Below are positions 1 through 64,000 of a DNA stretch of 64,000 nt, in pieces; the stretch's first letter is position 1; the number at the start of each line of letters is the position of its first letter. The stretch is from Giardia intestinalis (lineage: Eukaryota). The notes under the pieces are model-generated. The model saw only the letters and a list, made by a program, of their open reading frames with translations, did not search any database and was not told the origin of the DNA. The position numbers and the translations under genes are program-made. The stretch lies in NCBI GenBank assembly GCA_000002435.2, contig CM018789.1. The stretch is one strand, 5' to 3'.

Positions 1-1602
1 GGTTGTGAGACATGCACCGCGCCGCAGCAGATAACTGACAATACTGGAACCGCCACAGCGACGTGCACGAAGTGTGCGAGCAATAATATCGTCAAGACAG
101 ATGCGGATGAAACGACGTGCATCGCCGAGTCTGAGTGTCCCACGACAAAGGGCTTTTTCGTGGAAGACCCTGGCAGCGGGAATCAAAAGAAGTGCACGAC
201 CTGTTCGCCAAATTGCCTCTCCTGTACAAGCGCTGCGGAAGCAGCTTGCAAGTCGTGTACAGTTGAGACGCACTTCCTGGGAGCAGAGGATGGACAAGTG
301 GGCAAGTGTGTGTCATGTGGAGACGCTGCTACAGGCTCTGGTGACTGGAAGGGCGTCACGGGCTGCGCCAAGTGCGCGAAGCCCGAGGCTGCGGGGGCCG
401 CTACCTGCACCGAGTGCGCTAGCGACTACTTGAAGACAGAGGCCGGCGCAACATCCTGCGTAGAAAGGAACCGGTGCACCGGAGGATTCTTCCCCAACGA
501 CGATGTAGACGGCAAAAAGCAGTGCGTTCCTTGCGGTGATGCAGCACATAAAGGCATACCCAATTGCCGGACATGCACAGAAAGCGGAGGCGCTGTAACC
601 TGCGATGCGTGCACAGAAGGAAATACGCCTACCACGGACAAGACGGCGTGCATACCGTGCAGTGTGGATGGGTGCGACAGCTGTAACGAGGAGAACGTCT
701 GCGCAAAGTGTGCTACTGACAAATATCTCACCTCCACGGGTCAGTGTGTAGACGACTGTGAGGCTCTCGAAGGCTATTACAGCGATAAGTCTACTAATAA
801 GTGTGAGAAGTGTAGTCCTGCATGCAAGATGTGTACAAAGACGGCTGATCAATGCTCGAGCTGCCCTGCAAAGAAGGTGCTTCAGTATAGTAGCGAAAGC
901 AACCTAGATTATGGCGGCTCGTGTGTAGATGAATGTAAGGCAGGTATGAATGGCTGTGCAGAGTGCGGCGCAACTATCGGAGAGGCCAAGTATTGCTCCA
1001 AATGCAGCGACGCCAAGCAAGCACCACTGAACGGTAACTGCACTGTTAGCGCTAGGGCAGCTGCATCATGCAAGCGAGTGGAGGAAGGCGCATGTAAAGA
1101 ATGCGAAACAGGATACTTTCTTCTCGAAGGTGGATGCTATCAGACAACGAGACAGCCTGGCATGCAGGTATGTAAGACAGCCAATGGGGGGTCGTGCCAA
1201 ACCTGTGCGAACGAGTTGGCTGCTAGCAGCGGAGACTGCTCTACTCAGACATGCCATCCTAGCTGTAAGACGTGTAGTGCAGCCAATGATGCTAGCAAAT
1301 GCAAAGTATGTGCCGCCGGATACTACAAACAAAGCGATGAAAACACCGCTGGAAAATGTGATCCGTGTTCACAGGGTAATGATAAATGTACCTTATGCAG
1401 ATATTCTACGAAGTTCATATGCCTTGCAAAGGATTCATCTGATGGAGACGGAACCGATACCAAACCCGTTGATCCTCCTTCTAGCAACAAGAGCGGGCTC
1501 TCCACGGGCGCCATCGCTGGCATCTCCGTCGCAGCCATCGTCGTCGTCGGAGGGCTCGTCGGCTTCCTCTGCTGGTGGTTCATCTGCAGAGGCAAAGCGT
1601 AG
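1..1602 (+). CDS. Variant-specific surface protein (VSP), 5'-partial: the frame-1 ORF is open from base 1. Cys-rich CXXC repeats, a C-terminal transmembrane helix and the invariant CRGKA tail.
   Basis: Frame 1 is open from position 1 to TAG at 1600-1602. Translation has more than 50 CXXC/CXC motifs. It ends ...GLVGFLCWWFICRGKA, the hallmark Giardia VSP C-terminus. Confidence 0.9.
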   Translation, partial: GCETCTAPQQITDNTGTATATCTKCASNNIVKTDADETTCIAESECPTTKGFFVEDPGSGNQKKCTTCSPNCLSCTSAAEAACKSCTVETHFLGAEDGQVGKCVSCGDAATGSGDWKGVTGCAKCAKPEAAGAATCTECASDYLKTEAGATSCVERNRCTGGFFPNDDVDGKKQCVPCGDAAHKGIPNCRTCTESGGAVTCDACTEGNTPTTDKTACIPCSVDGCDSCNEENVCAKCATDKYLTSTGQCVDDCEALEGYYSDKSTNKCEKCSPACKMCTKTADQCSSCPAKKVLQYSSESNLDYGGSCVDECKAGMNGCAECGATIGEAKYCSKCSDAKQAPLNGNCTVSARAAASCKRVEEGACKECETGYFLLEGGCYQTTRQPGMQVCKTANGGSCQTCANELAASSGDCSTQTCHPSCKTCSAANDASKCKVCAAGYYKQSDENTAGKCDPCSQGNDKCTLCRYSTKFICLAKDSSDGDGTDTKPVDPPSSNKSGLSTGAIAGISVAAIVVVGGLVGFLCWWFICRGKA

Positions 1603-2706
1603 ATGTACTTAGGTAGTAAATGTGTCGGCTAATATCCATCCGCCCTCCGAGGCCTCGTCGCAGCTCTGCCCTGCAGTATGCGCCAGGGGAGCAGCCGGCC
1701 GTCTGGGTGCCGTGTTTGCCAACTGGTTCTCGAGCTCGCGGCTGCCCGGATCCAAGAGGCCCGTGCCGTCTGAGAGTGGCGCGACCGCCGCCCTCTGCCC
1801 CAGCCTTCTCCGCCCGGTGTCCTCGACAGGAAGCGGGCGGCCGGGCTAGGGTTCTTGCGCTATCGTTAGCCGCCACTAGATCCTCTCCTGTGCGGTGCAC
1901 CAGAGCTGGGCCGCCTGCTGTGCACTTAGAGGCCGCACGGATAGCCCGCCCAATCCTGGCCCTCTGAGGGCGGGTGGTTGTGACAGCAGGCAGGGGCTCC
2001 CCTCTACTCCTGCAGAGGGACGACCAGGAGCCCGGTGCGGTCATCGGTGCCTGGGCCTGTGTCTCGTGCAGCGCGGGCTGGAGAGCAGACACAGCCCCCG
2101 ACCAGAGCCCGGCCGCCACAACTGCGATCACCTCATCCACCACCGAAGTAGCTCACTGGAAGCTTAGGGGCACATACAGACACCGCCCCCCGGTCTCCAC
2201 CAGGAGCTCCTCCAGCCCTCACCGCCCCATACCCCTGCCTCACCAACCAGCCGGCCCGCTACGGGACCCAGGTGACCGCGACTGTGGGAGCGCGGCCCGG
2301 GCCACAGCTGACCGGACACCGAGGAGCGGCCAGCGGAGAGCCCGATGGCAGCCCCTGACAGACGGAAGCATCCAAAAAGACGGCGACCCGAGCTTCACCC
2401 ACCACGAAGGAAGACCAAGGAGAGGCGCCACGGGTAGACCAGAGAGTCCGCGAGAAGGCCAGGGCCCTGGACGCACACACCCACGGAGCGACCGAGGAAG
2501 GCGCCGGGCTCCTCGTGTGCCGATAGCGGGGATCCCCTTGCTGCGCCGTCCGCGGCCAGCACTCGTCTCCGGGCACGGCCAAAGGAGCGCGGCTTGTCTG
2601 GGAGCTCTCTGGGCCGCATCTAGGCAGGCGCAGCGAGCACAGGGAGGAGACCCGACCTCCTTCCCCGTCTTCTCCTGCTCCCGGAGCTGGGTGGCGCCGG
2701 GCGTCG
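355..2706. repeat. Inverted duplication, arm A (2352 bp). It covers the 3' 1.25 kb of the VSP CDS plus 1.1 kb of GC-rich 3' flank.
   Basis: The reverse complement of 5202-7553 matches this arm, with p+q = 7908. Six-frame ORF pairs are identical (1622..1849+ equals 6059..6286-, 1895..2167+ equals 5741..6013-, 1580..2143- equals 5765..6328+). Only about 2 single-base differences are visible as amino-acid changes. Confidence 0.9.
1615..1621 (+). promoter_or_regulatory. Giardia polyadenylation signal AGTAAAT (AGTRAAY), 13 nt after the VSP stop.
   Basis: The sequence tag-atgtacttaggtAGTAAATgtg follows the stop directly. The same heptamer sits just after the stops of prefoldin (about 16007-16013), P2 (about 34882-34888) and NADH oxidase (about 10788-10794 on the minus strand). 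Confidence 0.5.
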
Positions 2707-3040
2707 GAACCAGACGTCCGAGACGCCGCCCGATACGAGGAAGTGGACTAAGAACGTATTTGCTGGAAACCACCTCAGCGATCAACACTGTATCATCCTC
2801 GGAGTCACATACAGTGCCACGGCCGATGGCAAGACAGATTAATCACGTCCCGGAATGCGCCACTCCTATGCCCGCTGCTCTCACAGCCGTCGCCGGCCCC
2901 CAGGTAGTCAACGACCGTGGTGACACCAGCATACATACTTCTGCCTTGTTTACTAGGAGAAGGGCTGTATTGTCCCAGCACGATAGAAACTGGGTACGCA
3001 TACAAGCAAGGCAGACAGGAGAAGACATTGATCTGCGCCG

Positions 3041-5077
3041 TCACAGAAGATCCGGCTCCTCTAGAAGGAACTCGTTGTGGCTCTCTGACCCGGAATTTAT
3101 GCTGCGTAATTTGCTAACTCGGACCCCCCGCTTCTTCGCAAGATTGACGAGGAACGGAGTAGCCACGATGAAACCGACGATGATGAGGCCCAAGATAACA
3201 ATCGTAGAGATGAGTCCTGCACCCCTGCTGGAGAAGTTAAAGTCCGGCTTATCGCAGTAGAGACCCATGATTGAGCTGATGGCGAAAACCTGGCCAGACG
3301 TGCACCGCTCGCAAGAAATCACTTTCTTACTATCTATAACACAGGACGCACACCCACTTAGGCATTTAACGCATGTATTGTCACTATTAAAATAGTATCC
3401 CTGCACACACTCACCAGACTCACAAGTAGCGTCTGTACACTCTCCCTTGCAGCCTTCCAAGCACGGGGAGCACCGATCTCCATTAGCCGAAACGCCATAG
3501 CCGGCTAGGCACTCGCTGCACGAAGAGCCATTAGATGAATAGACTTTGCAATTTTCTACTTGTCCTTTTATGCAATTTTTATTATCAGACGACAGATAGA
3601 ATCCTTTCTTGCAAACGCTACATTGATCTATTGAGGAAACACACATCTCACAGTTGGCGACCCTACATTCTTCTAACGTATTTTTGCTACTATCATACCG
3701 GTAGCCATTGAACCCTGTTTTGCACTCGGAAAGTGACGCTCCAGTGCATATTTGGCAATTTTCTACGCACTTCTCACACATACCGTTGGTCAGATAAAAG
3801 CCTCCTCTGCATGCACTGCAACCCTGTGCAGAATCCGAAGCACTCTTCGCTTTAATACAGTTCTCCATCACGGAACCCACTTCGATGCACCTTCCATTCT
3901 GCAGGACAAAGCCCTCATCGCAATTAGTGCAGTTCGTTGCGGCGTTCTCACAAGTAAGGCAGTTGTCGTCACAATAAACACAGAGATTATCATACAGATA
4001 GTATCCATCCAGACACTCAGTACAATGAAAGCGATCGCTGCACTCTATGCAGCCCGCGATCGAACCATAGCAGGGGAGACAAAGATCATTCTCTAAGAAT
4101 CCCTTATTTGTGCAGTCTATCGATGGGGGATTAGAGCACCAGATACCATATATCTTTGGTCCTACAATAGGCTGAATCGAACCCTTACACCGAGTACAAA
4201 TGGGAACAGTTTGTTCTTGATCGAAGTAGCAGCTGTCACAGCCAGATGGACACTCAACGCACCTGGTCATGTATGAAGGATAGTAATATCCTGGCTTGCA
4301 TCCGGCCGAAAGGCACTTCCCAGGAAGCTGGTATTCGCTATTGGCACAGACTTCGCAGTTGCTCCCACATGCTTGGCAGGCGCCTTCAGAAGTGAGGGCA
4401 TAGCCGGGCATGCAGAAAGTGCACTTGCTGGAATCGCACGTGCTGCAATTGCCAGTACAACTTACACATGTTGCTGATTGTGACGTTGTTGATGGCGTAG
4501 AAAGCCTATAACCTGGCTTGCAGACAGTGCATGCTCCATCATCTGCGCAAGTGTCACAGTTAGCACTGGTACAGGCAGCTGGACTCTTCGTCGAGGGGTT
4601 AACATAGTACCCTGAGGCGGCCCTCGTGCACTCAGTGGCGCTCTTGCAGGATAGACAGTTATCAGCACACTTTGTGCAGGGGGCTGATCCCGCGCCCGAG
4701 TGGAAGTACCCCTCTGCGCAGGTCATGCACTTTCCTGTGTCATGGACGCACTTGCTACATCCTGGATATAAGTCATTGGGCTCCTTGCACGTCCCGTCCT
4801 GTGCTCTGCAGTGGGCCTCGCTGCACGCTGTGCACTTCCCCGGGCCGGTGCAGCGCTCACAGGTGGGATCGCACGGCTTGCAGTACCCTCCCTCGAGATA
4901 CGCCCCGGAAGCGCACCTCGTGCACGCGCCTGCCCCGGTGCACTCCAGGCACCACTTTATCGCCGCAGCGCACTCAACACACATGCTCCCGGTCAGGTAG
5001 TGGTTTTTGGGGCAGCTCATCTTCCCTCCACGCGAAGGCGCGGTGGCCAGAGCGACGAGCACCACCAACGCATGCAT
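3041..5077 (-). CDS. High-cysteine membrane protein (HCMP; VSP-like Cys-rich ectodomain, single transmembrane helix, cytoplasmic tail of about 35 aa not ending in CRGKA).
   Basis: 678 aa from ATG at 5077; the track start at 5080 is TTG. It has an N-terminal signal peptide MHALVVLVALATAPS, dense CXXC/CXC repeats and a C-terminal transmembrane segment GLISTIVILGLIIVGFIVATPFLV followed by a KKRG... tail. Confidence 0.85.
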   Translation of the reverse strand: MHALVVLVALATAPSRGGKMSCPKNHYLTGSMCVECAAAIKWCLECTGAGACTRCASGAYLEGGYCKPCDPTCERCTGPGKCTACSEAHCRAQDGTCKEPNDLYPGCSKCVHDTGKCMTCAEGYFHSGAGSAPCTKCADNCLSCKSATECTRAASGYYVNPSTKSPAACTSANCDTCADDGACTVCKPGYRLSTPSTTSQSATCVSCTGNCSTCDSSKCTFCMPGYALTSEGACQACGSNCEVCANSEYQLPGKCLSAGCKPGYYYPSYMTRCVECPSGCDSCYFDQEQTVPICTRCKGSIQPIVGPKIYGIWCSNPPSIDCTNKGFLENDLCLPCYGSIAGCIECSDRFHCTECLDGYYLYDNLCVYCDDNCLTCENAATNCTNCDEGFVLQNGRCIEVGSVMENCIKAKSASDSAQGCSACRGGFYLTNGMCEKCVENCQICTGASLSECKTGFNGYRYDSSKNTLEECRVANCEMCVSSIDQCSVCKKGFYLSSDNKNCIKGQVENCKVYSSNGSSCSECLAGYGVSANGDRCSPCLEGCKGECTDATCESGECVQGYYFNSDNTCVKCLSGCASCVIDSKKVISCERCTSGQVFAISSIMGLYCDKPDFNFSSRGAGLISTIVILGLIIVGFIVATPFLVNLAKKRGVRVSKLRSINSGSESHNEFLLEEPDLL

Positions 5078-5201
5078 CAACAGCTGTCTAAAAGTATTAA
5101 TTTTTAATCTTAGATCGTGTTATTAGTGGAAGTAGTGTTTGCTTGTTACCTCCTATTCGAGTAAATCTTTCGATTAAAGCGAGTCCCCATGCGCCTCGTT
5201 G

Positions 5202-7553
5202 CGACGCCCGGCGCCACCCAGCTCCGGGAGCAGGAGAAGACGGGGAAGGAGGTCGGGTCTCCTCCCTGTGCTCGCTGCGCCTGCCTAGATGCGGCCCAGA
5301 GAGCTCCCAGACAAGCCGCGCTCCTTTGGCCGTGCCCGGAGACGAGTGCTGGCCGCGGACGGCGCAGCAAGGGGATCCCCGCTATCGGCACACGAGGAGC
5401 CCGGCGCCTTCCTCGGTCGCTCCGTGGGTGTGTGCGTCCAGGGCCCTGGCCTTCTCGCGGACTCTCTGGTCTACCCGTGGCGCCTCTCCTTGGTCTTCCT
5501 TCGTGGTGGGTGAAGCTCGGGTCGCCGTCTTTTTGGATGCTTCCGTCTGTCAGGGGCTGCCATCGGGCTCTCCGCTGGCCGCTCCTCGGTGTCCGGTCAG
5601 CTGTGGCCCGGGCCGCGCTCCCACAGTCGCGGTCACCTGGGTCCCGTAGCGGGCCGGCTGGTTGGTGAGGCAGGGGTATGGGGCGGTGAGGGCTGGAGGA
5701 GCTCCTGGTGGAGACCGGGGGGCGGTGTCTGTATGTGCCCCTAAGCTTCCAGTGAGCTACTTCGGTGGTGGATGAGGTGATCGCAGTTGTGGCGGCCGGG
5801 CTCTGGTCGGGGGCTGTGTCTGCTCTCCAGCCCGCGCTGCACGAGACACAGGCCCAGGCACCGATGACCGCACCGGGCTCCTGGTCGTCCCTCTGCAGGA
5901 GTAGAGGGGAGCCCCTGCCTGCTGTCACAACCACCCGCCCTCAGAGGGCCAGGATTGGGCGGGCTATCCGTGCGGCCTCTAAGTGCACAGCAGGCGGCCC
6001 AGCTCTGGTGCACCGCACAGGAGAGGATCTAGTGGCGGCTAACGATAGCGCAAGAACCCTAGCCCGGCCGCCCGCTTCCTGTCGAGGACACCGGGCGGAG
6101 AAGGCTGGGGCAGAGGGCGGCGGTCGCGCCACTCTCAGACGGCACGGGCCTCTTGGATCCGGGCAGCCGCGAGCTCGAGAACCAGTTGGCAAACACGGCA
6201 CCCAGACGGCCGGCTGCTCCCCTGGCGCATACTACAGGGCAGAGCTGCGACGAGGCCTCGGAGGGCGGATGGATATTAGCCGACACATTTACTACCTAAG
6301 TACATCTACGCTTTGCCTCTGCAGATGAACCACCAGCAGAGGAAGCCGACGAGCCCTCCGACGACGACGATGGCTGCGACGGAGATGCCAGCGATGGCGC
6401 CCGTGGAGAGCCCGCTCTTGTTGCTAGAAGGAGGATCAACGGGTTTGGTATCGGTTCCGTCTCCATCAGATGAATCCTTTGCAAGGCATATGAACTTCGT
6501 AGAATATCTGCATAAGGTACATTTATCATTACCCTGTGAACACGGATCACATTTTCCAGCGGTGTTTTCATCGCTTTGTTTGTAGTATCCGGCGGCACAT
6601 ACTTTGCATTTGCTAGCATCATTGGCTGCACTACACGTCTTACAGCTAGGATGGCATGTCTGAGTAGAGCAGTCTCCGCTGCTAGCAGCCAACTCGTTCG
6701 CACAGGTTTGGCACGACCCCCCATTGGCTGTCTTACATACCTGCATGCCAGGCTGTCTCGTTGTCTGATAGCATCCACCTTCGAGAAGAAAGTATCCTGT
6801 TTCGCATTCTTTACATGCGCCTTCCTCCACTCGCTTGCATGATGCAGCTGCCCTAGCGCTAACAGTGCAGTTACCGTTCAGTGGTGCTTGCTTGGCGTCG
6901 CTGCATTTGGAGCAATACTTGGCCTCTCCGATAGTTGCGCCGCACTCTGCACAGCCATTCATACCTGCCTTACATTCATCTACACACGAGCCGCCATAAT
7001 CTAGGTTGCTTTCGCTACTATACTGAAGCACCTTCTTTGCAGGGCAGCTCGAGCATTGATCAGCCGTCTTTGTACACATCTTGCATGCAGGACTACACTT
7101 CTCACACTTATTAGTAGACTTATCGCTGTAATAGCCTTCGAGAGCCTCACAGTCGTCTACACACTGACCCGTGGAGGTGAGATATTTGTCAGTAGCACAC
7201 TTTGCGCAGACGTTCTCCTCGTTACAGCTGTCGCACCCATCCACACTGCACGGTATGCACGCCGTCTTGTCCGTGGTAGGCGTATTTCCTTCTGTGCACG
7301 CATCGCAGGTTACAGCGCCTCCGCTTTCTGTGCATGTCCGGCAATTGGGTATGCCTTTATGTGCTGCATCACCGCAAGGAACGCACTGCTTTTTGCCGTC
7401 TACATCGTCGTTGGGGAAGAATCCTCCGGTGCACCGGTTCCTTTCTACGCAGGATGTTGCGCCGGCCTCTGTCTTCAAGTAGTCGCTAGCGCACTCGGTG
7501 CAGGTAGCGGCCCCCGCAGCCTCGGGCTTCGCGCACTTGGCGCAGCCCGTGAC
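5202..7553. repeat. Inverted duplication, arm B. This is the derived copy, since its breakpoint falls inside the VSP coding sequence.
   Basis: See arm A. Homology starts exactly at the ...VTGCAKCAKPEAAGA codon run. The upstream VSP N-terminus and signal peptide are absent from this arm. Confidence 0.9.
6306..7553 (-). pseudogene. Truncated VSP copy: the 3' 415 codons are identical to the arm-A VSP including CRGKA, but there is no N-terminal region or signal peptide.
   Basis: ORF 6306..7652- is colinear with the VSP 355-1602 region. Upstream of the duplication breakpoint it reads MHAASTFLCLRYSSQTLYNLDLRGMRAGSAHRA, with no signal peptide. The first codon is TTG and the first ATG is at 7580. 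Confidence 0.7.
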
Positions 7554-8481
7554 GGCCCGGTGAGCGCTTCCGGCACGCATGCCCCGTAGGTCTAAGTTGT
7601 ACAGTGTTTGTGAACTGTAGCGGAGACAGAGAAAGGTGGAAGCTGCATGCAACTTCCATCGCGGGAGTGCACGTCCCCGGTGGTCTATGAAAATAACCTC
7701 ATGCTGCCAAGGTTTTACTGCGTACGAAAGTTAGTAACATGGTACTGGAGACAATCGGTGGATGGAATGAATCATCATCACCAGGAGGTAAGTTTTCTAG
7801 GAGCCTACACCGAGTACTCCCACACTCACAAGGAATCTCCCCTAGACCTCCCTCATGTACGCTGCTATTTCTGAGGGCACTGAGATAACTTAAAGGTACC
7901 CCCTCGACAGGGACAGAATGAACAGTAACAAGTACACCGCATTCATCCTTGTTGTCAAGGCCGAGCAGAGGGCTATGTTGGAACTACTCAAGCCAACCAA
8001 CAAGAGGGATATGGAGGCAGTGAGTCTCTGATTCCTCTCTAAAAACGAAGAGGTAAGGCAAATATAAGACCAGCAGTATTTACATGTCTATACACTGCTG
8101 CTCCAATGAGACAGTTCAGCTGGACACGTTACTTTTGTCAGAGTGTTGGTAAAGTATACGGATGAATTGAAGAGTGATCACGGCAGCACTGTCTTTATAT
8201 ATACAGTTGCTAATGATCACAAAGAATTTGTAGGATTGCTATTGAATAAAAGAGGGGCCTACAGGATACTAGCCGTTGAACTACTCTTATATTAGCGGCA
8301 TAGCATAACAAATCAGAATATGTCAAACTTCTCGCAGAGAAAAAGAGAAGTATAAAGACCATTCGGAGCTGGGATAGTCTTTTGCTCGGTCGACTACGTT
8401 TGCTGTGTATAGAAAGGAAGACTACAACTATCATAGTGTTTTCCACAAGAGTTCAGGGAGTAGCAAATTTGGTTGGTATAA

Positions 8482-9153
8482 ATGATAGCTCTTCATAGAT
8501 TCTCAAGAGTGATGACGGCGAAAACAATAAATTCTGGAACACAAGAATCGGTGATTATGTCTAAGGCGGCTCCGCAAGCTAGAAAGATAACACATTCTGA
8601 GGTTTTTCTTAAGGCAGAGAAGCTGGGACAGATTGTCCGTAATCAGCGCGGGGCTGTCACGGCTGACACAATAAGAAATGTTTTCGAATACCTTGACTTC
8701 GACAACAAGCGCTACATAACAATTCCCGTTCTAACAGGGTTCCTTACACAGTGCGAAGTCGTTGCAGATGATGTCTCTGTCTATAATGAAATCTTGCGCT
8801 ATCGTGAGTCTCGAATAAAGAAAGACGAGTATTTTGAAAAGCCTTCGATGGCCAAAGTGATGATTTCTCTAGAGGAGTTCTCATATTTCATGCTGTGCTC
8901 CACATTTACCAGCAAAGAGCTCCAGCCCATTCGGGAGTCATTTGAGTTGCTAGAGAAGATTACGCCGTCTCTGCGTGCTGACCAGCCAGGAACCCTTAAA
9001 ACTAACATTCTATTTAGAGAGCTACAGTTCTGGGGAATTATGACCCAAGATGAAATAGAACAAATAAGGCCCTTTTTTGGCATACTCCCAGACAGAAAAA
9101 CAATGGATGTTATCAACGCCGAGAAGATTCTGGCCCGGGTTTGTCTGGATTGA
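8482..9153 (+). CDS. Hypothetical protein (223 aa).
   Basis: ATG-initiated ORF in a gene-sized gap. A DFDNKRY stretch resembles an EF-hand loop but lacks Gly6 and Glu12, so I make no domain call. Confidence 0.4.
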   Translation: MIALHRFSRVMTAKTINSGTQESVIMSKAAPQARKITHSEVFLKAEKLGQIVRNQRGAVTADTIRNVFEYLDFDNKRYITIPVLTGFLTQCEVVADDVSVYNEILRYRESRIKKDEYFEKPSMAKVMISLEEFSYFMLCSTFTSKELQPIRESFELLEKITPSLRADQPGTLKTNILFRELQFWGIMTQDEIEQIRPFFGILPDRKTMDVINAEKILARVCLD

Positions 9154-9210
9154 ACATGGTTATCAGTAAACCGGTTGGTCTCTCTCGCCCGTAAAAATAA
9201 AGAATTAAAA

Positions 9211-10749
9211 ATGAAGGCGGTGCACCCAAGCTTCTCTCTGGAGGACGCTCACCGCGCCTATGAATCTAAGGATTATAAGACAGCAGTATCTGTCTACAGA
9301 GATATTCTTCTTCAAATTGAGGATGAGTCCGCCATAGCAGATCTAAATATTTGTCGACACTTCTTTGCCTTTGGTAAGTCTCTTCTGGAATATGCACGTC
9401 ACTTCAACAAGGAATACACCGATTATTTACAGCAGAGAGAAGAATATGCAGAGGTCAAAGGAAGCCTACCTGTGGGCATGGCCGAAGAAGACGAAACTAG
9501 TGAGGAGCTTCAAGACCTGACGTCCATTTTGCCTCCCGAGAAATATTTCGATATGGCAAAGCAGGTTTTCGGGGTCGCTGTGACAATTGCACAGAATGCC
9601 ATTGTTGAAGCACTTAATGGCATGGACATGAAAAAGGCAGCCATATCTGCCTCTCTAGGACCATCTAGTAGCGAGGTTACAAGGCAAATTAAATTCAAAC
9701 GGGTCTCTGATGCATGTAGAGAAGAGCTTAAGCTTCCGGTCAACCTATGTTTTAGCTCTATGTACAATTTGATGCTTTGCAAGTTAGAACAAGGGATATC
9801 CGTGACACTGGAATTTAAGGAGCTGTTTGCTGTCGCAATAGACCACGGGTTCTCTGTAACAGAGATGATTGACGGGACATTTGCGCTCTACACATTCTTC
9901 AACGTTCTTTCGGATTACTATGAAGAGAAAAAGCTTAAAAAATCCCTGGAAGAGTTTGAAAAGACGGTAGGCACAGTGCCTACTGCTGATTCGCCTGAGA
10001 ATGCAGATAGGGATGTTATGCAGCTGTCACATGTCTCCACAAGCTCTACCACGGATGCGGAAGTTCCGCCAGAAGAACTCCTAATAGAAATCTTGAAAGA
10101 TTTACACACCTATTACTCCGTTTGTCTGGCAAACGCTAAAATCATGACCAAAAGAAGTGTACTGGGCCGTCTCCGGCAGACGAAGGAAGGCGCCACCATT
10201 GAGAGCGACGCCACTGAGAACTTGCGTCTTCTAGAGCGAAAGTTGCATAGCCTGAATTGCGGGTTCAAGAACTATTTAGTGGAAAAACATCTGTGTGCAA
10301 CAACGTTTGGACAGTCCACCAGAAAAAGCCAAATATGTAACTTTGGTCACGAGAGTATTAGTGACGGAGATGTCTCCTACGATTCTAATATCAAGGAGAA
10401 GAAGGCTTTAGTTGCAGATACTCAGCATCGAATTGTATCTCTGAGCACACTTAGAGCTTCTGGTGTCTCTGAAGAAACCATCAGTTCCCTAAGAGCCTCT
10501 ATTAGCGATCCAAATGGAACAGTGAAGCCTTCACACCACAGTGACGATGACAGCTCAGACGACGAGGACTTTGTTCCTTCTTCTTCCGAAGATACCTCCG
10601 ATGTGCTCATAAACTCTGGTTGCAGTTCCAGCAGTGAATCTGGCAAATCATCCACCCGGTCGTCCTCGGACTCCTCTTACTCTTCCTCCTCGTCCTCCCT
10701 ATCTTCCAGCTCCTCGTCGTCCTCGCCCACCTCATCCTCGTCAGATTAG
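9211..10749 (+). CDS. Hypothetical protein with a TPR-like helical N-terminus and an acidic, serine-rich low-complexity C-terminal tail.
   Basis: The track ORF 9175..10749 starts with TTG, and the first ATG is at 9211 (MKAVHPSFSLEDAHRAYESKDYKTAVSVYRDILLQ...). The C-terminus is ...SSSSSSLSSSSSSSSPTSSSSD. NASP/SHNi-TPR-like architecture is only a guess. Confidence 0.5.
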   Translation: MKAVHPSFSLEDAHRAYESKDYKTAVSVYRDILLQIEDESAIADLNICRHFFAFGKSLLEYARHFNKEYTDYLQQREEYAEVKGSLPVGMAEEDETSEELQDLTSILPPEKYFDMAKQVFGVAVTIAQNAIVEALNGMDMKKAAISASLGPSSSEVTRQIKFKRVSDACREELKLPVNLCFSSMYNLMLCKLEQGISVTLEFKELFAVAIDHGFSVTEMIDGTFALYTFFNVLSDYYEEKKLKKSLEEFEKTVGTVPTADSPENADRDVMQLSHVSTSSTTDAEVPPEELLIEILKDLHTYYSVCLANAKIMTKRSVLGRLRQTKEGATIESDATENLRLLERKLHSLNCGFKNYLVEKHLCATTFGQSTRKSQICNFGHESISDGDVSYDSNIKEKKALVADTQHRIVSLSTLRASGVSEETISSLRASISDPNGTVKPSHHSDDDSSDDEDFVPSSSEDTSDVLINSGCSSSSESGKSSTRSSSDSSYSSSSSSLSSSSSSSSPTSSSSD

Positions 10750-10800
10750 CTTGTAAACTGCGCAACCACACAGTGCCTGTGCTAGATATTTACTCATTAC

Positions 10801-12177
10801 TCAGTCCTTCTTGTTTATCGCACTAATAGCAGCAACGTTGAGCGTATTCCACGGGTTGTTGTAGTGGGGCTGGAAGAAAAAGTCCTGGACAGCCATCTTT
10901 TCAATCGTGTACCTGTTCTGGATACACACAGCAAGTGCATTCATGACCTGGTTGACAGACGCTTCCGACATCATTTGCCCACCAAGGACCCGGTGCGTAT
11001 CCCCGTCGTAGACAAGCTTCACCATGACGTTTGCGTTGGTTGGCATAAACCCAGGCCTGTCCGTGTCATTAATGATGACGGATTTAACATTCTTGATGCC
11101 AGCAAGTAAGGCGCCCTCCTCCGTCAGGCCCGTTGAAGCCATATGGTGCTTGAATATGCGGATCCCCGACGTGCCCTCCGTTCCGATAAGCCTGAGGTGC
11201 TTCAGCTTGAGGATATGCGCAGCAGCGGCCAGGCCTGTACGGATGGCATTAGTTGCAAGGGGCATGTACCTATCCTCATCTGTGACCGTGTAGTGGATCG
11301 TCGCACAGTCTCCAATGGCGTATACACCGGGCAGACTCGTCCTCGCACACTCATCAATGATGATCGCCTTCGATGGGTGGTGAACGTCGAGTTTGACACC
11401 GTGACGCTCCGCAGACTCCAGGATCATCTCCGTGACTGGGCGGAAGCCGATACAAAGAATAGCCGCGTCTCCACTGTAGACACCCTTACTGGTCCTGACA
11501 ACAATCTTGCCATCGTCCTCGTCAAAGGCCTCCAGTCTCTCACCCATCTGGAGCTGAACGCCATGGGCACGCATCTCATCCTCGCAGATGTCAGTGAATT
11601 CCTTGTCGAAGTTACGAGACATGATCCTACCAGAGCCGTCAATAAGCGTGCACGGCTGGTTCTTCAGCCCGAAGGCCTCGGCAAGCTCGACACCGATGTA
11701 CCCCGCCCCGATAACTACGCAGTGCTTGGTGTTCTCCTCGTGAGAAAACGTTTCGACGATTTTCTTGGCGTGCATATAGTTCTTGCAGAGAAGGACCTTG
11801 TCGCTCTTGATGCCCGGGATGTCAGGGATGATTGGCCAGGAGCCCGTGGCAAAGACAATCTTGTCATACCTCTCCGTCACAGTCTCATTGGTCACGAGGC
11901 TAACTGCGGTAAGCTTCTTGGTAGTAAAGTCGATATCCGTGACGTTGTACTGCATGTGGCAGACACACCCGAGTCCCGCAAGGTCATCCGGGTTGGAGTA
12001 AAAGAGCGACTCCATGTCCTTAACCGTCCCGTGGACACCGAGAGCTATCCCGCAGGACAGAAAAGACAGGTTGTCGTTTCTCTCGTAGATGGAGACCTCG
12101 ATGCTTGGGTCATGCTGCTTGATGGTCTTCGCGACGGCTGTTCCACCGTGGTTGCACCCAAGGATGATGACCTTCAT
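10801..12177 (-). CDS. NADH oxidase (FAD-dependent pyridine nucleotide-disulphide oxidoreductase, class-I, H2O-forming type).
   Basis: 459 aa counted from the internal ATG (MKVIILGCNHGGTAVAKT). The GxGxxG FAD site is followed by a second NAD(P)-binding GAGYIGVELAE motif. The redox-active Cys lies in ...LSFLSCGIALG.... An AGTAAAT signal follows the stop. The longer track ORF (506 aa) starts upstream at a non-conserved extension. Confidence 0.85.
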   Translation of the reverse strand: MKVIILGCNHGGTAVAKTIKQHDPSIEVSIYERNDNLSFLSCGIALGVHGTVKDMESLFYSNPDDLAGLGCVCHMQYNVTDIDFTTKKLTAVSLVTNETVTERYDKIVFATGSWPIIPDIPGIKSDKVLLCKNYMHAKKIVETFSHEENTKHCVVIGAGYIGVELAEAFGLKNQPCTLIDGSGRIMSRNFDKEFTDICEDEMRAHGVQLQMGERLEAFDEDDGKIVVRTSKGVYSGDAAILCIGFRPVTEMILESAERHGVKLDVHHPSKAIIIDECARTSLPGVYAIGDCATIHYTVTDEDRYMPLATNAIRTGLAAAAHILKLKHLRLIGTEGTSGIRIFKHHMASTGLTEEGALLAGIKNVKSVIINDTDRPGFMPTNANVMVKLVYDGDTHRVLGGQMMSEASVNQVMNALAVCIQNRYTIEKMAVQDFFFQPHYNNPWNTLNVAAISAINKKD

Positions 12178-12352
12178 TGCCCTTCTTTGTTTTTGGTCTC
12201 CAAAAGTCAAATTAATTAAATTTATATCTTGAAGAGTAAGTTTGACATTTTGCATGCGCCCTGTCACACCGTCGACGCATCCCAGATTTACTTGCCCAGA
12301 CACGAATCTGTACAAGACCAATATTTACAAAGAAATCCGTTTCAATCCTAAA

Positions 12353-15340
12353 TCACGGTAGATCGGCATCCAACATATTAATTCTGGCTGTCAGGGCCAC
12401 TATAGTTTTGTCCCTGGCTTGTAGCTCATTCTTCAGCTGCTCAATCTCCGCCTGGAGAACGGAGTCAATCGCTGAAGAGTCCAGAGAGTTCATCAGGGCA
12501 TCACGCAGCTTTGCCACCTCCCTCTTCTTATCACGAAGCTCTTCTCTGATATTGTCAAGCTCTGTCTTAGATGACTGTGGTAACGATGCCGTGTTAGCTG
12601 ACGGTAAATACATGGTTCCCTCCCGAGTAGAGTTGTATGTAGCCGTACTCAATAGGCTCTTCATCTGCTGATCCTGAGACTTTATGGCCATGCGCAAGTT
12701 AGCTGTTTCTTTATCTTTCTCTTCAACGGTACTTCGAAGACACGTAAAAGCTGTTTCCTGACTGGCAATGGATTGCTTCAGCCTATCAACCAGTTTATCT
12801 TTGGCCCGTAATTCTCCGCGGAGACGGTCTATCTCGGTCTTTTGCAATTGCTGAAGGCTATCTGAGCCTGGACTGTTCTTTAACCTCTTAATTTCTAAGT
12901 CCCGAGACACTAGAAGCTTTCGGAGCCGTTCTACTTCGCACTCGCGCTCCTTAAACAACTGCTCATAGTCAACGCCGTCGCCTGCTCCATTCCTCGCACG
13001 CTCTATCGCCTGATCGCCCAAATTTGCAATGCAAGCACGCAGACGTTCTATTTCCTGATCCTTTTGGGCTATCAAATCAGAGGACGGGAGGGGATCCTGG
13101 GGAACTATGTGACTGGCAGTCTTCAGAAGGGCATCCTGTGCATCCTTAAGCTGTGATTCTAGCTCTGCAGTTCTCGCATGCATGTCAACCAATTCCTGTT
13201 CTAGAGCCTCGCGGGCCTTAGAAACTTCATCAGCATCCAGGATTTCGATGGGCTTTGCCGGTATGGGTGCTTGCTGAACGTCCTCAGCAGCAATCTGCGA
13301 TGCCGTTGCGGACGCAGGGGTATCGGAGGCCTCAGACGCCTCCCCTTTCTTCTTACCCTTCTTTGTTTTGTCCGCTTTGTCGTTCTTATCTGCCTTTGAC
13401 TTGGACGCTTTCCCACGAGCAGACAGAGGTGCTGACGGTGTGACAGATGCCGCCTGATTTGGTGTGGAGACTTGACCCGTTGACGTGGCATGAAGCTGCT
13501 CCTTCAGTTTCGCTATCTCGTCATCACGTTCCTGAATTTGGACTTTCAATGCTTCCCTTTCCTCATCAGAAAGTCCGCTCTGAACAGGGACAGCAGGAAC
13601 TGGCTTCTGCTCCTCGGCAGGGGTCTCCGCAATAGAAGTGTCGGATGACTCTGTTCCTTTCTTCCTATCTTTCTTCCCATGTTCTGATTTAGAGGCCTTA
13701 CTCTTCACCGATGCAGGTGCTGATAGAGCAGGTGATTCTTGTACGCCCTCCTTGGCTTCTAGCAGAAGAGTGGGAACTGGAGCAGCAGCCTTTAGAGATT
13801 GCTGGTACGACTGTTCGAAGAAGACTTCACAGAGAGAGCGAAGTCTCTCAATCTCAATGTCGCGCGCTTTAAGCAATGGCCCGAAGTCTGGTGCGCTCTC
13901 CGTAGTAAGCGGAAGCATTCTTTCTGCCAAGACAGGAAGCTGAGCAGTGATAGAGTCAGGATTGGGCGTTTCAGAGGGCTCTCCACCTCTGATGCTACCT
14001 CTTCTGCTTGTCTTTGCACTGGTTTTTGCACTAGTCTTAGCACTAGTCTTATCTCCGCGCTTTTTGTCTTCTTTTGCAGACCCCTTCTTGGCTTTAGAGG
14101 TAGATGTTTCCTCTTCTGGGGGAACCTCCGGCTTGACCACAGGTGGCTGGGCGCGTGCATCCTCTAGCTCAATCTTCAGTTGCCTTATCTCCTCCTCATG
14201 GGCATCTCGTAAACGCTTCAGCTCTGCCAGCTTTCCCTCTAAATCAATAACCTTCAATTGAAGAGCATTGGCGTCGGAATACTCAGACATCACACGGCCG
14301 GCAGAAGGAATATACACACTCGGCAGTTCATATGTATACTCGGTCTTATCAGAAAGACAGACACCCAACTTATCAATCTCTTGAAGCTGGGCTGCAGCGG
14401 ATGGCTTCTTCTTTCCTCCTGTTCCAACAAGTTTTTTAATGTCTTCATAAGACTTCTGTGCATCCCCATAAGAGGGAAGCGACTCTAACGCAGATAGTCT
14501 CTCTTTCAGCCCTTCTAAAAGAGAAACCGCTTCAGCAATCTCCTTTAACGCATTATCCGGAGTAGAATACTGACTGATGTGATACCTAGCAACAACTTCA
14601 TAGTAGTGCTTCTTAAAAAGAGCGGTGTACCAGAGTCCATAGTAAACGTCCGTGGCTTCCGAGAGCTTATCGAAAAACTCCGTTGCATGAGTAAAGTTGC
14701 GATGTGCCTTTGCCGCTTCTTGAGCTATCAAAGCTGGAGCTCCTTTCGCTGCGACGTACCTCGAGACTTCAGATTCGTATCCGCAGCCCCTGACAGTGTG
14801 GAGAATCGCCATCAGGTAGTTGCGATCGACAAAGTCACAGCCGGACGAGTCGGCAAGTGGCTGAATCTCCGAAACTATCTCTGACGCCTTTTCAAAAAGA
14901 TTTGCAGCCTGTGCGAAGAGACTCAGAACGTTTTCCTTCTGATCTGGACTCGACGCCTGGCGGGCCAACAAGACCCCCAGATTATACAGAATGTTAACGA
15001 CATCGATCATAAGCGGCTCTAGGAACGACGTTGCCTCGCCTGTAGCGGCAGCTTCTTCGAATATCCAGTGATGACTATGTTGTGAAATTAGCTCTTTGAA
15101 CTCCTTCGATGCCCACGGAAGCTGTTTGGCCAACGGCAACGCCAAAGAGTACGCCTCTTTAAGCGAGTCCATGTTTTTAACATCCGTACGCAAAGCACTG
15201 TACCTCTCGATAGTCTGAACTAGGTCCGAAGACGCTGATGCAGGCAGTCCGTCCCCCATATTTTGAATAGCCTTGAGCAGGGCATTATCATCTGCAGGCA
15301 CACGCAGCGGAAGCGCGAGAGCGCAAGGATTCTGATGCAT
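12353..15340 (-). CDS. Large coiled-coil protein (995 aa) with a roughly 330-aa N-terminal globular domain, Lys/Ser/Thr-rich linkers (KTSAKTSAKTSAK) and multiple heptad-rich segments.
   Basis: ATG at 15338-15340. There are long ExxRLRxL-type repeats (EIERLRS, EVERLRKLL, EIKRLKN, EIDRLRGELRAKDKLVDRLKQ). I recognised no enzymatic motif. Confidence 0.7.
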   Translation of the reverse strand: MHQNPCALALPLRVPADDNALLKAIQNMGDGLPASASSDLVQTIERYSALRTDVKNMDSLKEAYSLALPLAKQLPWASKEFKELISQHSHHWIFEEAAATGEATSFLEPLMIDVVNILYNLGVLLARQASSPDQKENVLSLFAQAANLFEKASEIVSEIQPLADSSGCDFVDRNYLMAILHTVRGCGYESEVSRYVAAKGAPALIAQEAAKAHRNFTHATEFFDKLSEATDVYYGLWYTALFKKHYYEVVARYHISQYSTPDNALKEIAEAVSLLEGLKERLSALESLPSYGDAQKSYEDIKKLVGTGGKKKPSAAAQLQEIDKLGVCLSDKTEYTYELPSVYIPSAGRVMSEYSDANALQLKVIDLEGKLAELKRLRDAHEEEIRQLKIELEDARAQPPVVKPEVPPEEETSTSKAKKGSAKEDKKRGDKTSAKTSAKTSAKTSRRGSIRGGEPSETPNPDSITAQLPVLAERMLPLTTESAPDFGPLLKARDIEIERLRSLCEVFFEQSYQQSLKAAAPVPTLLLEAKEGVQESPALSAPASVKSKASKSEHGKKDRKKGTESSDTSIAETPAEEQKPVPAVPVQSGLSDEEREALKVQIQERDDEIAKLKEQLHATSTGQVSTPNQAASVTPSAPLSARGKASKSKADKNDKADKTKKGKKKGEASEASDTPASATASQIAAEDVQQAPIPAKPIEILDADEVSKAREALEQELVDMHARTAELESQLKDAQDALLKTASHIVPQDPLPSSDLIAQKDQEIERLRACIANLGDQAIERARNGAGDGVDYEQLFKERECEVERLRKLLVSRDLEIKRLKNSPGSDSLQQLQKTEIDRLRGELRAKDKLVDRLKQSIASQETAFTCLRSTVEEKDKETANLRMAIKSQDQQMKSLLSTATYNSTREGTMYLPSANTASLPQSSKTELDNIREELRDKKREVAKLRDALMNSLDSSAIDSVLQAEIEQLKNELQARDKTIVALTARINMLDADLP

Positions 15341-15421
15341 CTTTTTATTGCCGCCAAAAAAGTGGAGTGCTCAAAAATTAAAAAAATTAAAAAGCTCAAA
15401 AAGCTGGTTACTGGTCCTTGA
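15341..15421. promoter_or_regulatory. Bidirectional AT-rich promoter/initiator region between the divergent coiled-coil (-) and prefoldin (+) genes.
   Basis: The 80-bp spacer is dominated by AAAATTAAAAAAATTAAAAAG, the kind of A/T-rich initiator stretch that sits immediately upstream of Giardia start codons. Similar stretches lie at 33232-33264, 12178-12240 and 26731-26876. Confidence 0.35.
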
Positions 15422-16000
15422 ATGACGAGTTACCAGAAGGAGCTGCCGGTAGATTGCTTTGAGCACGTGTTACCAGACGAGTATAATACACGCAAAATCC
15501 CACGGGCAGAGTATATAGAAGATATTGCCGACTTTGTAAGGCAGCACGGCGATGATGCGGCTGCCGCGATCGCAGCTCTCCAGGAGAAATTGCAGAAGTA
15601 CAGCTTCATGCTGGACGTCGTCCAGAAGCAGAAAAATTCCCTTGTCGGCTCGACGGCTGACCTTAGAGAGAATCTGGACCTCATAGATTATTTGGAGAAG
15701 CAGGAAAGCGCTTTTGAGGCGAGGTATGAGCTGGCTGCCGGCGTATATGCCAAGGCGATGATCCCAAAAAGCGACCAGGTATCACTCTGGCTCGGAAGCC
15801 ACGTTATGGTGGAGTTTCCGCACGGAGAGGCTCGGTCCCTACTCAAAAAAAATCTGGGTGACGCCGAGCAGAGCATAGCAGAAATGGCGAAGAATCTTCA
15901 GTTTATTAAGGAGCAGATCACAATGATAGAGGTCAGTATCAGCCGGGTCTTCAACTGGGACGTCCAGAGAGTAAAAACTTCAGGAGACATTATCGAGTAA
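15422..16000 (+). CDS. VBP1: Prefoldin subunit 3 (VBP1/Gim2 family, alpha-class prefoldin).
   Basis: 192 aa. Alignable to VBP1 across the coiled-coil/beta-hairpin/coiled-coil fold, including the C-terminal ...ISRVFNWDVQRVK, compared with human ...MARVYNWDVKRRNK. Confidence 0.8.
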   Translation: MTSYQKELPVDCFEHVLPDEYNTRKIPRAEYIEDIADFVRQHGDDAAAAIAALQEKLQKYSFMLDVVQKQKNSLVGSTADLRENLDLIDYLEKQESAFEARYELAAGVYAKAMIPKSDQVSLWLGSHVMVEFPHGEARSLLKKNLGDAEQSIAEMAKNLQFIKEQITMIEVSISRVFNWDVQRVKTSGDIIE

Positions 16001-16033
16001 TTATCGAGTAAATCGGGAAATTTTAGAGCAGGC

Positions 16034-16837
16034 ATGCGCGGCAGCGGAGCCCTGCTGCTTATGCTGGGCCAGGCATCGACCCAGGGCGTCATCATCGTGA
16101 CTCGCTCCCTGAAATATCAGCCGTATGCTCAGACAGTGTCCGATAAAGTTCACTTTGCATGTATCGCACTCGTCGCTGCATTTTGCTTATCCTCTTTCCT
16201 CCTCCATGTATATGGTGACGAGGCTCAGAAAGAGCTGTTTTGGAAGCTTTTGACAAAGCCTGTGCCCGTTTCAACTTTGTGGCTGGTGACACTACAACCG
16301 CTTTTGCTTCTGCTCTCAGCACTTAGGCACAGGCACTACAAGAGCAACATTGCGGAGGAGCAGTTCAGCGAACTCTTGTATAGTCTTGTAATAGCCCCCG
16401 TCGCAGAAGAGGTAATGTACCGGCTCATGGTAGAGGCGCTCTTTCAACCACTCGACTACATGCCTATGTCACGAATAGTGATAAGCAACAGCTTCTTCGC
16501 GCTCCTCCACTTTCTTGCCATAAGGGACAGGTACCGCTTTGCTCAGACCCTGATTGCCAAGGCGTCGATACTCCTCAATGCCGGCCTTACCGTGGTTCTC
16601 CAGGCCACGCTATTCGGGGTATGGAGTGAGATGATGCTAGCAGTTACAGGCTCCATCTGGCCCTCCATCATCATCCACAGCATCTGCAACTACATCGGCC
16701 CACCGCGAATGATCACGTCCAAAGATTGGTACATCAATGCCATAGGACTCTGCTGCTTCCTCCTAAATATCATCATCGTCTGCGAGCTCCATGGTATCCC
16801 CGTTTCACAGACCCTATTTGTCCGATTTAGTAATTGA
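16034..16837 (+). CDS. CAAX prenyl protease 2 / CPBP-family intramembrane metalloprotease (Rce1-like).
   Basis: Polytopic membrane protein of 267 aa. It carries the family motifs EExxxR (APVAEEVMYRL), FxxxH (FFALLHFL) and HxxxN (IHSICNY). Confidence 0.75.
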   Translation: MRGSGALLLMLGQASTQGVIIVTRSLKYQPYAQTVSDKVHFACIALVAAFCLSSFLLHVYGDEAQKELFWKLLTKPVPVSTLWLVTLQPLLLLLSALRHRHYKSNIAEEQFSELLYSLVIAPVAEEVMYRLMVEALFQPLDYMPMSRIVISNSFFALLHFLAIRDRYRFAQTLIAKASILLNAGLTVVLQATLFGVWSEMMLAVTGSIWPSIIIHSICNYIGPPRMITSKDWYINAIGLCCFLLNIIIVCELHGIPVSQTLFVRFSN

Positions 16838-17003
16838 TTCTGTATCCATTTTTAGATATGCAAAAGCCGAATAGAATTCCGCCCACCCAGGCTTTCCTAG
16901 AAGATAATCAGTCGCTGCGACCCCGTGCGAATGTTGCCTTCCGAAATCAAAAAAATCACAATTGATTTTGATCTGACGATCAGGACGCCGGGAAAATAAA
17001 ATC

Positions 17004-18998
17004 ATGGCAACTGCACCGGCTGTAGGCATCGACCTCGGAACCACTTACTCCTGCGTTGGCGTTTATCAGAACGAAAAAGTGGAGATCATCGCCAATGAGC
17101 AGGGCGCGTACACCACGCCCTCCTACGTCGCCTTCACGGATGCAGAGCGTCTCATCGGCGACTCCGCCAAGAACCAGTGCGCCCTCAATCCTGAGAATAC
17201 CATCTTCGACGCCAAGCGCTTGATCGGTCGCAGGTTCAACGACCCTGAAGTGCAGGCAGACCTCAAGCACTTCCCGTTCAAGGTCATCTGCGGCCCCGAC
17301 GAGAAGCCCCAGATCCAGGTTGTCTACAAGGGTGAGACGAAGACGTTCACTCCCGAGGAGATCTCCTCCATGGTCCTCACCAAGATGAAGGATATCGCCA
17401 GCGACTACCTCGGCAACAAGGTCACCGAGGCCATCGTCACCGTCCCTGCGTACTTCTCTGATGCGCAGCGCAAGGCTACGCAGAACGCCGGCACGATTGC
17501 TGGGCTTAACGTCCTCCGCATCATCAACGAGCCCACTGCCGCTGCCATCGCCTATGGGCTCGACAAGTCTACGTCCAAGAAGGAGCGCAACATCCTCATC
17601 TTTGACCTCGGTGGTGGGACGTTCGATGTCTCCCTCCTGACTGTCGACCCCAGCTCCGGCGTCTTTGAGGTCAAGGCCACGGCTGGCGACACTCACCTGG
17701 GCGGCGAGGACTTCGACTCGCGCGTCGTGAACTACTTCATCGCCGAGTTTAAGAAGAAGCACGGGAAGGATATCTCCGGTAGCAACAGGGCGATGCGTCG
17801 CCTGCGCACTGCCTGTGAGCGCGCTAAGCGCACTCTTTCCTCGAGCCAGCAGGCGTCTATCGAGATAGAGTCTCTTTTCGAGGGCATAGACTTCTTCACT
17901 AACATCACAAGGGCGAAGTTCGAGGATCTTTGCATTGACCTCTTCCGTAAGTGCCTGGACCCCGTTGATCGCGTTCTCCGCGATTCCAAGCTCGGAAAGA
18001 ACGACGTCCACGACATTGTTCTTGTCGGTGGGTCCACGCGTATCCCGAAGGTCCAGCAGATGCTCAGGGACTTCTTCAACGGCCGCGAGCTCAGCAAGAA
18101 CGTCAACCCCGACGAGGCTGTCGCCTACGGGGCGTCTGTCCAGGCCGCCCTCCTGTCCTCTTACAAGGATCAGGCCGGAAGCGGTGCAATCAACGACATC
18201 CTGCTTCTCGATGTCACGCCTCTCTCGCTCGGTATCGAGACGTCTGGCACCAACATGACGACCCTCATCCCGCGCAATACCACTGTGCCAGTATCTAGGA
18301 AGGAGACCTTCACGACCTACGCCGACAACCAGACAACCGTTACAATCAGGATCTTCGAGGGCGAGCGGCCGCTCACGAAGGACAACAACTTGCTCGGTAC
18401 GTTCGACCTCGGCGGCATTCCCCCCGCGCCCCGTGGCACACCAAAGATAGAAGTCACCTACGACGTCTCCGCCGACGGCGTTCTCACAGTCACAGCCAAG
18501 GACCTCGGCGGCACAGGAAACTCCAAGCAACTCTCGATCAACCAGAACGCCAACCGCCTTTCGCAGGAGGAGATCGACCGCATGGTCAAGGACGCTGAGC
18601 GCTTTGCCAAGGAGGACGAGAAGATCCGCGAGGGCCAGAAGGCCCGGAACGAGCTCGAGAGCCTCGTCTTCAGCGTGAAGTCCACCCTCGGCGAGGGCAA
18701 GGTACAGATCTCAGATGACGATAAGAAGAAGATCGAGACGGCCGTCAACGAATGCGCGACCTGGCTTGAGAACAACAAGGTCGGCGACAAGGAGCAGTTC
18801 GAGGCCAAGAAGAAGGAGCTGGAGGCGATCGTCCATCCCGTTATGGCTGCTGGCATGGGCGCGGCCGGTATGCCGCCGGGAGGCTTCCCTGGTGGCATGC
18901 CTCCTGGTGGGTTCCCCGGCGGATTCCCTGGCGGGATGCCCGGTGGCGCGGCCCCAGGCGGTGCCCCTGCGGGTCCCAGTGTCGATGATCTGGACTAA
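17004..18998 (+). CDS. HSP70: Cytosolic heat-shock protein 70 (HSP70/HSPA).
   Basis: 664 aa. It starts [12 protein letters not shown] and contains [10 protein letters not shown] and the full nucleotide- and substrate-binding domains. A C-terminal GGMP-type repeat ([23 protein letters not shown]) ends ...PSVDDLD. Confidence 0.95.
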
Positions 18999-19148
18999 CT
19001 GTGGTGTAAGGAGGTAAATTTCTTTGCTTTGCTTTCCATTCGTGCCACTCCTCTCCACGCCGCGCTTCCCGCCCCTTTCATCTGCGTGCAGGGCCGGTGG
19101 CAGAGCTGAGCGGCGGGCCACACCGGACGGTTTGCTCCTTAGAATTTA

Positions 19149-19712
19149 ATGTACGCGACCCGCCTGCAGCACCTCTGCAGCAAATATAGCCACCAGTCTC
19201 CTAATCCTAAAAAGGTGTCGGCTACCCGTCAACCACCGGCCATAAACGCTGGTCCATCTGGTCTTTACGATAACTATCAACGCAAAAAGGACCAAGAGCT
19301 GATAGAGGAGGCGACCTTCATGAACACTGGGCTGCTTCCCAAGGCTGTTAATAAGCTTTCTTCTGGGTATGCCCATAGACACCAGAAAACAGAATCTGCA
19401 AGCCCTTCAAAAGGCAAGTCGGCTACCGACCTACTGACTAAAACCGTAGCATGTAGAGCAGAGCCACTCATGAAAAACCAGCTGGCTTCTGACTCACGAC
19501 CACTTACTCGATCACTGCAGCTTGATTCTCAGTCGTCTCTAAAGTTGTCTACGCACTCTCATGTGCAGTTGCCGTACAAGGAGTTGGACAGGCTGGCTAC
19601 ATCTCGGGCGGAAGAGATAGAAATAGACTCTATCAAGATAGAACAGCTCTATTCCGCCAGAGTCACAAAGCTCGCACTGTCTCACAGAAGCCGTCTAGAC
19701 ATCCTATTATAG
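19149..19712 (+). CDS. Hypothetical protein (187 aa).
   Basis: ATG-initiated ORF in an otherwise empty interval. I recognised no domain. Confidence 0.3.
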   Translation: MYATRLQHLCSKYSHQSPNPKKVSATRQPPAINAGPSGLYDNYQRKKDQELIEEATFMNTGLLPKAVNKLSSGYAHRHQKTESASPSKGKSATDLLTKTVACRAEPLMKNQLASDSRPLTRSLQLDSQSSLKLSTHSHVQLPYKELDRLATSRAEEIEIDSIKIEQLYSARVTKLALSHRSRLDILL

Positions 19713-19810
19713 CCTCTTCTCATAATCTTGGTCTTCACTAGCTTACCATATTCTGTAACTCGCAGCTCTTGGCGTTTACAAGTGTCGAAGCGGCGAAAGC
19801 GAAAGGAAAA

Positions 19811-20095
19811 ATGAGTCGGCCTACAATCGTACGTAAGGCATTCGTACACGACAGAGCAGCGCATCTTACCTTCTTAGAGCGTTGCATTCTGCGGCACCAG
19901 CCTAGTACGCTTTTGAATCAGCTGCCAAACAAGGCCTTCCCCCCTTATGATCTAATTGATGAGGGGACCCTCCAGACCCTGTTTGAGACCGCATTTTTAC
20001 ACTCTGGGCAAATACCAACAGAGATCTCGGCGCTATACCGGCTATATTTTGGTCCCAGGTCCGGAGTATGTGCATCGAGCAGCAGAAGCACTTAA
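19811..20095 (+). CDS. Small hypothetical protein (94 aa from the first ATG).
   Basis: The track ORF 19769..20095 starts with TTG, and the first ATG is at 19811. This is a weak call and it could be non-coding. Confidence 0.2.
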   Translation: MSRPTIVRKAFVHDRAAHLTFLERCILRHQPSTLLNQLPNKAFPPYDLIDEGTLQTLFETAFLHSGQIPTEISALYRLYFGPRSGVCASSSRST

Positions 20096-20244
20096 GTTGA
20101 GAAAAGTTGAAAAGCCTTCGCGATGAGGGTTACCGGACTTTCACTGCGACACAAGAGTTTATCTGAATGCACGCTTTTGATGCCACCGTCGTACAGCGTC
20201 TTCTTTGAGAAGTTTAAAAAACGATTAAATAATTGCACTACACC

Positions 20245-21096
20245 ATGCAACGGCGAAATGCGCGACAACGACAAGAGTTCCTCTATCGCAAGCAACTGCA
20301 AGCATCGGAAGCTGCTTCATATACTCACAAAGAACAGCTACAGAAGGCATTGGAGACTGGCAAGAGCATTCCAGATCACCTGCGGGCAGACGCTATTAAC
20401 CTCGCCGAGCACATGCTCTTCGACGACGTGACCACCAAGGTAAAAGGGCTGGACGATGATGAGTATGCGAACGCAAAGGTTCCAAAGCTTCTTCTCACCA
20501 CAAGCAGGAACCCTAGTAGTAGGCTCCGCAACTTTGCTAAGGAGCTGCGATATTTATTCCCTAATACACAACGTGTTAACCGCGGCCGGCACGTCATCTC
20601 CGAATTAGTAGATGTTGCCAGATCCAGCGGTTTCACAGATCTTCTAATACTACATGAGACGCGTGGGAACCCGGACGGGCTTGTACTTTCCCACCTTCCT
20701 TATGGCCCAACAGCATATTTTACTCTGTCAAATGTGGTGCTAAGAAGCGAGACAAACTCGGATGAGACTGTTCCAGAGCATGCTCCCCATCTGATTTTCG
20801 AGGGCATGCACAGCAAGCTGGGTGCACGGTTGACTCAAATACTTAAGCACCTCTTTCCGACCGGAGGCAAGTCTGCCAAGCGTGTTTGTTCATTCATAAA
20901 CAGGCAGGACTCCATAGTGTTTCGCAATCATGTGTACCGGAAGGTAGGTCCGGAAGTCGTGCTAAAGGAGATTGGGCCGCGATTTTGCTTGCACCCTTAC
21001 ATGATCCGCCTGGATACGATGGAGTCCACTGCTGGCGAGACTGAGTGGCGCTTGCACAACTTTACTAACACTGCACACTTAAAACAACACTTGTGA
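20245..21096 (+). CDS. IMP4: U3 snoRNP protein IMP4 (Brix-domain ribosome biogenesis factor).
   Basis: From ATG at 20245 the protein starts MQRRNARQRQEFLYRKQLQ..., compared with yeast/human IMP4 MLRRQARERREYLYRK.... The Brix domain core is present (...RLRNFAKELRYLFPN...LLILHETRGNPDGLVLSHLP...). The track start at 20233 is TTG. Confidence 0.8.
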   Translation: MQRRNARQRQEFLYRKQLQASEAASYTHKEQLQKALETGKSIPDHLRADAINLAEHMLFDDVTTKVKGLDDDEYANAKVPKLLLTTSRNPSSRLRNFAKELRYLFPNTQRVNRGRHVISELVDVARSSGFTDLLILHETRGNPDGLVLSHLPYGPTAYFTLSNVVLRSETNSDETVPEHAPHLIFEGMHSKLGARLTQILKHLFPTGGKSAKRVCSFINRQDSIVFRNHVYRKVGPEVVLKEIGPRFCLHPYMIRLDTMESTAGETEWRLHNFTNTAHLKQHL

Positions 21097-21331
21097 ATCC
21101 CAAGATTGCTTTTCTTTTCTAGGATTCTCAAAAGAGCGTGGATTGTTACTGAGATATGTTGTTAAGATATGCCGACTAAAGTATCAGGGCATGCTCGAGT
21201 TCTACTGGGTTGGTGAAAGGAGAGGGAAAGGAGAAGGAAAGAAGAGAAGGGCACTAGCAAAGCACGAATGAGACTGGACAAGCAGCCTCCAAAAAAAGGC
21301 TTTTGGTCAAAGTTTTGATTTTCAGGACCTC

Positions 21332-22783
21332 ATGACTAATGCATCTCTTCTTGAAGAGTGGTTTTCGGCTATTAAGACAGGAAACGTCGATGCAGTGAAG
21401 CACCTTTTGGAGAAGTGCGCAGGAAGCTTCTGGAGCGACGGACAGACAGGACTAATGAGAGCCGTACTTTCTAACAATGAGGAAATTGCCACTTTGCTGC
21501 TCCCATACGAGAAGCATCGCTTCTGTTACAGAGGATACACTGCGCTCATGTGGGCAGTGTACACAAATAGCGCCCACTTTACTAAGCTTCTCGTGGAGGA
21601 GGAGGGTGGCGACCAGAATGAATGGGGCGCCACGGCCCTCATGTACGCTGTTCTGTTCAATAGAGAAGAGCTCATTCCACTGCTCATTGAAAAGGAAGCA
21701 AAGAAGGGCCTTACGAGAAACTTCTTTGGAGAGCTACCCTCCTATGAGGACGGTATCATACCTCACTGTATAGGCAAGACTGCCCTCATGCTCGCCGCAG
21801 AAGCAGGCCTCCTGGGTGCAGTGAAGCTTCTGTTAGACAGTGAGAAGGATTGCGTTTCTTCACAAAACAAGACCGCTGCAGACTACGCTTTGGAAGCCGG
21901 CAGAAAAGATATTTACACGTTTCTTATTGAGGAGGGCGAGATGGAAGAGCCCGCAGACGCTAACGATCCAGCAAAGTTGAGAACCACTTACGATCACGAC
22001 GCTAATAGGGGGTTTGGCAACCTTTCCCTATTCTGTACTCCGCGAAGCGAAGAGATAGTCTACCGACACCCTATCACGTGGTCTTTAGATGACATATCTT
22101 ATATGTTTGAAAAAGCGGTTAAGGTGCAGAACAAGCTCTTCACCAACAGGCTGCTTCTTTTACTCTCTCTAGATGCGGAGGTTGTAAAACGTGCAAACAA
22201 TTTTGCAATGGAAAACAAGACGGCCAATGCACGCCAATACCGTCTTCTTTTATTTGGACTTACCACTTGTGGAACAATCTCCACACTGCGGCGTTTCCTC
22301 TTGGATTTAGCGGACCCATACTTTTCCACATATCTACTCACTGACAAGACAGACCCGGATTTTAGGGATGCAAGGCACCTGGTAGATTTACTGGAGACAT
22401 ACCTGGTCGAGTTTCTAGCTGCCCCGGGCTTCACCCCCGAGCTAGCGAGCAGTCTCTTTGACTCTTTCTTTGATGACCTGAGCACGATAGGGTGCCTGGA
22501 GCACTTAGAGACTTACCAACTCTGTGTTGTTTGCATGGACAGGTTGTCAGATTGCGTTCTAATGCCTTGTAGACACGTTTCTTTCTGTAAGCAGTGTATC
22601 CCCGAGCTGAATACCAAGCGGGAGTGCCCAATTTGCAGATCAGAAATTACATCCTATTTCCAAGTCAATGCACCCTACGACTTTTACGCCACGGATGCTA
22701 CCCGTCGAAGATTGGAAGAACTGGATGCGCAGTATGCAAGGCAGTTAGCCCAGGAAGAATATGAAGTCATGGAGAATCTGTAA
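21332..22783 (+). CDS. Ankyrin-repeat protein (Giardia 21.1-type TALM repeats) with a C-terminal C3HC4 RING finger; putative E3 ubiquitin ligase.
   Basis: It has repeated ...TALMWAV / TALMYAV / TALMLAA ankyrin units. The RING is CVVCMDRLSDCVLMPCRHVSFCKQCIPELNTKRECPICR. Confidence 0.8.
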   Translation: MTNASLLEEWFSAIKTGNVDAVKHLLEKCAGSFWSDGQTGLMRAVLSNNEEIATLLLPYEKHRFCYRGYTALMWAVYTNSAHFTKLLVEEEGGDQNEWGATALMYAVLFNREELIPLLIEKEAKKGLTRNFFGELPSYEDGIIPHCIGKTALMLAAEAGLLGAVKLLLDSEKDCVSSQNKTAADYALEAGRKDIYTFLIEEGEMEEPADANDPAKLRTTYDHDANRGFGNLSLFCTPRSEEIVYRHPITWSLDDISYMFEKAVKVQNKLFTNRLLLLLSLDAEVVKRANNFAMENKTANARQYRLLLFGLTTCGTISTLRRFLLDLADPYFSTYLLTDKTDPDFRDARHLVDLLETYLVEFLAAPGFTPELASSLFDSFFDDLSTIGCLEHLETYQLCVVCMDRLSDCVLMPCRHVSFCKQCIPELNTKRECPICRSEITSYFQVNAPYDFYATDATRRRLEELDAQYARQLAQEEYEVMENL

Positions 22784-22840
22784 CATAGGCAATAAGTAAA
22801 GCGTAGGTGACGAGTCACCAAAAGCTAAATTTAGTTTTTG

Positions 22841-23584
22841 ATGTCGACCATTCGCTCACAGTCCCCCGTTCAGACGCGGATCCGGTCCCTGGCAGACAAG
22901 CTCAATGGCATGCAGTCGGGACTTCATGACGCGAACAGACGTGAGCACTTAGAAACAAAGGCGTTGGAGTTATCTGAGCGTGTTGTGCGTTCGGAGCAAA
23001 AGGAGCAGCAACAATTCTTACTAATCAAGGAGAAGCTCAAAGACTTTCAGGGAGCACTTAAAATAGAGCAGGAAGCCCGGTTGGCTGTCGAAGATCAGCT
23101 TGGAAAGCAAATTGCTGCCCTAGAGCAAAAGCTCAAGATGGAAATAGGCGTAAACGTCAGATCACGTCTCGATGAGGAACAGGCCTTTAACACCAGACTT
23201 ACAGAGCACATGAAAACCACATATGCCGCCGTAGAGCAGCAGAACGAGATCCGTGAACAACAGAACGCTGCACAGGTCTCTCAGCTAGCAACCAGCCTGC
23301 AGACAGTAGCTGCAAAGATAGACGAGTGTCGTGCTTCGCGCGAGCGAGAAATTGCCAAGCTTCAGCAGACATTCACCTCAGAGCTCCAGGCGCTGACTGA
23401 GCAGATTGCCGCCGAGGAGAAACAGCGGCAGGAGATGGAAGCAGGACTCTATAGTGCTCTGGAAGAGGCTTGCAAGAAGCTCCAGGACAAGATCGTGCGA
23501 GAACGAGAGGCTAGGGAAAAGACACATGAGAGCATTCTCAACTTGCTCGACGACGTATGCGGAAAGGTCGAGCAATATGTGTAA
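22841..23584 (+). CDS. SF-assemblin family protein (striated-fibre assemblin; beta-giardin/delta-giardin/SALP-1-like ventral-disc cytoskeletal protein).
   Basis: 247-aa continuous coiled coil, the right size for the family. The C-terminus ...ESILNLLDDVCGKVEQYV parallels beta-giardin ...DKIVNTLEDVVSKIQGGL. The track start at 22838 is TTG and ATG is at 22841. Confidence 0.7.
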   Translation: MSTIRSQSPVQTRIRSLADKLNGMQSGLHDANRREHLETKALELSERVVRSEQKEQQQFLLIKEKLKDFQGALKIEQEARLAVEDQLGKQIAALEQKLKMEIGVNVRSRLDEEQAFNTRLTEHMKTTYAAVEQQNEIREQQNAAQVSQLATSLQTVAAKIDECRASREREIAKLQQTFTSELQALTEQIAAEEKQRQEMEAGLYSALEEACKKLQDKIVREREAREKTHESILNLLDDVCGKVEQYV

Positions 23585-23624
23585 CAGCAAGAATAAACCA
23601 TGCAATCGTAGGTTTACAGGGTTT

Positions 23625-24650
23625 CTAGTTAGCATCCTTCTCTTCGTCTCCGTCTCCGTCACTGTCCCCTACCCCCGCATCGCAACCGCTGCCAGTGAGA
23701 GTTGTGGGCGCAAAGTATCCCAAGGAAACCTTGTCGGAAAGAAACTGTTTGTGATCTATGCCAATGGGAGTGGGGTCGTGCGGAGAAAACTTGTCACCAT
23801 CAGGCTTGAGGTGAAGAGGGTCGGCCATGTCTAAACCGACACTCAAGGGAGCCGGAATACCAGGCTGGATCAGTTGCATAGTGTTTGGAAATGGTGTGGG
23901 AGAGATTCCAAGGTTGCCAAGATTGCCAATGTTGCCAATGTTCAGCAAGGAAGTCGACGAAGGGCCTATCGCCATGTTCAAGGGTCCAGGCACGATCCCC
24001 TGTCCGCTGATATTTGGGCCGTGAAGAAGCGAAGGGGAACCCACATAGTCTGTCTTCTTTGACCTCGACGCGTCAGACATGGTGCCACTCGGCACAGCAC
24101 TATAGGCTGTAGAGGAGGCCGGTGTCCTCGAGTGATTAGGAGAGGTATCTGTCATCGAGTTGGCTGTCGACGACCCGCGGTGCTTAGACAACTTTTCAAC
24201 GTAAAAGTTGCATTCCTCCATGAGGGACTTGGCTTCTCTACTGTTGAGATAATTGGTGACATGGCAGGAAACCTCTAGCGTGTGGTAGGTTGTGCTTAGC
24301 CTATTGTAGATGCTCTTCCGGAACTCTTTATCTATCGGTATGTTATTCTGTATGGCGTTCCTGATGGAAGTCTTGATAATATCCTTGTCCTCGGCAGACA
24401 TGCGCGGTCCCAGAGTTTTATTTGACCATGTGTTAAAGTACCAGGTGTAGACTTTCCCCTTGTCCATTCGGAGGCGCGCGGCGATGGTGTGCCAGTCTAT
24501 CTTAACTTGGCGGATATACTTATCGAGCAGCTGAGGATCTGCCAAAAGATCTTGGATCGACGGATGCTCATCGTGGGATTCCTCCACCGCGCGGGCTAAC
24601 TCCTGAAGGATCCCCTTTCCTTCGGTTTCAGTTATTGGTTTGCCCCTCAT
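23625..24650 (-). CDS. Myb/SANT-like DNA-binding domain protein with a Ser/Thr/Pro/Gly-rich low-complexity C-terminal half and an acidic tail.
   Basis: 341 aa. The N-terminal ...KIDWHTIAARLRMDKGKVYTWYFNTW... has the spaced-Trp/helix-turn-helix pattern of a single Myb/SANT repeat. The rest is low complexity (NIGNIGNLGNLGI...GDSDGDGDEEKD). My visual base indexing disagrees with the track by 1 nt here, so I kept the track coordinates. Confidence 0.55.
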   Translation of the reverse strand: MRGKPITETEGKGILQELARAVEESHDEHPSIQDLLADPQLLDKYIRQVKIDWHTIAARLRMDKGKVYTWYFNTWSNKTLGPRMSAEDKDIIKTSIRNAIQNNIPIDKEFRKSIYNRLSTTYHTLEVSCHVTNYLNSREAKSLMEECNFYVEKLSKHRGSSTANSMTDTSPNHSRTPASSTAYSAVPSGTMSDASRSKKTDYVGSPSLLHGPNISGQGIVPGPLNMAIGPSSTSLLNIGNIGNLGNLGISPTPFPNTMQLIQPGIPAPLSVGLDMADPLHLKPDGDKFSPHDPTPIGIDHKQFLSDKVSLGYFAPTTLTGSGCDAGVGDSDGDGDEEKDAN

Positions 24651-24709
24651 TTTTTGACTTTTTTGAACTGTTAAGTTTTTATTTTTTAATTCTGCTTTTA
24701 ATAGATTTC

Positions 24710-25171
24710 ATGAATTGTTGCCGTAGCGAGCGCGCCACTGGTGCGCGACCCAAAGGGAAGTACGACGACTTTTTTCAAGAGATACTAGCGCAGATACCAA
24801 ACACAACGTACACTGCGTTGTATGACAGAGCAAGCAACTCCTTGGTCGCAGAATCGTATTTCTGCGGACGCAGAGACGAGCGATTTGCCGATCAAGCGTC
24901 TCATGTTCGCTATAACGTTGAGCCCCTGATAGGCCTCCTGCACCGTACAAAGGACATCGGTGGGCCCACAAGCGAAGCAACAGAGCCGTCTGTGCTGCTG
25001 CTAACCACGTCCATGGGCCATGTGTTCTGCGTCTTAGCTGTTCCCTGCCAGCATTCTCTCATAGTCGCCACTTTATTTGACCCTTCAGACGCCAGCGAAA
25101 TAACTGGCGCAATCTTCGAGCTCCGCTTGAGGAGCATAATTGGGAAGATTGGAGCCGCAATTGCGAGCTAA
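24710..25171 (+). CDS. Hypothetical protein (about 153 aa), possibly a roadblock/longin-like small alpha/beta fold.
   Basis: The track ORF 24635..25171 starts with TTG, and the first ATG is at aa 26. This is a weak call. Confidence 0.3.
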   Translation: MNCCRSERATGARPKGKYDDFFQEILAQIPNTTYTALYDRASNSLVAESYFCGRRDERFADQASHVRYNVEPLIGLLHRTKDIGGPTSEATEPSVLLLTTSMGHVFCVLAVPCQHSLIVATLFDPSDASEITGAIFELRLRSIIGKIGAAIAS

Positions 25172-25203
25172 AGTTACTAGTTATTTAAAAGTATCACGAC
25201 TAC

Positions 25204-26727
25204 TTATTTACCAACCATTGTGCGGAGAAAGGAGAGAGTACACATAATGGCGAAGAGGTTAATAGACAGTGGCCGTAACTTCTTCCACAGCATCTCCTTA
25301 GTGTCATAGCCCCATATTGTAGTGAAAGGGGTCGAGATGCCTTCGTTGGTGGACAGCCCGGTGGAGACACACCCGCCGTTGCGAGGGTGAATGTCCAATG
25401 CTCCCGAGTAGGTCGTGTTGCTTATAGCACCTGTGAACGGGACATGTACCTGTACATTAGTAGCGCCAGATGGTGGATAGATGCAAAGAGAAAAGGAATC
25501 ATAGTAAGCGTGTAAGATTTTGGGGCCAGATGGGAGTACGAGCCCATATGTATCCCGCTCCAGTCTTTTGGGCAGGGCCTCTGCGCTGCTCTTATCTAGA
25601 CTGACTAGATTGTTACATTTATATTTCAGTGTGAATTTAGTTTGGCTGTCTCCTGCAACTGCAAATCTGGGCTTGACCTTGAGAAGGGTCCTTGTTTGCT
25701 CTCCAAACCTCTGTCTCAACTTGCGCATACTCTCCGTGTCTATTTCTATAGTGTCTATCTTCCCTATGCGGTCATAATACGATATATCATCTAGCTCTAC
25801 CTCACAGGGTAGCTCTATCACAAAGAAGGCTGGTATTGTCATATCGTAGTGCTGACGCATTAGTATATTTTTATTAGAAAAGTGCTTGTCGCTGCTCCGG
25901 GGATTGATATTACGAATAACAAAATCGTCCGTGATTGTCACAAATCCACTCATAGTTGTCTTTGTTTTGATGTTTGGGCCATTGATTATTACTGTTCGTA
26001 CCGCACTTACGGCAAATTGGTACGCATTACTGTAGTACGTCATATCTATTAAAGTGCAAGTGTGCTCGGGACCATACGCAATTTGATCTATGGAAATCTG
26101 GGTGGTTGTCTCTGTGGTGGACACCCGGTACCCTCGAAAATCCGTATCTAATGATGAAAACTTGGTCTTCCTGGAGTTGAAATTAAAGGAGGTCTTCTGC
26201 TTGCTACATGGGTAGAAGGAAGGAAGCTCAACACATGTAGTAAATTTAAGCGTGGCTAGATGGTGCATCTGATTGACATCGTTATTGTCACGAAGGGTGC
26301 TCAAGACCTCTTCGCTGAGAGTTGGCGTGGATACCACGTTAAGTATTTCACCGCCGATAGGATAGACGATGTATATGTGGAGATAGAAGTCCTCGGGAAT
26401 TGCTCCAGTCCACCCATCGCTCCGACCATTAATAAGGTGCACCTTAATCCCGGTTTTATTGTAGCCTTCATTGAACAGGTCCACGGAGAGCAGGGGGCCG
26501 GACGTATCCTTTCCATAAAATGCTTTTATTAGCCCAATTCTTTCCATCAGTGCTGCATTCAATCCGTAGATAAAAGCTTCATCAGGCTCTGATTTAACCA
26601 GTTTGACTTGCAGTGTGGCCTGCTCGACAACCTCGGTAGAATCACCTATTGTGTATGTTCGAATAAGGTCCTTGATCTGATATGAGCCCAGAGACAAGGA
26701 TAGAAGCGCAAGGATTAACACAGCCAT
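25204..26727 (-). CDS. Secreted or membrane-anchored hypothetical protein with an N-terminal signal peptide.
   Basis: From ATG at 26727 it starts MAVLILALLSLSLGSYQ (cleavable signal). The mature region of about 480 aa has no recognised domain. A hydrophobic C-terminal stretch (LRPLSINLFAIMCTLSFL) could be a transmembrane or GPI-like anchor. Confidence 0.6.
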   Translation of the reverse strand: MAVLILALLSLSLGSYQIKDLIRTYTIGDSTEVVEQATLQVKLVKSEPDEAFIYGLNAALMERIGLIKAFYGKDTSGPLLSVDLFNEGYNKTGIKVHLINGRSDGWTGAIPEDFYLHIYIVYPIGGEILNVVSTPTLSEEVLSTLRDNNDVNQMHHLATLKFTTCVELPSFYPCSKQKTSFNFNSRKTKFSSLDTDFRGYRVSTTETTTQISIDQIAYGPEHTCTLIDMTYYSNAYQFAVSAVRTVIINGPNIKTKTTMSGFVTITDDFVIRNINPRSSDKHFSNKNILMRQHYDMTIPAFFVIELPCEVELDDISYYDRIGKIDTIEIDTESMRKLRQRFGEQTRTLLKVKPRFAVAGDSQTKFTLKYKCNNLVSLDKSSAEALPKRLERDTYGLVLPSGPKILHAYYDSFSLCIYPPSGATNVQVHVPFTGAISNTTYSGALDIHPRNGGCVSTGLSTNEGISTPFTTIWGYDTKEMLWKKLRPLSINLFAIMCTLSFLRTMVGK

Positions 26728-26876
26728 CAATGGGCTCCTTTCCTTTAATTTAATTTACTTTCCCGGTTTACTTTTCTTTGGTTGAATAAATCCTTTCGAG
26801 CTTTCCTGCAGAAGCCTGAAAAGCATCTATTCTTGCTTCTGCCTGTTCGGTCTTAATTGTAGCGAGTAGGTTTTCA

Positions 26877-27911
26877 ATGACACTCATTCAGCTCCCGCAA
26901 GCAAACGCTCTGGTTATCGATCTCGGCATGCACACTGTTCGCATGGGGTTTGCATGTGATCCGTGCCCTACCTGCACAATTGATGTTTCAGCACTATTTC
27001 AAGATAAGGAGCTCTCTGCTTCGACGTTGGCTCATGCGATTTACGATGAGTTTCAGGCTAAGCTTCAACAGTATGTGGCAGAGCCTTTGCCCGTCTTTAT
27101 CGCCATTAATCATGACATCCGTCCATCCTTCATATTCAAACTCCTGGACCATTTTCTTTCCGTCTTTCCTGGAGTTGCGTTCCACTCTGCTATCTCCTGT
27201 GCTGCATATGCAAGTACTCAGACCACTGCCCTCATTGTTGACTGTGGTCACACAGCTACACGCCTCGCCTTGGTTGTAGATGGAGTTATTGCCTCCGTGC
27301 AACCTGTGCCCAACTTTTCTGGAGAACGTCTCTTGAGAGAGTTGCTGAGTGTGATGGATAACAAGCATACTGCGGCTTGTAACTTGCTCAAGACGTCCTG
27401 CGACATATTTACACGCCCAACGTCCGCAGACCTGGCCTCCCTTACGCAGAAAGCATTGAAAGAGCTGTGCACTGTTTCCTTGGAACTACAGAAAGATGAA
27501 GAACTAGCAACTACTACATTTATATATGAGGAAGAGATAAAACTGCCTTGCGGCCACACAATAACCTTAAACCAAGAATTGTTTGGTATAGCAGAAAGCA
27601 TGCTACAACAGTCCAAGCTCAGCACCCTCATACTGACTACGCTGGAGACCCCGTCGATAGGCTACCATCAGTCAAAGGGGAACATCCCTGTCATTATAGT
27701 AGGTGGTCTTGCACGGCTCAGCAATCTTACAAGACGAATACAGCAAGACCTTTCCGGCAAGGCCACTGTGCAGTCGACGGATGATGCCATCAACGCTGTG
27801 TGGCAAGGAGGCGCGTCGTTTGTGGGAATAGAGACCTTAGGGGATTTCCTTATAACAAGGGCACTCCTAGATGAACAGGGGCCTGAAATCTTAATGAAAG
27901 TGATAATGTGA
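26877..27911 (+). CDS. Divergent actin-related protein (actin/HSP70-fold ATPase).
   Basis: Actin signature blocks are in order. [16 protein letters not shown] corresponds to actin [40 protein letters not shown] corresponds to [42 protein letters not shown] corresponds to [20 protein letters not shown]. Confidence 0.6.
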   Translation: [344 protein letters not shown]

Positions 27912-27929
27912 CACTCTTACAAAAGACTC

Positions 27930-30900
27930 TTAGAGCGGATCATCGTTGCCCTTCATACTTGTCTCTGTAAGCGATCCTGCCCTTTTACAGCACTTTGTAT
28001 TTCTCTCACGCCTTCTGTCTACAAGCCACTGCCTCCTCAGCTTCTCTGCGTCTGTTGGAGATATGCGCATGCGAATCCACTTCAAGAAGAATGGTGGGAA
28101 GACGGCAGCGCATGCGCCCAGCACAACACGGAACCAGAATGTGAGGGTGACTATGGACCGCTTATCGAAGTATTCTGGCATAATGAACATAGCAGCTACG
28201 TAGATAGCAAACGAAAGAATCCCACTGCCCACCATAAAGGGAGACCACTCGTATATCCCAATGCCCAGCGTAAGTAACTCTGTAATTAAAAGAGATGTGT
28301 ATCCAGTGCCCACAAGGTTGAAGAAGTTAGCCCCGTCGTCCAGGGATCCGTGCAGTCCTCCATTGATCAGAAACTGCGAAAACATTAGCAGCACAGATCC
28401 CTGAAAGATGCTGACACACAACCACTTGAAAAAGCAGGAGACAAGCCCGTGCTTGTTTCGCTGACTGTCTTTGTACAAGATCGGGTAGCGTCGGACTAAG
28501 TAATCCTTGGGCAGGTCATGGTCAAAGCATATGATGGTTACGGGAAGAGATGTAAATACAACAGTGTACCCCAGCATCAACCAACCGGTGAAAAGAGGTA
28601 TTGTCGAGAAAGCAAATAATGCTGAGAAGACAGCCTGCATCACCGATATGGTCATTCCCCGCGAGAAGACGTAGTGTGCCATAGCGTAACCTCTAATGTA
28701 GTTGAGTCTGCCGTGATATAATAAGAGCGATGACAAGTCCTTGAATCTGTCCAAACTAAAGTCAGACGCTAGGCTTGCCTGCTTCCCTTCTTTTCCCACG
28801 AGCCCAACCCCAACAGCGGCAGACTGAATCATAGAAACGTCGTTGCCACCATCACCTATGGCGAGCACTCCAACCTTTGGAGCACCACATCTACAACGTG
28901 GGTTACAGCACATATGCTCCATGTGCAGATTGGCAACCATCTTTGTAATGATAGACTTCTGCTCAGGTGAGCAACGAGAGCAGACAAATGCCGGGCATCT
29001 CGCTATCGTGGTTATGAACTGCTTTGCCACCGAGGAGCCGAACTTTGAATTCCTATCCTTTCCACAACAGCCTGCTCGGCCAGAACGAGATCCTCTAGAC
29101 TGTGTCCGAGTAGCTAAATCGAGCTCCTTTTCGTGTTGCAGTTCCTCTTTGGTAACCACCTCGCCACGGAATTCTTTGAGAGACGAGTCTGGGAGGGTCT
29201 TCATGATCTCCGACAAGATTGTTCCGTCAATAATTACTGCACACTCATACCCGCTGTCTGCTATCTTATTTAACTCGGAGGAGATATATTCTAATAGTCT
29301 AGTATTTGAGACATCTGTTGATCCGGCATTGCCACTAGAGGCATTTCCCGCGGTACCCATTGTCACTGAGATACTATTTTCAGTCGACCTTCCAGAGGGC
29401 CCACAACTGTCTTTTGTGAATACCTCCATGCCGCTATAAGATCCCTTGGTGCCAGCTGTTCCGCTCACTGCAGCAGCATATGTGGCCAGTGTTATCTCGT
29501 GGAATCTTTGATTAGGACTTACAAGATTGGTCGAGCGAGCGATACACATGGACGTGTCGCTTTTGTCTCCAGTGAGCAAAAAGATACGGATCTCTGCATC
29601 TCTCAGCTGCTGAATTGTGAGCTTAACATCTTCCTGGAGTTTGTCCTCTACCCCAGTTGCTGCCACGATATCCATTGAATGTAAAATGGAGTTTTCTGCA
29701 TCATCTATATGTTTCTGTCTGTCATCTAGGGCTTCATTGGCGGTTTTGTAGAGAGATGCAAAAGCAGATAGCTCGTCTCTCGTCATAGTCCGCTGAGCAA
29801 ACACTAAGGTCCTCAGGCCTTTGCTGGCCAGGGTTGAGACCTGCTCCGATGCCCACGGCGATGGGTTAGACGCGGCTATAACAACTGAGTCGGCGCCCTT
29901 CATAAGCACTAGGATCTCTCCAGTTAAGTGGCTCTCTAGAACTATGGCCATGCGCTTTGTTGTAGATGTAAAGGGAAACGTATAGAGGATAGTGTATTCC
30001 TCTGGCTCACCCAACGGGTTCTGGAGTACAATGGATGTTCTATCTCTGTGCATAAGGGTTAAGTTGAGCTCTGCAGCCAGCTTAACAAGGGATATCTCAT
30101 CTGGAGATGACGCTTGTAGAGTATAGTAGCTAATGTCTGGGTTGATACCACCTCCTATGCCCGGAGGACAGTTGCTGGACGTTGAGATCTGAACAAGGTG
30201 GTTCTTCTGAAGAGCTCGCATGACCTCTGTGCTAGACGGAGCTGAGTCCGATGCAGCAAGAGATTGCAGATGCCTACTGCTCCACATAGCTATTGTTGCG
30301 TCATCAATCAAAAAGTCTGCGTCGTCTTGTGCTGCGGACCGCTCAATGGGAACAACAGTGTTGCAAAGGGCCATCATGCGCAAGGCTGTGATCAGTGCCT
30401 TCTGCTCATCGTTGATATTGCTTACTGAGGAAGTTTTCATCTGGGGGATCAAAGAGTAAACATTGCCATGGACCTGCCTGCGCATGGTGATCTGCTCATT
30501 GCCAAACGCTTGCCCATGAATAGGGAGAGACGAGTGCTGCATAGATGCCACACCGGCAGGGATAGACATGTCCGGGTCTCTACTGACATCGGCTTGTGAC
30601 CTGTAAGCACGCTTCAGAGCCATCCGGAACGACCCATAGTCGTCCTCTGTCAGGGTCTCATAGGAGCTCTTCCCCGTATGAAGGGAGCGGAAGGTCATGA
30701 TATTCTGAGTGAGAGTGCCTGTCTTGTCCGACATTATATATCCTATTCTGCCCAATTGCTCTGGAATAGTTGTTGTCCTTACAATAGGATTCTGCATGGA
30801 TTTATCCCTCCTAATCATCAAGGAAGTGATTATTTTAGCTAAGTCGAGATTGACACGCAATGAGATGGGTATAACCGAAGAAAAGAGTAACAAGTATCGG

Positions 30901-32228
30901 AAAAATATCACATAGTAAACCGACGTCCATGGACTATTGCCCCCCAGCCAACTGTATAGAGCCGCACCAAAGAACTGGATCCAAAACAGGTTCATCGCAC
31001 GCATATCTATTTCCTTATCAAAAAAGCCCATCTTCACCCGAGGAGCATTGGTATTCAAGCGAGTCTTACTTTCAGAACCAACATAGACTACGAGGGCGAC
31101 TGTCGTGGACGGTGACGCTATCACGGTGGAAGACCAGATAGTATTCTCTAGAGAGATAGACTCTGTGATAACGGAGTTGTCGGAACTCACATAGTTAGCT
31201 CTACCCTTGAACCCATATATGTCCTTGTGGGCAGCTTCAATCTCAAAAATGGCTCGGGTCTGAACGTCGCGTAAATACTCGATGCCCTTCCCCTGGGTAA
31301 AGTTTAGAGCCTTTCGCATCTTCCAATCTGTCTCGCCATCAAGTTGATCGGTCTTTATAAAGCATTCCTCGACACTGTTACCGTCGTTCTGCAAATGGAG
31401 AATGACACAGTCAGTCGGAACACGCTGACCAGACCGCAGGACTAAAATGTCTCCAACACGAATATCCTGTGCAAGAACCTGTTCCACATCATTAACACTT
31501 ACTGCGTCTGAACGAAGTCTGTGATACTTCTCTCGATTAACCGCGCGGTCGCGGATAACGCGCTGAATATCGTCTACAAATTCTTTAATCATGGTCACAG
31601 CCAGCACAAGAACGAGTGGTGCCAGATATGTAAATAGAAAGCCGACCCTGAGGATAGGAATAGATTGTGAGATTGTTATCCCGAGAAAATACAGATTGAA
31701 AAAGTATTTGAATTGTTGGTAGAGAATTTTAGGAACAAATGTGATAATATTGTACTTATTATTTTTTAATAGATTTTTTGGCGACGGATGGGACACATGC
31801 GAGTTGAGGAATATGCTACGGGCAGGATATGTCTTCTCCGGCCTTCTCCGCCCACCAGCTTTGTATTTCTTTCCAATTCTTAGAGCTCGTTTGGAATTGG
31901 CTAAATAATAAGACCCTTTTGACTTGAGCCGTCTTACTAAGGAAGTTCGCTTTGGTTGCTTCAGCTCGGAATCCATGGTTGTGTAAGGGAGGAGAGGTGC
32001 ACTGTCTTCGCGTCTGCGATTGAAGGGGACGATGGGCTGCGCAAGTGCCAAGGGGCCGGCAACAGGGGCAATCACAGGCTTATCATCAATTTCAGACACT
32101 CGCTTTTTCAGTGCAAGGGCAACCTCTTCTTCCTTCTGCTTAGCAAGCTGATCATTGTGAGCATTCACCAAGGCCTCAATCCGGGAGTAGTCTTCAAAAA
32201 GTTCACTCTTTTGTAACTCTGGCGGCAT
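27930..32228 (-). CDS. P4-type ATPase (phospholipid-transporting flippase).
   Basis: 1432 aa. It has the P-type phosphorylation motif SDKTGTLTQN and the P4 hinge motif GDGGNDVSMIQSAAVGVGLVGKEG, with 10 predicted transmembrane segments bracketing a large cytoplasmic loop. Confidence 0.9.
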   Translation of the reverse strand: MPPELQKSELFEDYSRIEALVNAHNDQLAKQKEEEVALALKKRVSEIDDKPVIAPVAGPLALAQPIVPFNRRREDSAPLLPYTTMDSELKQPKRTSLVRRLKSKGSYYLANSKRALRIGKKYKAGGRRRPEKTYPARSIFLNSHVSHPSPKNLLKNNKYNIITFVPKILYQQFKYFFNLYFLGITISQSIPILRVGFLFTYLAPLVLVLAVTMIKEFVDDIQRVIRDRAVNREKYHRLRSDAVSVNDVEQVLAQDIRVGDILVLRSGQRVPTDCVILHLQNDGNSVEECFIKTDQLDGETDWKMRKALNFTQGKGIEYLRDVQTRAIFEIEAAHKDIYGFKGRANYVSSDNSVITESISLENTIWSSTVIASPSTTVALVVYVGSESKTRLNTNAPRVKMGFFDKEIDMRAMNLFWIQFFGAALYSWLGGNSPWTSVYYVIFFRYLLLFSSVIPISLRVNLDLAKIITSLMIRRDKSMQNPIVRTTTIPEQLGRIGYIMSDKTGTLTQNIMTFRSLHTGKSSYETLTEDDYGSFRMALKRAYRSQADVSRDPDMSIPAGVASMQHSSLPIHGQAFGNEQITMRRQVHGNVYSLIPQMKTSSVSNINDEQKALITALRMMALCNTVVPIERSAAQDDADFLIDDATIAMWSSRHLQSLAASDSAPSSTEVMRALQKNHLVQISTSSNCPPGIGGGINPDISYYTLQASSPDEISLVKLAAELNLTLMHRDRTSIVLQNPLGEPEEYTILYTFPFTSTTKRMAIVLESHLTGEILVLMKGADSVVIAASNPSPWASEQVSTLASKGLRTLVFAQRTMTRDELSAFASLYKTANEALDDRQKHIDDAENSILHSMDIVAATGVEDKLQEDVKLTIQQLRDAEIRIFLLTGDKSDTSMCIARSTNLVSPNQRFHEITLATYAAAVSGTAGTKGSYSGMEVFTKDSCGPSGRSTENSISVTMGTAGNASSGNAGSTDVSNTRLLEYISSELNKIADSGYECAVIIDGTILSEIMKTLPDSSLKEFRGEVVTKEELQHEKELDLATRTQSRGSRSGRAGCCGKDRNSKFGSSVAKQFITTIARCPAFVCSRCSPEQKSIITKMVANLHMEHMCCNPRCRCGAPKVGVLAIGDGGNDVSMIQSAAVGVGLVGKEGKQASLASDFSLDRFKDLSSLLLYHGRLNYIRGYAMAHYVFSRGMTISVMQAVFSALFAFSTIPLFTGWLMLGYTVVFTSLPVTIICFDHDLPKDYLVRRYPILYKDSQRNKHGLVSCFFKWLCVSIFQGSVLLMFSQFLINGGLHGSLDDGANFFNLVGTGYTSLLITELLTLGIGIYEWSPFMVGSGILSFAIYVAAMFIMPEYFDKRSIVTLTFWFRVVLGACAAVFPPFFLKWIRMRISPTDAEKLRRQWLVDRRRERNTKCCKRAGSLTETSMKGNDDPL

Positions 32229-32241
32229 TTTTTAATCAGTT

Positions 32242-33231
32242 TTACGTGTTGTCAACTAATTTGAACGCAAACTTAGTCATAAGGGTCCACAGTCGGGTCG
32301 TAGGATGGGAGACGGACAACTCGTCTAGGAGCCCTTTCAACCTATCTGTGTCTTCGGGGTGTAAAGGTAACAACAGAACCCTTAGATATAGACCTGCGGG
32401 GACAACAGCAGGTGGACTTGTGTATTGAAGGACAAGGTTGTACAGTTCTTCTAATGTGCTCCTCTGTGACAGACCTCCTTGTCCTGCACCCTCGGTAGTG
32501 ACCCAGTCATAGAGACCTCTGAGGTAGTCCCAGATGGCTTGGTTTGCAGGCGTCTTAGAGAGCGCACTATCCACGAAGGAAAACTCATCCTCGTAAGCTG
32601 CCTCCCCGGAAGTTAGTAGGTTCTTCACGCACATAAGCCTATATGCCCAATAGCTGTTGTTAAGCAGATCGTTCTCCAAAAGCTGCTCGACCCACTGTAG
32701 CTCTTCCCTCCAATCTAAATTATTTAAAAGATTTGTCAAGCTCATTTTGTAATTCCAGACATGATAGTTCTTACTGTCCATAGATAGTATGCTGCACACA
32801 AGGGACCGTTCCCGCAGCTCATAGTAACTTTTGCGGTCTTCTTCGGGAAGGATCTGCATCAGAGCATATCTATGTGGCCAGACCTGGAAGTTCTTACTGG
32901 AGGCTTGTGCAATCACAGCACTTCTGTCCAGCTCATGCTGCGGGCTTACGAGTCCCAATCGAACACACTGTAAAATAAGCCGATACCCTGCATAGTCTGT
33001 TGGCCGCAAGGAGATGAGCTTATGGCCCAACTCGTACTGTTCCATTGTTCTAGCTTGCGGTGAGGCCCGCAGGGCGAGACAAGCATCCTCTACCAAAGCT
33101 CTAGTCTCATCATTTGGTACCCAGGATAGCAAGACTCGGTCAGTCCCTTCCCCATGGGACGACTCATCTAGAGATTCGAACTTCATACTCGCCCCCGATT
33201 GATCATTCCAAATTTCATTGAAAATTACCAT
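32242..33231 (-). CDS. Protein prenyltransferase alpha subunit (FTase/GGTase-I alpha).
   Basis: 329 aa with tandem prenyltransferase-alpha repeats carrying the conserved Trp (KNFQVWPHR, KNYHVWNYK, NNSYWAYR, NQAIWDYL). Confidence 0.8.
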   Translation of the reverse strand: MVIFNEIWNDQSGASMKFESLDESSHGEGTDRVLLSWVPNDETRALVEDACLALRASPQARTMEQYELGHKLISLRPTDYAGYRLILQCVRLGLVSPQHELDRSAVIAQASSKNFQVWPHRYALMQILPEEDRKSYYELRERSLVCSILSMDSKNYHVWNYKMSLTNLLNNLDWREELQWVEQLLENDLLNNSYWAYRLMCVKNLLTSGEAAYEDEFSFVDSALSKTPANQAIWDYLRGLYDWVTTEGAGQGGLSQRSTLEELYNLVLQYTSPPAVVPAGLYLRVLLLPLHPEDTDRLKGLLDELSVSHPTTRLWTLMTKFAFKLVDNT

Positions 33232-33264
33232 TCTTTAATTAAAAATATGCAATTAAAACAAAAA

Positions 33265-34431
33265 ATGCCTCCGAAAGGTAACCAGCCCAGTACCAAGACC
33301 ATTCAAAAGGAGAAGCAGAAAATAATAGAAGATCGCACTTTCGGGCTTAAGAACAAAAACAAGTCTAAAAAGGTTCAAGAGTACATCCAACAAGTCACAA
33401 AAAACATTCAGAATGCCCGATATCCGGGTCAGACACAAAACCGTCAGCAGCAGTCGACGGCTGAGCTGAATGCAAAGAGAAAGGAAGAGGAAAAGAAGGC
33501 ACAGATGCTGGCCATGCTGCGCTCTTCTCTGAGACAGCCCCCAATCCCAGAGGGCGCAAATCCCAAGGACTTCCCTTGCATCTTCTTCCTTCACAACTGC
33601 TGTGATAAGGGGGACAAGTGCAAGTATAGCCATAACAATGACACGAGTCATAGAGAGGCTCCATCTAAGAAGGAGCCTGTTGAAGAGGCGTCTGCAGAAG
33701 CCAAGGCCGCTTCCGGAGACGAAGAGAAGATCAGCGCGCTTTCCCAGGCGCTTGGAAAGCTAGACCTATACAGGGATATGCGCGAACAGCTCATGGAGTA
33801 TAATGCCAGGCAGCAGGCGAACAAGAGCGGCAAAAACTATGAGTCCATTCTCCAGGAGTATAAGGAAAGGTACCAGACCAGATTTGGAGACCGCAAGGTG
33901 TCCAAGGAGACCTGTCCTAACTATCTTGCAGCTTGTAAGAAGAGGGAAATCGGCTGGGGCTTTAAGTGCCCGCAGGAAGAAAAGACCGGCTACTGTGAGT
34001 TTCGACATTGTCTACCTCCCGGATACGTCATAGAGGAGAAGAAGAAGGTGGAGGTCATCGATAAAGACTTAGATTACGTTGAGATCGAGGAAGATATCGA
34101 ACGACGCAGAAATGAAATCACGTCTGGAACCCCTGTCAACCCAACCACGTTCGCTGAGTGGAAGAAAAAGCGCCTTGAAGCCAAGAAGGCTATAGAACAA
34201 GAAAACATCACCAGAGTGGAAAACATACTCAAGCAAAGGGGTGGTGAGCACTATCAGGGCCTCACAGGCCGCGCCATCTTTGAGAACATAGGGCGTATCA
34301 GTGGAATGGAGGACGTTGCCGCTGAACAGAACAAGGAAGAAATCGACGAATGGCTCAAGAACCGGGAGGACATTGAAGAAGTTGAGAAGGAGGCAGAACA
34401 GAGCGCTGGGCAGCCCCTCGACACCGAGTAA
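33265..34431 (+). CDS. ZC3H15: ZC3H15 / DFRP1 / TMA46-type CCCH zinc-finger protein (DRG GTPase regulatory partner).
   Basis: From ATG at 33265 it starts MPPKGNQPSTKTIQKEKQKIIEDRTFGLKNKNKSKK, compared with human MPPKK...[24 protein letters not shown]. Two CCCH fingers are present (CIFFLHNCCDKGDKCKYSH and CEFRHCLPPGY). Confidence 0.8.
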   Translation: MPPKGNQPSTKTIQKEKQKIIEDRTFGLKNKNKSKKVQEYIQQVTKNIQNARYPGQTQNRQQQSTAELNAKRKEEEKKAQMLAMLRSSLRQPPIPEGANPKDFPCIFFLHNCCDKGDKCKYSHNNDTSHREAPSKKEPVEEASAEAKAASGDEEKISALSQALGKLDLYRDMREQLMEYNARQQANKSGKNYESILQEYKERYQTRFGDRKVSKETCPNYLAACKKREIGWGFKCPQEEKTGYCEFRHCLPPGYVIEEKKKVEVIDKDLDYVEIEEDIERRRNEITSGTPVNPTTFAEWKKKRLEAKKAIEQENITRVENILKQRGGEHYQGLTGRAIFENIGRISGMEDVAAEQNKEEIDEWLKNREDIEEVEKEAEQSAGQPLDTE

Positions 34432-34498
34432 AGTTCTAAAAAAAGTCGAGCGAATTGATTTCAATTTCGTCTTTTTATAAGCAAAGGGAGTGAGGCAA

Positions 34499-34867
34499 AT
34501 GAAGCACCTTGCGGCGTACCTTCTGGCTAAGATGGGCGGCAAGAACGAGCCAGCCGTAGCTGACATCGAGAAGATAATAGCAGCCGTTGGAGGCACGACA
34601 GACGCAGACCTCGCGAAGACCGTTGTGGAGAAAGTTGGGGCTGGTGGCCTCTCTGTTGAGGATCTCATGAGTCTCGGAAAGAAGCGCATGGCGAGCATGC
34701 CCGCCGTGGGGGCAGCCCCTGCCGCTGCATCAACCGCTGCAGCAGTCGCCGAAGCAGCCCCTGCAGCAGCCAAGAAGGAGGAGTCTGACGACGACGAGAT
34801 TGTCGGTGCCGGTGGAATGTTCGGCGGCGACTCGTCTTCTTCTGAGGAGGAGTCCTCGTCTGATTAA
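34499..34867 (+). CDS. RPLP2: 60S acidic ribosomal stalk protein P2.
   Basis: MKHLAAYLLAKMGGKNEPAVADIEKIIAAVG... is the canonical P2 N-terminal dimerisation domain, followed by an Ala/Gly-rich hinge. The C-terminus is atypical: ...EESDDDEIVGAGGMFGGDSSSSEEESSSD instead of ...EESDDDMGFGLFD. The track start at 34490 is GTG. Confidence 0.85.
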   Translation: MKHLAAYLLAKMGGKNEPAVADIEKIIAAVGGTTDADLAKTVVEKVGAGGLSVEDLMSLGKKRMASMPAVGAAPAAASTAAAVAEAAPAAAKKEESDDDEIVGAGGMFGGDSSSSEEESSSD

Positions 34868-34905
34868 TCGCGGGGTTCTGGAGTAAATACGGTCGTTCTC
34901 GGTGC

Positions 34906-36633
34906 CTACTGCGTCACCCGATCCTCCTTACACTTTAGATACCACTCCTCGGTAATGTGTGTGTTCTCCCACTCCTTGACTTGCCGGGCGTGTGAAAAGC
35001 GAGCCTTAGTCTGTTGTGTGGTAGCATCTATCCGGAGGAGCTGCCGAAGATCCGCCTGCATTTTCTCCAGTTCAGGGACGGCCGCCGGGAAGATCTCCTT
35101 TCGGCGTCTAAAGATGAAACCTCTCATTGCTTTTGTGAGCTTTCCGAAGACAGGCCGTCGCTCACGCTGCTTGTTTGGCCCCTCCTCTAGTGTCTTATGG
35201 GTATAGCTCAAGGCCGAGACCCGAGAAAAGATAAAGGTCTCTATGCCCGATGGTAGAGCAATGTTGCACTGAGCTAGTTCACGTGACTCTAGCATGGGCG
35301 CAATAATGAGTCTGTACGAAGGATGGTCTTCCAACTTTGCCGATACACTTACCTGTGCAGTGCTTGCCCCTCGCACCACATTACTCGTCTGGGATTGAGC
35401 CAGAGTAGCGTTCTTAGAGGTTCCAGGAATGTATGAAATTTGACTAAATTTCTGAGTAACCTGATCGGTGCTTAGCTGTGTGTCGGCAACAGAGAGGTCT
35501 GGTATGCTTGTTTGGGACAGGTCCCCCTTGTCTCTCAACATGCTATTTTCCAGCTCATTCAGAAGAGCCGTGAATAACACTTGCATAGACGTATCATTTC
35601 CTGACTTCAAAATCATCTCCTCTGTTTCCAAAGATTTGTCCAGCTGAGGAAGGATCTCAGCTAGCCTTATGCCGCTCGGAAACCAAACTATGTTCTTCAG
35701 CAAATCTGCCTTGGACCAAATCTCGTACGGAGGCACATAAACCCACCGCTTCTCGGAAGAATAGGTCATCTGCTTCCTCTTCCGCATATCTCGTAAAAGG
35801 GAGTCGAATGGATAGGGAAGGTAGGATGGATTGAGAGCCTTCTGCAAGTATAGTAGCGTCTCCTTAAGCTTTTCATCACCATCACTCACTTCTGTCACGT
35901 TGATATGATGGAGGAAAAGAGAGAAACTTACAATGGTATCTGATAGAAAGATGGGAAGAACCCCCTGCTGACCGTGGTACTGGGAGATTTGCTGCACGAT
36001 CTTCATAAGCGGCAAGGTGGATAACCGTCGCATTTCTAACCTTCCCGATCTTCCTATCGCTCCCCCCTTGGTTAGTAGCATCTCTGGCAACTCTGGTTGA
36101 TAGCACAAGAACAAACCATCCTTGATCAGCTGCTCACCAAGCTTTATCGAGATTTTTGGGTATGTAAACAGATTGCCATCGTTGTACTCAACATTAACTA
36201 ACTGCAAAAGAGATAAAACGAAAATCAAGTCTACCAGATAAACGGCGGATTCTACCGAACAGCCGTGGGAAAATACTATTTGATAGCTACGAGCGTCAGA
36301 CTGCGTACGCTTAATCTTACGAATGAAGTGGCATAGCTGTTTCAGGTACTTTTCATCTGTCTCTTCAGGATAGATAAGTTTTATGTCTAGATATAATCTG
36401 TAATCTAGCTTGCTGAGGATATAGGTAAGCTTATTAACTAATCTGTCTTGAGAAATATCAATGGATATGCTGCGCACCTCTTTCAGCGACTCTAATTCCT
36501 CTATAACAAACTCATAAAAAAGGCGATATGCGAGCGATGAGATAGGGACTTTCTTTCCCGTGGAGATATAATGTTGATACACGTACACTTTATCGGTCGC
36601 AAATTGAAGAATGTGCGGGAGATTGGATGACAT
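34906..36633 (-). CDS. Hypothetical protein (575 aa).
   Basis: Long ATG-initiated ORF with ordinary composition. I recognised no domain. Confidence 0.55.
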   Translation of the reverse strand: MSSNLPHILQFATDKVYVYQHYISTGKKVPISSLAYRLFYEFVIEELESLKEVRSISIDISQDRLVNKLTYILSKLDYRLYLDIKLIYPEETDEKYLKQLCHFIRKIKRTQSDARSYQIVFSHGCSVESAVYLVDLIFVLSLLQLVNVEYNDGNLFTYPKISIKLGEQLIKDGLFLCYQPELPEMLLTKGGAIGRSGRLEMRRLSTLPLMKIVQQISQYHGQQGVLPIFLSDTIVSFSLFLHHINVTEVSDGDEKLKETLLYLQKALNPSYLPYPFDSLLRDMRKRKQMTYSSEKRWVYVPPYEIWSKADLLKNIVWFPSGIRLAEILPQLDKSLETEEMILKSGNDTSMQVLFTALLNELENSMLRDKGDLSQTSIPDLSVADTQLSTDQVTQKFSQISYIPGTSKNATLAQSQTSNVVRGASTAQVSVSAKLEDHPSYRLIIAPMLESRELAQCNIALPSGIETFIFSRVSALSYTHKTLEEGPNKQRERRPVFGKLTKAMRGFIFRRRKEIFPAAVPELEKMQADLRQLLRIDATTQQTKARFSHARQVKEWENTHITEEWYLKCKEDRVTQ

Positions 36634-37044
36634 TTTTTTTGTGATTTACTTTCTATGTTCCCTGCTCAAGTACTAACCCTAGATCAGTAAATCTCTTTAA
36701 TTGTGTATGGATGCGTGAAATAAAAAATCTACGAGACCTCTATAAACCTGGCTGCCTGATGGGCAAGTACTCATAAAGACCACCTACACTCAACCACCCC
36801 ATCACTGAACAAGACCTACGCCTTGCTTTGCTGTCTTCAAGTGCAAGCTGTTATCAGTGAGCTCTCATCCACTGATAAGTTTTTGAGATATAACCACCTA
36901 TGTTTCGGCCCTCACCACCCATGGCAGCCATTTAATCTACGAATGACTAATTTCATATGGGACATAGACAAGAACATAAAGTAGATCTTCCACTCTCAGC
37001 AGCGCAGGTTAAGAAAGAACAAAATTACTTTTGGCTGTTAGGAG

Positions 37045-38793
37045 ATGGCAGACCTAGCAAAGTCAGCTCAACCATCACTTCAGTCCGCATCCTTAGATCT
37101 GGTTCGCCAGCGGGCTGAGCACTGCTTTAATATCTACCATACTCATGCAGAAACGCTATTCCCACTCTCAGTAATTTTATTGTCCTCCATCACAAAATCC
37201 AGTGCAATTCATTCATCGTCCTTCCTTTGGAACACACAATCGCAAGGAGCAGTTAGTTCATCATATTACGGACTCGTCCGTATTCTTAATGAAGTTGCAA
37301 ATTATTTAGAGCAGATGGAGGTGTGCAGTCACATGGACTCACTAGAAGCTCCATCTCTACAAGATAGCCCTTCTTCTACAGACCAATTTCATGAAGTTTC
37401 ACTGGCTTTGTGTGCACCGTGCTTTTTATATGACAATTTGCACTCGTTTTACACTTTAGAATCGCCTCCTTCTGTATCTGCAGAACCCTTTTATAAACGA
37501 ATCTTCTCATATATTTACCCATCACTCTCTTCTCCACGTCCCTTCCAGATACAGAAAAGTGTCATAACTGCACATAAGAAGCACTGTCTCGAGCTAATAC
37601 TGTCTGAAATCATCAATGCTAACTCACAATGCAAAGCATCATGCCAGGTCCTTGTCATTTTAGCTACAGTTAGTGCCTCATCACTCAGTGCAAAGTCTGT
37701 TATTTTCCTTAGCACTCCACATCTCTCTGATCATAACTCTACATTGTTAATAATACCTGGCCCAGTTGCACGAAAAGAAATCGTGGTCCCCAATCTTCAA
37801 GCTGTCAAGGTTACAGGGCAAATCCCTCCGGTAAACATTCAGCAGCACGTAGAGACCCTATCCTTCACTAACGTCGAATCCACTTTCAGACTCTTTTCTC
37901 GAAACAAACCAGTAGCTTGGCAGGTCATAAGTCCGTCCCATACGGGCGTGCTGCTACCTTTTATGCAGAAGTGCAACGGTCTCCACAGCTGGGCATCAAT
38001 TGCAGAGAACATTCGTGCATATAATCTTCCGGTGATAAAGAACGCATTAAAGACTGCAGCACGTATACGTACTAGCAAGGTGCGGCGAGTGAAGTTGCAG
38101 AAAACAAAGCGGAGCTCCTTCTTTTCATTCAAGTCTGTGCCAGGCCAAAAGCACTTCTTACTTAGTCGCAGAAATGTCCCTTCTAAGGCTGTGCAAGCCA
38201 AGAAGACTCTTGGCATAAACCGTGGAAGTCTCTTTTGCTGCCACATGTCTCCAGGCGAATATGATTCTCAGCTACCCTTTCAAACACGCATTCCGTTGGC
38301 TCTTACTCAGGATTCCACACCTCATCTACGAGTGAAAAAGCAGTTTACTCCGCAGCTAGCTCAATCCACTTCAGAAGCAGGAATATATAGTTTCACAGTG
38401 CAGCTGAGGTTACCTGATGGTTCTGACCCCATGCTGACTGTGTACATTGCAAAGGTATCTCTTCATTTTTCAGAGGCCCAAGGAGCGGTTTTGCTCCCTA
38501 ATTCTTCAGAACTCTTGCCCGTTCCTTGCACCTGTGAGCTCCCAGTCGGCAAGTTTCTGACCAATAAGAGTGCTCATACAAAGTATGGCCTATACAGTTT
38601 ACACACACAGCAGATTGAATGGCAGCCTTCAGGCATCAAAAGGTATAGCGGTAATACAACAGCATGCGTGTCGCTAAACGTACAATATCATAGTCAAGCT
38701 ATGCCCGGGCTAACTTCATATCCTGCTGTCGATGTGTCCATCGATAGCAGAGTAATTCCAGATGTCGTGTACATCACTGACATCATTCCTTAG
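37045..38793 (+). CDS. Hypothetical protein (582 aa).
   Basis: Long ATG-initiated ORF divergent from the previous gene across a 410-bp spacer. I recognised no domain. Confidence 0.55.
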   Translation: MADLAKSAQPSLQSASLDLVRQRAEHCFNIYHTHAETLFPLSVILLSSITKSSAIHSSSFLWNTQSQGAVSSSYYGLVRILNEVANYLEQMEVCSHMDSLEAPSLQDSPSSTDQFHEVSLALCAPCFLYDNLHSFYTLESPPSVSAEPFYKRIFSYIYPSLSSPRPFQIQKSVITAHKKHCLELILSEIINANSQCKASCQVLVILATVSASSLSAKSVIFLSTPHLSDHNSTLLIIPGPVARKEIVVPNLQAVKVTGQIPPVNIQQHVETLSFTNVESTFRLFSRNKPVAWQVISPSHTGVLLPFMQKCNGLHSWASIAENIRAYNLPVIKNALKTAARIRTSKVRRVKLQKTKRSSFFSFKSVPGQKHFLLSRRNVPSKAVQAKKTLGINRGSLFCCHMSPGEYDSQLPFQTRIPLALTQDSTPHLRVKKQFTPQLAQSTSEAGIYSFTVQLRLPDGSDPMLTVYIAKVSLHFSEAQGAVLLPNSSELLPVPCTCELPVGKFLTNKSAHTKYGLYSLHTQQIEWQPSGIKRYSGNTTACVSLNVQYHSQAMPGLTSYPAVDVSIDSRVIPDVVYITDIIP

Positions 38794-38809
38794 CTCTGCT
38801 CTTTTGTAG

Positions 38810-39037
38810 TTACTTTACGGGAAGGGTTCCAGACGAGCGGAACATGGCTAAGATCTCTGCCTCTGTGGGCAGAGGTTCTCCTGCGCTGTACTTGGCTTTT
38901 AGCGCCACTGTAATGTGGTTCTGAAGAACCTGGAGGTGCTCTATGACACGTTCGTACTCCTCAGTAAGTGCACCCGTGTATGCCGCACATGTCGTCTCCC
39001 AGATCTCGTTTAGTGTCTGTGAATCGGCACTAGACAT
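38810..39037 (-). CDS. Small hypothetical protein (75 aa).
   Basis: Compact ATG ORF, convergent with the upstream gene and not overlapping it. I make no family call. Confidence 0.3.
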   Translation of the reverse strand: MSSADSQTLNEIWETTCAAYTGALTEEYERVIEHLQVLQNHITVALKAKYSAGEPLPTEAEILAMFRSSGTLPVK

Positions 39038-39667
39038 GAATTAAGAATTTATTGGTCCTGTCAGCCTCCTGTCAGCCGTTGATCGCCCATTGTCTAATGT
39101 GGCTTGCTACTCGGTTCTACCACTGGCCCTGCACGTTGGCTACTGGGTGCCGTTGAGAGGATCACCAACCCAGCCACCCAATCGACGAAGGAAGTGGCGG
39201 TAGACGCTCATGATCGTCTGCATGTGTTCGTTGTTGACGAGCGCTTGTATGCACTGCAGACCGCTGAGAACGCTCAGCAAACGCCACAGTGACCTTAGTC
39301 ATAGATCGGGGTGATGTACTCATCTCGGAGGTCGACCACACCAGGAATGGGCCTCAGCGATTTGGCACACAGGCACTCTGGGTTGGCCGACTGTAGTGGA
39401 GGAGCATGATTCACAGATGTCCTTTGGCTCCCCTATGAAGACGCAAAGCCTGGCTGTTTGTCTTTAACACTGCGAGCAACAGATACTCATAAACACCAGT
39501 TTACACAAAATGTAACGTTCGTTTTTAGGCTTGAGAGTTGGATGCATGTGCATCTGGGCCTATAGTGGGATAGCTGGTAAGGTAGTGTTCAACAGAATGT
39601 TCGTAGAATGCACCTGTACGTAGATTCCACACTTAACTTTCTGGGACACACAAAAAATAGTATACGA

Positions 39668-41896
39668 ATGTTGTGTCTGCTAGCTTTGGAATTCGTAGTT
39701 AGCCTCGTTGTCGATGCTTATCAGAATGCTTTTGAAAAGGAGTGTACGACTGTGGCGCAAAAGGACACATGCGCGACCAAGAAGTGTATAACGGTCAGCG
39801 GCACCGAACTGTGCCGCGAGTGCGTTGGCGGAAAAGTCCCTATCGACGGGATTTGTAAGGACACTACTGATTCCAGTGTTAGTTTATATGGATGCGAGCA
39901 TTCTAGTGGCACTGGATTTTGCACCTCGTGCAAGGATACCGCCTTCCTCTTCTACGGCAGCTGTTACGCTATAGACAAGGTTCCGGGAAACCTTGTTTGT
40001 AGCAAAGCAGAGAGTGGCAAGTGTACGGAGTGCAGACAAGGATCAAAGTTTCTGTTTACAAACCCCGACGACAGTGCGGCGGAACGGTGCATATTGTGTT
40101 ACGACAACGTCGGCTTCGGCTCATATAAAGGCGTCGATGGCTGCAGGTACTGCCTGCCTCCGCTCACCGGAGAGACATCTGCAGAGTGCAACTGGTGCCA
40201 GAATGAGAAGTATGGCCCGATAGACGGAGTATGCAAAGATCCGGGCAGGCACTTGTGCGCCGACGGGGCCTGCTCAAACTGTTACATGACTCACATTCAG
40301 CACAACGGAGGGTGCTACACAAAGACAGAAACCGTTGCACAGAAGATATGCACCACCGAAAACCAGTTCCAAGTAATTAACATCACTGCCTGCAAGAAGT
40401 GCGCCATTAAAGGGGAGGTCCCAATGGACGGGCGGTGCATAAAGGGCTTGCTCGAGCCAAAGTGCAACCCGTATCCTAACACGGATGGCAGCTGTACCGA
40501 TTGTAAGAAGGGCGGAGTCAGCTACGACACGTTCCTGTTCAACGAGGGCTGCTACAACATGAGCGATTACATCGGGTCCCAGATCTGCAGCAAGGTTAAC
40601 GAAAACGCAGAATGTGAACTTTGGAATATCGGAAGTTATGCAGTTTTCCGGCCTCCAAACGACAAAACTGCCCATACGTGCAGCGATACTTCTGCCAGGG
40701 GCATCCCTGGATGCTCCCGCTGCAGCTACAATGTTGAGAAGAAAGGGCCTATTTGCTATAACTGTGAGTACAACACGTTGGCTTTTGATAGAATGTCATG
40801 TATCACTGAAACCAGCTGCACAGGGGATAATGTACAACGAAAGTGCCCTGGAAACTCCGAAAGAGGGTGCAGATGCGAGTGTGCAGAGAAATCCTATAAG
40901 AACGGAGATAAGTGCGTTGCGTGCGATTCATCATGTCTGAAATGCGCTGGACGAGAGAGTAGATCTTGCACACTGTGTCCTCCTGGCAAAGCTCTTAAAT
41001 ACATAGGAAGTTCTATGGTAGGAACGTGTGAAGAGGGCTGCAAACAGGATGATACATGCGAGACCTGTGGCCTAACGGTTAATCAAACAGCATATTGCTC
41101 TAAGTGCAAGGACCCCACTAAATATCCCCTAGATGGTGTGTGCACATCAGCAAGTGAAGCCAGGACATCCGCCTGTTTGCAGCAGTCCAATGGAGCGTGT
41201 CAGAAATGCTCATCTGACTATTTCTTAATGGGCGGTGGCTGCTACCAAATCAACAAATATCCCGGTCGATTTGTATGTGGATGGGCCGACGATGGGAAGT
41301 GTATAGAGACTATGAATGGATACAGCATTAACGACCAGGGCCAACTTGTAGATTGCGACTCTACCTGCATGACGTGCGTGGAAGGCAAGAAGGAGCAATG
41401 CTTGTCGTGTCACTCAAGCAAATACCTCAAGAAGGAAGGGACAACTTCTTACGGCACCTGCGTGAGCCGCAACGACTGCAAGGACGGATACTACGCCAAT
41501 CACGATACCATGGAGTGCCTCCCGTGCAACATCAACGACTGCGTCTCGTGCCATCTTATTGACAAGTCAATTTTGTGCAGTCGATGTCGTGGAGACAATC
41601 TTGTGGGCCTCGACAAACGCTCGTGCACGACGGTGATCCCCGAAAATGCCGTTGAGTCCTGGGGTGGTTATACATGCAACGATGACTCGGTTCTCTCGGG
41701 CAACGCATGTCTGAGAAAGAGCTCCCAGAAGAACAAAGGAAATGGGCTTTCTAACAACGTGATTATTGGAATTTGTGTTGGAGCTGTTTTGATTATGGGT
41801 GCGCTGATTGGTGTCCTGGCCTGGTGGGTGGTGTCCCGGAAGAAAAAGAGCGCCAGCTTTGAACGTAGTAGAAGCCTGGTTATATCTAAGTCCTAG
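39668..41896 (+). CDS. High-cysteine membrane protein (HCMP): Cys-rich ectodomain, single transmembrane helix, short basic cytoplasmic tail.
   Basis: From ATG at 39668 the signal peptide is MLCLLALEFVVSLVVDAYQ. A CXXC/CXC-rich ectodomain of about 700 aa follows, then the transmembrane segment IIGICVGAVLIMGALIGVLAWWVV and the tail SRKKKSASFERSRSLVISKS. It does not end in CRGKA. An upstream in-frame ATG at 39608 would add 20 aa before the signal peptide. Confidence 0.85.
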   Translation: MLCLLALEFVVSLVVDAYQNAFEKECTTVAQKDTCATKKCITVSGTELCRECVGGKVPIDGICKDTTDSSVSLYGCEHSSGTGFCTSCKDTAFLFYGSCYAIDKVPGNLVCSKAESGKCTECRQGSKFLFTNPDDSAAERCILCYDNVGFGSYKGVDGCRYCLPPLTGETSAECNWCQNEKYGPIDGVCKDPGRHLCADGACSNCYMTHIQHNGGCYTKTETVAQKICTTENQFQVINITACKKCAIKGEVPMDGRCIKGLLEPKCNPYPNTDGSCTDCKKGGVSYDTFLFNEGCYNMSDYIGSQICSKVNENAECELWNIGSYAVFRPPNDKTAHTCSDTSARGIPGCSRCSYNVEKKGPICYNCEYNTLAFDRMSCITETSCTGDNVQRKCPGNSERGCRCECAEKSYKNGDKCVACDSSCLKCAGRESRSCTLCPPGKALKYIGSSMVGTCEEGCKQDDTCETCGLTVNQTAYCSKCKDPTKYPLDGVCTSASEARTSACLQQSNGACQKCSSDYFLMGGGCYQINKYPGRFVCGWADDGKCIETMNGYSINDQGQLVDCDSTCMTCVEGKKEQCLSCHSSKYLKKEGTTSYGTCVSRNDCKDGYYANHDTMECLPCNINDCVSCHLIDKSILCSRCRGDNLVGLDKRSCTTVIPENAVESWGGYTCNDDSVLSGNACLRKSSQKNKGNGLSNNVIIGICVGAVLIMGALIGVLAWWVVSRKKKSASFERSRSLVISKS

Positions 41897-42816
41897 AAGA
41901 CTCCGTCGTAAGCCACAAATGCGCTACTATTGTCTTTAAAGTCTAACACTATGCATGCTAAATCACTAGGTTGCAGCTCATCAACAAGGTCTACTAGCCT
42001 TTTATGGTAGTCTTTGGAGTCGTGCTGCTCTTCGTCGTTTCTAGCTAAGCGTAGCATGCTTGTGAAGAGGGGAGGAAGATTACCATAGTACTCAGTGAAC
42101 GCATCTAAGCAAGCCAGTTTGATTTCCCTTATTAGCGAGGGCTTCTTACACTTACGCCATGCCAGGCGGTCAGTCAAGATATCTAACCAGAGATAGCACA
42201 GGGCCTCGTAGTCATCACTGTACTGGGCTTTCCCACCAACTACGACATTAGAAGACGCGTACCTTGGAGTGACACGCGTGTCAGGATGCACTGTATCGCA
42301 TGTAATAAAGATGGCAGAGGATAGATCAATTGCCTTGGCTACGTCGTCTTTAACCAGAAAGTTGCGGGGACTGATGTCGCGGATAGAATAGCCAAGGGCA
42401 TGAGCAGTCGCAAGAGCATCGATAGTGCTGCGCAGCTTAGAAAGGATTGTAACTGCCACTTTGTCAGTGAGTCCAGAGACTAACATTGGCCGGAGCCGTT
42501 CTCCCCAGCGATCAAGAGTCTCGTCCATTAACTCCGTGGCCAGAAAATGGACATTCTCTGTCGTGCCGCACCCCAGAGGGCGCACAAAACAGGCAGGATT
42601 CGCTGCATGCATAGCCGCTAGAAGATCAAATTCCTTCGCAAAAGGATTCCCTGTGCATTCATGATCTCTTTGTGTTTTACTTGCTATCTTCAATGCCACA
42701 AAGGACGGGCTACACTCAGCTTCCGAGCAAGTAGACTGGGCTTTATATACTGTACCTGTGTTCCCGTAGCCCAAGAACTCAGAGACCTCGTAAGACCCCA
42801 CGGTCTGTCCGATCAT
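41893..42816 (-). CDS. Serine/threonine protein kinase, CK1/TTBK-like.
   Basis: 307 aa. It has the glycine loop LGYGNTGTVYKA, the VAIK-like ...ALKIASK, the catalytic-loop segment IRDISPRNFLV and an activation-loop region. ATG is at 42814-42816. The 4-nt overlap with the HCMP stop is typical of Giardia gene packing. Confidence 0.7.
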   Translation of the reverse strand: MIGQTVGSYEVSEFLGYGNTGTVYKAQSTCSEAECSPSFVALKIASKTQRDHECTGNPFAKEFDLLAAMHAANPACFVRPLGCGTTENVHFLATELMDETLDRWGERLRPMLVSGLTDKVAVTILSKLRSTIDALATAHALGYSIRDISPRNFLVKDDVAKAIDLSSAIFITCDTVHPDTRVTPRYASSNVVVGGKAQYSDDYEALCYLWLDILTDRLAWRKCKKPSLIREIKLACLDAFTEYYGNLPPLFTSMLRLARNDEEQHDSKDYHKRLVDLVDELQPSDLACIVLDFKDNSSAFVAYDGVF

Positions 42817-42835
42817 TATTTTGATTTACATCGCC

Positions 42836-45307
42836 GGTCCGAGCAATCCGTACCCCGTACAAGTCCTCCCCGCGGAAGGCGGACCCCGCCCGTTCGCCGC
42901 CCCAAGCCCAGAGTCCGGGGTTCGGGTCAGAACGTCGGTTGAGTCCGGGGGAGAAGAGCCCGACCGTGCACGCCAGCTCTGGCATCAACCGGAACGCCCT
43001 TCATACCTGCCGAGGAGCTAAGGCGCAATCCCTACCACCCAGTAGCACGACCGAGGCCACGGGGTTGAGCGGACGACAGCACCAGAGCGCCCGGCTGCTC
43101 GAGGCCCGGCGGACCAGAGGGCCTCCGTGAGGAAGACAGGGACCCGGCTCGTCCAGGGCACTGCGAAGCGCCGCCCCTCGCCGGGGATGCGCTCCGACGC
43201 CAGGAGAACGAGGGCCGCGGGCACACGTGGACGCCTGATAAGACGGCGGAAAAGCCGCGCCTCTCGTGCGAGCACGTGAAGCACTCATGAGCGCGCTTCC
43301 GGTGCTCCAGGTCCGGCCCGGGCCTCAGGAGCCCACTGAGACGGAGCATCCTACGCTGAGCGGCACCGGGTGAACGTTGAACTAGTAGGAGCGGAAGAGC
43401 ACGTGCCTGTCCTGAGCGAAGACCCTCCGCGGCGAGGCCGTCCAGACGCATGCAGCACAGACACCGGATGCAGGGCGCTGCTGAGTGGGGCAGCGGGGAT
43501 AGAGAAGGACATCCCCCTCAGCGCCCGTCGTGTGAACGTGCTCAGGGGAGGGTACCTAACACCCCGCAGAGCTCCAGTCGAGAGCCGAGGAGACGTGCCT
43601 CCCCACACAGCGGGGAAGCGGAGGAGCGGCATTCACCGGCCCGCTGCCCGGCTTGCAGCCTCTGCCTCGCCTCGAAGGGGAGCTGCCCCCTAACAGCGCC
43701 ACCGACGACCAGCACCTTGCTATCCAGAGGGCCGGGTCAGGACGGCCTGGACCTACGCTGGCGAGTCCATCCGGGTGCAGGCCTTCAGCGAGATCCTCGG
43801 CGCGATCCATAGGATGGGATGCGTGCTCTGTACGGTTCCGCCTGGCCCTTCCCCAAGAATGAGACAGGACAACCACGATCAGGGGACGATCATGATGCGC
43901 TCCACAAGGTAGTCCCGAGTCCCCTGGAGACCCAGACACTAGCCTTCCCGAGACAGAGCAGACTGCGTTCTACTGACTGCACATGGTGGCGTTCGCATGG
44001 CACAGGGAGACACAGGCTGATGGGCACGGCGACCTCGCTCGACATAACGAGCACCCCGACAGCAGACGGCCTCTGCCGGGCGAGTGTGCCCCGTCCCGAG
44101 GAGCTGCGTCGAGGCCTTCCTCCGGCTGTGACACGCCGCACCCCTGGGCTCGGTCCCTCGGGGCCCTACGCATGCTTCTGTGCTGCGCGGGACAGAACCT
44201 GCTCGCCAGGAGCTGAGGAGAGACCCCGCTCAGTGCCCATGCCGACGACACACTCATCTTCCATAGTAGCAACAATGACGTGGCGGGGGTAGTCACAGAG
44301 GCGGCAGGCCTGGTGAAGCAACATGGCTCGACGGTCAACACTGACAAGTATAGGAACACAGAGGGGCAGGAGGCCTCCTTCCTGGCCGGTCGAAGGAGCT
44401 CCCAGGGCAACGGAGGGCCGAAGCCAGTGATGGCACTAATCACTCGCCACGCTGGTCGAGATGGACCCGCACGTGGCCTATGTGAATCCCTCGGCAAGAG
44501 ATGGGAGCCTTGGGGTGCTTGGCTGGCAGAGGCGGACTGATCCTGCCCACACCGAAGAGTGGCGGCCTGGAACACCTGTCTGGCGTCTGCCGCAGCAGTT
44601 GGTAATCCCTTGACACCATCGAGTAGACGGGTGCCGGTTGTAGAGAGACGGCCTGACAGCGAACCGGTCCTGATCGCTCCTGGTGCCTCAGACGACGCCT
44701 CGACAGACCGAAGCATCACCCCAAGTGTGCTGTGCAGATGGACCAGCCCACAGGTCAGCTAAGCCAGACACGCTGCACAGGGTGAGCGTCGATGTGATCT
44801 CGTGCTGGGTGACGGACCAGCTGCAAGAGTGCACTGTGATTCATGAATAGGAGGGCAAACCAGAAGCCAGACCTCTCCTCCAACGCCAACGCATGGGAGT
44901 ACTCCGCCGGCATCCACGAACGCGTACTATGACTCCAAGACAGAGGCGCACGAGGAGCGCACCCTCCGGTCATACTCGGGACTGATGGTGCCCTCCACGA
45001 AGAGACGAAGAGGCACCCCGAGGAACGGGGTAGACACCCGGGGTCGTGGCGTGGGATCTTCGTCGTAGAGCATCAGCACCACGAAGCAATCCTGGAGTAC
45101 ATTGCCAGAGTCAATTGCTCTTGAGACTAGATCGCCGCGACTGACGCAAGGCCCTGAGATAGTAGGTGCCCACCAGTGCCAGACGGTAGTTGACCCCGAC
45201 GGGCCAGAGGAAGGAAAGTCCTAGGGGCACCGCGAGGAGCGGCAGCTTTTAGGAGAGCTGGGACATAGGGGTTCTTCCGCCGGGATCGAGGGCATCCGAC
45301 TCTCGGA
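42836..45307 (+). mobile_element. Copy 1 of a 2.47-kb GC-rich element: a 5'-truncated, degenerate non-LTR retrotransposon fragment (GilD-like dead element).
   Basis: Directly repeated at 51579-54050 (offset 8743 bp). All embedded ORFs are identical between copies except one amino acid (...EERSGFWF... versus ...EERSDFWF...). It contains an RT-like frame (44220-44540). The boundary is uncertain by about 5 bp because of a 1-nt indel at the 5' junction. Confidence 0.7.
44220..44540 (+). pseudogene. Reverse-transcriptase remnant (motif C and the downstream thumb region) of a non-LTR retrotransposon, interrupted by stops and frameshifts.
   Basis: Frame-0 translation reads GETPLSAHADDTLIFHSSNNDVAGVVTEAAGLVKQHGSTVNTDKYRNTEGQEASFL.... 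This parallels the L1/R2-type xYADDhhh-(about 20 aa)-GhxhNxxKT segment (for example FADDMIVYLENP...VSGYKINVQKSQAFLY). A TGA sits 9 codons upstream, and the upstream RT motifs are not in frame. Confidence 0.55.
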
Positions 45308-45596
45308 CTCTGGACTCTGCCTGGAAGCGAAAGACCTGCCTTCACTTGCCTCAACTGCCATTAAACTCTGATCTTACCCAGTGTACCGAAGCAAAAATAA
45401 GACTGTTCGGGCTGCCCCCGCGTGCTAATAGATCCCATCAGAAGTAGACGAGTCGTGGAGATGGGCTCGTTCCACGTGCCTGCTCCTCTGAGGATGCGCT
45501 GCCCTTGCTCCCCACCGAGTCCCTGGTGCTCCTCTCCGTCTCTCTGTGATCAGTAACATGTGGCACTGGCGCTTCGCTCTACCGGCCTTAGAGCGT

Positions 45597-47648
45597 TTAC
45601 TCTGAGAGGAGGGCAATTATCTCATGGCGCCTCCATAGCTTGGCCATGTCAAGGGCAGTTTCGTCCATATTATCTCTAATATTCTTCTCCCTCACAAGGA
45701 GCCTCGCACACTCTACGTAGCCGCTCTGTGCAGCGACTGTGAGAGCGGGCCATCCATCGTTATTTTGCATACCGCCCTCTTTCTCCACAAGTAATCTGAC
45801 ACAGCTTGCGTGGCCATTCTGCGCAGCCCACATGAGGGCCGTCCATCCATCCCTCGATTGCGCACAACTCTCCTTTTCTACGAGTAGCTCAACACAGCCA
45901 GCTTCGCCACGTTCTGCAGCAATCATAAGGGCGGTCCATTTGCTGTTATCCTGTATACCGCCTTCCTGCCTCAGAAGCAATTCGACACAGCTTCTGTGGC
46001 CTTTCCCCGCTGCAGCCATAAGGGCGGTTTCCCCATCGTTATCTTGCATGCCAACCTCGTTTTTCAAGAGCAATTTGGCACACTCTGAATGGCCAGCACT
46101 TGCTGCAGCCATGAGGGCCGTCCACCCCTTATCGCTCTTCATGCCGCTTTCCTTCTCTAGCAGGAGCTTAAGACAGTCTGCGCGGCCAGTCCTTGCAGTA
46201 TACATGAGGGCGGTCCATCCGTTGCTATCTTTCAGTCCCTTCTCTTTCTCCGCGAGCAGCTCCACAATCTCTGTGTATCCATATACCGCCGCCCTTATCA
46301 GAGCAGTTCCCTCGTATATCTTCCAGTCACCTACAAGTGCGCATCCCTTCATCTTCATGCCCCCCTGGAGCGGTATGAGGGCCTTCACAGCCTCCACGTC
46401 GTTTCTATCGACTGCCTTCATGAGGTCGGTGGAGTCGTCCTCCTCTATTAGGTGCTTCTCTGGCTCTTCTGACTCGTCTGATTCGTCTGACTCCTCCATT
46501 TCGTCTGTCTCGTCTGTTTCGCCCATCTCTGTCTTAATCTCCTGTATTTCCCTGAATAGCTTGGCGGCAATAGCACACTGCTCCCTAATGATGTCCATTC
46601 TTGCAGCTCGATCAGGAGGGTCCTTCCTAAGAGCTACTGTTTCGTTGTTGGCTCTATTCAAGGCTTCTACAAAGGCTGCGCGCACCTCCTTTAACCTTGT
46701 ATCTTGGGCCTCTTGTTCATCAGCAGAGATGCCAAGCCTCCGAAGTAGACGGGCGAGCCTTCTGGCAGTCGGCCTCTCGGCGGGATCGAGGACGAGCATC
46801 CTCTCAAGGACGCTCCTTGCGAGGTCGTCTGCGACACCGCTCAGGTCCGGCCTCCATCCGTCGACGAAGACCTCTGCTGGCTCCCTGCCCCCCAAGAAAT
46901 CCGGCTTCCTCAGGGTGGCGAGCTCGTATGCGACGGCCCCGAGGCTCCAGACGTCGGATGCGGCGGTCGTGTCACCGCAGAGGAGTGTCTCGGGGGCCAT
47001 GTACGCGGGGTCGCCAGCCTTCGCAGCTCCGCTCGATATGCCCTCGCAGAACCCGAAGTCTGCAAGAACAACACGCCGCCCGTCCCCAGCGAACATGATG
47101 TTGTCGGGCTCGAGGACAACGCTAGAGGGCAGGCCGTTGTGGGCACCTCTGCTGAGCCCGTGGAGGTGGGCAAGGGCGCCAGCCAGCTGCCCCAGAAGGG
47201 AGAGCACCAGCTTGCTGGGAATAGGTTCGTGAATGTCCCTGTAGTCGGTGATGAACTGCCTCAGGTCCCCGCAGCAGCGGTCTGTGACAACAAGGATCGT
47301 ATTGTCATCCATAAGCACCTGGTGGTATTTGAGAACGTCTGGGTGAAGGGTGCCTAGAAGAACGGTCAGCCTACGCCGAATGGCATCTACGCTGTGTTGA
47401 TCCAGACCATCAAGCCGGATTTCTTTCACAGCAAGGTACGGGCATCCCCTGAGAGAGTAGACGGCACCGTGGGCATCCTTACTGAGCATGTTACCTAGGC
47501 GTCTATGCAACTTTTTGGGGCTGAACACGGGAACGCCACCAGCGCCCATCGGCCCTGAAAAGCCGCTAACTAAATTGTTACTGGCATCTCCTAGGGCGCC
47601 CTCTGCGGTGGCTAAGGCAGAGGGGTAAAGCCCGCAGTCAACAGCCAT
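45597..47648 (-). CDS. NEK-like protein kinase domain (probably catalytically degenerate) fused to C-terminal TALM-type ankyrin repeats (Giardia NEK/protein 21.1 family).
   Basis: From ATG at 47648 (the track start at 47654 is GTG). The kinase core has ...YLAVKEIRL... and DFGFCEG but an altered catalytic loop (HGLSRGAHNGLPSSVVLEPDNIMF, no HRD). An acidic linker follows, then about 9 ankyrin repeats (GWTALMYTARTGRADCLKLLLEKE...). Confidence 0.8.
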   Translation of the reverse strand: MAVDCGLYPSALATAEGALGDASNNLVSGFSGPMGAGGVPVFSPKKLHRRLGNMLSKDAHGAVYSLRGCPYLAVKEIRLDGLDQHSVDAIRRRLTVLLGTLHPDVLKYHQVLMDDNTILVVTDRCCGDLRQFITDYRDIHEPIPSKLVLSLLGQLAGALAHLHGLSRGAHNGLPSSVVLEPDNIMFAGDGRRVVLADFGFCEGISSGAAKAGDPAYMAPETLLCGDTTAASDVWSLGAVAYELATLRKPDFLGGREPAEVFVDGWRPDLSGVADDLARSVLERMLVLDPAERPTARRLARLLRRLGISADEQEAQDTRLKEVRAAFVEALNRANNETVALRKDPPDRAARMDIIREQCAIAAKLFREIQEIKTEMGETDETDEMEESDESDESEEPEKHLIEEDDSTDLMKAVDRNDVEAVKALIPLQGGMKMKGCALVGDWKIYEGTALIRAAVYGYTEIVELLAEKEKGLKDSNGWTALMYTARTGRADCLKLLLEKESGMKSDKGWTALMAAASAGHSECAKLLLKNEVGMQDNDGETALMAAAGKGHRSCVELLLRQEGGIQDNSKWTALMIAAERGEAGCVELLVEKESCAQSRDGWTALMWAAQNGHASCVRLLVEKEGGMQNNDGWPALTVAAQSGYVECARLLVREKNIRDNMDETALDMAKLWRRHEIIALLSE

Positions 47649-47842
47649 TGCCACTTTTAAATCTCCATCTTAACTTGTTTTTTAAGAAGGTATTCAGTCC
47701 ATGTTTACAGAAGCCGGCCTTTTCTATACTATACAGTAGTCATCAATTAATGAACAGAATTATGTACTCATTTGGAGGTTTCCTCCTCTAGTGTGCTTAG
47801 ATACAACAAAGATGATTCATTTCACCAACCGGTTACTTCCAA

Positions 47843-47940
47843 TACTGTGTTGTTGGGACCTCCGCCTGTGGACATGGCCCAAAGGTTCCACGAATAAGCC
47901 CTCGCTCAATTCCTGGCCATATCTAGAGAAAAAGGCTACT
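47843..47940. repeat. Left arm of a perfect 97-98-bp terminal inverted repeat pair.
   Basis: The reverse complement of 47850-47940 is identical to 48862-48953. The arms enclose about 920 bp of AT-rich sequence with no ORF of 60 aa or more. Confidence 0.8.
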
Positions 47941-48861
47941 CGATGAGCACAAGGGCCCCCTCTAGTTACACAGAGGGACGACTAGAGACTCAACACAATT
48001 GTCACATACCACCTTCAGCTGTTAAGGGAATCAACACAGAACCGGGAACCAGATATTTGACTTATAGGCACGTATAAAATGATAGCTGGACCCATCTAGT
48101 CATCAGACGAACCAGTTACGGCGAAATATTCGGAAATACAGAGATAGAACATTCGTAATTATTTATGGAGCGAGCGATTTCTTCATCCTATATCCAGAGG
48201 CACCTTGAGAAACTCCGCGTGGTAACCAAACGAACACCTAACGAGATTAATCATAGGCTTTGAGAGCTAGCCTTCAGGGTGACTGAAGGAGGGAGAACCA
48301 CTGGCTACCCGAAGTTCTGAGGTATCCCCAAGCTCATAGCTTAGACAGACGACCATGGGACAAGAGAAACAACCACATTTTCACCAACCACTGTCACCCC
48401 CAATCCAAAGAGCCACAGCGATAGAAACCAACTAGACCCTAGAGGAAGGAACAACTATCGATAGGTAACGAGGTTCTGCATAGCGAACTACGGGCCCGCA
48501 GCATCCATCTGTTTTCACGGCGTTAGGATGGACTTTCGTAGGATTAGGGATGCCTTATGGGGTAAGAGACTATCGGTGGAATCGAAGTAGCAACGACGGC
48601 TACAGACAGAGGGGATAAAACGCTGTAAAAGAGGACATTGATGACCCGAATTCTCATCCATCATAGATAACAGACCAAGGAAGGAGGTGGAATTTATTAG
48701 TTACACGTGTTTGCAGAAAATTGGGGTCCCGGGCGAATCAGGCGTGCGAGCATCACCAGACGTGCATACCTGAGCCGAATGCACACACTACATAAGATCA
48801 CCAAAAAGAGTTGTATCCAGACGTACTAGTGAGAAGGAATCTCTTGTTACATTATTTACTA

Positions 48862-48958
48862 GTAGCCTTTTTCTCTAGATATGGCCAGGAATTGAGCGAG
48901 GGCTTATTCGTGGAACCTTTGGGCCATGTCCACAGGCGGAGGTCCCAACAACACAGCA
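48862..48958. repeat. Right arm of the 97-98-bp inverted repeat pair.
   Basis: See the left arm. The match is agtagcctttttctctagatatggccaggaattgagcgagggcttattcgtggaacctttgggccatgtccacaggcggaggtcccaacaac. Confidence 0.8.
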
Positions 48959-50292
48959 CTTAGATATAATCATAGCGTTAATACCCTCTCATGATTTCCA
49001 ACCCGTTTATGCCACAAAAGGAGAGATAATTATTTTCATGTTATATATAGACTGACGATACTTTTATTATGCTTGGTCTTCATAAGCAGCCAGTGACTTT
49101 TAATAGATATTTGGTTGTGTGGCATAAAACAACATGAGAAATACTAGCTCCGTTTCCTGCTTACAGTCGTTCGATCAGTTATAGCCTCGTGAGCATTAGG
49201 ACTCTGATGACATATCTTGTAAATGTTAGCCTCGAAATATCTGTTGATTTAGAAGACGAGAGACAACCCTATGTGTACCATCTTCTTGACTCCATGGGGT
49301 ATCCTTGTATACTAATCCATATATAAACCTGCCAGATAGATGGTAGAGCAGCTATTGTGGAGAGCTTACATAGGATCCTGTCTGCAGGCATAGTTCTGGG
49401 ATTTCACGAGTGAATTCCTTCATTTTTTGCTATCTCTAGAAACAATTAAGAGCTTCCCCCGCGACCTTGTACACCAAATCCGGTGCATCTTTAAATTCTT
49501 CAGATGGCACTCGTGTCTAACCTGAGTGAGTATGCTCTAATGGCACATATAGTTTTACTCCTTGTATGAGTCTGGCCCTTTCAAGAGCGTTAGCAGGCTG
49601 CGAGCACACATCTTTCTCAGACTCGGTAGTCTAGCTTTGGTCCCCCATCGTCCTCCTTATCTTCGGAGCATTCCCTGTCCTGTAAAACTGCACTCTATCA
49701 TCAGGGAGGCAAGGAGAGACTCAGAATTTATGAGTCGCTCTGTGGCGTTTATCCATCTGTGTTACTGGATTCTGGGCCCCCAACTTGCATTAGTAGCTCA
49801 GGAGTCGCATAAGCGTACCCACTTCCTTTGTAGCTTTATGTGGAGATGAAGCTAAATGGCTGCTAACAGGTCTGTGGATTCTTTTGGCAAGTTTGCATGT
49901 CGAATCAGTATGTTGTTAGGGATTTCGACTCCATATTCCTGTCTGGCCCGAATGCATGCGATGGCCGTTTTTGCCTTTTCACCGCTTCTACCTTGCTATG
50001 GGTTCTTAGCAGTCGATGTTTCTTCTTTTTCTCAATCGTTCTGATCACCCATGCAAGGAGCCCTGCTAACAGTTAGACGTACGTTGACAGTAGGCAATCA
50101 CTGGGTGGCCAGACTTTCAGCTCAGTCACTTCTGATCGGCTTCGTCGGATGCTCAGTTCGTGATCATCATAAGGCTCGAAGTGAAAAGCTTCACATTGTG
50201 TCGTTTATAATCCTCGTCTTCAACATAACTAATATAAATGGAAGTTTGCTCATGTATTTCTGCATCTACTCGCAGGTAAAGAGTCCAAGACT

Positions 50293-50889
50293 TTACTTAG
50301 CCTCATCTAGTGACAGGAGTAAATTATCGTCAGTAACTGCGGAAATTTCCCTATCAATTTTTGCGGCGGGACACGGGCGCCCTAAAGTAACTCTACTTTC
50401 AATTATGGTTTTTCTCATTCTGGTAATACTCCCCTCACATCGCATATAAGCATACTGACGTGAAGGAGATGTAAAGTAAACAGGAAATTTCCCAGAGAAC
50501 ATGGTTATAGCAATAACACATCGATATATTTTCTCAGCTGATGGCGTTATTTGCGGTCCACCGATAATGGGTATAAACTTTACCGAGTAGAGCTTTGAAT
50601 CTATTTGGGGTGTCATTTGATTTATAGTAGTACTTACTGAGAGACGGATTTGATCTCTTTGGCGATTAGATAATACAAAACCTCTTATACGGCTGCTATC
50701 ATCTATGCCAAAAAACAAATGCCCGCCGTTGGTATTAATAAAGGCATTTAAGTAAATTTGGGAATATCTTCTAATCTCTCGTATAAGGTTCTTTGTATCT
50801 TGTAGTGCTTTAAACTCCGTCTCTTTATCCTCTTCGAAATCTATCAGGTCATCATAGCGGAGGGACTCTGGAAGGGGACGAAGGGTCAT
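50293..50889 (-). CDS. AlbA_2 / Schlafen-like domain protein (198 aa).
   Basis: ATG at 50887-50889. The N-terminal half has the AlbA_2 (PF04326-type) signature ...ETEFKALQDTKNLIREIRRYSQIYLNAFINTNGGHLFFGIDDSSRIRGFVL... (EFK, then AF.NT.GG.L.FGIDD...I.G). It lies in a low-GC island between the two retroelement copies. Confidence 0.55.
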   Translation of the reverse strand: MTLRPLPESLRYDDLIDFEEDKETEFKALQDTKNLIREIRRYSQIYLNAFINTNGGHLFFGIDDSSRIRGFVLSNRQRDQIRLSVSTTINQMTPQIDSKLYSVKFIPIIGGPQITPSAEKIYRCVIAITMFSGKFPVYFTSPSRQYAYMRCEGSITRMRKTIIESRVTLGRPCPAAKIDREISAVTDDNLLLSLDEAK

Positions 50890-51578
50890 CTAAATTTCAG
50901 TAAATGTTGATGAACTTTACATAAACAGTATACAGTAACAAACTGAAGACTGGGCCGTATCGCCCTCCGAATGCCGGGACCAAAGACACCAGGCCAACGC
51001 GGAGGTCTTCGAGCGGCGCCAATGGTGCACAGGGCTGAAGCCGGAGGTTCAGGATCTGCTGCCGAGGGCAGCCGGCGCCCGGTTGTCGGGCCGGGTCCTC
51101 CGAGCTGCCCCGCGATCGACGACGACGCAGAGGCGGGCATCAAGGGCGTCGTCTCCAGATGTCTCCCAGGTCGCTGTACGCCCCATGCAAGGCATTGATG
51201 GAGCCACTTGCCCCGATGGCAGTTTCGACACCATCCTTCAAGGGCGCGCTGGACGCGTTTCTGCGCTGAGAGCGGGAGGAAGGTAAGCACGAAGAGAGCT
51301 TGCTCTGTCCATTGAGGTCGGCTGCTAGCCACTATTAGCAAGTCCTTCGTGCGGGCCGCCGCGCGGTGGCTCCCTCACTCATTCATCCAGAACTCGAACT
51401 TGGGGGTCGCCCACCTCTGGAGAAGAGCCTTGTGCTTCCTCCCTAGGGGGCCGTTGTTACCCCGCGATGCGTTCCTCTGGCCAATCTGGGCCAGCTGCTC
51501 CCTGCACCCGGTGGGCACCTGCTACCCCAGGGCTATGCAGCTCGCCTTCTGCCTCATCGAGGCTGATCTGCCACCTGC

Positions 51579-54050
51579 CGGCCGAGCAATCCGTACCCCG
51601 TGCAAGTCCTCCCCGCGGAAGGCGGACCCCGCCCGTTCGCCGCCCCAAGCCCAGAGTCCGGGGTTCGGGTCAGAACGTCGGTTGAGTCCGGGGGAGAAGA
51701 GCCCGACCGTGCACGCCAGCTCTGGCATCAACCGGAACGCCCTTCATACCTGCCGAGGAGCTAAGGCGCAATCCCTACCACCCAGTAGCACGACCGAGGC
51801 CACGGGGTTGAGCGGACGACAGCACCAGAGCGCCCGGCTGCTCGAGGCCCGGCGGACCAGAGGGCCTCCGTGAGGAAGACAGGGACCCGGCTCGTCCAGG
51901 GCACTGCGAAGCGCCGCCCCTCGCCGGGGATGCGCTCCGACGCCAGGAGAACGAGGGCCGCGGGCACACGTGGACGCCTGATAAGACGGCGGAAAAGCCG
52001 CGCCTCTCGTGCGAGCACGTGAAGCACTCATGAGCGCGCTTCCGGTGCTCCAGGTCCGGCCCGGGCCTCAGGAGCCCACTGAGACGGAGCATCCTACGCT
52101 GAGCGGCACCGGGTGAACGTTGAACTAGTAGGAGCGGAAGAGCACGTGCCTGTCCTGAGCGAAGACCCTCCGCGGCGAGGCCGTCCAGACGCATGCAGCA
52201 CAGACACCGGATGCAGGGCGCTGCTGAGTGGGGCAGCGGGGATAGAGAAGGACATCCCCCTCAGCGCCCGTCGTGTGAACGTGCTCAGGGGAGGGTACCT
52301 AACACCCCGCAGAGCTCCAGTCGAGAGCCGAGGAGACGTGCCTCCCCACACAGCGGGGAAGCGGAGGAGCGGCATTCACCGGCCCGCTGCCCGGCTTGCA
52401 GCCTCTGCCTCGCCTCGAAGGGGAGCTGCCCCCTAACAGCGCCACCGACGACCAGCACCTTGCTATCCAGAGGGCCGGGTCAGGACGGCCTGGACCTACG
52501 CTGGCGAGTCCATCCGGGTGCAGGCCTTCAGCGAGATCCTCGGCGCGATCCATAGGATGGGATGCGTGCTCTGTACGGTTCCGCCTGGCCCTTCCCCAAG
52601 AATGAGACAGGACAACCACGATCAGGGGACGATCATGATGCGCTCCACAAGGTAGTCCCGAGTCCCCTGGAGACCCAGACACTAGCCTTCCCGAGACAGA
52701 GCAGACTGCGTTCTACTGACTGCACATGGTGGCGTTCGCATGGCACAGGGAGACACAGGCTGATGGGCACGGCGACCTCGCTCGACATAACGAGCACCCC
52801 GACAGCAGACGGCCTCTGCCGGGCGAGTGTGCCCCGTCCCGAGGAGCTGCGTCGAGGCCTTCCTCCGGCTGTGACACGCCGCACCCCTGGGCTCGGTCCC
52901 TCGGGGCCCTACGCATGCTTCTGTGCTGCGCGGGACAGAACCTGCTCGCCAGGAGCTGAGGAGAGACCCCGCTCAGTGCCCATGCCGACGACACACTCAT
53001 CTTCCATAGTAGCAACAATGACGTGGCGGGGGTAGTCACAGAGGCGGCAGGCCTGGTGAAGCAACATGGCTCGACGGTCAACACTGACAAGTATAGGAAC
53101 ACAGAGGGGCAGGAGGCCTCCTTCCTGGCCGGTCGAAGGAGCTCCCAGGGCAACGGAGGGCCGAAGCCAGTGATGGCACTAATCACTCGCCACGCTGGTC
53201 GAGATGGACCCGCACGTGGCCTATGTGAATCCCTCGGCAAGAGATGGGAGCCTTGGGGTGCTTGGCTGGCAGAGGCGGACTGATCCTGCCCACACCGAAG
53301 AGTGGCGGCCTGGAACACCTGTCTGGCGTCTGCCGCAGCAGTTGGTAATCCCTTGACACCATCGAGTAGACGGGTGCCGGTTGTAGAGAGACGGCCTGAC
53401 AGCGAACCGGTCCTGATCGCTCCTGGTGCCTCAGACGACGCCTCGACAGACCGAAGCATCACCCCAAGTGTGCTGTGCAGATGGACCAGCCCACAGGTCA
53501 GCTAAGCCAGACACGCTGCACAGGGTGAGCGTCGATGTGATCTCGTGCTGGGTGACGGACCAGCTGCAAGAGTGCACTGTGATTCATGAATAGGAGGGCA
53601 AACCAGAAGTCAGACCTCTCCTCCAACGCCAACGCATGGGAGTACTCCGCCGGCATCCACGAACGCGTACTATGACTCCAAGACAGAGGCGCACGAGGAG
53701 CGCACCCTCCGGTCATACTCGGGACTGATGGTGCCCTCCACGAAGAGACGAAGAGGCACCCCGAGGAACGGGGTAGACACCCGGGGTCGTGGCGTGGGAT
53801 CTTCGTCGTAGAGCATCAGCACCACGAAGCAATCCTGGAGTACATTGCCAGAGTCAATTGCTCTTGAGACTAGATCGCCGCGACTGACGCAAGGCCCTGA
53901 GATAGTAGGTGCCCACCAGTGCCAGACGGTAGTTGACCCCGACGGGCCAGAGGAAGGAAAGTCCTAGGGGCACCGCGAGGAGCGGCAGCTTTTAGGAGAG
54001 CTGGGACATAGGGGTTCTTCCGCCGGGATCGAGGGCATCCGACTCTCGGA
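51579..54050 (+). mobile_element. Copy 2 of the 2.47-kb GilD-like non-LTR retrotransposon fragment. It probably extends further 5' than copy 1.
   Basis: Near-identical to 42836-45307. The ORF 51349..51873+ crosses the 5' repeat boundary in frame, continuing upstream into the GC-rich 690-bp segment 50890-51578. This suggests copy 2 is the longer, less truncated element. Confidence 0.7.
52963..53283 (+). pseudogene. Reverse-transcriptase remnant (copy 2), identical to 44220-44540.
   Basis: Same ...LSAHADDTLIFHSSNNDVAGVVTEAAGLVKQHGSTVNTDKYRN... frame, offset by 8743 bp. Confidence 0.55.
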
Positions 54051-54324
54051 TCTTGGACGGTAAGCAGGAGACCCATCCAGTGCAGTAGCTTGCACGAGGG
54101 AATTTGCTCAGATACACCTAGTGAAACGTGTCTGTTCGTCACATCCCCTACTTTCCCCAAGTCAAATGCCAGAGCCTTGGGGGCCTATTGGTGCTTTGTT
54201 GAGGACTGCTGTGCACAGACCCCAGATGCTCGACTAGACAGACTATCAGTGAACATGTTTATTGGCGACCTTTGGTCTGAAAAATTAGCGAGAGTCCGGC
54301 CCTGCTTTCCGACTGCCCTGCGCT

Positions 54325-55992
54325 ATGAGTTTTGCATATCTGTCCCCTGAGGAGCTTGCAGAGCAGCATCGACGTGGGACAGAGAGAAGCAATATCAGGG
54401 CACTCCAAGACACAGAGGAAAGGCGTCGGCGACAAGCGATGTGGCGTCGCATTGACTCCCAGGTGCGCAGAGACGACGTAGCAATTACTGCGTGTATGAG
54501 CCAGCTTCGGGGACTAAAGCTACAGGCGGCGCACTATCTCGATGTTCTAAACAGCACGACGACGGCGATTGCAGATCTTGAGGCCAAGATACATTTGCTG
54601 AGCCTGAGCTCTGAGGACATCAAGACACAGCTATGCAGAGGCTCATCGTGCTCTTCAATGAAACGCCCTTGTAGTTCTTCTCTCATTGCAGACCGTGACA
54701 GGCTGTATGGTGATATGACGAATGATTGGAAGGTGCGTGAATCTGACGGCTTTCTTCCTCACAGCTCTTCACCTCGGCCCAAGCATTCTCTTTTCTGGAA
54801 GGAGGTCCACTCATCTGGGCAGCCGGCTCAAATGGCCTGCGAAGATTCATTCTACGATTCACCCTCTGAGGAATGCGAGGCACAAACGTGTGCACTCGCT
54901 GGAAATATAGCCCACGAGTCGGCGGCGAGCATCCGTTCATCCCGTCACAGGCGTCTCCGCACATCAGCCACCAGACCGCATGCAAATGGCAGGTTTTCTG
55001 ACCCCGTTGCGTTTGACGAGCTCGACTATTTCAGGAGAAAAGTTTCTGCATTGCCACCTATGGATGATCTAGTCTCCTTACGTGCAGGCCATCCAGAAGA
55101 ACAGAACACAGTAAGTGGAACGTCTCTGTATTCTGGAGAGCCACGTCTCAATGAGCCCCCGTGCAGCAGACCCTCGTCAGAAGACCCTCGCCAGCTCAGG
55201 AAGAACCTTTTCACCGTGATCGATAAGTATCGCAATGGGTGTACATACTCGCTGATCTCCCTCTTTCCGCCGCTCGACAAGCTCTACCAGCTCTTCGCCG
55301 ACGCGCAGCCGGCTCTTTCGGCTATCAAGGCCTCCATTATGATAGGTGTGACCCTTTTTAAGATAGCAGAGTTTGTTCGCGAGCTCCTCAGCAGCGACGC
55401 CTTCTATAAGTTTGTGCTTGCTCTGGACCCGGCGGACCTTCCTCGCCTACCTGCCTCCTTGGCAGAGGCTCGGACCATTCTTAGAGATGACGGCGCATCA
55501 TCGCACGGTGATAGCGGTATTTACAATACAGTCAACTTACTGGTGTCTCTACGCATGTACGTCAGGGCCCACTGGTTTGACTCCGTTCAGTCCAGCTACG
55601 GCAACTTCCTGCACCGCTACTACCTCAAGTTCTTGCAGATCAACAGCATGTCCAGGATCACTGTCCCGCTGTGGCCTCAGTACAAGCGCGTCCGCCTATT
55701 CAATGCAGAGAGGCACCTTTTGCGAGACGGCGAGCTGGACTTTTCGTTCCTCTATGCAATCCTCTCCACATTTGCCATCCTCCACGAGTTGCACATTCTG
55801 CCCGTTCAGAGGGCCACCTACGGACATCACGAGCTCAAGATGTGTGAGCACGCAATGGAGCACGGCACGATGGTGCAGCCGTCGAGTGGAGCAGCCAGGT
55901 ACACGTGCATCTGGCCTGCGTGGGTGGACAAATACAATAACACGTATATAGGATCTCGATTTCGTAGGCACAGATCAGCGCAGTCCTCATAG
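54325..55992 (+). CDS. Hypothetical protein (555 aa).
   Basis: ATG-initiated long ORF immediately 3' of repeat copy 2. I recognised no domain. Confidence 0.55.
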   Translation: MSFAYLSPEELAEQHRRGTERSNIRALQDTEERRRRQAMWRRIDSQVRRDDVAITACMSQLRGLKLQAAHYLDVLNSTTTAIADLEAKIHLLSLSSEDIKTQLCRGSSCSSMKRPCSSSLIADRDRLYGDMTNDWKVRESDGFLPHSSSPRPKHSLFWKEVHSSGQPAQMACEDSFYDSPSEECEAQTCALAGNIAHESAASIRSSRHRRLRTSATRPHANGRFSDPVAFDELDYFRRKVSALPPMDDLVSLRAGHPEEQNTVSGTSLYSGEPRLNEPPCSRPSSEDPRQLRKNLFTVIDKYRNGCTYSLISLFPPLDKLYQLFADAQPALSAIKASIMIGVTLFKIAEFVRELLSSDAFYKFVLALDPADLPRLPASLAEARTILRDDGASSHGDSGIYNTVNLLVSLRMYVRAHWFDSVQSSYGNFLHRYYLKFLQINSMSRITVPLWPQYKRVRLFNAERHLLRDGELDFSFLYAILSTFAILHELHILPVQRATYGHHELKMCEHAMEHGTMVQPSSGAARYTCIWPAWVDKYNNTYIGSRFRRHRSAQSS

Positions 55993-56013
55993 GGCTGCCC
56001 AGTGGAGCTGTAC

Positions 56014-56886
56014 CTACTGTGCCCCCGTACTCTTTAAGGGCCACGAGAAGCCCTGGCTCTTCACGTTTGCAATGACCCTCTCTGTCGAAAAGCTGGTCGG
56101 CTTGCCGCCAAAGATCCAGTTTTTATAGGCAAGCATCATGGTCAACACGAAATTGTCACACCACCGCGAAATGTTGAAGAGATTCGATCTATTCTTTAGG
56201 ATCCGCTTCCGTACGCTAAAATAGTAGCCGCTGTCTACTGCCAAGCGGCTGCACAATAGTACGGCCTCCCCTTGGGACGCGCAAATTAGGTCTTTGCATT
56301 CTAGGACGCTCAGAAACGAAAGGGTCTTCCGGCTAAGAATGTACTCCCCTACAAACCCAACTACAGGAACACCCGACCACAGCGCGTCGAGCACGATGGT
56401 GCTTCCGTTGCACTTCAAGGTGTCCACGAACACATCAACGGCCAGGTAGCGCCGTATGTGCTCCACCTTCATTGGAAGCATGCTTAGAAAGATGACCCTA
56501 TCCAAGATGTCCGGCGCCTTGTGTCTAAAGAACGCCTCGATGTGCAGCTGAGACGCAGGGGGAAACTTGAGGAGCGCATAGTACGCATTAGGCACACTGC
56601 GCAGCAGAGAGGCGATGATCCCCAGCGTTCCCATGTCGAACTTGTACACTTGATTGAACGTGCAGAACAAAAAGCAGTTAGCCGGTATCCCATAGAGCGC
56701 GCGGATGTTCTTGCGATATAGAGGCAGCTCCAGACACACGCGGTGACTGGTGAGATCAGAATTATTTTCACTCTTCTCCATGCTAGCTGGAACTGCCGCT
56801 TCCGAAGCGATTCTTTGCAGCGGATAAATGGCCTTCAACAGCGGCTCCATCTTCTTGATCATGGATCTATCTCTGCCGCCAACCAA
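56014..56886 (-). CDS. O-GlcNAc transferase-like (GT41) C-terminal catalytic lobe only. It is either a fragmentary or pseudogenised OGT paralogue, or a domain-only protein.
   Basis: 290 aa. It aligns colinearly with the human OGT C-Cat lobe. LFCTFNQVYKFDMGTL...ALLKFP...RVIFLSMLPMKVEHIRRYLAVDVFVDTLKCNGSTIVLDALWSGVPVVGFVGEYILSRKTLSFL corresponds to VYCNFNQLYKIDPSTL...WLLRFP...[62 protein letters not shown]. No N-terminal catalytic lobe or TPR array lies upstream. The first codon is TTG, and in-frame ATGs are at 56862 and 56850. Confidence 0.55.
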   Translation of the reverse strand: MVGGRDRSMIKKMEPLLKAIYPLQRIASEAAVPASMEKSENNSDLTSHRVCLELPLYRKNIRALYGIPANCFLFCTFNQVYKFDMGTLGIIASLLRSVPNAYYALLKFPPASQLHIEAFFRHKAPDILDRVIFLSMLPMKVEHIRRYLAVDVFVDTLKCNGSTIVLDALWSGVPVVGFVGEYILSRKTLSFLSVLECKDLICASQGEAVLLCSRLAVDSGYYFSVRKRILKNRSNLFNISRWCDNFVLTMMLAYKNWIFGGKPTSFSTERVIANVKSQGFSWPLKSTGAQ

Positions 56887-56895
56887 CCGTCCGTT

Positions 56896-57375
56896 TCAGA
56901 TCGGCTGGACCTGGAAAAACACATTGTCACCGGTGATGAGGATTCTATCGTTCATCAAAAGCTCGTCCCTCCCCTCGCTAGCCGAGTTTGTCGACACCCC
57001 ATTCTTAGTCTCCCCCTTCATCTTCGCTATTTCTGCCAGCTCCAGCTCCAGCTCTAATATCTTTGAGCTGTGGGCTCCCTCGTCCTTGTCGCCGCCTCCA
57101 ATCGGTGCTTCCGAATGTGTGCGACTCCCTATTCCACTATCCACAGACGACGACGTTGCATCGCTTCCGTCCAGGCTCAGAATATTCTCTCCAGCAGCGC
57201 TGTGATGGTTCACATCTATATCGGGCTTGCTGTCCTGAATGAGACTTCTGACCTCCTCCACAGTGACCTTGAGAATATCCGCGTGCTCCTCCAGGAGAAT
57301 CGCATTGCTATAATGCATACTATGGCTGGGGCAAATGAAGCATCCCGGCATTGTGATGACGTGCTCGGAATACAA
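56896..57375 (-). CDS. Upstream ORF in the same frame as the OGT-like fragment, separated from it by a single TGA (56896-56898).
   Basis: 159 aa ending ...ITGDNVFFQVQPI, then TGA, then NGRLVGGRDRSMIKKMEPLL.... It may be the 5' part of one disrupted gene. No OGT N-lobe motifs are recognisable in it. Confidence 0.3.
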   Translation of the reverse strand: MYSEHVITMPGCFICPSHSMHYSNAILLEEHADILKVTVEEVRSLIQDSKPDIDVNHHSAAGENILSLDGSDATSSSVDSGIGSRTHSEAPIGGGDKDEGAHSSKILELELELAEIAKMKGETKNGVSTNSASEGRDELLMNDRILITGDNVFFQVQPI

Positions 57376-57496
57376 GTGCGCATAGTTTAGTATAGAAGAA
57401 AAATAGTTATATGGAAACTTCGAATGGGCCCACTTGATAAAGAAAGACTTGAAGGTTTAAATGATGTAAGTATACTAACTGGGCTTGAAGATGTCG

Positions 57497-60400
57497 TTAC
57501 ATTACTGTTTGAACACCTGGGCAGGGCACTGTGTTAGATACATTTCTCCATATTTGATTGTCATATTGGTCTACTGCCCCGATGCAGACGAACAGCCTGC
57601 GTGCCCGGCTTACAGCCACAAGGGACCTACAGAGGTTATTCCTGAATTCATTACCTCTGGGGCCCGACAACGACAGGAAGACGACATCTGCCTCGAGCCC
57701 CTGATATCCGTCGCTGGTTTCGACGTCCAAATTAAGACGCACCTTCAGGTGTGTATCGCTGTCTATGGTGAACGTAGTATCGCTGCACATGTTCCGCAGG
57801 ACAGCTATGACAGGGTCGGAAAGAATGTACTGCTTTTGCGAGTGATATAACGATAGCAGAGCAACACTGATAGAGACTTCGTATGCATTGATCGCTGGAC
57901 TGTATAGTAGCAGGGTTTTGCTTTGGGGCGCCGAACTGTTGCTTATTATCCTATAGACGATGCGAAGCAAAAGAATGAGTGCAGCATTCTTTTCTTGTTC
58001 GCTTATACAACAGTTCCTCGTGTCCGTCATATCGGGCAGAAGTTTCTTTGTATCTGAGGACTGTATTATGGGCGGTGGACAAAGCGCTATTCTCTCGTGT
58101 ATATTTTTCAATAGATTATTGATTTGGCTCCGCTGGACTGCTGGTTTGTCCAAGTTGTCTGGCAAACAGAAGAAACAGCGCCCTTTAAACTCTGATAGTA
58201 TGACTAAGTCAACATAGCTTTTGAAGGTCACGTTAGGTATATCCCGCAAGCCCCCTTTTATACAGCACGACTTGGGAAGTCGTGACTCATAGAGGGACCG
58301 GTACAAATCTGCGATTTCTGGGACGCTTCGCGCCTGTTCCTCCAGCGTTACTATGGGAATGCCTTCGCGGGAAGAATAGCATAGCCGATGAAACAGTGAC
58401 CAGTCGAGTGCTGCCGTGGACGTTAGTTTGCAATCTTGTATCAGGGGCGGTAGTTGGAGGACGTCTCCGATTAGGATGAGCTTATCAAAAGTTAGCAGTA
58501 GTAAAAGGGCTAGCTCGTGCTCGGCGAGCCGCGCTGCCTCCTCTATTATGATGTGTCGCGCCGGATTTTTCTGACATCGATAGTTGATCATCCTCATCGC
58601 TAAATCCCCATTAGCTGTTCTTCGATTTGCCTTCTTGCTTGTGGATTTGCCCCCGACTACGTCGACGATGGTCTGTATCATTTGGTGTCCACGTTCGCGC
58701 ACATCCAAAGGGTCTCCTTCGAAACGCTCGGATTGCTTCTGCAGGAACTGGACCCTGCTGCTTACCCCACTTATTGTGCCAACGACGATAGTGGCATGAT
58801 TCATTAGCCAGCTTATGTACACCATGTAATCGCTCAAAATGAACTTTAATAGATTATACTTTCTTGAGCGGATAGGGAGAGAATCCCTATTAGCCTCGCA
58901 ATAACGCAATATCTTCTTCGAGAGTGCGGAGAAGGCGCGACTTGGACGGGAGGAGATCTCATTCTGCATCTCGGCAAAGTCTATCTCCGTAACGCGCAAC
59001 TCGGTGGCGACATTGACGAGGTACTGAAGTGGCATGAAGTTGCGCACAAATGGATCAGAAGACCGTTCTCCAATTCGTACAGTGAATGGGATGGTGTACG
59101 CGGCCCAATTGTCTGCCGTGAGGATATACTTTGCCAGCTGATCTGCTGCGTTGTTGCTATGTGCAACAAGGAAAAGCTGCATCCCAAGATGAATATCTGT
59201 GAGCATATCGAGGCAGCTAGCATATGTCCGAATCGAGCTTGCGTAGGCGGAACTGAAGGCTCTCCACTCGGCGTCCCCTGTTGCAATATCGAGGCTTGTC
59301 CTTATCCACTTGGAATCAGCGCCTTTCGTAAGCAGCAGGACCTTTGAAATGAGAGAAAGCGAGGTTGACTTCCCGCTTCCCGGACACCCAAGAATCAGTA
59401 GGAGGGGAGAAAGGACGGCATAAACGAGGGCCTTGAACTGCGACGGCCTCAGCGTCTTTTCTGTGAGGAGCTGCTTGCGGGGAACAAGCTGCGTGCCCAC
59501 CTCCAAAGCTGGCTCTGTGAGCGTCACCCGGCAAGGCTCAACCTCTAGGTCAATCGAGCTGATATCGATCAGAATGCTTGTCCGAGGATCTGCAGAGCTG
59601 GCTGGAGAAAGCCTCAGGTGCACCGGGGTTCTGTGCATAGTGGTGAGCGCCTGATAGATGCTCCCCATTGCGCCTTCGATATAGGAAGGATCTCGATCAG
59701 AGACGGCAGCATATCCGTAGCATATGCAGGAGTTGCAAGGAAGCCTGAGCTTGTCATATCGGCCCAGAGCCAGTGCACTGAAGTTGGGGGACATGTCATC
59801 AAAGCGCCGATAGTAGAGGTCCAGCAGGTACTCTGCTATGCACTGGGCTGCGTCTAAGTGTAGGCTGACAGACGGGTGAGTCCACGAAATGTAGAATGCG
59901 AGGGAGCCGGGGCTTATCGCATATGCACCGTATGCCTCCCTGAGCATATACGTGTCGAACTCTGCCTCTGCTAGCTGGATGTTGAAGACACTCGTTGTCT
60001 TGTCGGTTGAGGTGCAGTCGTCCATGCCTTTGCGCAGCTGACTGCACAGCTGGCACGTCCTTGCCACGTAGATGGCCTGGATGGTCTTCTCCGGCAGCGC
60101 TACTTGATAGATGAAGGGGTACTGCTCCAGCCTCCCGTTGTCTCCGTACCTAATTCTGCCGCGAACCGCCTCCTCGTCGACATAGAGCGCCAGCCTCCCG
60201 GAGTCCTCGAACGTCAGCCCTCGGATGGTGTGCTTTGGGTTACAGAACGTGCTGCTGTCCGACAACAGCTTCACGGTTATCGCAGAGTATATCTCGGCCA
60301 GACTGTGGTACGACTTCACCCAGAGGTAGCCGAGGCTGCACGCCGGCGCGAGGAGGGTGCTACACAGGAAAAGCGTCCCGGTGTCGTATCTGTGCATGAT

Positions 60401-61792
60401 GTTTCCAAGGACTACCCCGTGGAGCATCATGTTGATGCACTCGTTGAGCGTCTGGAAGGAGAGAGAGGAGTCCTTCTGGCTCTTGTTCGCCATGAGTTCT
60501 CTGAAGTACCGCATCTTCTTGTCCTTGGCAGTCCTGTCGACGTAGAAGGACGCCTGGATGCAGGGCAGGTGGTGGTAGTAGCTGCATGTCACGAGGGCGA
60601 AGATGAACTCGCAGAGAAACAGCCTTACCCCCACAGACATACGACCGGTATTTGTGATGGTCTTGAGAAGGTCAAACACAAGCGAGAGAAGCACCGTTCC
60701 GCGGTGTGGGCTGTTGTAGTCCTTCAGCAGGCGGAAGCTCAGGATGGACTCTATGTAGTCTATGCAGGACAGCTGTTGGTATCCTTCGAAGATGCACAGG
60801 GCGGAGAGGAGAAACAGGCAGGACACTAACAGCATTCGGACCCTAACGTTCTGGGACGGAGTTGTGCCCTCTGGTATAGACACGATAAGAGGGTCCCTGT
60901 GGGCATCGACAAGAATGTTGAGGCATAGATTTATCAGCTGGTTGGATCTAAACTGCTTGCGGGGGTCGACCAGCTCGTGGACTGTAAAGTAGACTCCAGA
61001 GATCGTCGGGTCTGCAGGCAAAAACGGCTGCCCTGAGCGAAGTCTTGGCCGCAATAGGTCCACCACCCGAGAGGGATACTCGGTGTCTATGCAGTATGGA
61101 ATGTATGGTAGGAGACGGGTGAGCAGGGATAGGCATGGGTCCAGGACGTGCAGGTGCCCCCGGCACGCGGGCAGGCTAAGCTCCAGGGCATTGGCCAGCA
61201 CCAGGAACGCCCGTCCGTCCGCACACTCATTTGCGATATAGTGCAGCCTCCCTAGGACGAGCCCCTCGTACAGGAGCACAGAGGCGCACACATAGGACGC
61301 GACGACCACGTGGCGGAGGGCTTGGTCCGAGGAGTCCCTCTGCCTGAGGACAGGGAGCAGGTGCTGCAGTAAGGCCTCTGACGCGCCGGCTGCCGACATC
61401 CCAGAGTGCAATTCTGTCCATAGGTAAGCGTCCGAGTGTGCTGCCCTTCCTCCTATCGGCCTTAGCTTCACTGCAACGGTCTCCACGTGGTCCTGGGAGG
61501 CATCGCAAGAGTGGAGAAGTGGCGGGAAGAAGTGGTCTCTTCCTAGGGTTGCAATGTCTGGGGCTGCGAAGTGGAGGAAGGCGGCATGGAGTGCCGCGGG
61601 GAAGGATGAATCGCGGTCGTTGATCACTCCGTCTACTGTCCACTTGTACCTCAGTAGCGTCTTTGTGTCCATAGAACCGTGCTGCCCGTCGAGCCAGGGA
61701 GAGATCCAAATGTGCTGGAATTTTGGTTTTGGGGCACCTCTGTCCACTGTCCTTACACCGAGTGATAGAGCCACTTCGTCAGTGGGTGCCAT
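57497..61792 (-). CDS. Large Upf1-like superfamily-1 helicase (1431 aa) with an N-terminal region of about 830 aa of unknown function. The architecture is Aquarius/SEN1-like but unconfirmed.
   Basis: The C-terminal third has SF1 motifs. Walker A is LILGCPGSGKSTS. Motif II-like is HIIIEEAARL, degenerate relative to DEAAQ. Motif III is LILIGDVLQLPP. Motif V is TSDGYQGLEADVVFLS. Motif VI is VAVSRARRLFVCIGA. ATG is at 61790-61792. Confidence 0.75.
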   Translation of the reverse strand: MAPTDEVALSLGVRTVDRGAPKPKFQHIWISPWLDGQHGSMDTKTLLRYKWTVDGVINDRDSSFPAALHAAFLHFAAPDIATLGRDHFFPPLLHSCDASQDHVETVAVKLRPIGGRAAHSDAYLWTELHSGMSAAGASEALLQHLLPVLRQRDSSDQALRHVVVASYVCASVLLYEGLVLGRLHYIANECADGRAFLVLANALELSLPACRGHLHVLDPCLSLLTRLLPYIPYCIDTEYPSRVVDLLRPRLRSGQPFLPADPTISGVYFTVHELVDPRKQFRSNQLINLCLNILVDAHRDPLIVSIPEGTTPSQNVRVRMLLVSCLFLLSALCIFEGYQQLSCIDYIESILSFRLLKDYNSPHRGTVLLSLVFDLLKTITNTGRMSVGVRLFLCEFIFALVTCSYYHHLPCIQASFYVDRTAKDKKMRYFRELMANKSQKDSSLSFQTLNECINMMLHGVVLGNIMHRYDTGTLFLCSTLLAPACSLGYLWVKSYHSLAEIYSAITVKLLSDSSTFCNPKHTIRGLTFEDSGRLALYVDEEAVRGRIRYGDNGRLEQYPFIYQVALPEKTIQAIYVARTCQLCSQLRKGMDDCTSTDKTTSVFNIQLAEAEFDTYMLREAYGAYAISPGSLAFYISWTHPSVSLHLDAAQCIAEYLLDLYYRRFDDMSPNFSALALGRYDKLRLPCNSCICYGYAAVSDRDPSYIEGAMGSIYQALTTMHRTPVHLRLSPASSADPRTSILIDISSIDLEVEPCRVTLTEPALEVGTQLVPRKQLLTEKTLRPSQFKALVYAVLSPLLLILGCPGSGKSTSLSLISKVLLLTKGADSKWIRTSLDIATGDAEWRAFSSAYASSIRTYASCLDMLTDIHLGMQLFLVAHSNNAADQLAKYILTADNWAAYTIPFTVRIGERSSDPFVRNFMPLQYLVNVATELRVTEIDFAEMQNEISSRPSRAFSALSKKILRYCEANRDSLPIRSRKYNLLKFILSDYMVYISWLMNHATIVVGTISGVSSRVQFLQKQSERFEGDPLDVRERGHQMIQTIVDVVGGKSTSKKANRRTANGDLAMRMINYRCQKNPARHIIIEEAARLAEHELALLLLLTFDKLILIGDVLQLPPLIQDCKLTSTAALDWSLFHRLCYSSREGIPIVTLEEQARSVPEIADLYRSLYESRLPKSCCIKGGLRDIPNVTFKSYVDLVILSEFKGRCFFCLPDNLDKPAVQRSQINNLLKNIHERIALCPPPIIQSSDTKKLLPDMTDTRNCCISEQEKNAALILLLRIVYRIISNSSAPQSKTLLLYSPAINAYEVSISVALLSLYHSQKQYILSDPVIAVLRNMCSDTTFTIDSDTHLKVRLNLDVETSDGYQGLEADVVFLSLSGPRGNEFRNNLCRSLVAVSRARRLFVCIGAVDQYDNQIWRNVSNTVPCPGVQTVM

Positions 61793-62359
61793 AGACCCCA
61801 GTTTGGTAGTGTTATGGGTCTCAGTGATGGCCCCACTTCTTCACGAGTGCCGTAGCCGGCATCTCCGTCACTGCGGTCATCGTCGGGGACCTCGTCAGCT
61901 TTCTCTGCCGGTGGTTCGTATGTAGACTTAAACGTATACTTAAGTAATAGACGTGTCATCAATAAGTCCCGACATTTGCCCTTTAACAGACAAAACATCT
62001 AACTTGTTTTTACCGAGACACGCACAGTACAAATACAGAGGTCTACCACATAGATTGGCTATCCCTTAAGCAGAGCTCACTGACTAATGCCAGTGCGCGT
62101 ATGGATGTTATTACTTCTTGCTAAATAATCTAGAAGATAATGGAGGCGGTATTCTGCGTTAAGCAATCTGCTTGGCCGCAGCCAACGAGATTGCGACATC
62201 GAGACAGAGTAACTGAATTCTTGGGAAAAACATAACATGATATTCCCAGTTGTAGACACTTTCGGTAGAAAGACGCAGTGTGGATCTATGAGCGAATTCG
62301 AGAGCTAGCACAGCCCTTGGTTCAAAAATCTAATCCTTTAATTTGCTCATTGTTAAACA

Positions 62360-63999
62360 ATGGGCTTAGAAGTATTTCTATCCCGTCGTCGCCTCAATTT
62401 GACGCGCTTATGCGAGGCTTTAACCCCCACTGTCCCACTCAAGCAAGGAGTGTCTGGAATCTATACCTTGTATTTCATGGATGTATGTGCTATGATCTCA
62501 TCTCCTACCCCCCATCGCGTGCCTGTCGAGCTCCCCAATGGGACTGTGGAGTACATATTTCTTCAACCTTATCTCTCAGCCCTGTATATCCACTTCAAAC
62601 GTGAAGTCAAGCACGAACCTATTTGGTTCTGTGAGGGGCTTCCATTTCACGAAAGACCATTCTTTGCCACTAAGATCAGAGAGTTGTGTGATTTATACCC
62701 TATACTCCTTGGAACAACATCTGCAGAGCTTGACACTCAAGCTAGTTTCATTTCTGTCCAGTGGCTTGTTGTTCGCTCCAGTATTAACACCCACATGCTA
62801 GATTTTATTCTTACATCCCAAGGTTCTTGCATGTGTGACTGTGGTGTAGATAACGTCTCTCACCCCGCTCCCACAGTCCGACCATCAGTTTGTAAAGATG
62901 CAGAAGTGATCACATATACTAGACAAGCTCTTTCTACAGAGCCTTCTGCTAGCATAGAAGCGGGATTCACGGTTGATCCGGGGACATCCATCACCGCACA
63001 TGCCAGCCAACTGACGACCTATCAGAACTCCTTGGTTGAACTCCACGAAAGTGCTGCATCAGATTGTAATTACTCAACGCTTCAGCAAAATAAAAACTAT
63101 CACGATCCCATAGATATCCTTGACGAAGCTATTACTCAAGGAAGGGAAATACGCTGCTGTCTTCACTGCGGTTTTCCCATTTTGCCAGGCTTTCTATCTA
63201 GTAGGCGGGGCATGACTTCGTTTCTTACTTCTTTCAATTTCAGGTATGCGCCCCCTGGAGCGAGTCTTTCGTCAGCTGGGACCATTGACGGCTTTCTTTT
63301 AAGCCGGCCCATCGACAGCCCAACAGCCTCTGCGAGGTCACCACCGAGAGGACTGACTTCATCTGTCCTTAAGATGGACGATTTCGATAGCATATTTGCA
63401 GGCAGTGTCTTTATCAATTCCTTACAAGCCATGCTTCCACCGCCCTTAACACTTCTGTTAGACACCAAGGCTGAGCTGGCAGAGTTTGATGCATCTGCCG
63501 TGGCCCTCGAGAATTCCACCGTGATTACCATCAATAAACTTCAGCAGAAGAGCTTCTTATCACGGCGGTCCCGCAACCTGGTGAACCATCGCAAGTCTAA
63601 TTCTGGGATTTCAGTTTCTCATCATATAAGAAAGGCAAGTACCATGGTTTCTCTCAGCAATAACGTCAGTCTATGCGCTTACCAGGGAGTGGAATCCTTT
63701 ACAAATGCAAGCATGGAGGAGGATCCGATTCAGTCTCCCTGCAACCTATCCTGTAGTGATACCTCTCCTATGAGAACTACGCTTGCAGATAGCAAAGCAG
63801 ACCACGCCAGAGAGCTTAATGCAGATTTACACGGAGGGCAGAACCATGCAAGAAATGTTCTTAAGCAAGGACCTATTGGAAGACAGACCTTAGATATAAC
63901 TATTACAGATAAGAAACCTGATAGTTGTTCAAAGTCTGCGAAAGTTGTTGGAGTTAATCCGTTCACACAGCAATGGCTAGAATCTGACCGAATTAGCCC
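62360..63999 (+). CDS. Hypothetical protein, 3'-partial. It is open to the window end, is more than 540 aa, and is absent from the supplied ORF track.
   Basis: By manual translation, the frame starting at ATG 62360 (preceded by in-frame TAA at 62354) shows no stop through base 63999 (MGLEVFLSRRRLNLTRLCEGLTP...CMCDCGVDNVS...CCLHCGFPILPGF...VVGVNPFTQQWLESDRISP). Base composition is AT-richer than the neighbouring genes. Confidence 0.45.
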   Translation, partial: MGLEVFLSRRRLNLTRLCEALTPTVPLKQGVSGIYTLYFMDVCAMISSPTPHRVPVELPNGTVEYIFLQPYLSALYIHFKREVKHEPIWFCEGLPFHERPFFATKIRELCDLYPILLGTTSAELDTQASFISVQWLVVRSSINTHMLDFILTSQGSCMCDCGVDNVSHPAPTVRPSVCKDAEVITYTRQALSTEPSASIEAGFTVDPGTSITAHASQLTTYQNSLVELHESAASDCNYSTLQQNKNYHDPIDILDEAITQGREIRCCLHCGFPILPGFLSSRRGMTSFLTSFNFRYAPPGASLSSAGTIDGFLLSRPIDSPTASARSPPRGLTSSVLKMDDFDSIFAGSVFINSLQAMLPPPLTLLLDTKAELAEFDASAVALENSTVITINKLQQKSFLSRRSRNLVNHRKSNSGISVSHHIRKASTMVSLSNNVSLCAYQGVESFTNASMEEDPIQSPCNLSCSDTSPMRTTLADSKADHARELNADLHGGQNHARNVLKQGPIGRQTLDITITDKKPDSCSKSAKVVGVNPFTQQWLESDRIS

Positions 64000-64000
64000 A

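What the first reader, a model, noticed from the sequence alone, without database searches (positions are those of the whole stretch)
50293..50889. AlbA_2/Schlafen-like domain protein encoded in a low-GC island between retroelement copies
The 198-aa product carries a good match to the AlbA_2 core (...KETEFKALQDTKNLIREIRRYSQIYLNAFINTNGGHLFFGIDDSSRIRGFVL...). This domain forms the N-terminal core of Schlafen proteins and of many prokaryotic putative nucleic-acid-binding regulators and defence-associated proteins. I am not aware of a characterised Schlafen/AlbA_2 protein in diplomonads. Its location in an AT-rich, ORF-poor stretch flanked by mobile-element remnants suggests cargo of a mobile element or a horizontally acquired gene.
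Basis: partly seen in the sequence, partly recalled or inferred. Interest (0 to 1): 0.6.

Follow-up and report, generated by a model that had tools for sequence, protein, structure and literature searches.

The report
Truncated Schlafen-type RNase gene in Giardia
This is a real, already annotated Giardia gene for a small protein made only of a Schlafen-type RNA-cutting domain; it descends vertically from a larger protist "nuclease plus NTPase switch" gene and has lost the switch, so it is not foreign DNA or mobile-element cargo.

Summary
The ORF at 50293-50889 (-) encodes 198 aa and matches Pfam SLFN_AlbA_2 well above threshold (E 6.7e-11). It keeps the three residues essential for SLFN11 RNase activity, here E20, E25 and K27. 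Its GC3 of 0.34 is the lowest of 18 ORFs compared, and two 99.8%-identical 2.48-kb GC-rich repeats flank the locus.

The interpretation as horizontal acquisition or mobile-element cargo is not supported. The protein is Giardia intestinalis WB XP_037901563.1. Its closest relatives are all metamonads, then Amoebozoa, and the gene tree follows the species tree. The closest full-length relative (857 aa, 45% identity, from an unidentified Giardia-like diplomonad) lies in the same divergent pair with a methyltransferase and upstream of a NEK kinase.

Most close relatives carry an N-terminal AlbA_2 domain followed by a STAND-type P-loop NTPase. The WB copy stops in the linker and no NTPase remnant is detectable. 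The neighbouring methyltransferase is a frameshifted pseudogene. WB versus DH gives dN/dS of about 1.0 from only 9 changes.

Best reading: a stand-alone Schlafen-type endoribonuclease domain left after loss of its regulatory module. It may still be active or may be decaying. It is a new member of a known kind, of moderate-to-low interest.

The parts
50293..50889 (-). CDS of the 198-aa stand-alone AlbA_2 (Schlafen-type RNase) domain protein, Giardia intestinalis WB XP_037901563.1 / KAE8301344.1 / UniProt D3KGY7. Predicted catalytic residues are E20, E25 and K27, plus D64.
   Evidence: ORF. Pfam PF04326 E 6.7e-11. Exact database match. E20, E25 and K27 are invariant and D64 nearly invariant in 31 family members. 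They align to SLFN11 E209, E214, K216 and D252 (residue roles from PMC9482658).
50890..50968 (.). Short divergent intergenic and promoter region between AlbA_2 and the methyltransferase pseudogene. An AT-rich 'ctgaaatttagATG' sequence sits directly upstream of the AlbA_2 start codon.
   Evidence: Sequence. No differences between WB and DH over 50890-50947. The nucleotide alignment to L002 spans this region. Reading it as a Giardia-type AT-rich initiator rests on my own knowledge.
50969..51294 (+). Pseudogene of a class-I SAM-dependent methyltransferase. Matching pieces lie in three reading frames with stop codons between them. It is the positional counterpart of the intact 213-aa methyltransferase next to the 857-aa relative.
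   Evidence: tblastn E 7e-13, 37% identity to aa 8-113, with further pieces in other frames. WB-DH divergence over 50948-51576 is 5.9%.
47655..50292 (.). AT-rich (GC 0.44), ORF-poor 2.6-kb spacer downstream of the AlbA_2 stop codon, where the roughly 660 missing codons (NTPase and C-terminal region) and an ankyrin gene would be expected. No remnant is detectable.
   Evidence: tblastn with the post-AlbA_2 regions of 18 relatives gave a best E of about 0.2, and a profile HMM over six frames gave a negative score. Frame inspection after the stop shows nothing. The same layout is present in isolate DH.
47845..48956 (.). A 1112-bp ORF-less unit bounded by perfect 96-bp inverted repeats, inside the spacer. 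It may be a foldback or MITE-like element.
   Evidence: Self-BLAST: 47845-47940 against 48956-48861, 100% identity. Sequence. Also present in DH.
45597..47654 (-). NEK kinase with ankyrin repeats, the downstream neighbour on the same strand. It belongs to a multi-copy Giardia subfamily.
   Evidence: Pfam Pkinase and Ank. WB paralogues at 90%, 84% and 78% identity. dN/dS 0.15 between WB and DH. The kinase on L002 matches it at 39% identity, E 2e-63.
42833..45315 (+). Left copy of the 2483-bp GC-rich direct repeat. It may be a dead non-LTR retroelement fragment.
   Evidence: 99.76% identity to 51577-54058. Weak RVT_1 trace in the frame starting at 42834. No Pfam domains in its ORFs.
51577..54058 (+). 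Right copy of the same 2483-bp repeat. It begins roughly where the methyltransferase pseudogene would be expected to end.
   Evidence: The DH contig AHGT01000140.1 ends inside both repeat copies, so the repeats flank the locus there too.

Best explanation
SHOWN. The gene encodes a complete single AlbA_2 (Schlafen-type) domain and nothing else. It is the positional orthologue of an 857-aa gene in a related diplomonad and belongs to a metamonad and amoebozoan family. In the typical architecture of that family, an N-terminal AlbA_2 domain is followed by a STAND-type P-loop NTPase and a long C-terminal region, which is an NLR/SAMD9-like layout. In assemblage-A Giardia (WB and DH) the reading frame ends in the linker at a position matching about residue 190 of the relative. 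The NTPase part is gone without trace. The adjacent methyltransferase is a frameshifted pseudogene, and the locus is bracketed by two copies of a GC-rich repeat.

INFERRED. The AlbA_2 domain is a metal-dependent endoribonuclease of the Schlafen type. E20 and E25 would bind the divalent ion (Mn2+ in SLFN11) and K27 would complete the site. The likely substrates are tRNA, at the acceptor stem or anticodon arm, and possibly rRNA, so its effect would be to lower translation. In full-length relatives the NTPase probably holds the nuclease off until a trigger drives oligomerisation. The WB protein lacks that switch, so any activity would depend on self-association of the single lobe and on how strongly the gene is expressed.

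I judge it somewhat more likely than not that it is still a working, low-level or conditionally expressed RNase. The alternative is a young relic.
For: Domain and active site:
- Pfam E 6.7e-11 covering almost the whole profile.
- E20, E25 and K27 are invariant across 31 relatives and align with SLFN11 E209, E214 and K216, the residues shown to be essential for tRNA cleavage (PMC9482658).
- The fold search puts SLFN nuclease domains first and the SAMD9 tRNase domain next.
- The roughly 215-residue AlbA_2-type module of SAMD9 carries its tRNase activity (PMC12331169 abstract), and the solved tRNase-domain chains are 215-216 residues long.
- Bacterial Schlafen proteins are tRNA anticodon-arm nucleases that oligomerise (PMC13056530).

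Family and architecture:
- AlbA_2 plus AAA_16, NB-ARC or NPHP3_N hits in relatives.
- A Walker A motif lies within 160 aa after the domain in 22 of the 33 best-ranked relatives.

Vertical descent:
- Taxa, tree and microsynteny.

Truncation:
-.

Signs that the ORF was kept:
- It is intact and 198 aa in all 7 isolate variants, while the neighbouring methyltransferase is broken.
- A second Giardia copy, in P15, also keeps an intact AlbA_2 domain while its NTPase is degenerate and cut short.
- An AT-rich sequence sits directly upstream of the ATG and AGTAAAG overlaps the stop codon, close to the Giardia polyadenylation signal (consensus recalled from my own knowledge).
Against: - Between WB and DH the gene has 7 nonsynonymous and 2 synonymous changes, dN/dS 1.00. 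That differs from the NEK neighbour (dN/dS 0.15; Fisher p 0.026) and gives no sign of recent purifying selection. The count is only 9 changes.
- One DH change, G61S, hits a near-invariant glycine beside the active-site loop.
- No 60-90% identical orthologue from assemblages B or E turned up in 5.8 billion proteins.
- The surrounding locus is decaying.
- An unregulated nuclease would be expected to be toxic, which favours either silence or inactivity.
- Mammalian Schlafen cores use two lobes. A single 198-aa lobe may not form a substrate groove on its own.
- No expression or biochemical data were available.
- The C-terminal third of the model has low confidence.
Confidence: 0.6

Rival explanations
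1. Non-functional relic. The 198-aa ORF is the still-open 5' stump of a gene inactivated by truncation. It is drifting neutrally and has not yet acquired a stop codon.
For: dN/dS 1.00 between WB and DH, and G61S in DH. The neighbouring methyltransferase pseudogene and the lost ankyrin and NTPase sequences show that the locus is degenerating. No close orthologue in other assemblages. GC3 of 0.337 matches the surrounding non-coding AT-rich DNA rather than Giardia genes.
Against: All nine family-invariant residues and the catalytic E, E and K survive, although the downstream 2 kb has diverged beyond recognition. If both parts had been neutral for the same length of time, the domain should be damaged too. 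A 198-codon ORF in 39.5% GC DNA is unlikely to stay open by chance. All 7 isolate variants are full length. The P15 copy shows the same pattern, with the AlbA_2 domain kept and the NTPase lost.
Confidence: 0.3
2. Nucleic-acid-binding protein without catalysis. It would act as a DNA- or RNA-binding regulator, or as a decoy that associates with other AlbA_2 proteins, as its database name 'DNA-binding domain-containing protein' implies.
For: AlbA_2 domains bind nucleic acids. SLFN5 and mouse SLFN2 lack nuclease activity (PMC9482658). The SAMD9 AlbA_2 domain was crystallised bound to DNA (7ksp).
Against: The nuclease-deficient Schlafens lack at least one of the E, E and K residues (PMC9482658), whereas this protein has all three. 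There is no helix-turn-helix or other DNA-binding module.
Confidence: 0.07
3. One reading: the gene was acquired horizontally or carried in as cargo of a mobile element, which would explain the low GC and the flanking repeats.
For: Lowest GC3 of the ORFs compared. The locus is bracketed by near-identical 2.48-kb repeats with a faint reverse-transcriptase trace. A 1.1-kb inverted-repeat element lies nearby. No close orthologue in assemblages B or E.
Against: The nearest relatives are metamonads, and the tree mirrors the species tree. Gene order and orientation are shared with a distant diplomonad, including the divergent promoter region. The repeats enclose ordinary Giardia genes (a NEK kinase and a methyltransferase pseudogene) as well, so they do not define a cargo unit. 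The low GC extends over 3.3 kb of mostly non-coding DNA.
Confidence: 0.03

Closest known systems
Metamonad and amoebozoan AlbA_2-STAND NTPase proteins, annotated 'AAA-4 domain protein', 'putative ATP-binding protein', 'NLR family CARD domain containing' or 'SARP family regulator'. Examples: Spironucleus salmonicida XP_067764133.1, Monocercomonoides exilis XP_067728635.1, Blattamonas KAK2954749.1, Pelomyxa KAH3761552.1.
   Same: The AlbA_2 domain is homologous over its full length at 35-45% identity with identical invariant residues. The Giardia gene falls inside the Fornicata clade, and it is syntenic with the 857-aa relative.
   Different: The WB protein ends in the linker and has no Walker A, NTPase or C-terminal region. 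None of these family members appears to have been studied experimentally.
Mammalian Schlafen RNases (SLFN11, SLFN12, SLFN13, SLFN14)
   Same: Same fold for the lobe that carries the active site, and the same essential residues (Glu, Glu, Lys) in the same spacing. The predicted chemistry, metal-dependent tRNA/rRNA cleavage, is the same.
   Different: Schlafens have a two-lobed core of about 330 aa plus linker and helicase domains. Here there is only one lobe, which aligns to SLFN11 residues of about 198-280 (chain positions 226-307 minus a 28-residue offset). Identity is only about 25-30%.
Vertebrate Schlafen-like 1 (SLFNL1)
   Same: A eukaryotic protein whose only recorded Pfam domain is AlbA_2. 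The family profile reaches it at E of about 1e-25.
   Different: SLFNL1 is about 310-350 aa with extra N- and C-terminal regions, and identity to the query is 30-38% over a third to a half of the query's length. It serves as the outgroup in the tree.
SAMD9/SAMD9L
   Same: The family this gene derives from has the same logic: an AlbA_2 tRNase effector in front of a STAND P-loop NTPase. The SAMD9 tRNase domain is of similar size, and the fold matches at E 6e-5.
   Different: No SAM, SIR2, TPR or OB domains. Sequence similarity to SAMD9 is marginal (9-15% identity in the structural alignment). The WB protein lacks the NTPase.
Bacterial Schlafen defence nucleases and NLR-like proteins with Schlafen-type effectors
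   Same: A Schlafen ribonuclease domain used as an effector and fused to varied sensor domains. It cleaves the tRNA anticodon arm and oligomerises (PMC13056530; bioRxiv 10.1101/2022.07.19.500537 contains both the Schlafen and NACHT terms).
   Different: No PADLOC model matches either the WB protein or its 857-aa relative. All named close relatives are eukaryotic.

Membership tests
Pfam PF04326 SLFN_AlbA_2 domain family | HMM score above the curated gathering threshold, covering most of the profile | tested here: met
   43.2 bits against 25.3, E 6.7e-11, profile positions 1-116 of 118.
Catalytically competent Schlafen-type RNases | The two metal-binding glutamates and the lysine, equivalent to SLFN11 E209, E214 and K216 | tested here: met
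   E20, E25 and K27 align to them (chain numbering offset 28) and are invariant in 31 relatives. Their roles are taken from PMC9482658.
Catalytically competent Schlafen-type RNases | Demonstrated metal-dependent cleavage of tRNA or rRNA | not testable with these tools
   This needs purified protein and point mutants.
Schlafen family proper (SLFN1-14 type) | A two-lobed (N-lobe plus C-lobe) core of about 330 aa | tested here: not met
   The protein is 198 aa with one AlbA_2 domain. It aligns only to the active-site lobe, at chain residues of about 200-310.
Protist AlbA_2-STAND NTPase (NLR/SAMD9-like) family | AlbA_2 domain orthologous to family members by sequence, tree and synteny | tested here: met
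   45% identity to the 857-aa relative, placement in the Fornicata clade, and shared methyltransferase and NEK neighbours.
Protist AlbA_2-STAND NTPase (NLR/SAMD9-like) family | P-loop (Walker A) NTPase module following the AlbA_2 domain | tested here: not met
   No NTPase in the ORF and no remnant in 2.8 kb downstream. This copy is a truncated derivative, not a full member.
SAMD9/9L family | SAM, AlbA_2, SIR2, P-loop, TPR and OB architecture | tested here: not met
   Only the AlbA_2 fold is shared, Foldseek E 6e-5. No other domains are present. The architecture is taken from PMC12680541.
Horizontally acquired gene or mobile-element cargo | Closest relatives lie outside the host lineage, and there is no conserved host synteny | tested here: not met
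   The closest relatives are metamonads, the tree is congruent with the species tree, and microsynteny is conserved.
Non-LTR retroelement (for the flanking 2.48-kb repeats) | A recognisable reverse-transcriptase domain | tested here: inconclusive
   A single sub-threshold RVT_1 match, E 0.008 and 16.3 bits against 29.6, with an 'AHADD' box. Nothing in the ORFs or against PDB.
Known prokaryotic defence systems (PADLOC) | A match to a PADLOC protein model | tested here: not met
   No families for the WB protein or for the 857-aa relative.

The most novel reading that the evidence does not exclude
The stand-alone Schlafen-type domain is an active Giardia tRNA endonuclease. It could be the still-unidentified enzyme that makes the ~46-nt stress- and encystation-induced sitRNAs, whose cleavage appears to be measured from the tRNA 3' end (PMC2577346). 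Or it could be an effector that restricts Giardiavirus by cutting tRNA. On either reading, the metamonad AlbA_2-STAND proteins would be an NLR/SAMD9-like innate-immune family in protists that diverged very early from animals.
Probability: 0.1. Interest if true: 0.7.

Novelty: new member of a known kind. Interest (0 to 1): 0.33.

Why it matters
Schlafen and SAMD9 tRNA nucleases are now seen as an ancient immune and translation-control module shared by bacteria and animals. This locus shows that the same module, fused to a STAND NTPase, is widespread and vertically inherited in metamonads and amoebozoans. In Giardia duodenalis it has been cut down at least twice to the bare nuclease domain. If the short protein is active, it is a concrete candidate for the unknown tRNA-cleaving activity of Giardia. 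If it is a relic, it records the loss of an NLR-like system in a reduced parasite. In either case it is an uncharacterised member of a known domain family, not a new kind of system, and it is not evidence of gene transfer.

Tried and rejected
- Decayed NTPase or C-terminal sequence downstream of the stop codon. I used tblastn with the post-AlbA_2 regions of 18 relatives at word size 2, and a profile HMM with all filters off, over six frames of 47600-50420. Only noise came back, and eye inspection of the three frames found nothing.
- The syntenic locus in assemblage E, searched through the NEK neighbour. The NEK is multi-copy. The best P15 copy (75% identity) lies in an unrelated context with no AlbA_2 nearby.
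- The P15 'AAA-4 domain protein' (42% identity) as a possible orthologue. It sits at a different locus, next to a deoxynucleoside kinase, so I treat it as a paralogue.
- Rfam scan of the whole window: no hits, so the GC-rich repeats are not rDNA or another known RNA gene.
- NCBIfam and PADLOC: no matches.
- Reverse transcriptase in the 2.48-kb repeat. The ORFs were negative, six-frame Pfam gave only a sub-threshold trace, and PDB sequences gave nothing.
- Literature. No relevant paper combines Giardia and Schlafen. The 2001 PNAS paper on GilM, GilT and GilD is not held, so the repeats could not be compared with those elements.
- The word-index protein search, even with a 31-sequence profile, found few relatives. 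The exhaustive representative search was needed.
- The organism behind SRR17450158 could not be identified with the tools available.
Full report
**1. The observation**

The ORF listing gives an ATG-initiated ORF at 50293..50889 on the minus strand, 198 aa, with the quoted motif. hmmscan against Pfam-A gives PF04326 SLFN_AlbA_2 at E 6.7e-11 and 43.2 bits, against a gathering threshold of 25.3. Residues 20-157 cover profile positions 1-116 of 118. NCBIfam has no match.

phmmer against PDB sequences finds only Schlafens at significant E-values: Schlafen 8/13 (5yd0) at 1.8e-8, SLFN11 at 1.2e-7, SLFN12 at 4e-6 and SLFN14 at 1e-5. All align to the part of the core that carries the active site.

An AlphaFold2 model built on an 11-sequence alignment has mean pLDDT 63.7. 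The core blocks from about residue 30 to 130 mostly reach 70-90, and the region beyond residue 131 falls below 50. Foldseek against PDB returns the SLFN13, SLFN11, SLFN12, SLFN5 and SLFN14 N-terminal nuclease domains (best E 9e-8). The SAMD9 tRNase/DNA-binding AlbA_2 domain follows at E 6e-5 to 2e-4, and the bacterial AlbA_2 protein DIP2311 is far weaker. The domain assignment is therefore not a chance motif.

**2. Composition and repeats**

Gene GC is 0.395 and GC3 is 0.337. That is the lowest of the 18 ORFs I compared in the window; the others have GC3 of 0.417-0.680. The gene sits in an AT-rich stretch: 47655-50292 has GC 0.444. GC-rich DNA lies on both sides.

Self-BLAST shows two direct copies of a 2483-bp repeat at 42833-45315 and 51577-54058, 99.76% identical and 64.5% GC. 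Their ORFs have no Pfam domain. A six-frame scan gives one sub-threshold RVT_1 hit (E 0.008, 16.3 bits against 29.6) around 'LSAHADDTLIF', which resembles a YxDD box. The same stretch finds no reverse transcriptase in PDB. 'Retroelement copies' is therefore plausible but not shown. Rfam finds nothing in the window.

**3. Identity of the gene and organism**

The protein is an exact match to Giardia intestinalis WB XP_037901563.1 / KAE8301344.1 / UniProt D3KGY7, 'putative DNA-binding domain-containing protein'. Six close variants, all 198 aa, come from other Giardia isolates. One is ESU34816.1, 'Putative ATP-binding protein'.

The window context fits Giardia. It contains VSP genes, NEK kinases with ankyrin repeats, HSP70 and a P4-ATPase.

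**4. Relatives**

The exhaustive HMMER search of 1.84 billion cluster representatives finds 744 proteins at E ≤ 1e-3 and 111 at E ≤ 1e-10. The named top hits are:
- Giardia P15 EFO61782.1
- Hexamita inflata
- Spironucleus salmonicida
- Dysnectes brevis
- Chilomastix cuspidata
- Monocercomonoides exilis
- Blattamonas nauphoetae
- Paratrimastix pyriformis
- Barthelona sp.
- Pelomyxa schiedti and Cavostelium apophysatum, both amoebozoans

Several are annotated 'AAA-4 domain protein', which is the earlier name of PF04326 (my own knowledge). A profile of 31 domain segments also reaches vertebrate SLFNL1 at E of about 1e-25. No named close relative is bacterial or viral, and PADLOC has no match.

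An NJ tree of the domain, rooted on SLFNL1, recovers a Fornicata clade at 75% bootstrap. It contains WB and DH, the 857-aa relative, the P15 copy, Hexamita, Spironucleus, Chilomastix and Dysnectes. A Preaxostyla group, Barthelona and an amoebozoan group follow. This is the pattern of vertical descent.

**5. Architecture of the family**

Pfam on the long relatives shows AlbA_2 at the N-terminus followed by weak to moderate AAA_16, NB-ARC, NPHP3_N or ATPase_2 matches, which are STAND-type P-loop NTPases. A Walker A motif lies within 160 residues after the AlbA_2 domain in 22 of the 33 best-ranked relatives and 32 of all 149.

This is the effector-plus-STAND layout. SAMD9/9L has it with an AlbA_2 tRNase (PMC12680541, PMC12331169). 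Bacterial Schlafen defence proteins have a Schlafen effector fused to varied sensor domains (PMC13056530).

**6. Synteny and truncation**

The closest full-length relative is P0010, 857 aa and 45% identical, on a Logan contig from SRR17450158 with GC 38%. Its neighbours are a 213-aa methyltransferase on the opposite strand, 83 bp upstream, then a downstream ankyrin protein and a NEK kinase.

The window has the same order and orientations:
- a methyltransferase-like sequence at 50969-51238 (+), tblastn E 7e-13
- AlbA_2 at 50889-50293 (-)
- the NEK/ankyrin gene at 47654-45597 (-), kinase part 39% identical, E 2e-63

A 445-bp nucleotide alignment (65% identity, E 2e-19) runs from the methyltransferase across the divergent intergenic region into AlbA_2. 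The WB methyltransferase is a pseudogene: its matching pieces lie in all three frames with stop codons between them.

The WB AlbA_2 protein aligns with P0010 residues 1-187 and then stops in the linker. The next 2.6 kb is ORF-poor and contains nothing recognisable from the NTPase or C-terminal region of 18 relatives, by tblastn or by profile HMM. Isolate DH has the same layout, and its contig ends inside both repeat copies.

The P15 protein (350 aa) is at another locus, next to a deoxynucleoside kinase. It aligns with P0010 residues 1-278 and has a degenerate Walker A, 'GSETIGSK' against 'GQESVGKT'. It also ends early, with no further remnant. So G. duodenalis lineages have reduced this family to the AlbA_2 domain at least twice.

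**7. Active site**

In the 31-sequence alignment E20, E25, K27, Y46, N52, G56, G70, P94 and Y138 are invariant, and D64 is nearly so. Using the alignment and a chain offset of 28, E20, E25, K27 and D64 correspond to SLFN11 E209, E214, K216 and D252.

Metzner et al. showed that E209 and E214 coordinate the metal and that E209A, E214A and K216A abolish tRNA cleavage. They also showed that D252A does not, that Mn2+ supports activity, and that Schlafens lacking one of the three residues are inactive (PMC9482658). The Giardia protein therefore has the complete set of essential residues.

**8. Is it still under selection?**

Between WB and DH the gene has 9 differences, 7 nonsynonymous and 2 synonymous. 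Nei-Gojobori dN/dS is 1.00 with dS 0.015. The NEK neighbour has dN/dS 0.15, and Fisher's test on the counts gives p 0.026. One DH change, G61S, affects a near-invariant glycine. This argues against strong recent constraint, but nine changes give little power.

On the other side, every invariant residue survives while the flanking coding sequences have been destroyed. All seven isolate variants are full length. The P15 paralogue shows the same selective retention. The start codon is preceded by an AT-rich sequence, and 'AGTAAAG' overlaps the stop codon, close to the Giardia polyadenylation signal as I recall it.

No orthologue of 60-90% identity from assemblages B or E appeared in the 5.8-billion-protein search. 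That could mean loss, disruption or lack of annotation there.

**9. Mechanism**

What is shown: a complete single-lobe Schlafen-type domain with catalytic residues, derived by truncation from an AlbA_2-STAND gene.

What is inferred: metal-dependent endonucleolytic cleavage of tRNA, and possibly rRNA, lowering translation. In full-length relatives the nuclease is probably controlled by NTPase-driven oligomerisation. In the WB protein that control is missing, so activity would depend on self-association and expression level. For comparison, a bacterial Schlafen forms hexamers (PMC13056530), SLFN11 works as a dimer, and the tRNase activity of SAMD9 resides in its N-terminal AlbA_2-type module (PMC12331169 abstract).

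My probability estimates:

| Reading | Probability |
|---|---|
| Still-functional RNase | about 0.6 |
| Neutral relic | about 0.3 |
| Non-catalytic binder or decoy | under 0.1 |
| Horizontal transfer or mobile-element cargo | about 0.03 |

**10. Speculative link**

Giardia makes ~46-nt sitRNAs by cutting mature tRNAs during encystation and stress. The nuclease is unknown, and the authors suggested it measures from the 3' end (PMC2577346). Schlafen-type enzymes cut at a fixed distance from the tRNA 3' end: SLFN11 cuts 10 nt from it. This makes the gene and its paralogues candidates worth testing, but nothing here connects them directly.

**11. Verdict**

The finding is real and the domain call is right. 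The gene is already annotated, belongs to a known domain family, and is a vertically inherited, truncated member of a protist AlbA_2-STAND family. It is not an acquired gene. I class it as a new member of a known kind, of moderate-to-low interest. It would be more interesting if activity, a sitRNA link or an antiviral role were demonstrated.

Noticed in passing
window 47845-48956: A 1112-bp ORF-less unit bounded by perfect 96-bp inverted repeats (47845-47940 and 48861-48956). It is also present in isolate DH (L004 3158-3253 and 4174-4269). I saw no obvious target-site duplication. It could be a foldback or MITE-like element. As far as I recall, DNA transposons have not been described in Giardia.
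   Followed up: partly
window 50969-51294 (+): A class-I SAM methyltransferase pseudogene. Homologous pieces lie in three frames with stop codons between them. It is GC-rich (0.61 for the 50890-51576 segment), whereas the contig carrying its intact counterpart (L002) has GC 0.38 overall. The right-hand 2.48-kb repeat begins roughly where the gene would be expected to end.
   Followed up: partly
window 351-2716 and 5192-7557: A 2.37-kb inverted duplication at 99.8% identity, carrying VSP genes (ORF 160-1602 matches Pfam VSP). It flanks another VSP-like ORF at 3041-5080.
   Followed up: partly
L003 10001-11053 (Giardia P15, ACVC01000209.1): A second Giardia AlbA_2 gene, EFO61782.1 (350 aa), at a different locus. 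It aligns to residues 1-278 of the 857-aa relative, has a degenerate Walker A ('GSETIGSK') and ends early. This is an independent truncation of the same family.
   Followed up: partly
P0009 (NCBI, unnamed, 2337 aa, 401-kb contig): A protein with about 20 tandem matches to the AlbA_2 domain, which is an unusual repeat array of this domain. The organism is unknown.
   Followed up: no
P0011 = Paratrimastix pyriformis KAJ4455189.1 (2478 aa): This protein is annotated as eIF-2-alpha kinase GCN2 and carries the AlbA_2 plus Walker A module at about residues 1689-1852 and beyond. That is a possible fusion of a translation-control kinase with a Schlafen-type nuclease.
   Followed up: no
window 45076-51707 compared with L004 (isolate DH): Divergence between WB and DH is very uneven. 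The AT-rich spacer differs by 0.7% and AlbA_2 by 1.5%. The NEK gene differs by 4.0% (dS 0.124), the segment holding the methyltransferase pseudogene by 5.9%, and the repeat ends by 5-11%. The GC-rich and multi-copy parts may be affected by gene conversion with paralogues.
   Followed up: partly
window 1499-1626 and 6282-6409 compared with 61838-61957: A short 128-bp similarity at 73% identity between the VSP duplication and the region just upstream of the 1431-aa SF1 helicase ORF (57497-61792). Its significance is unknown.
   Followed up: no
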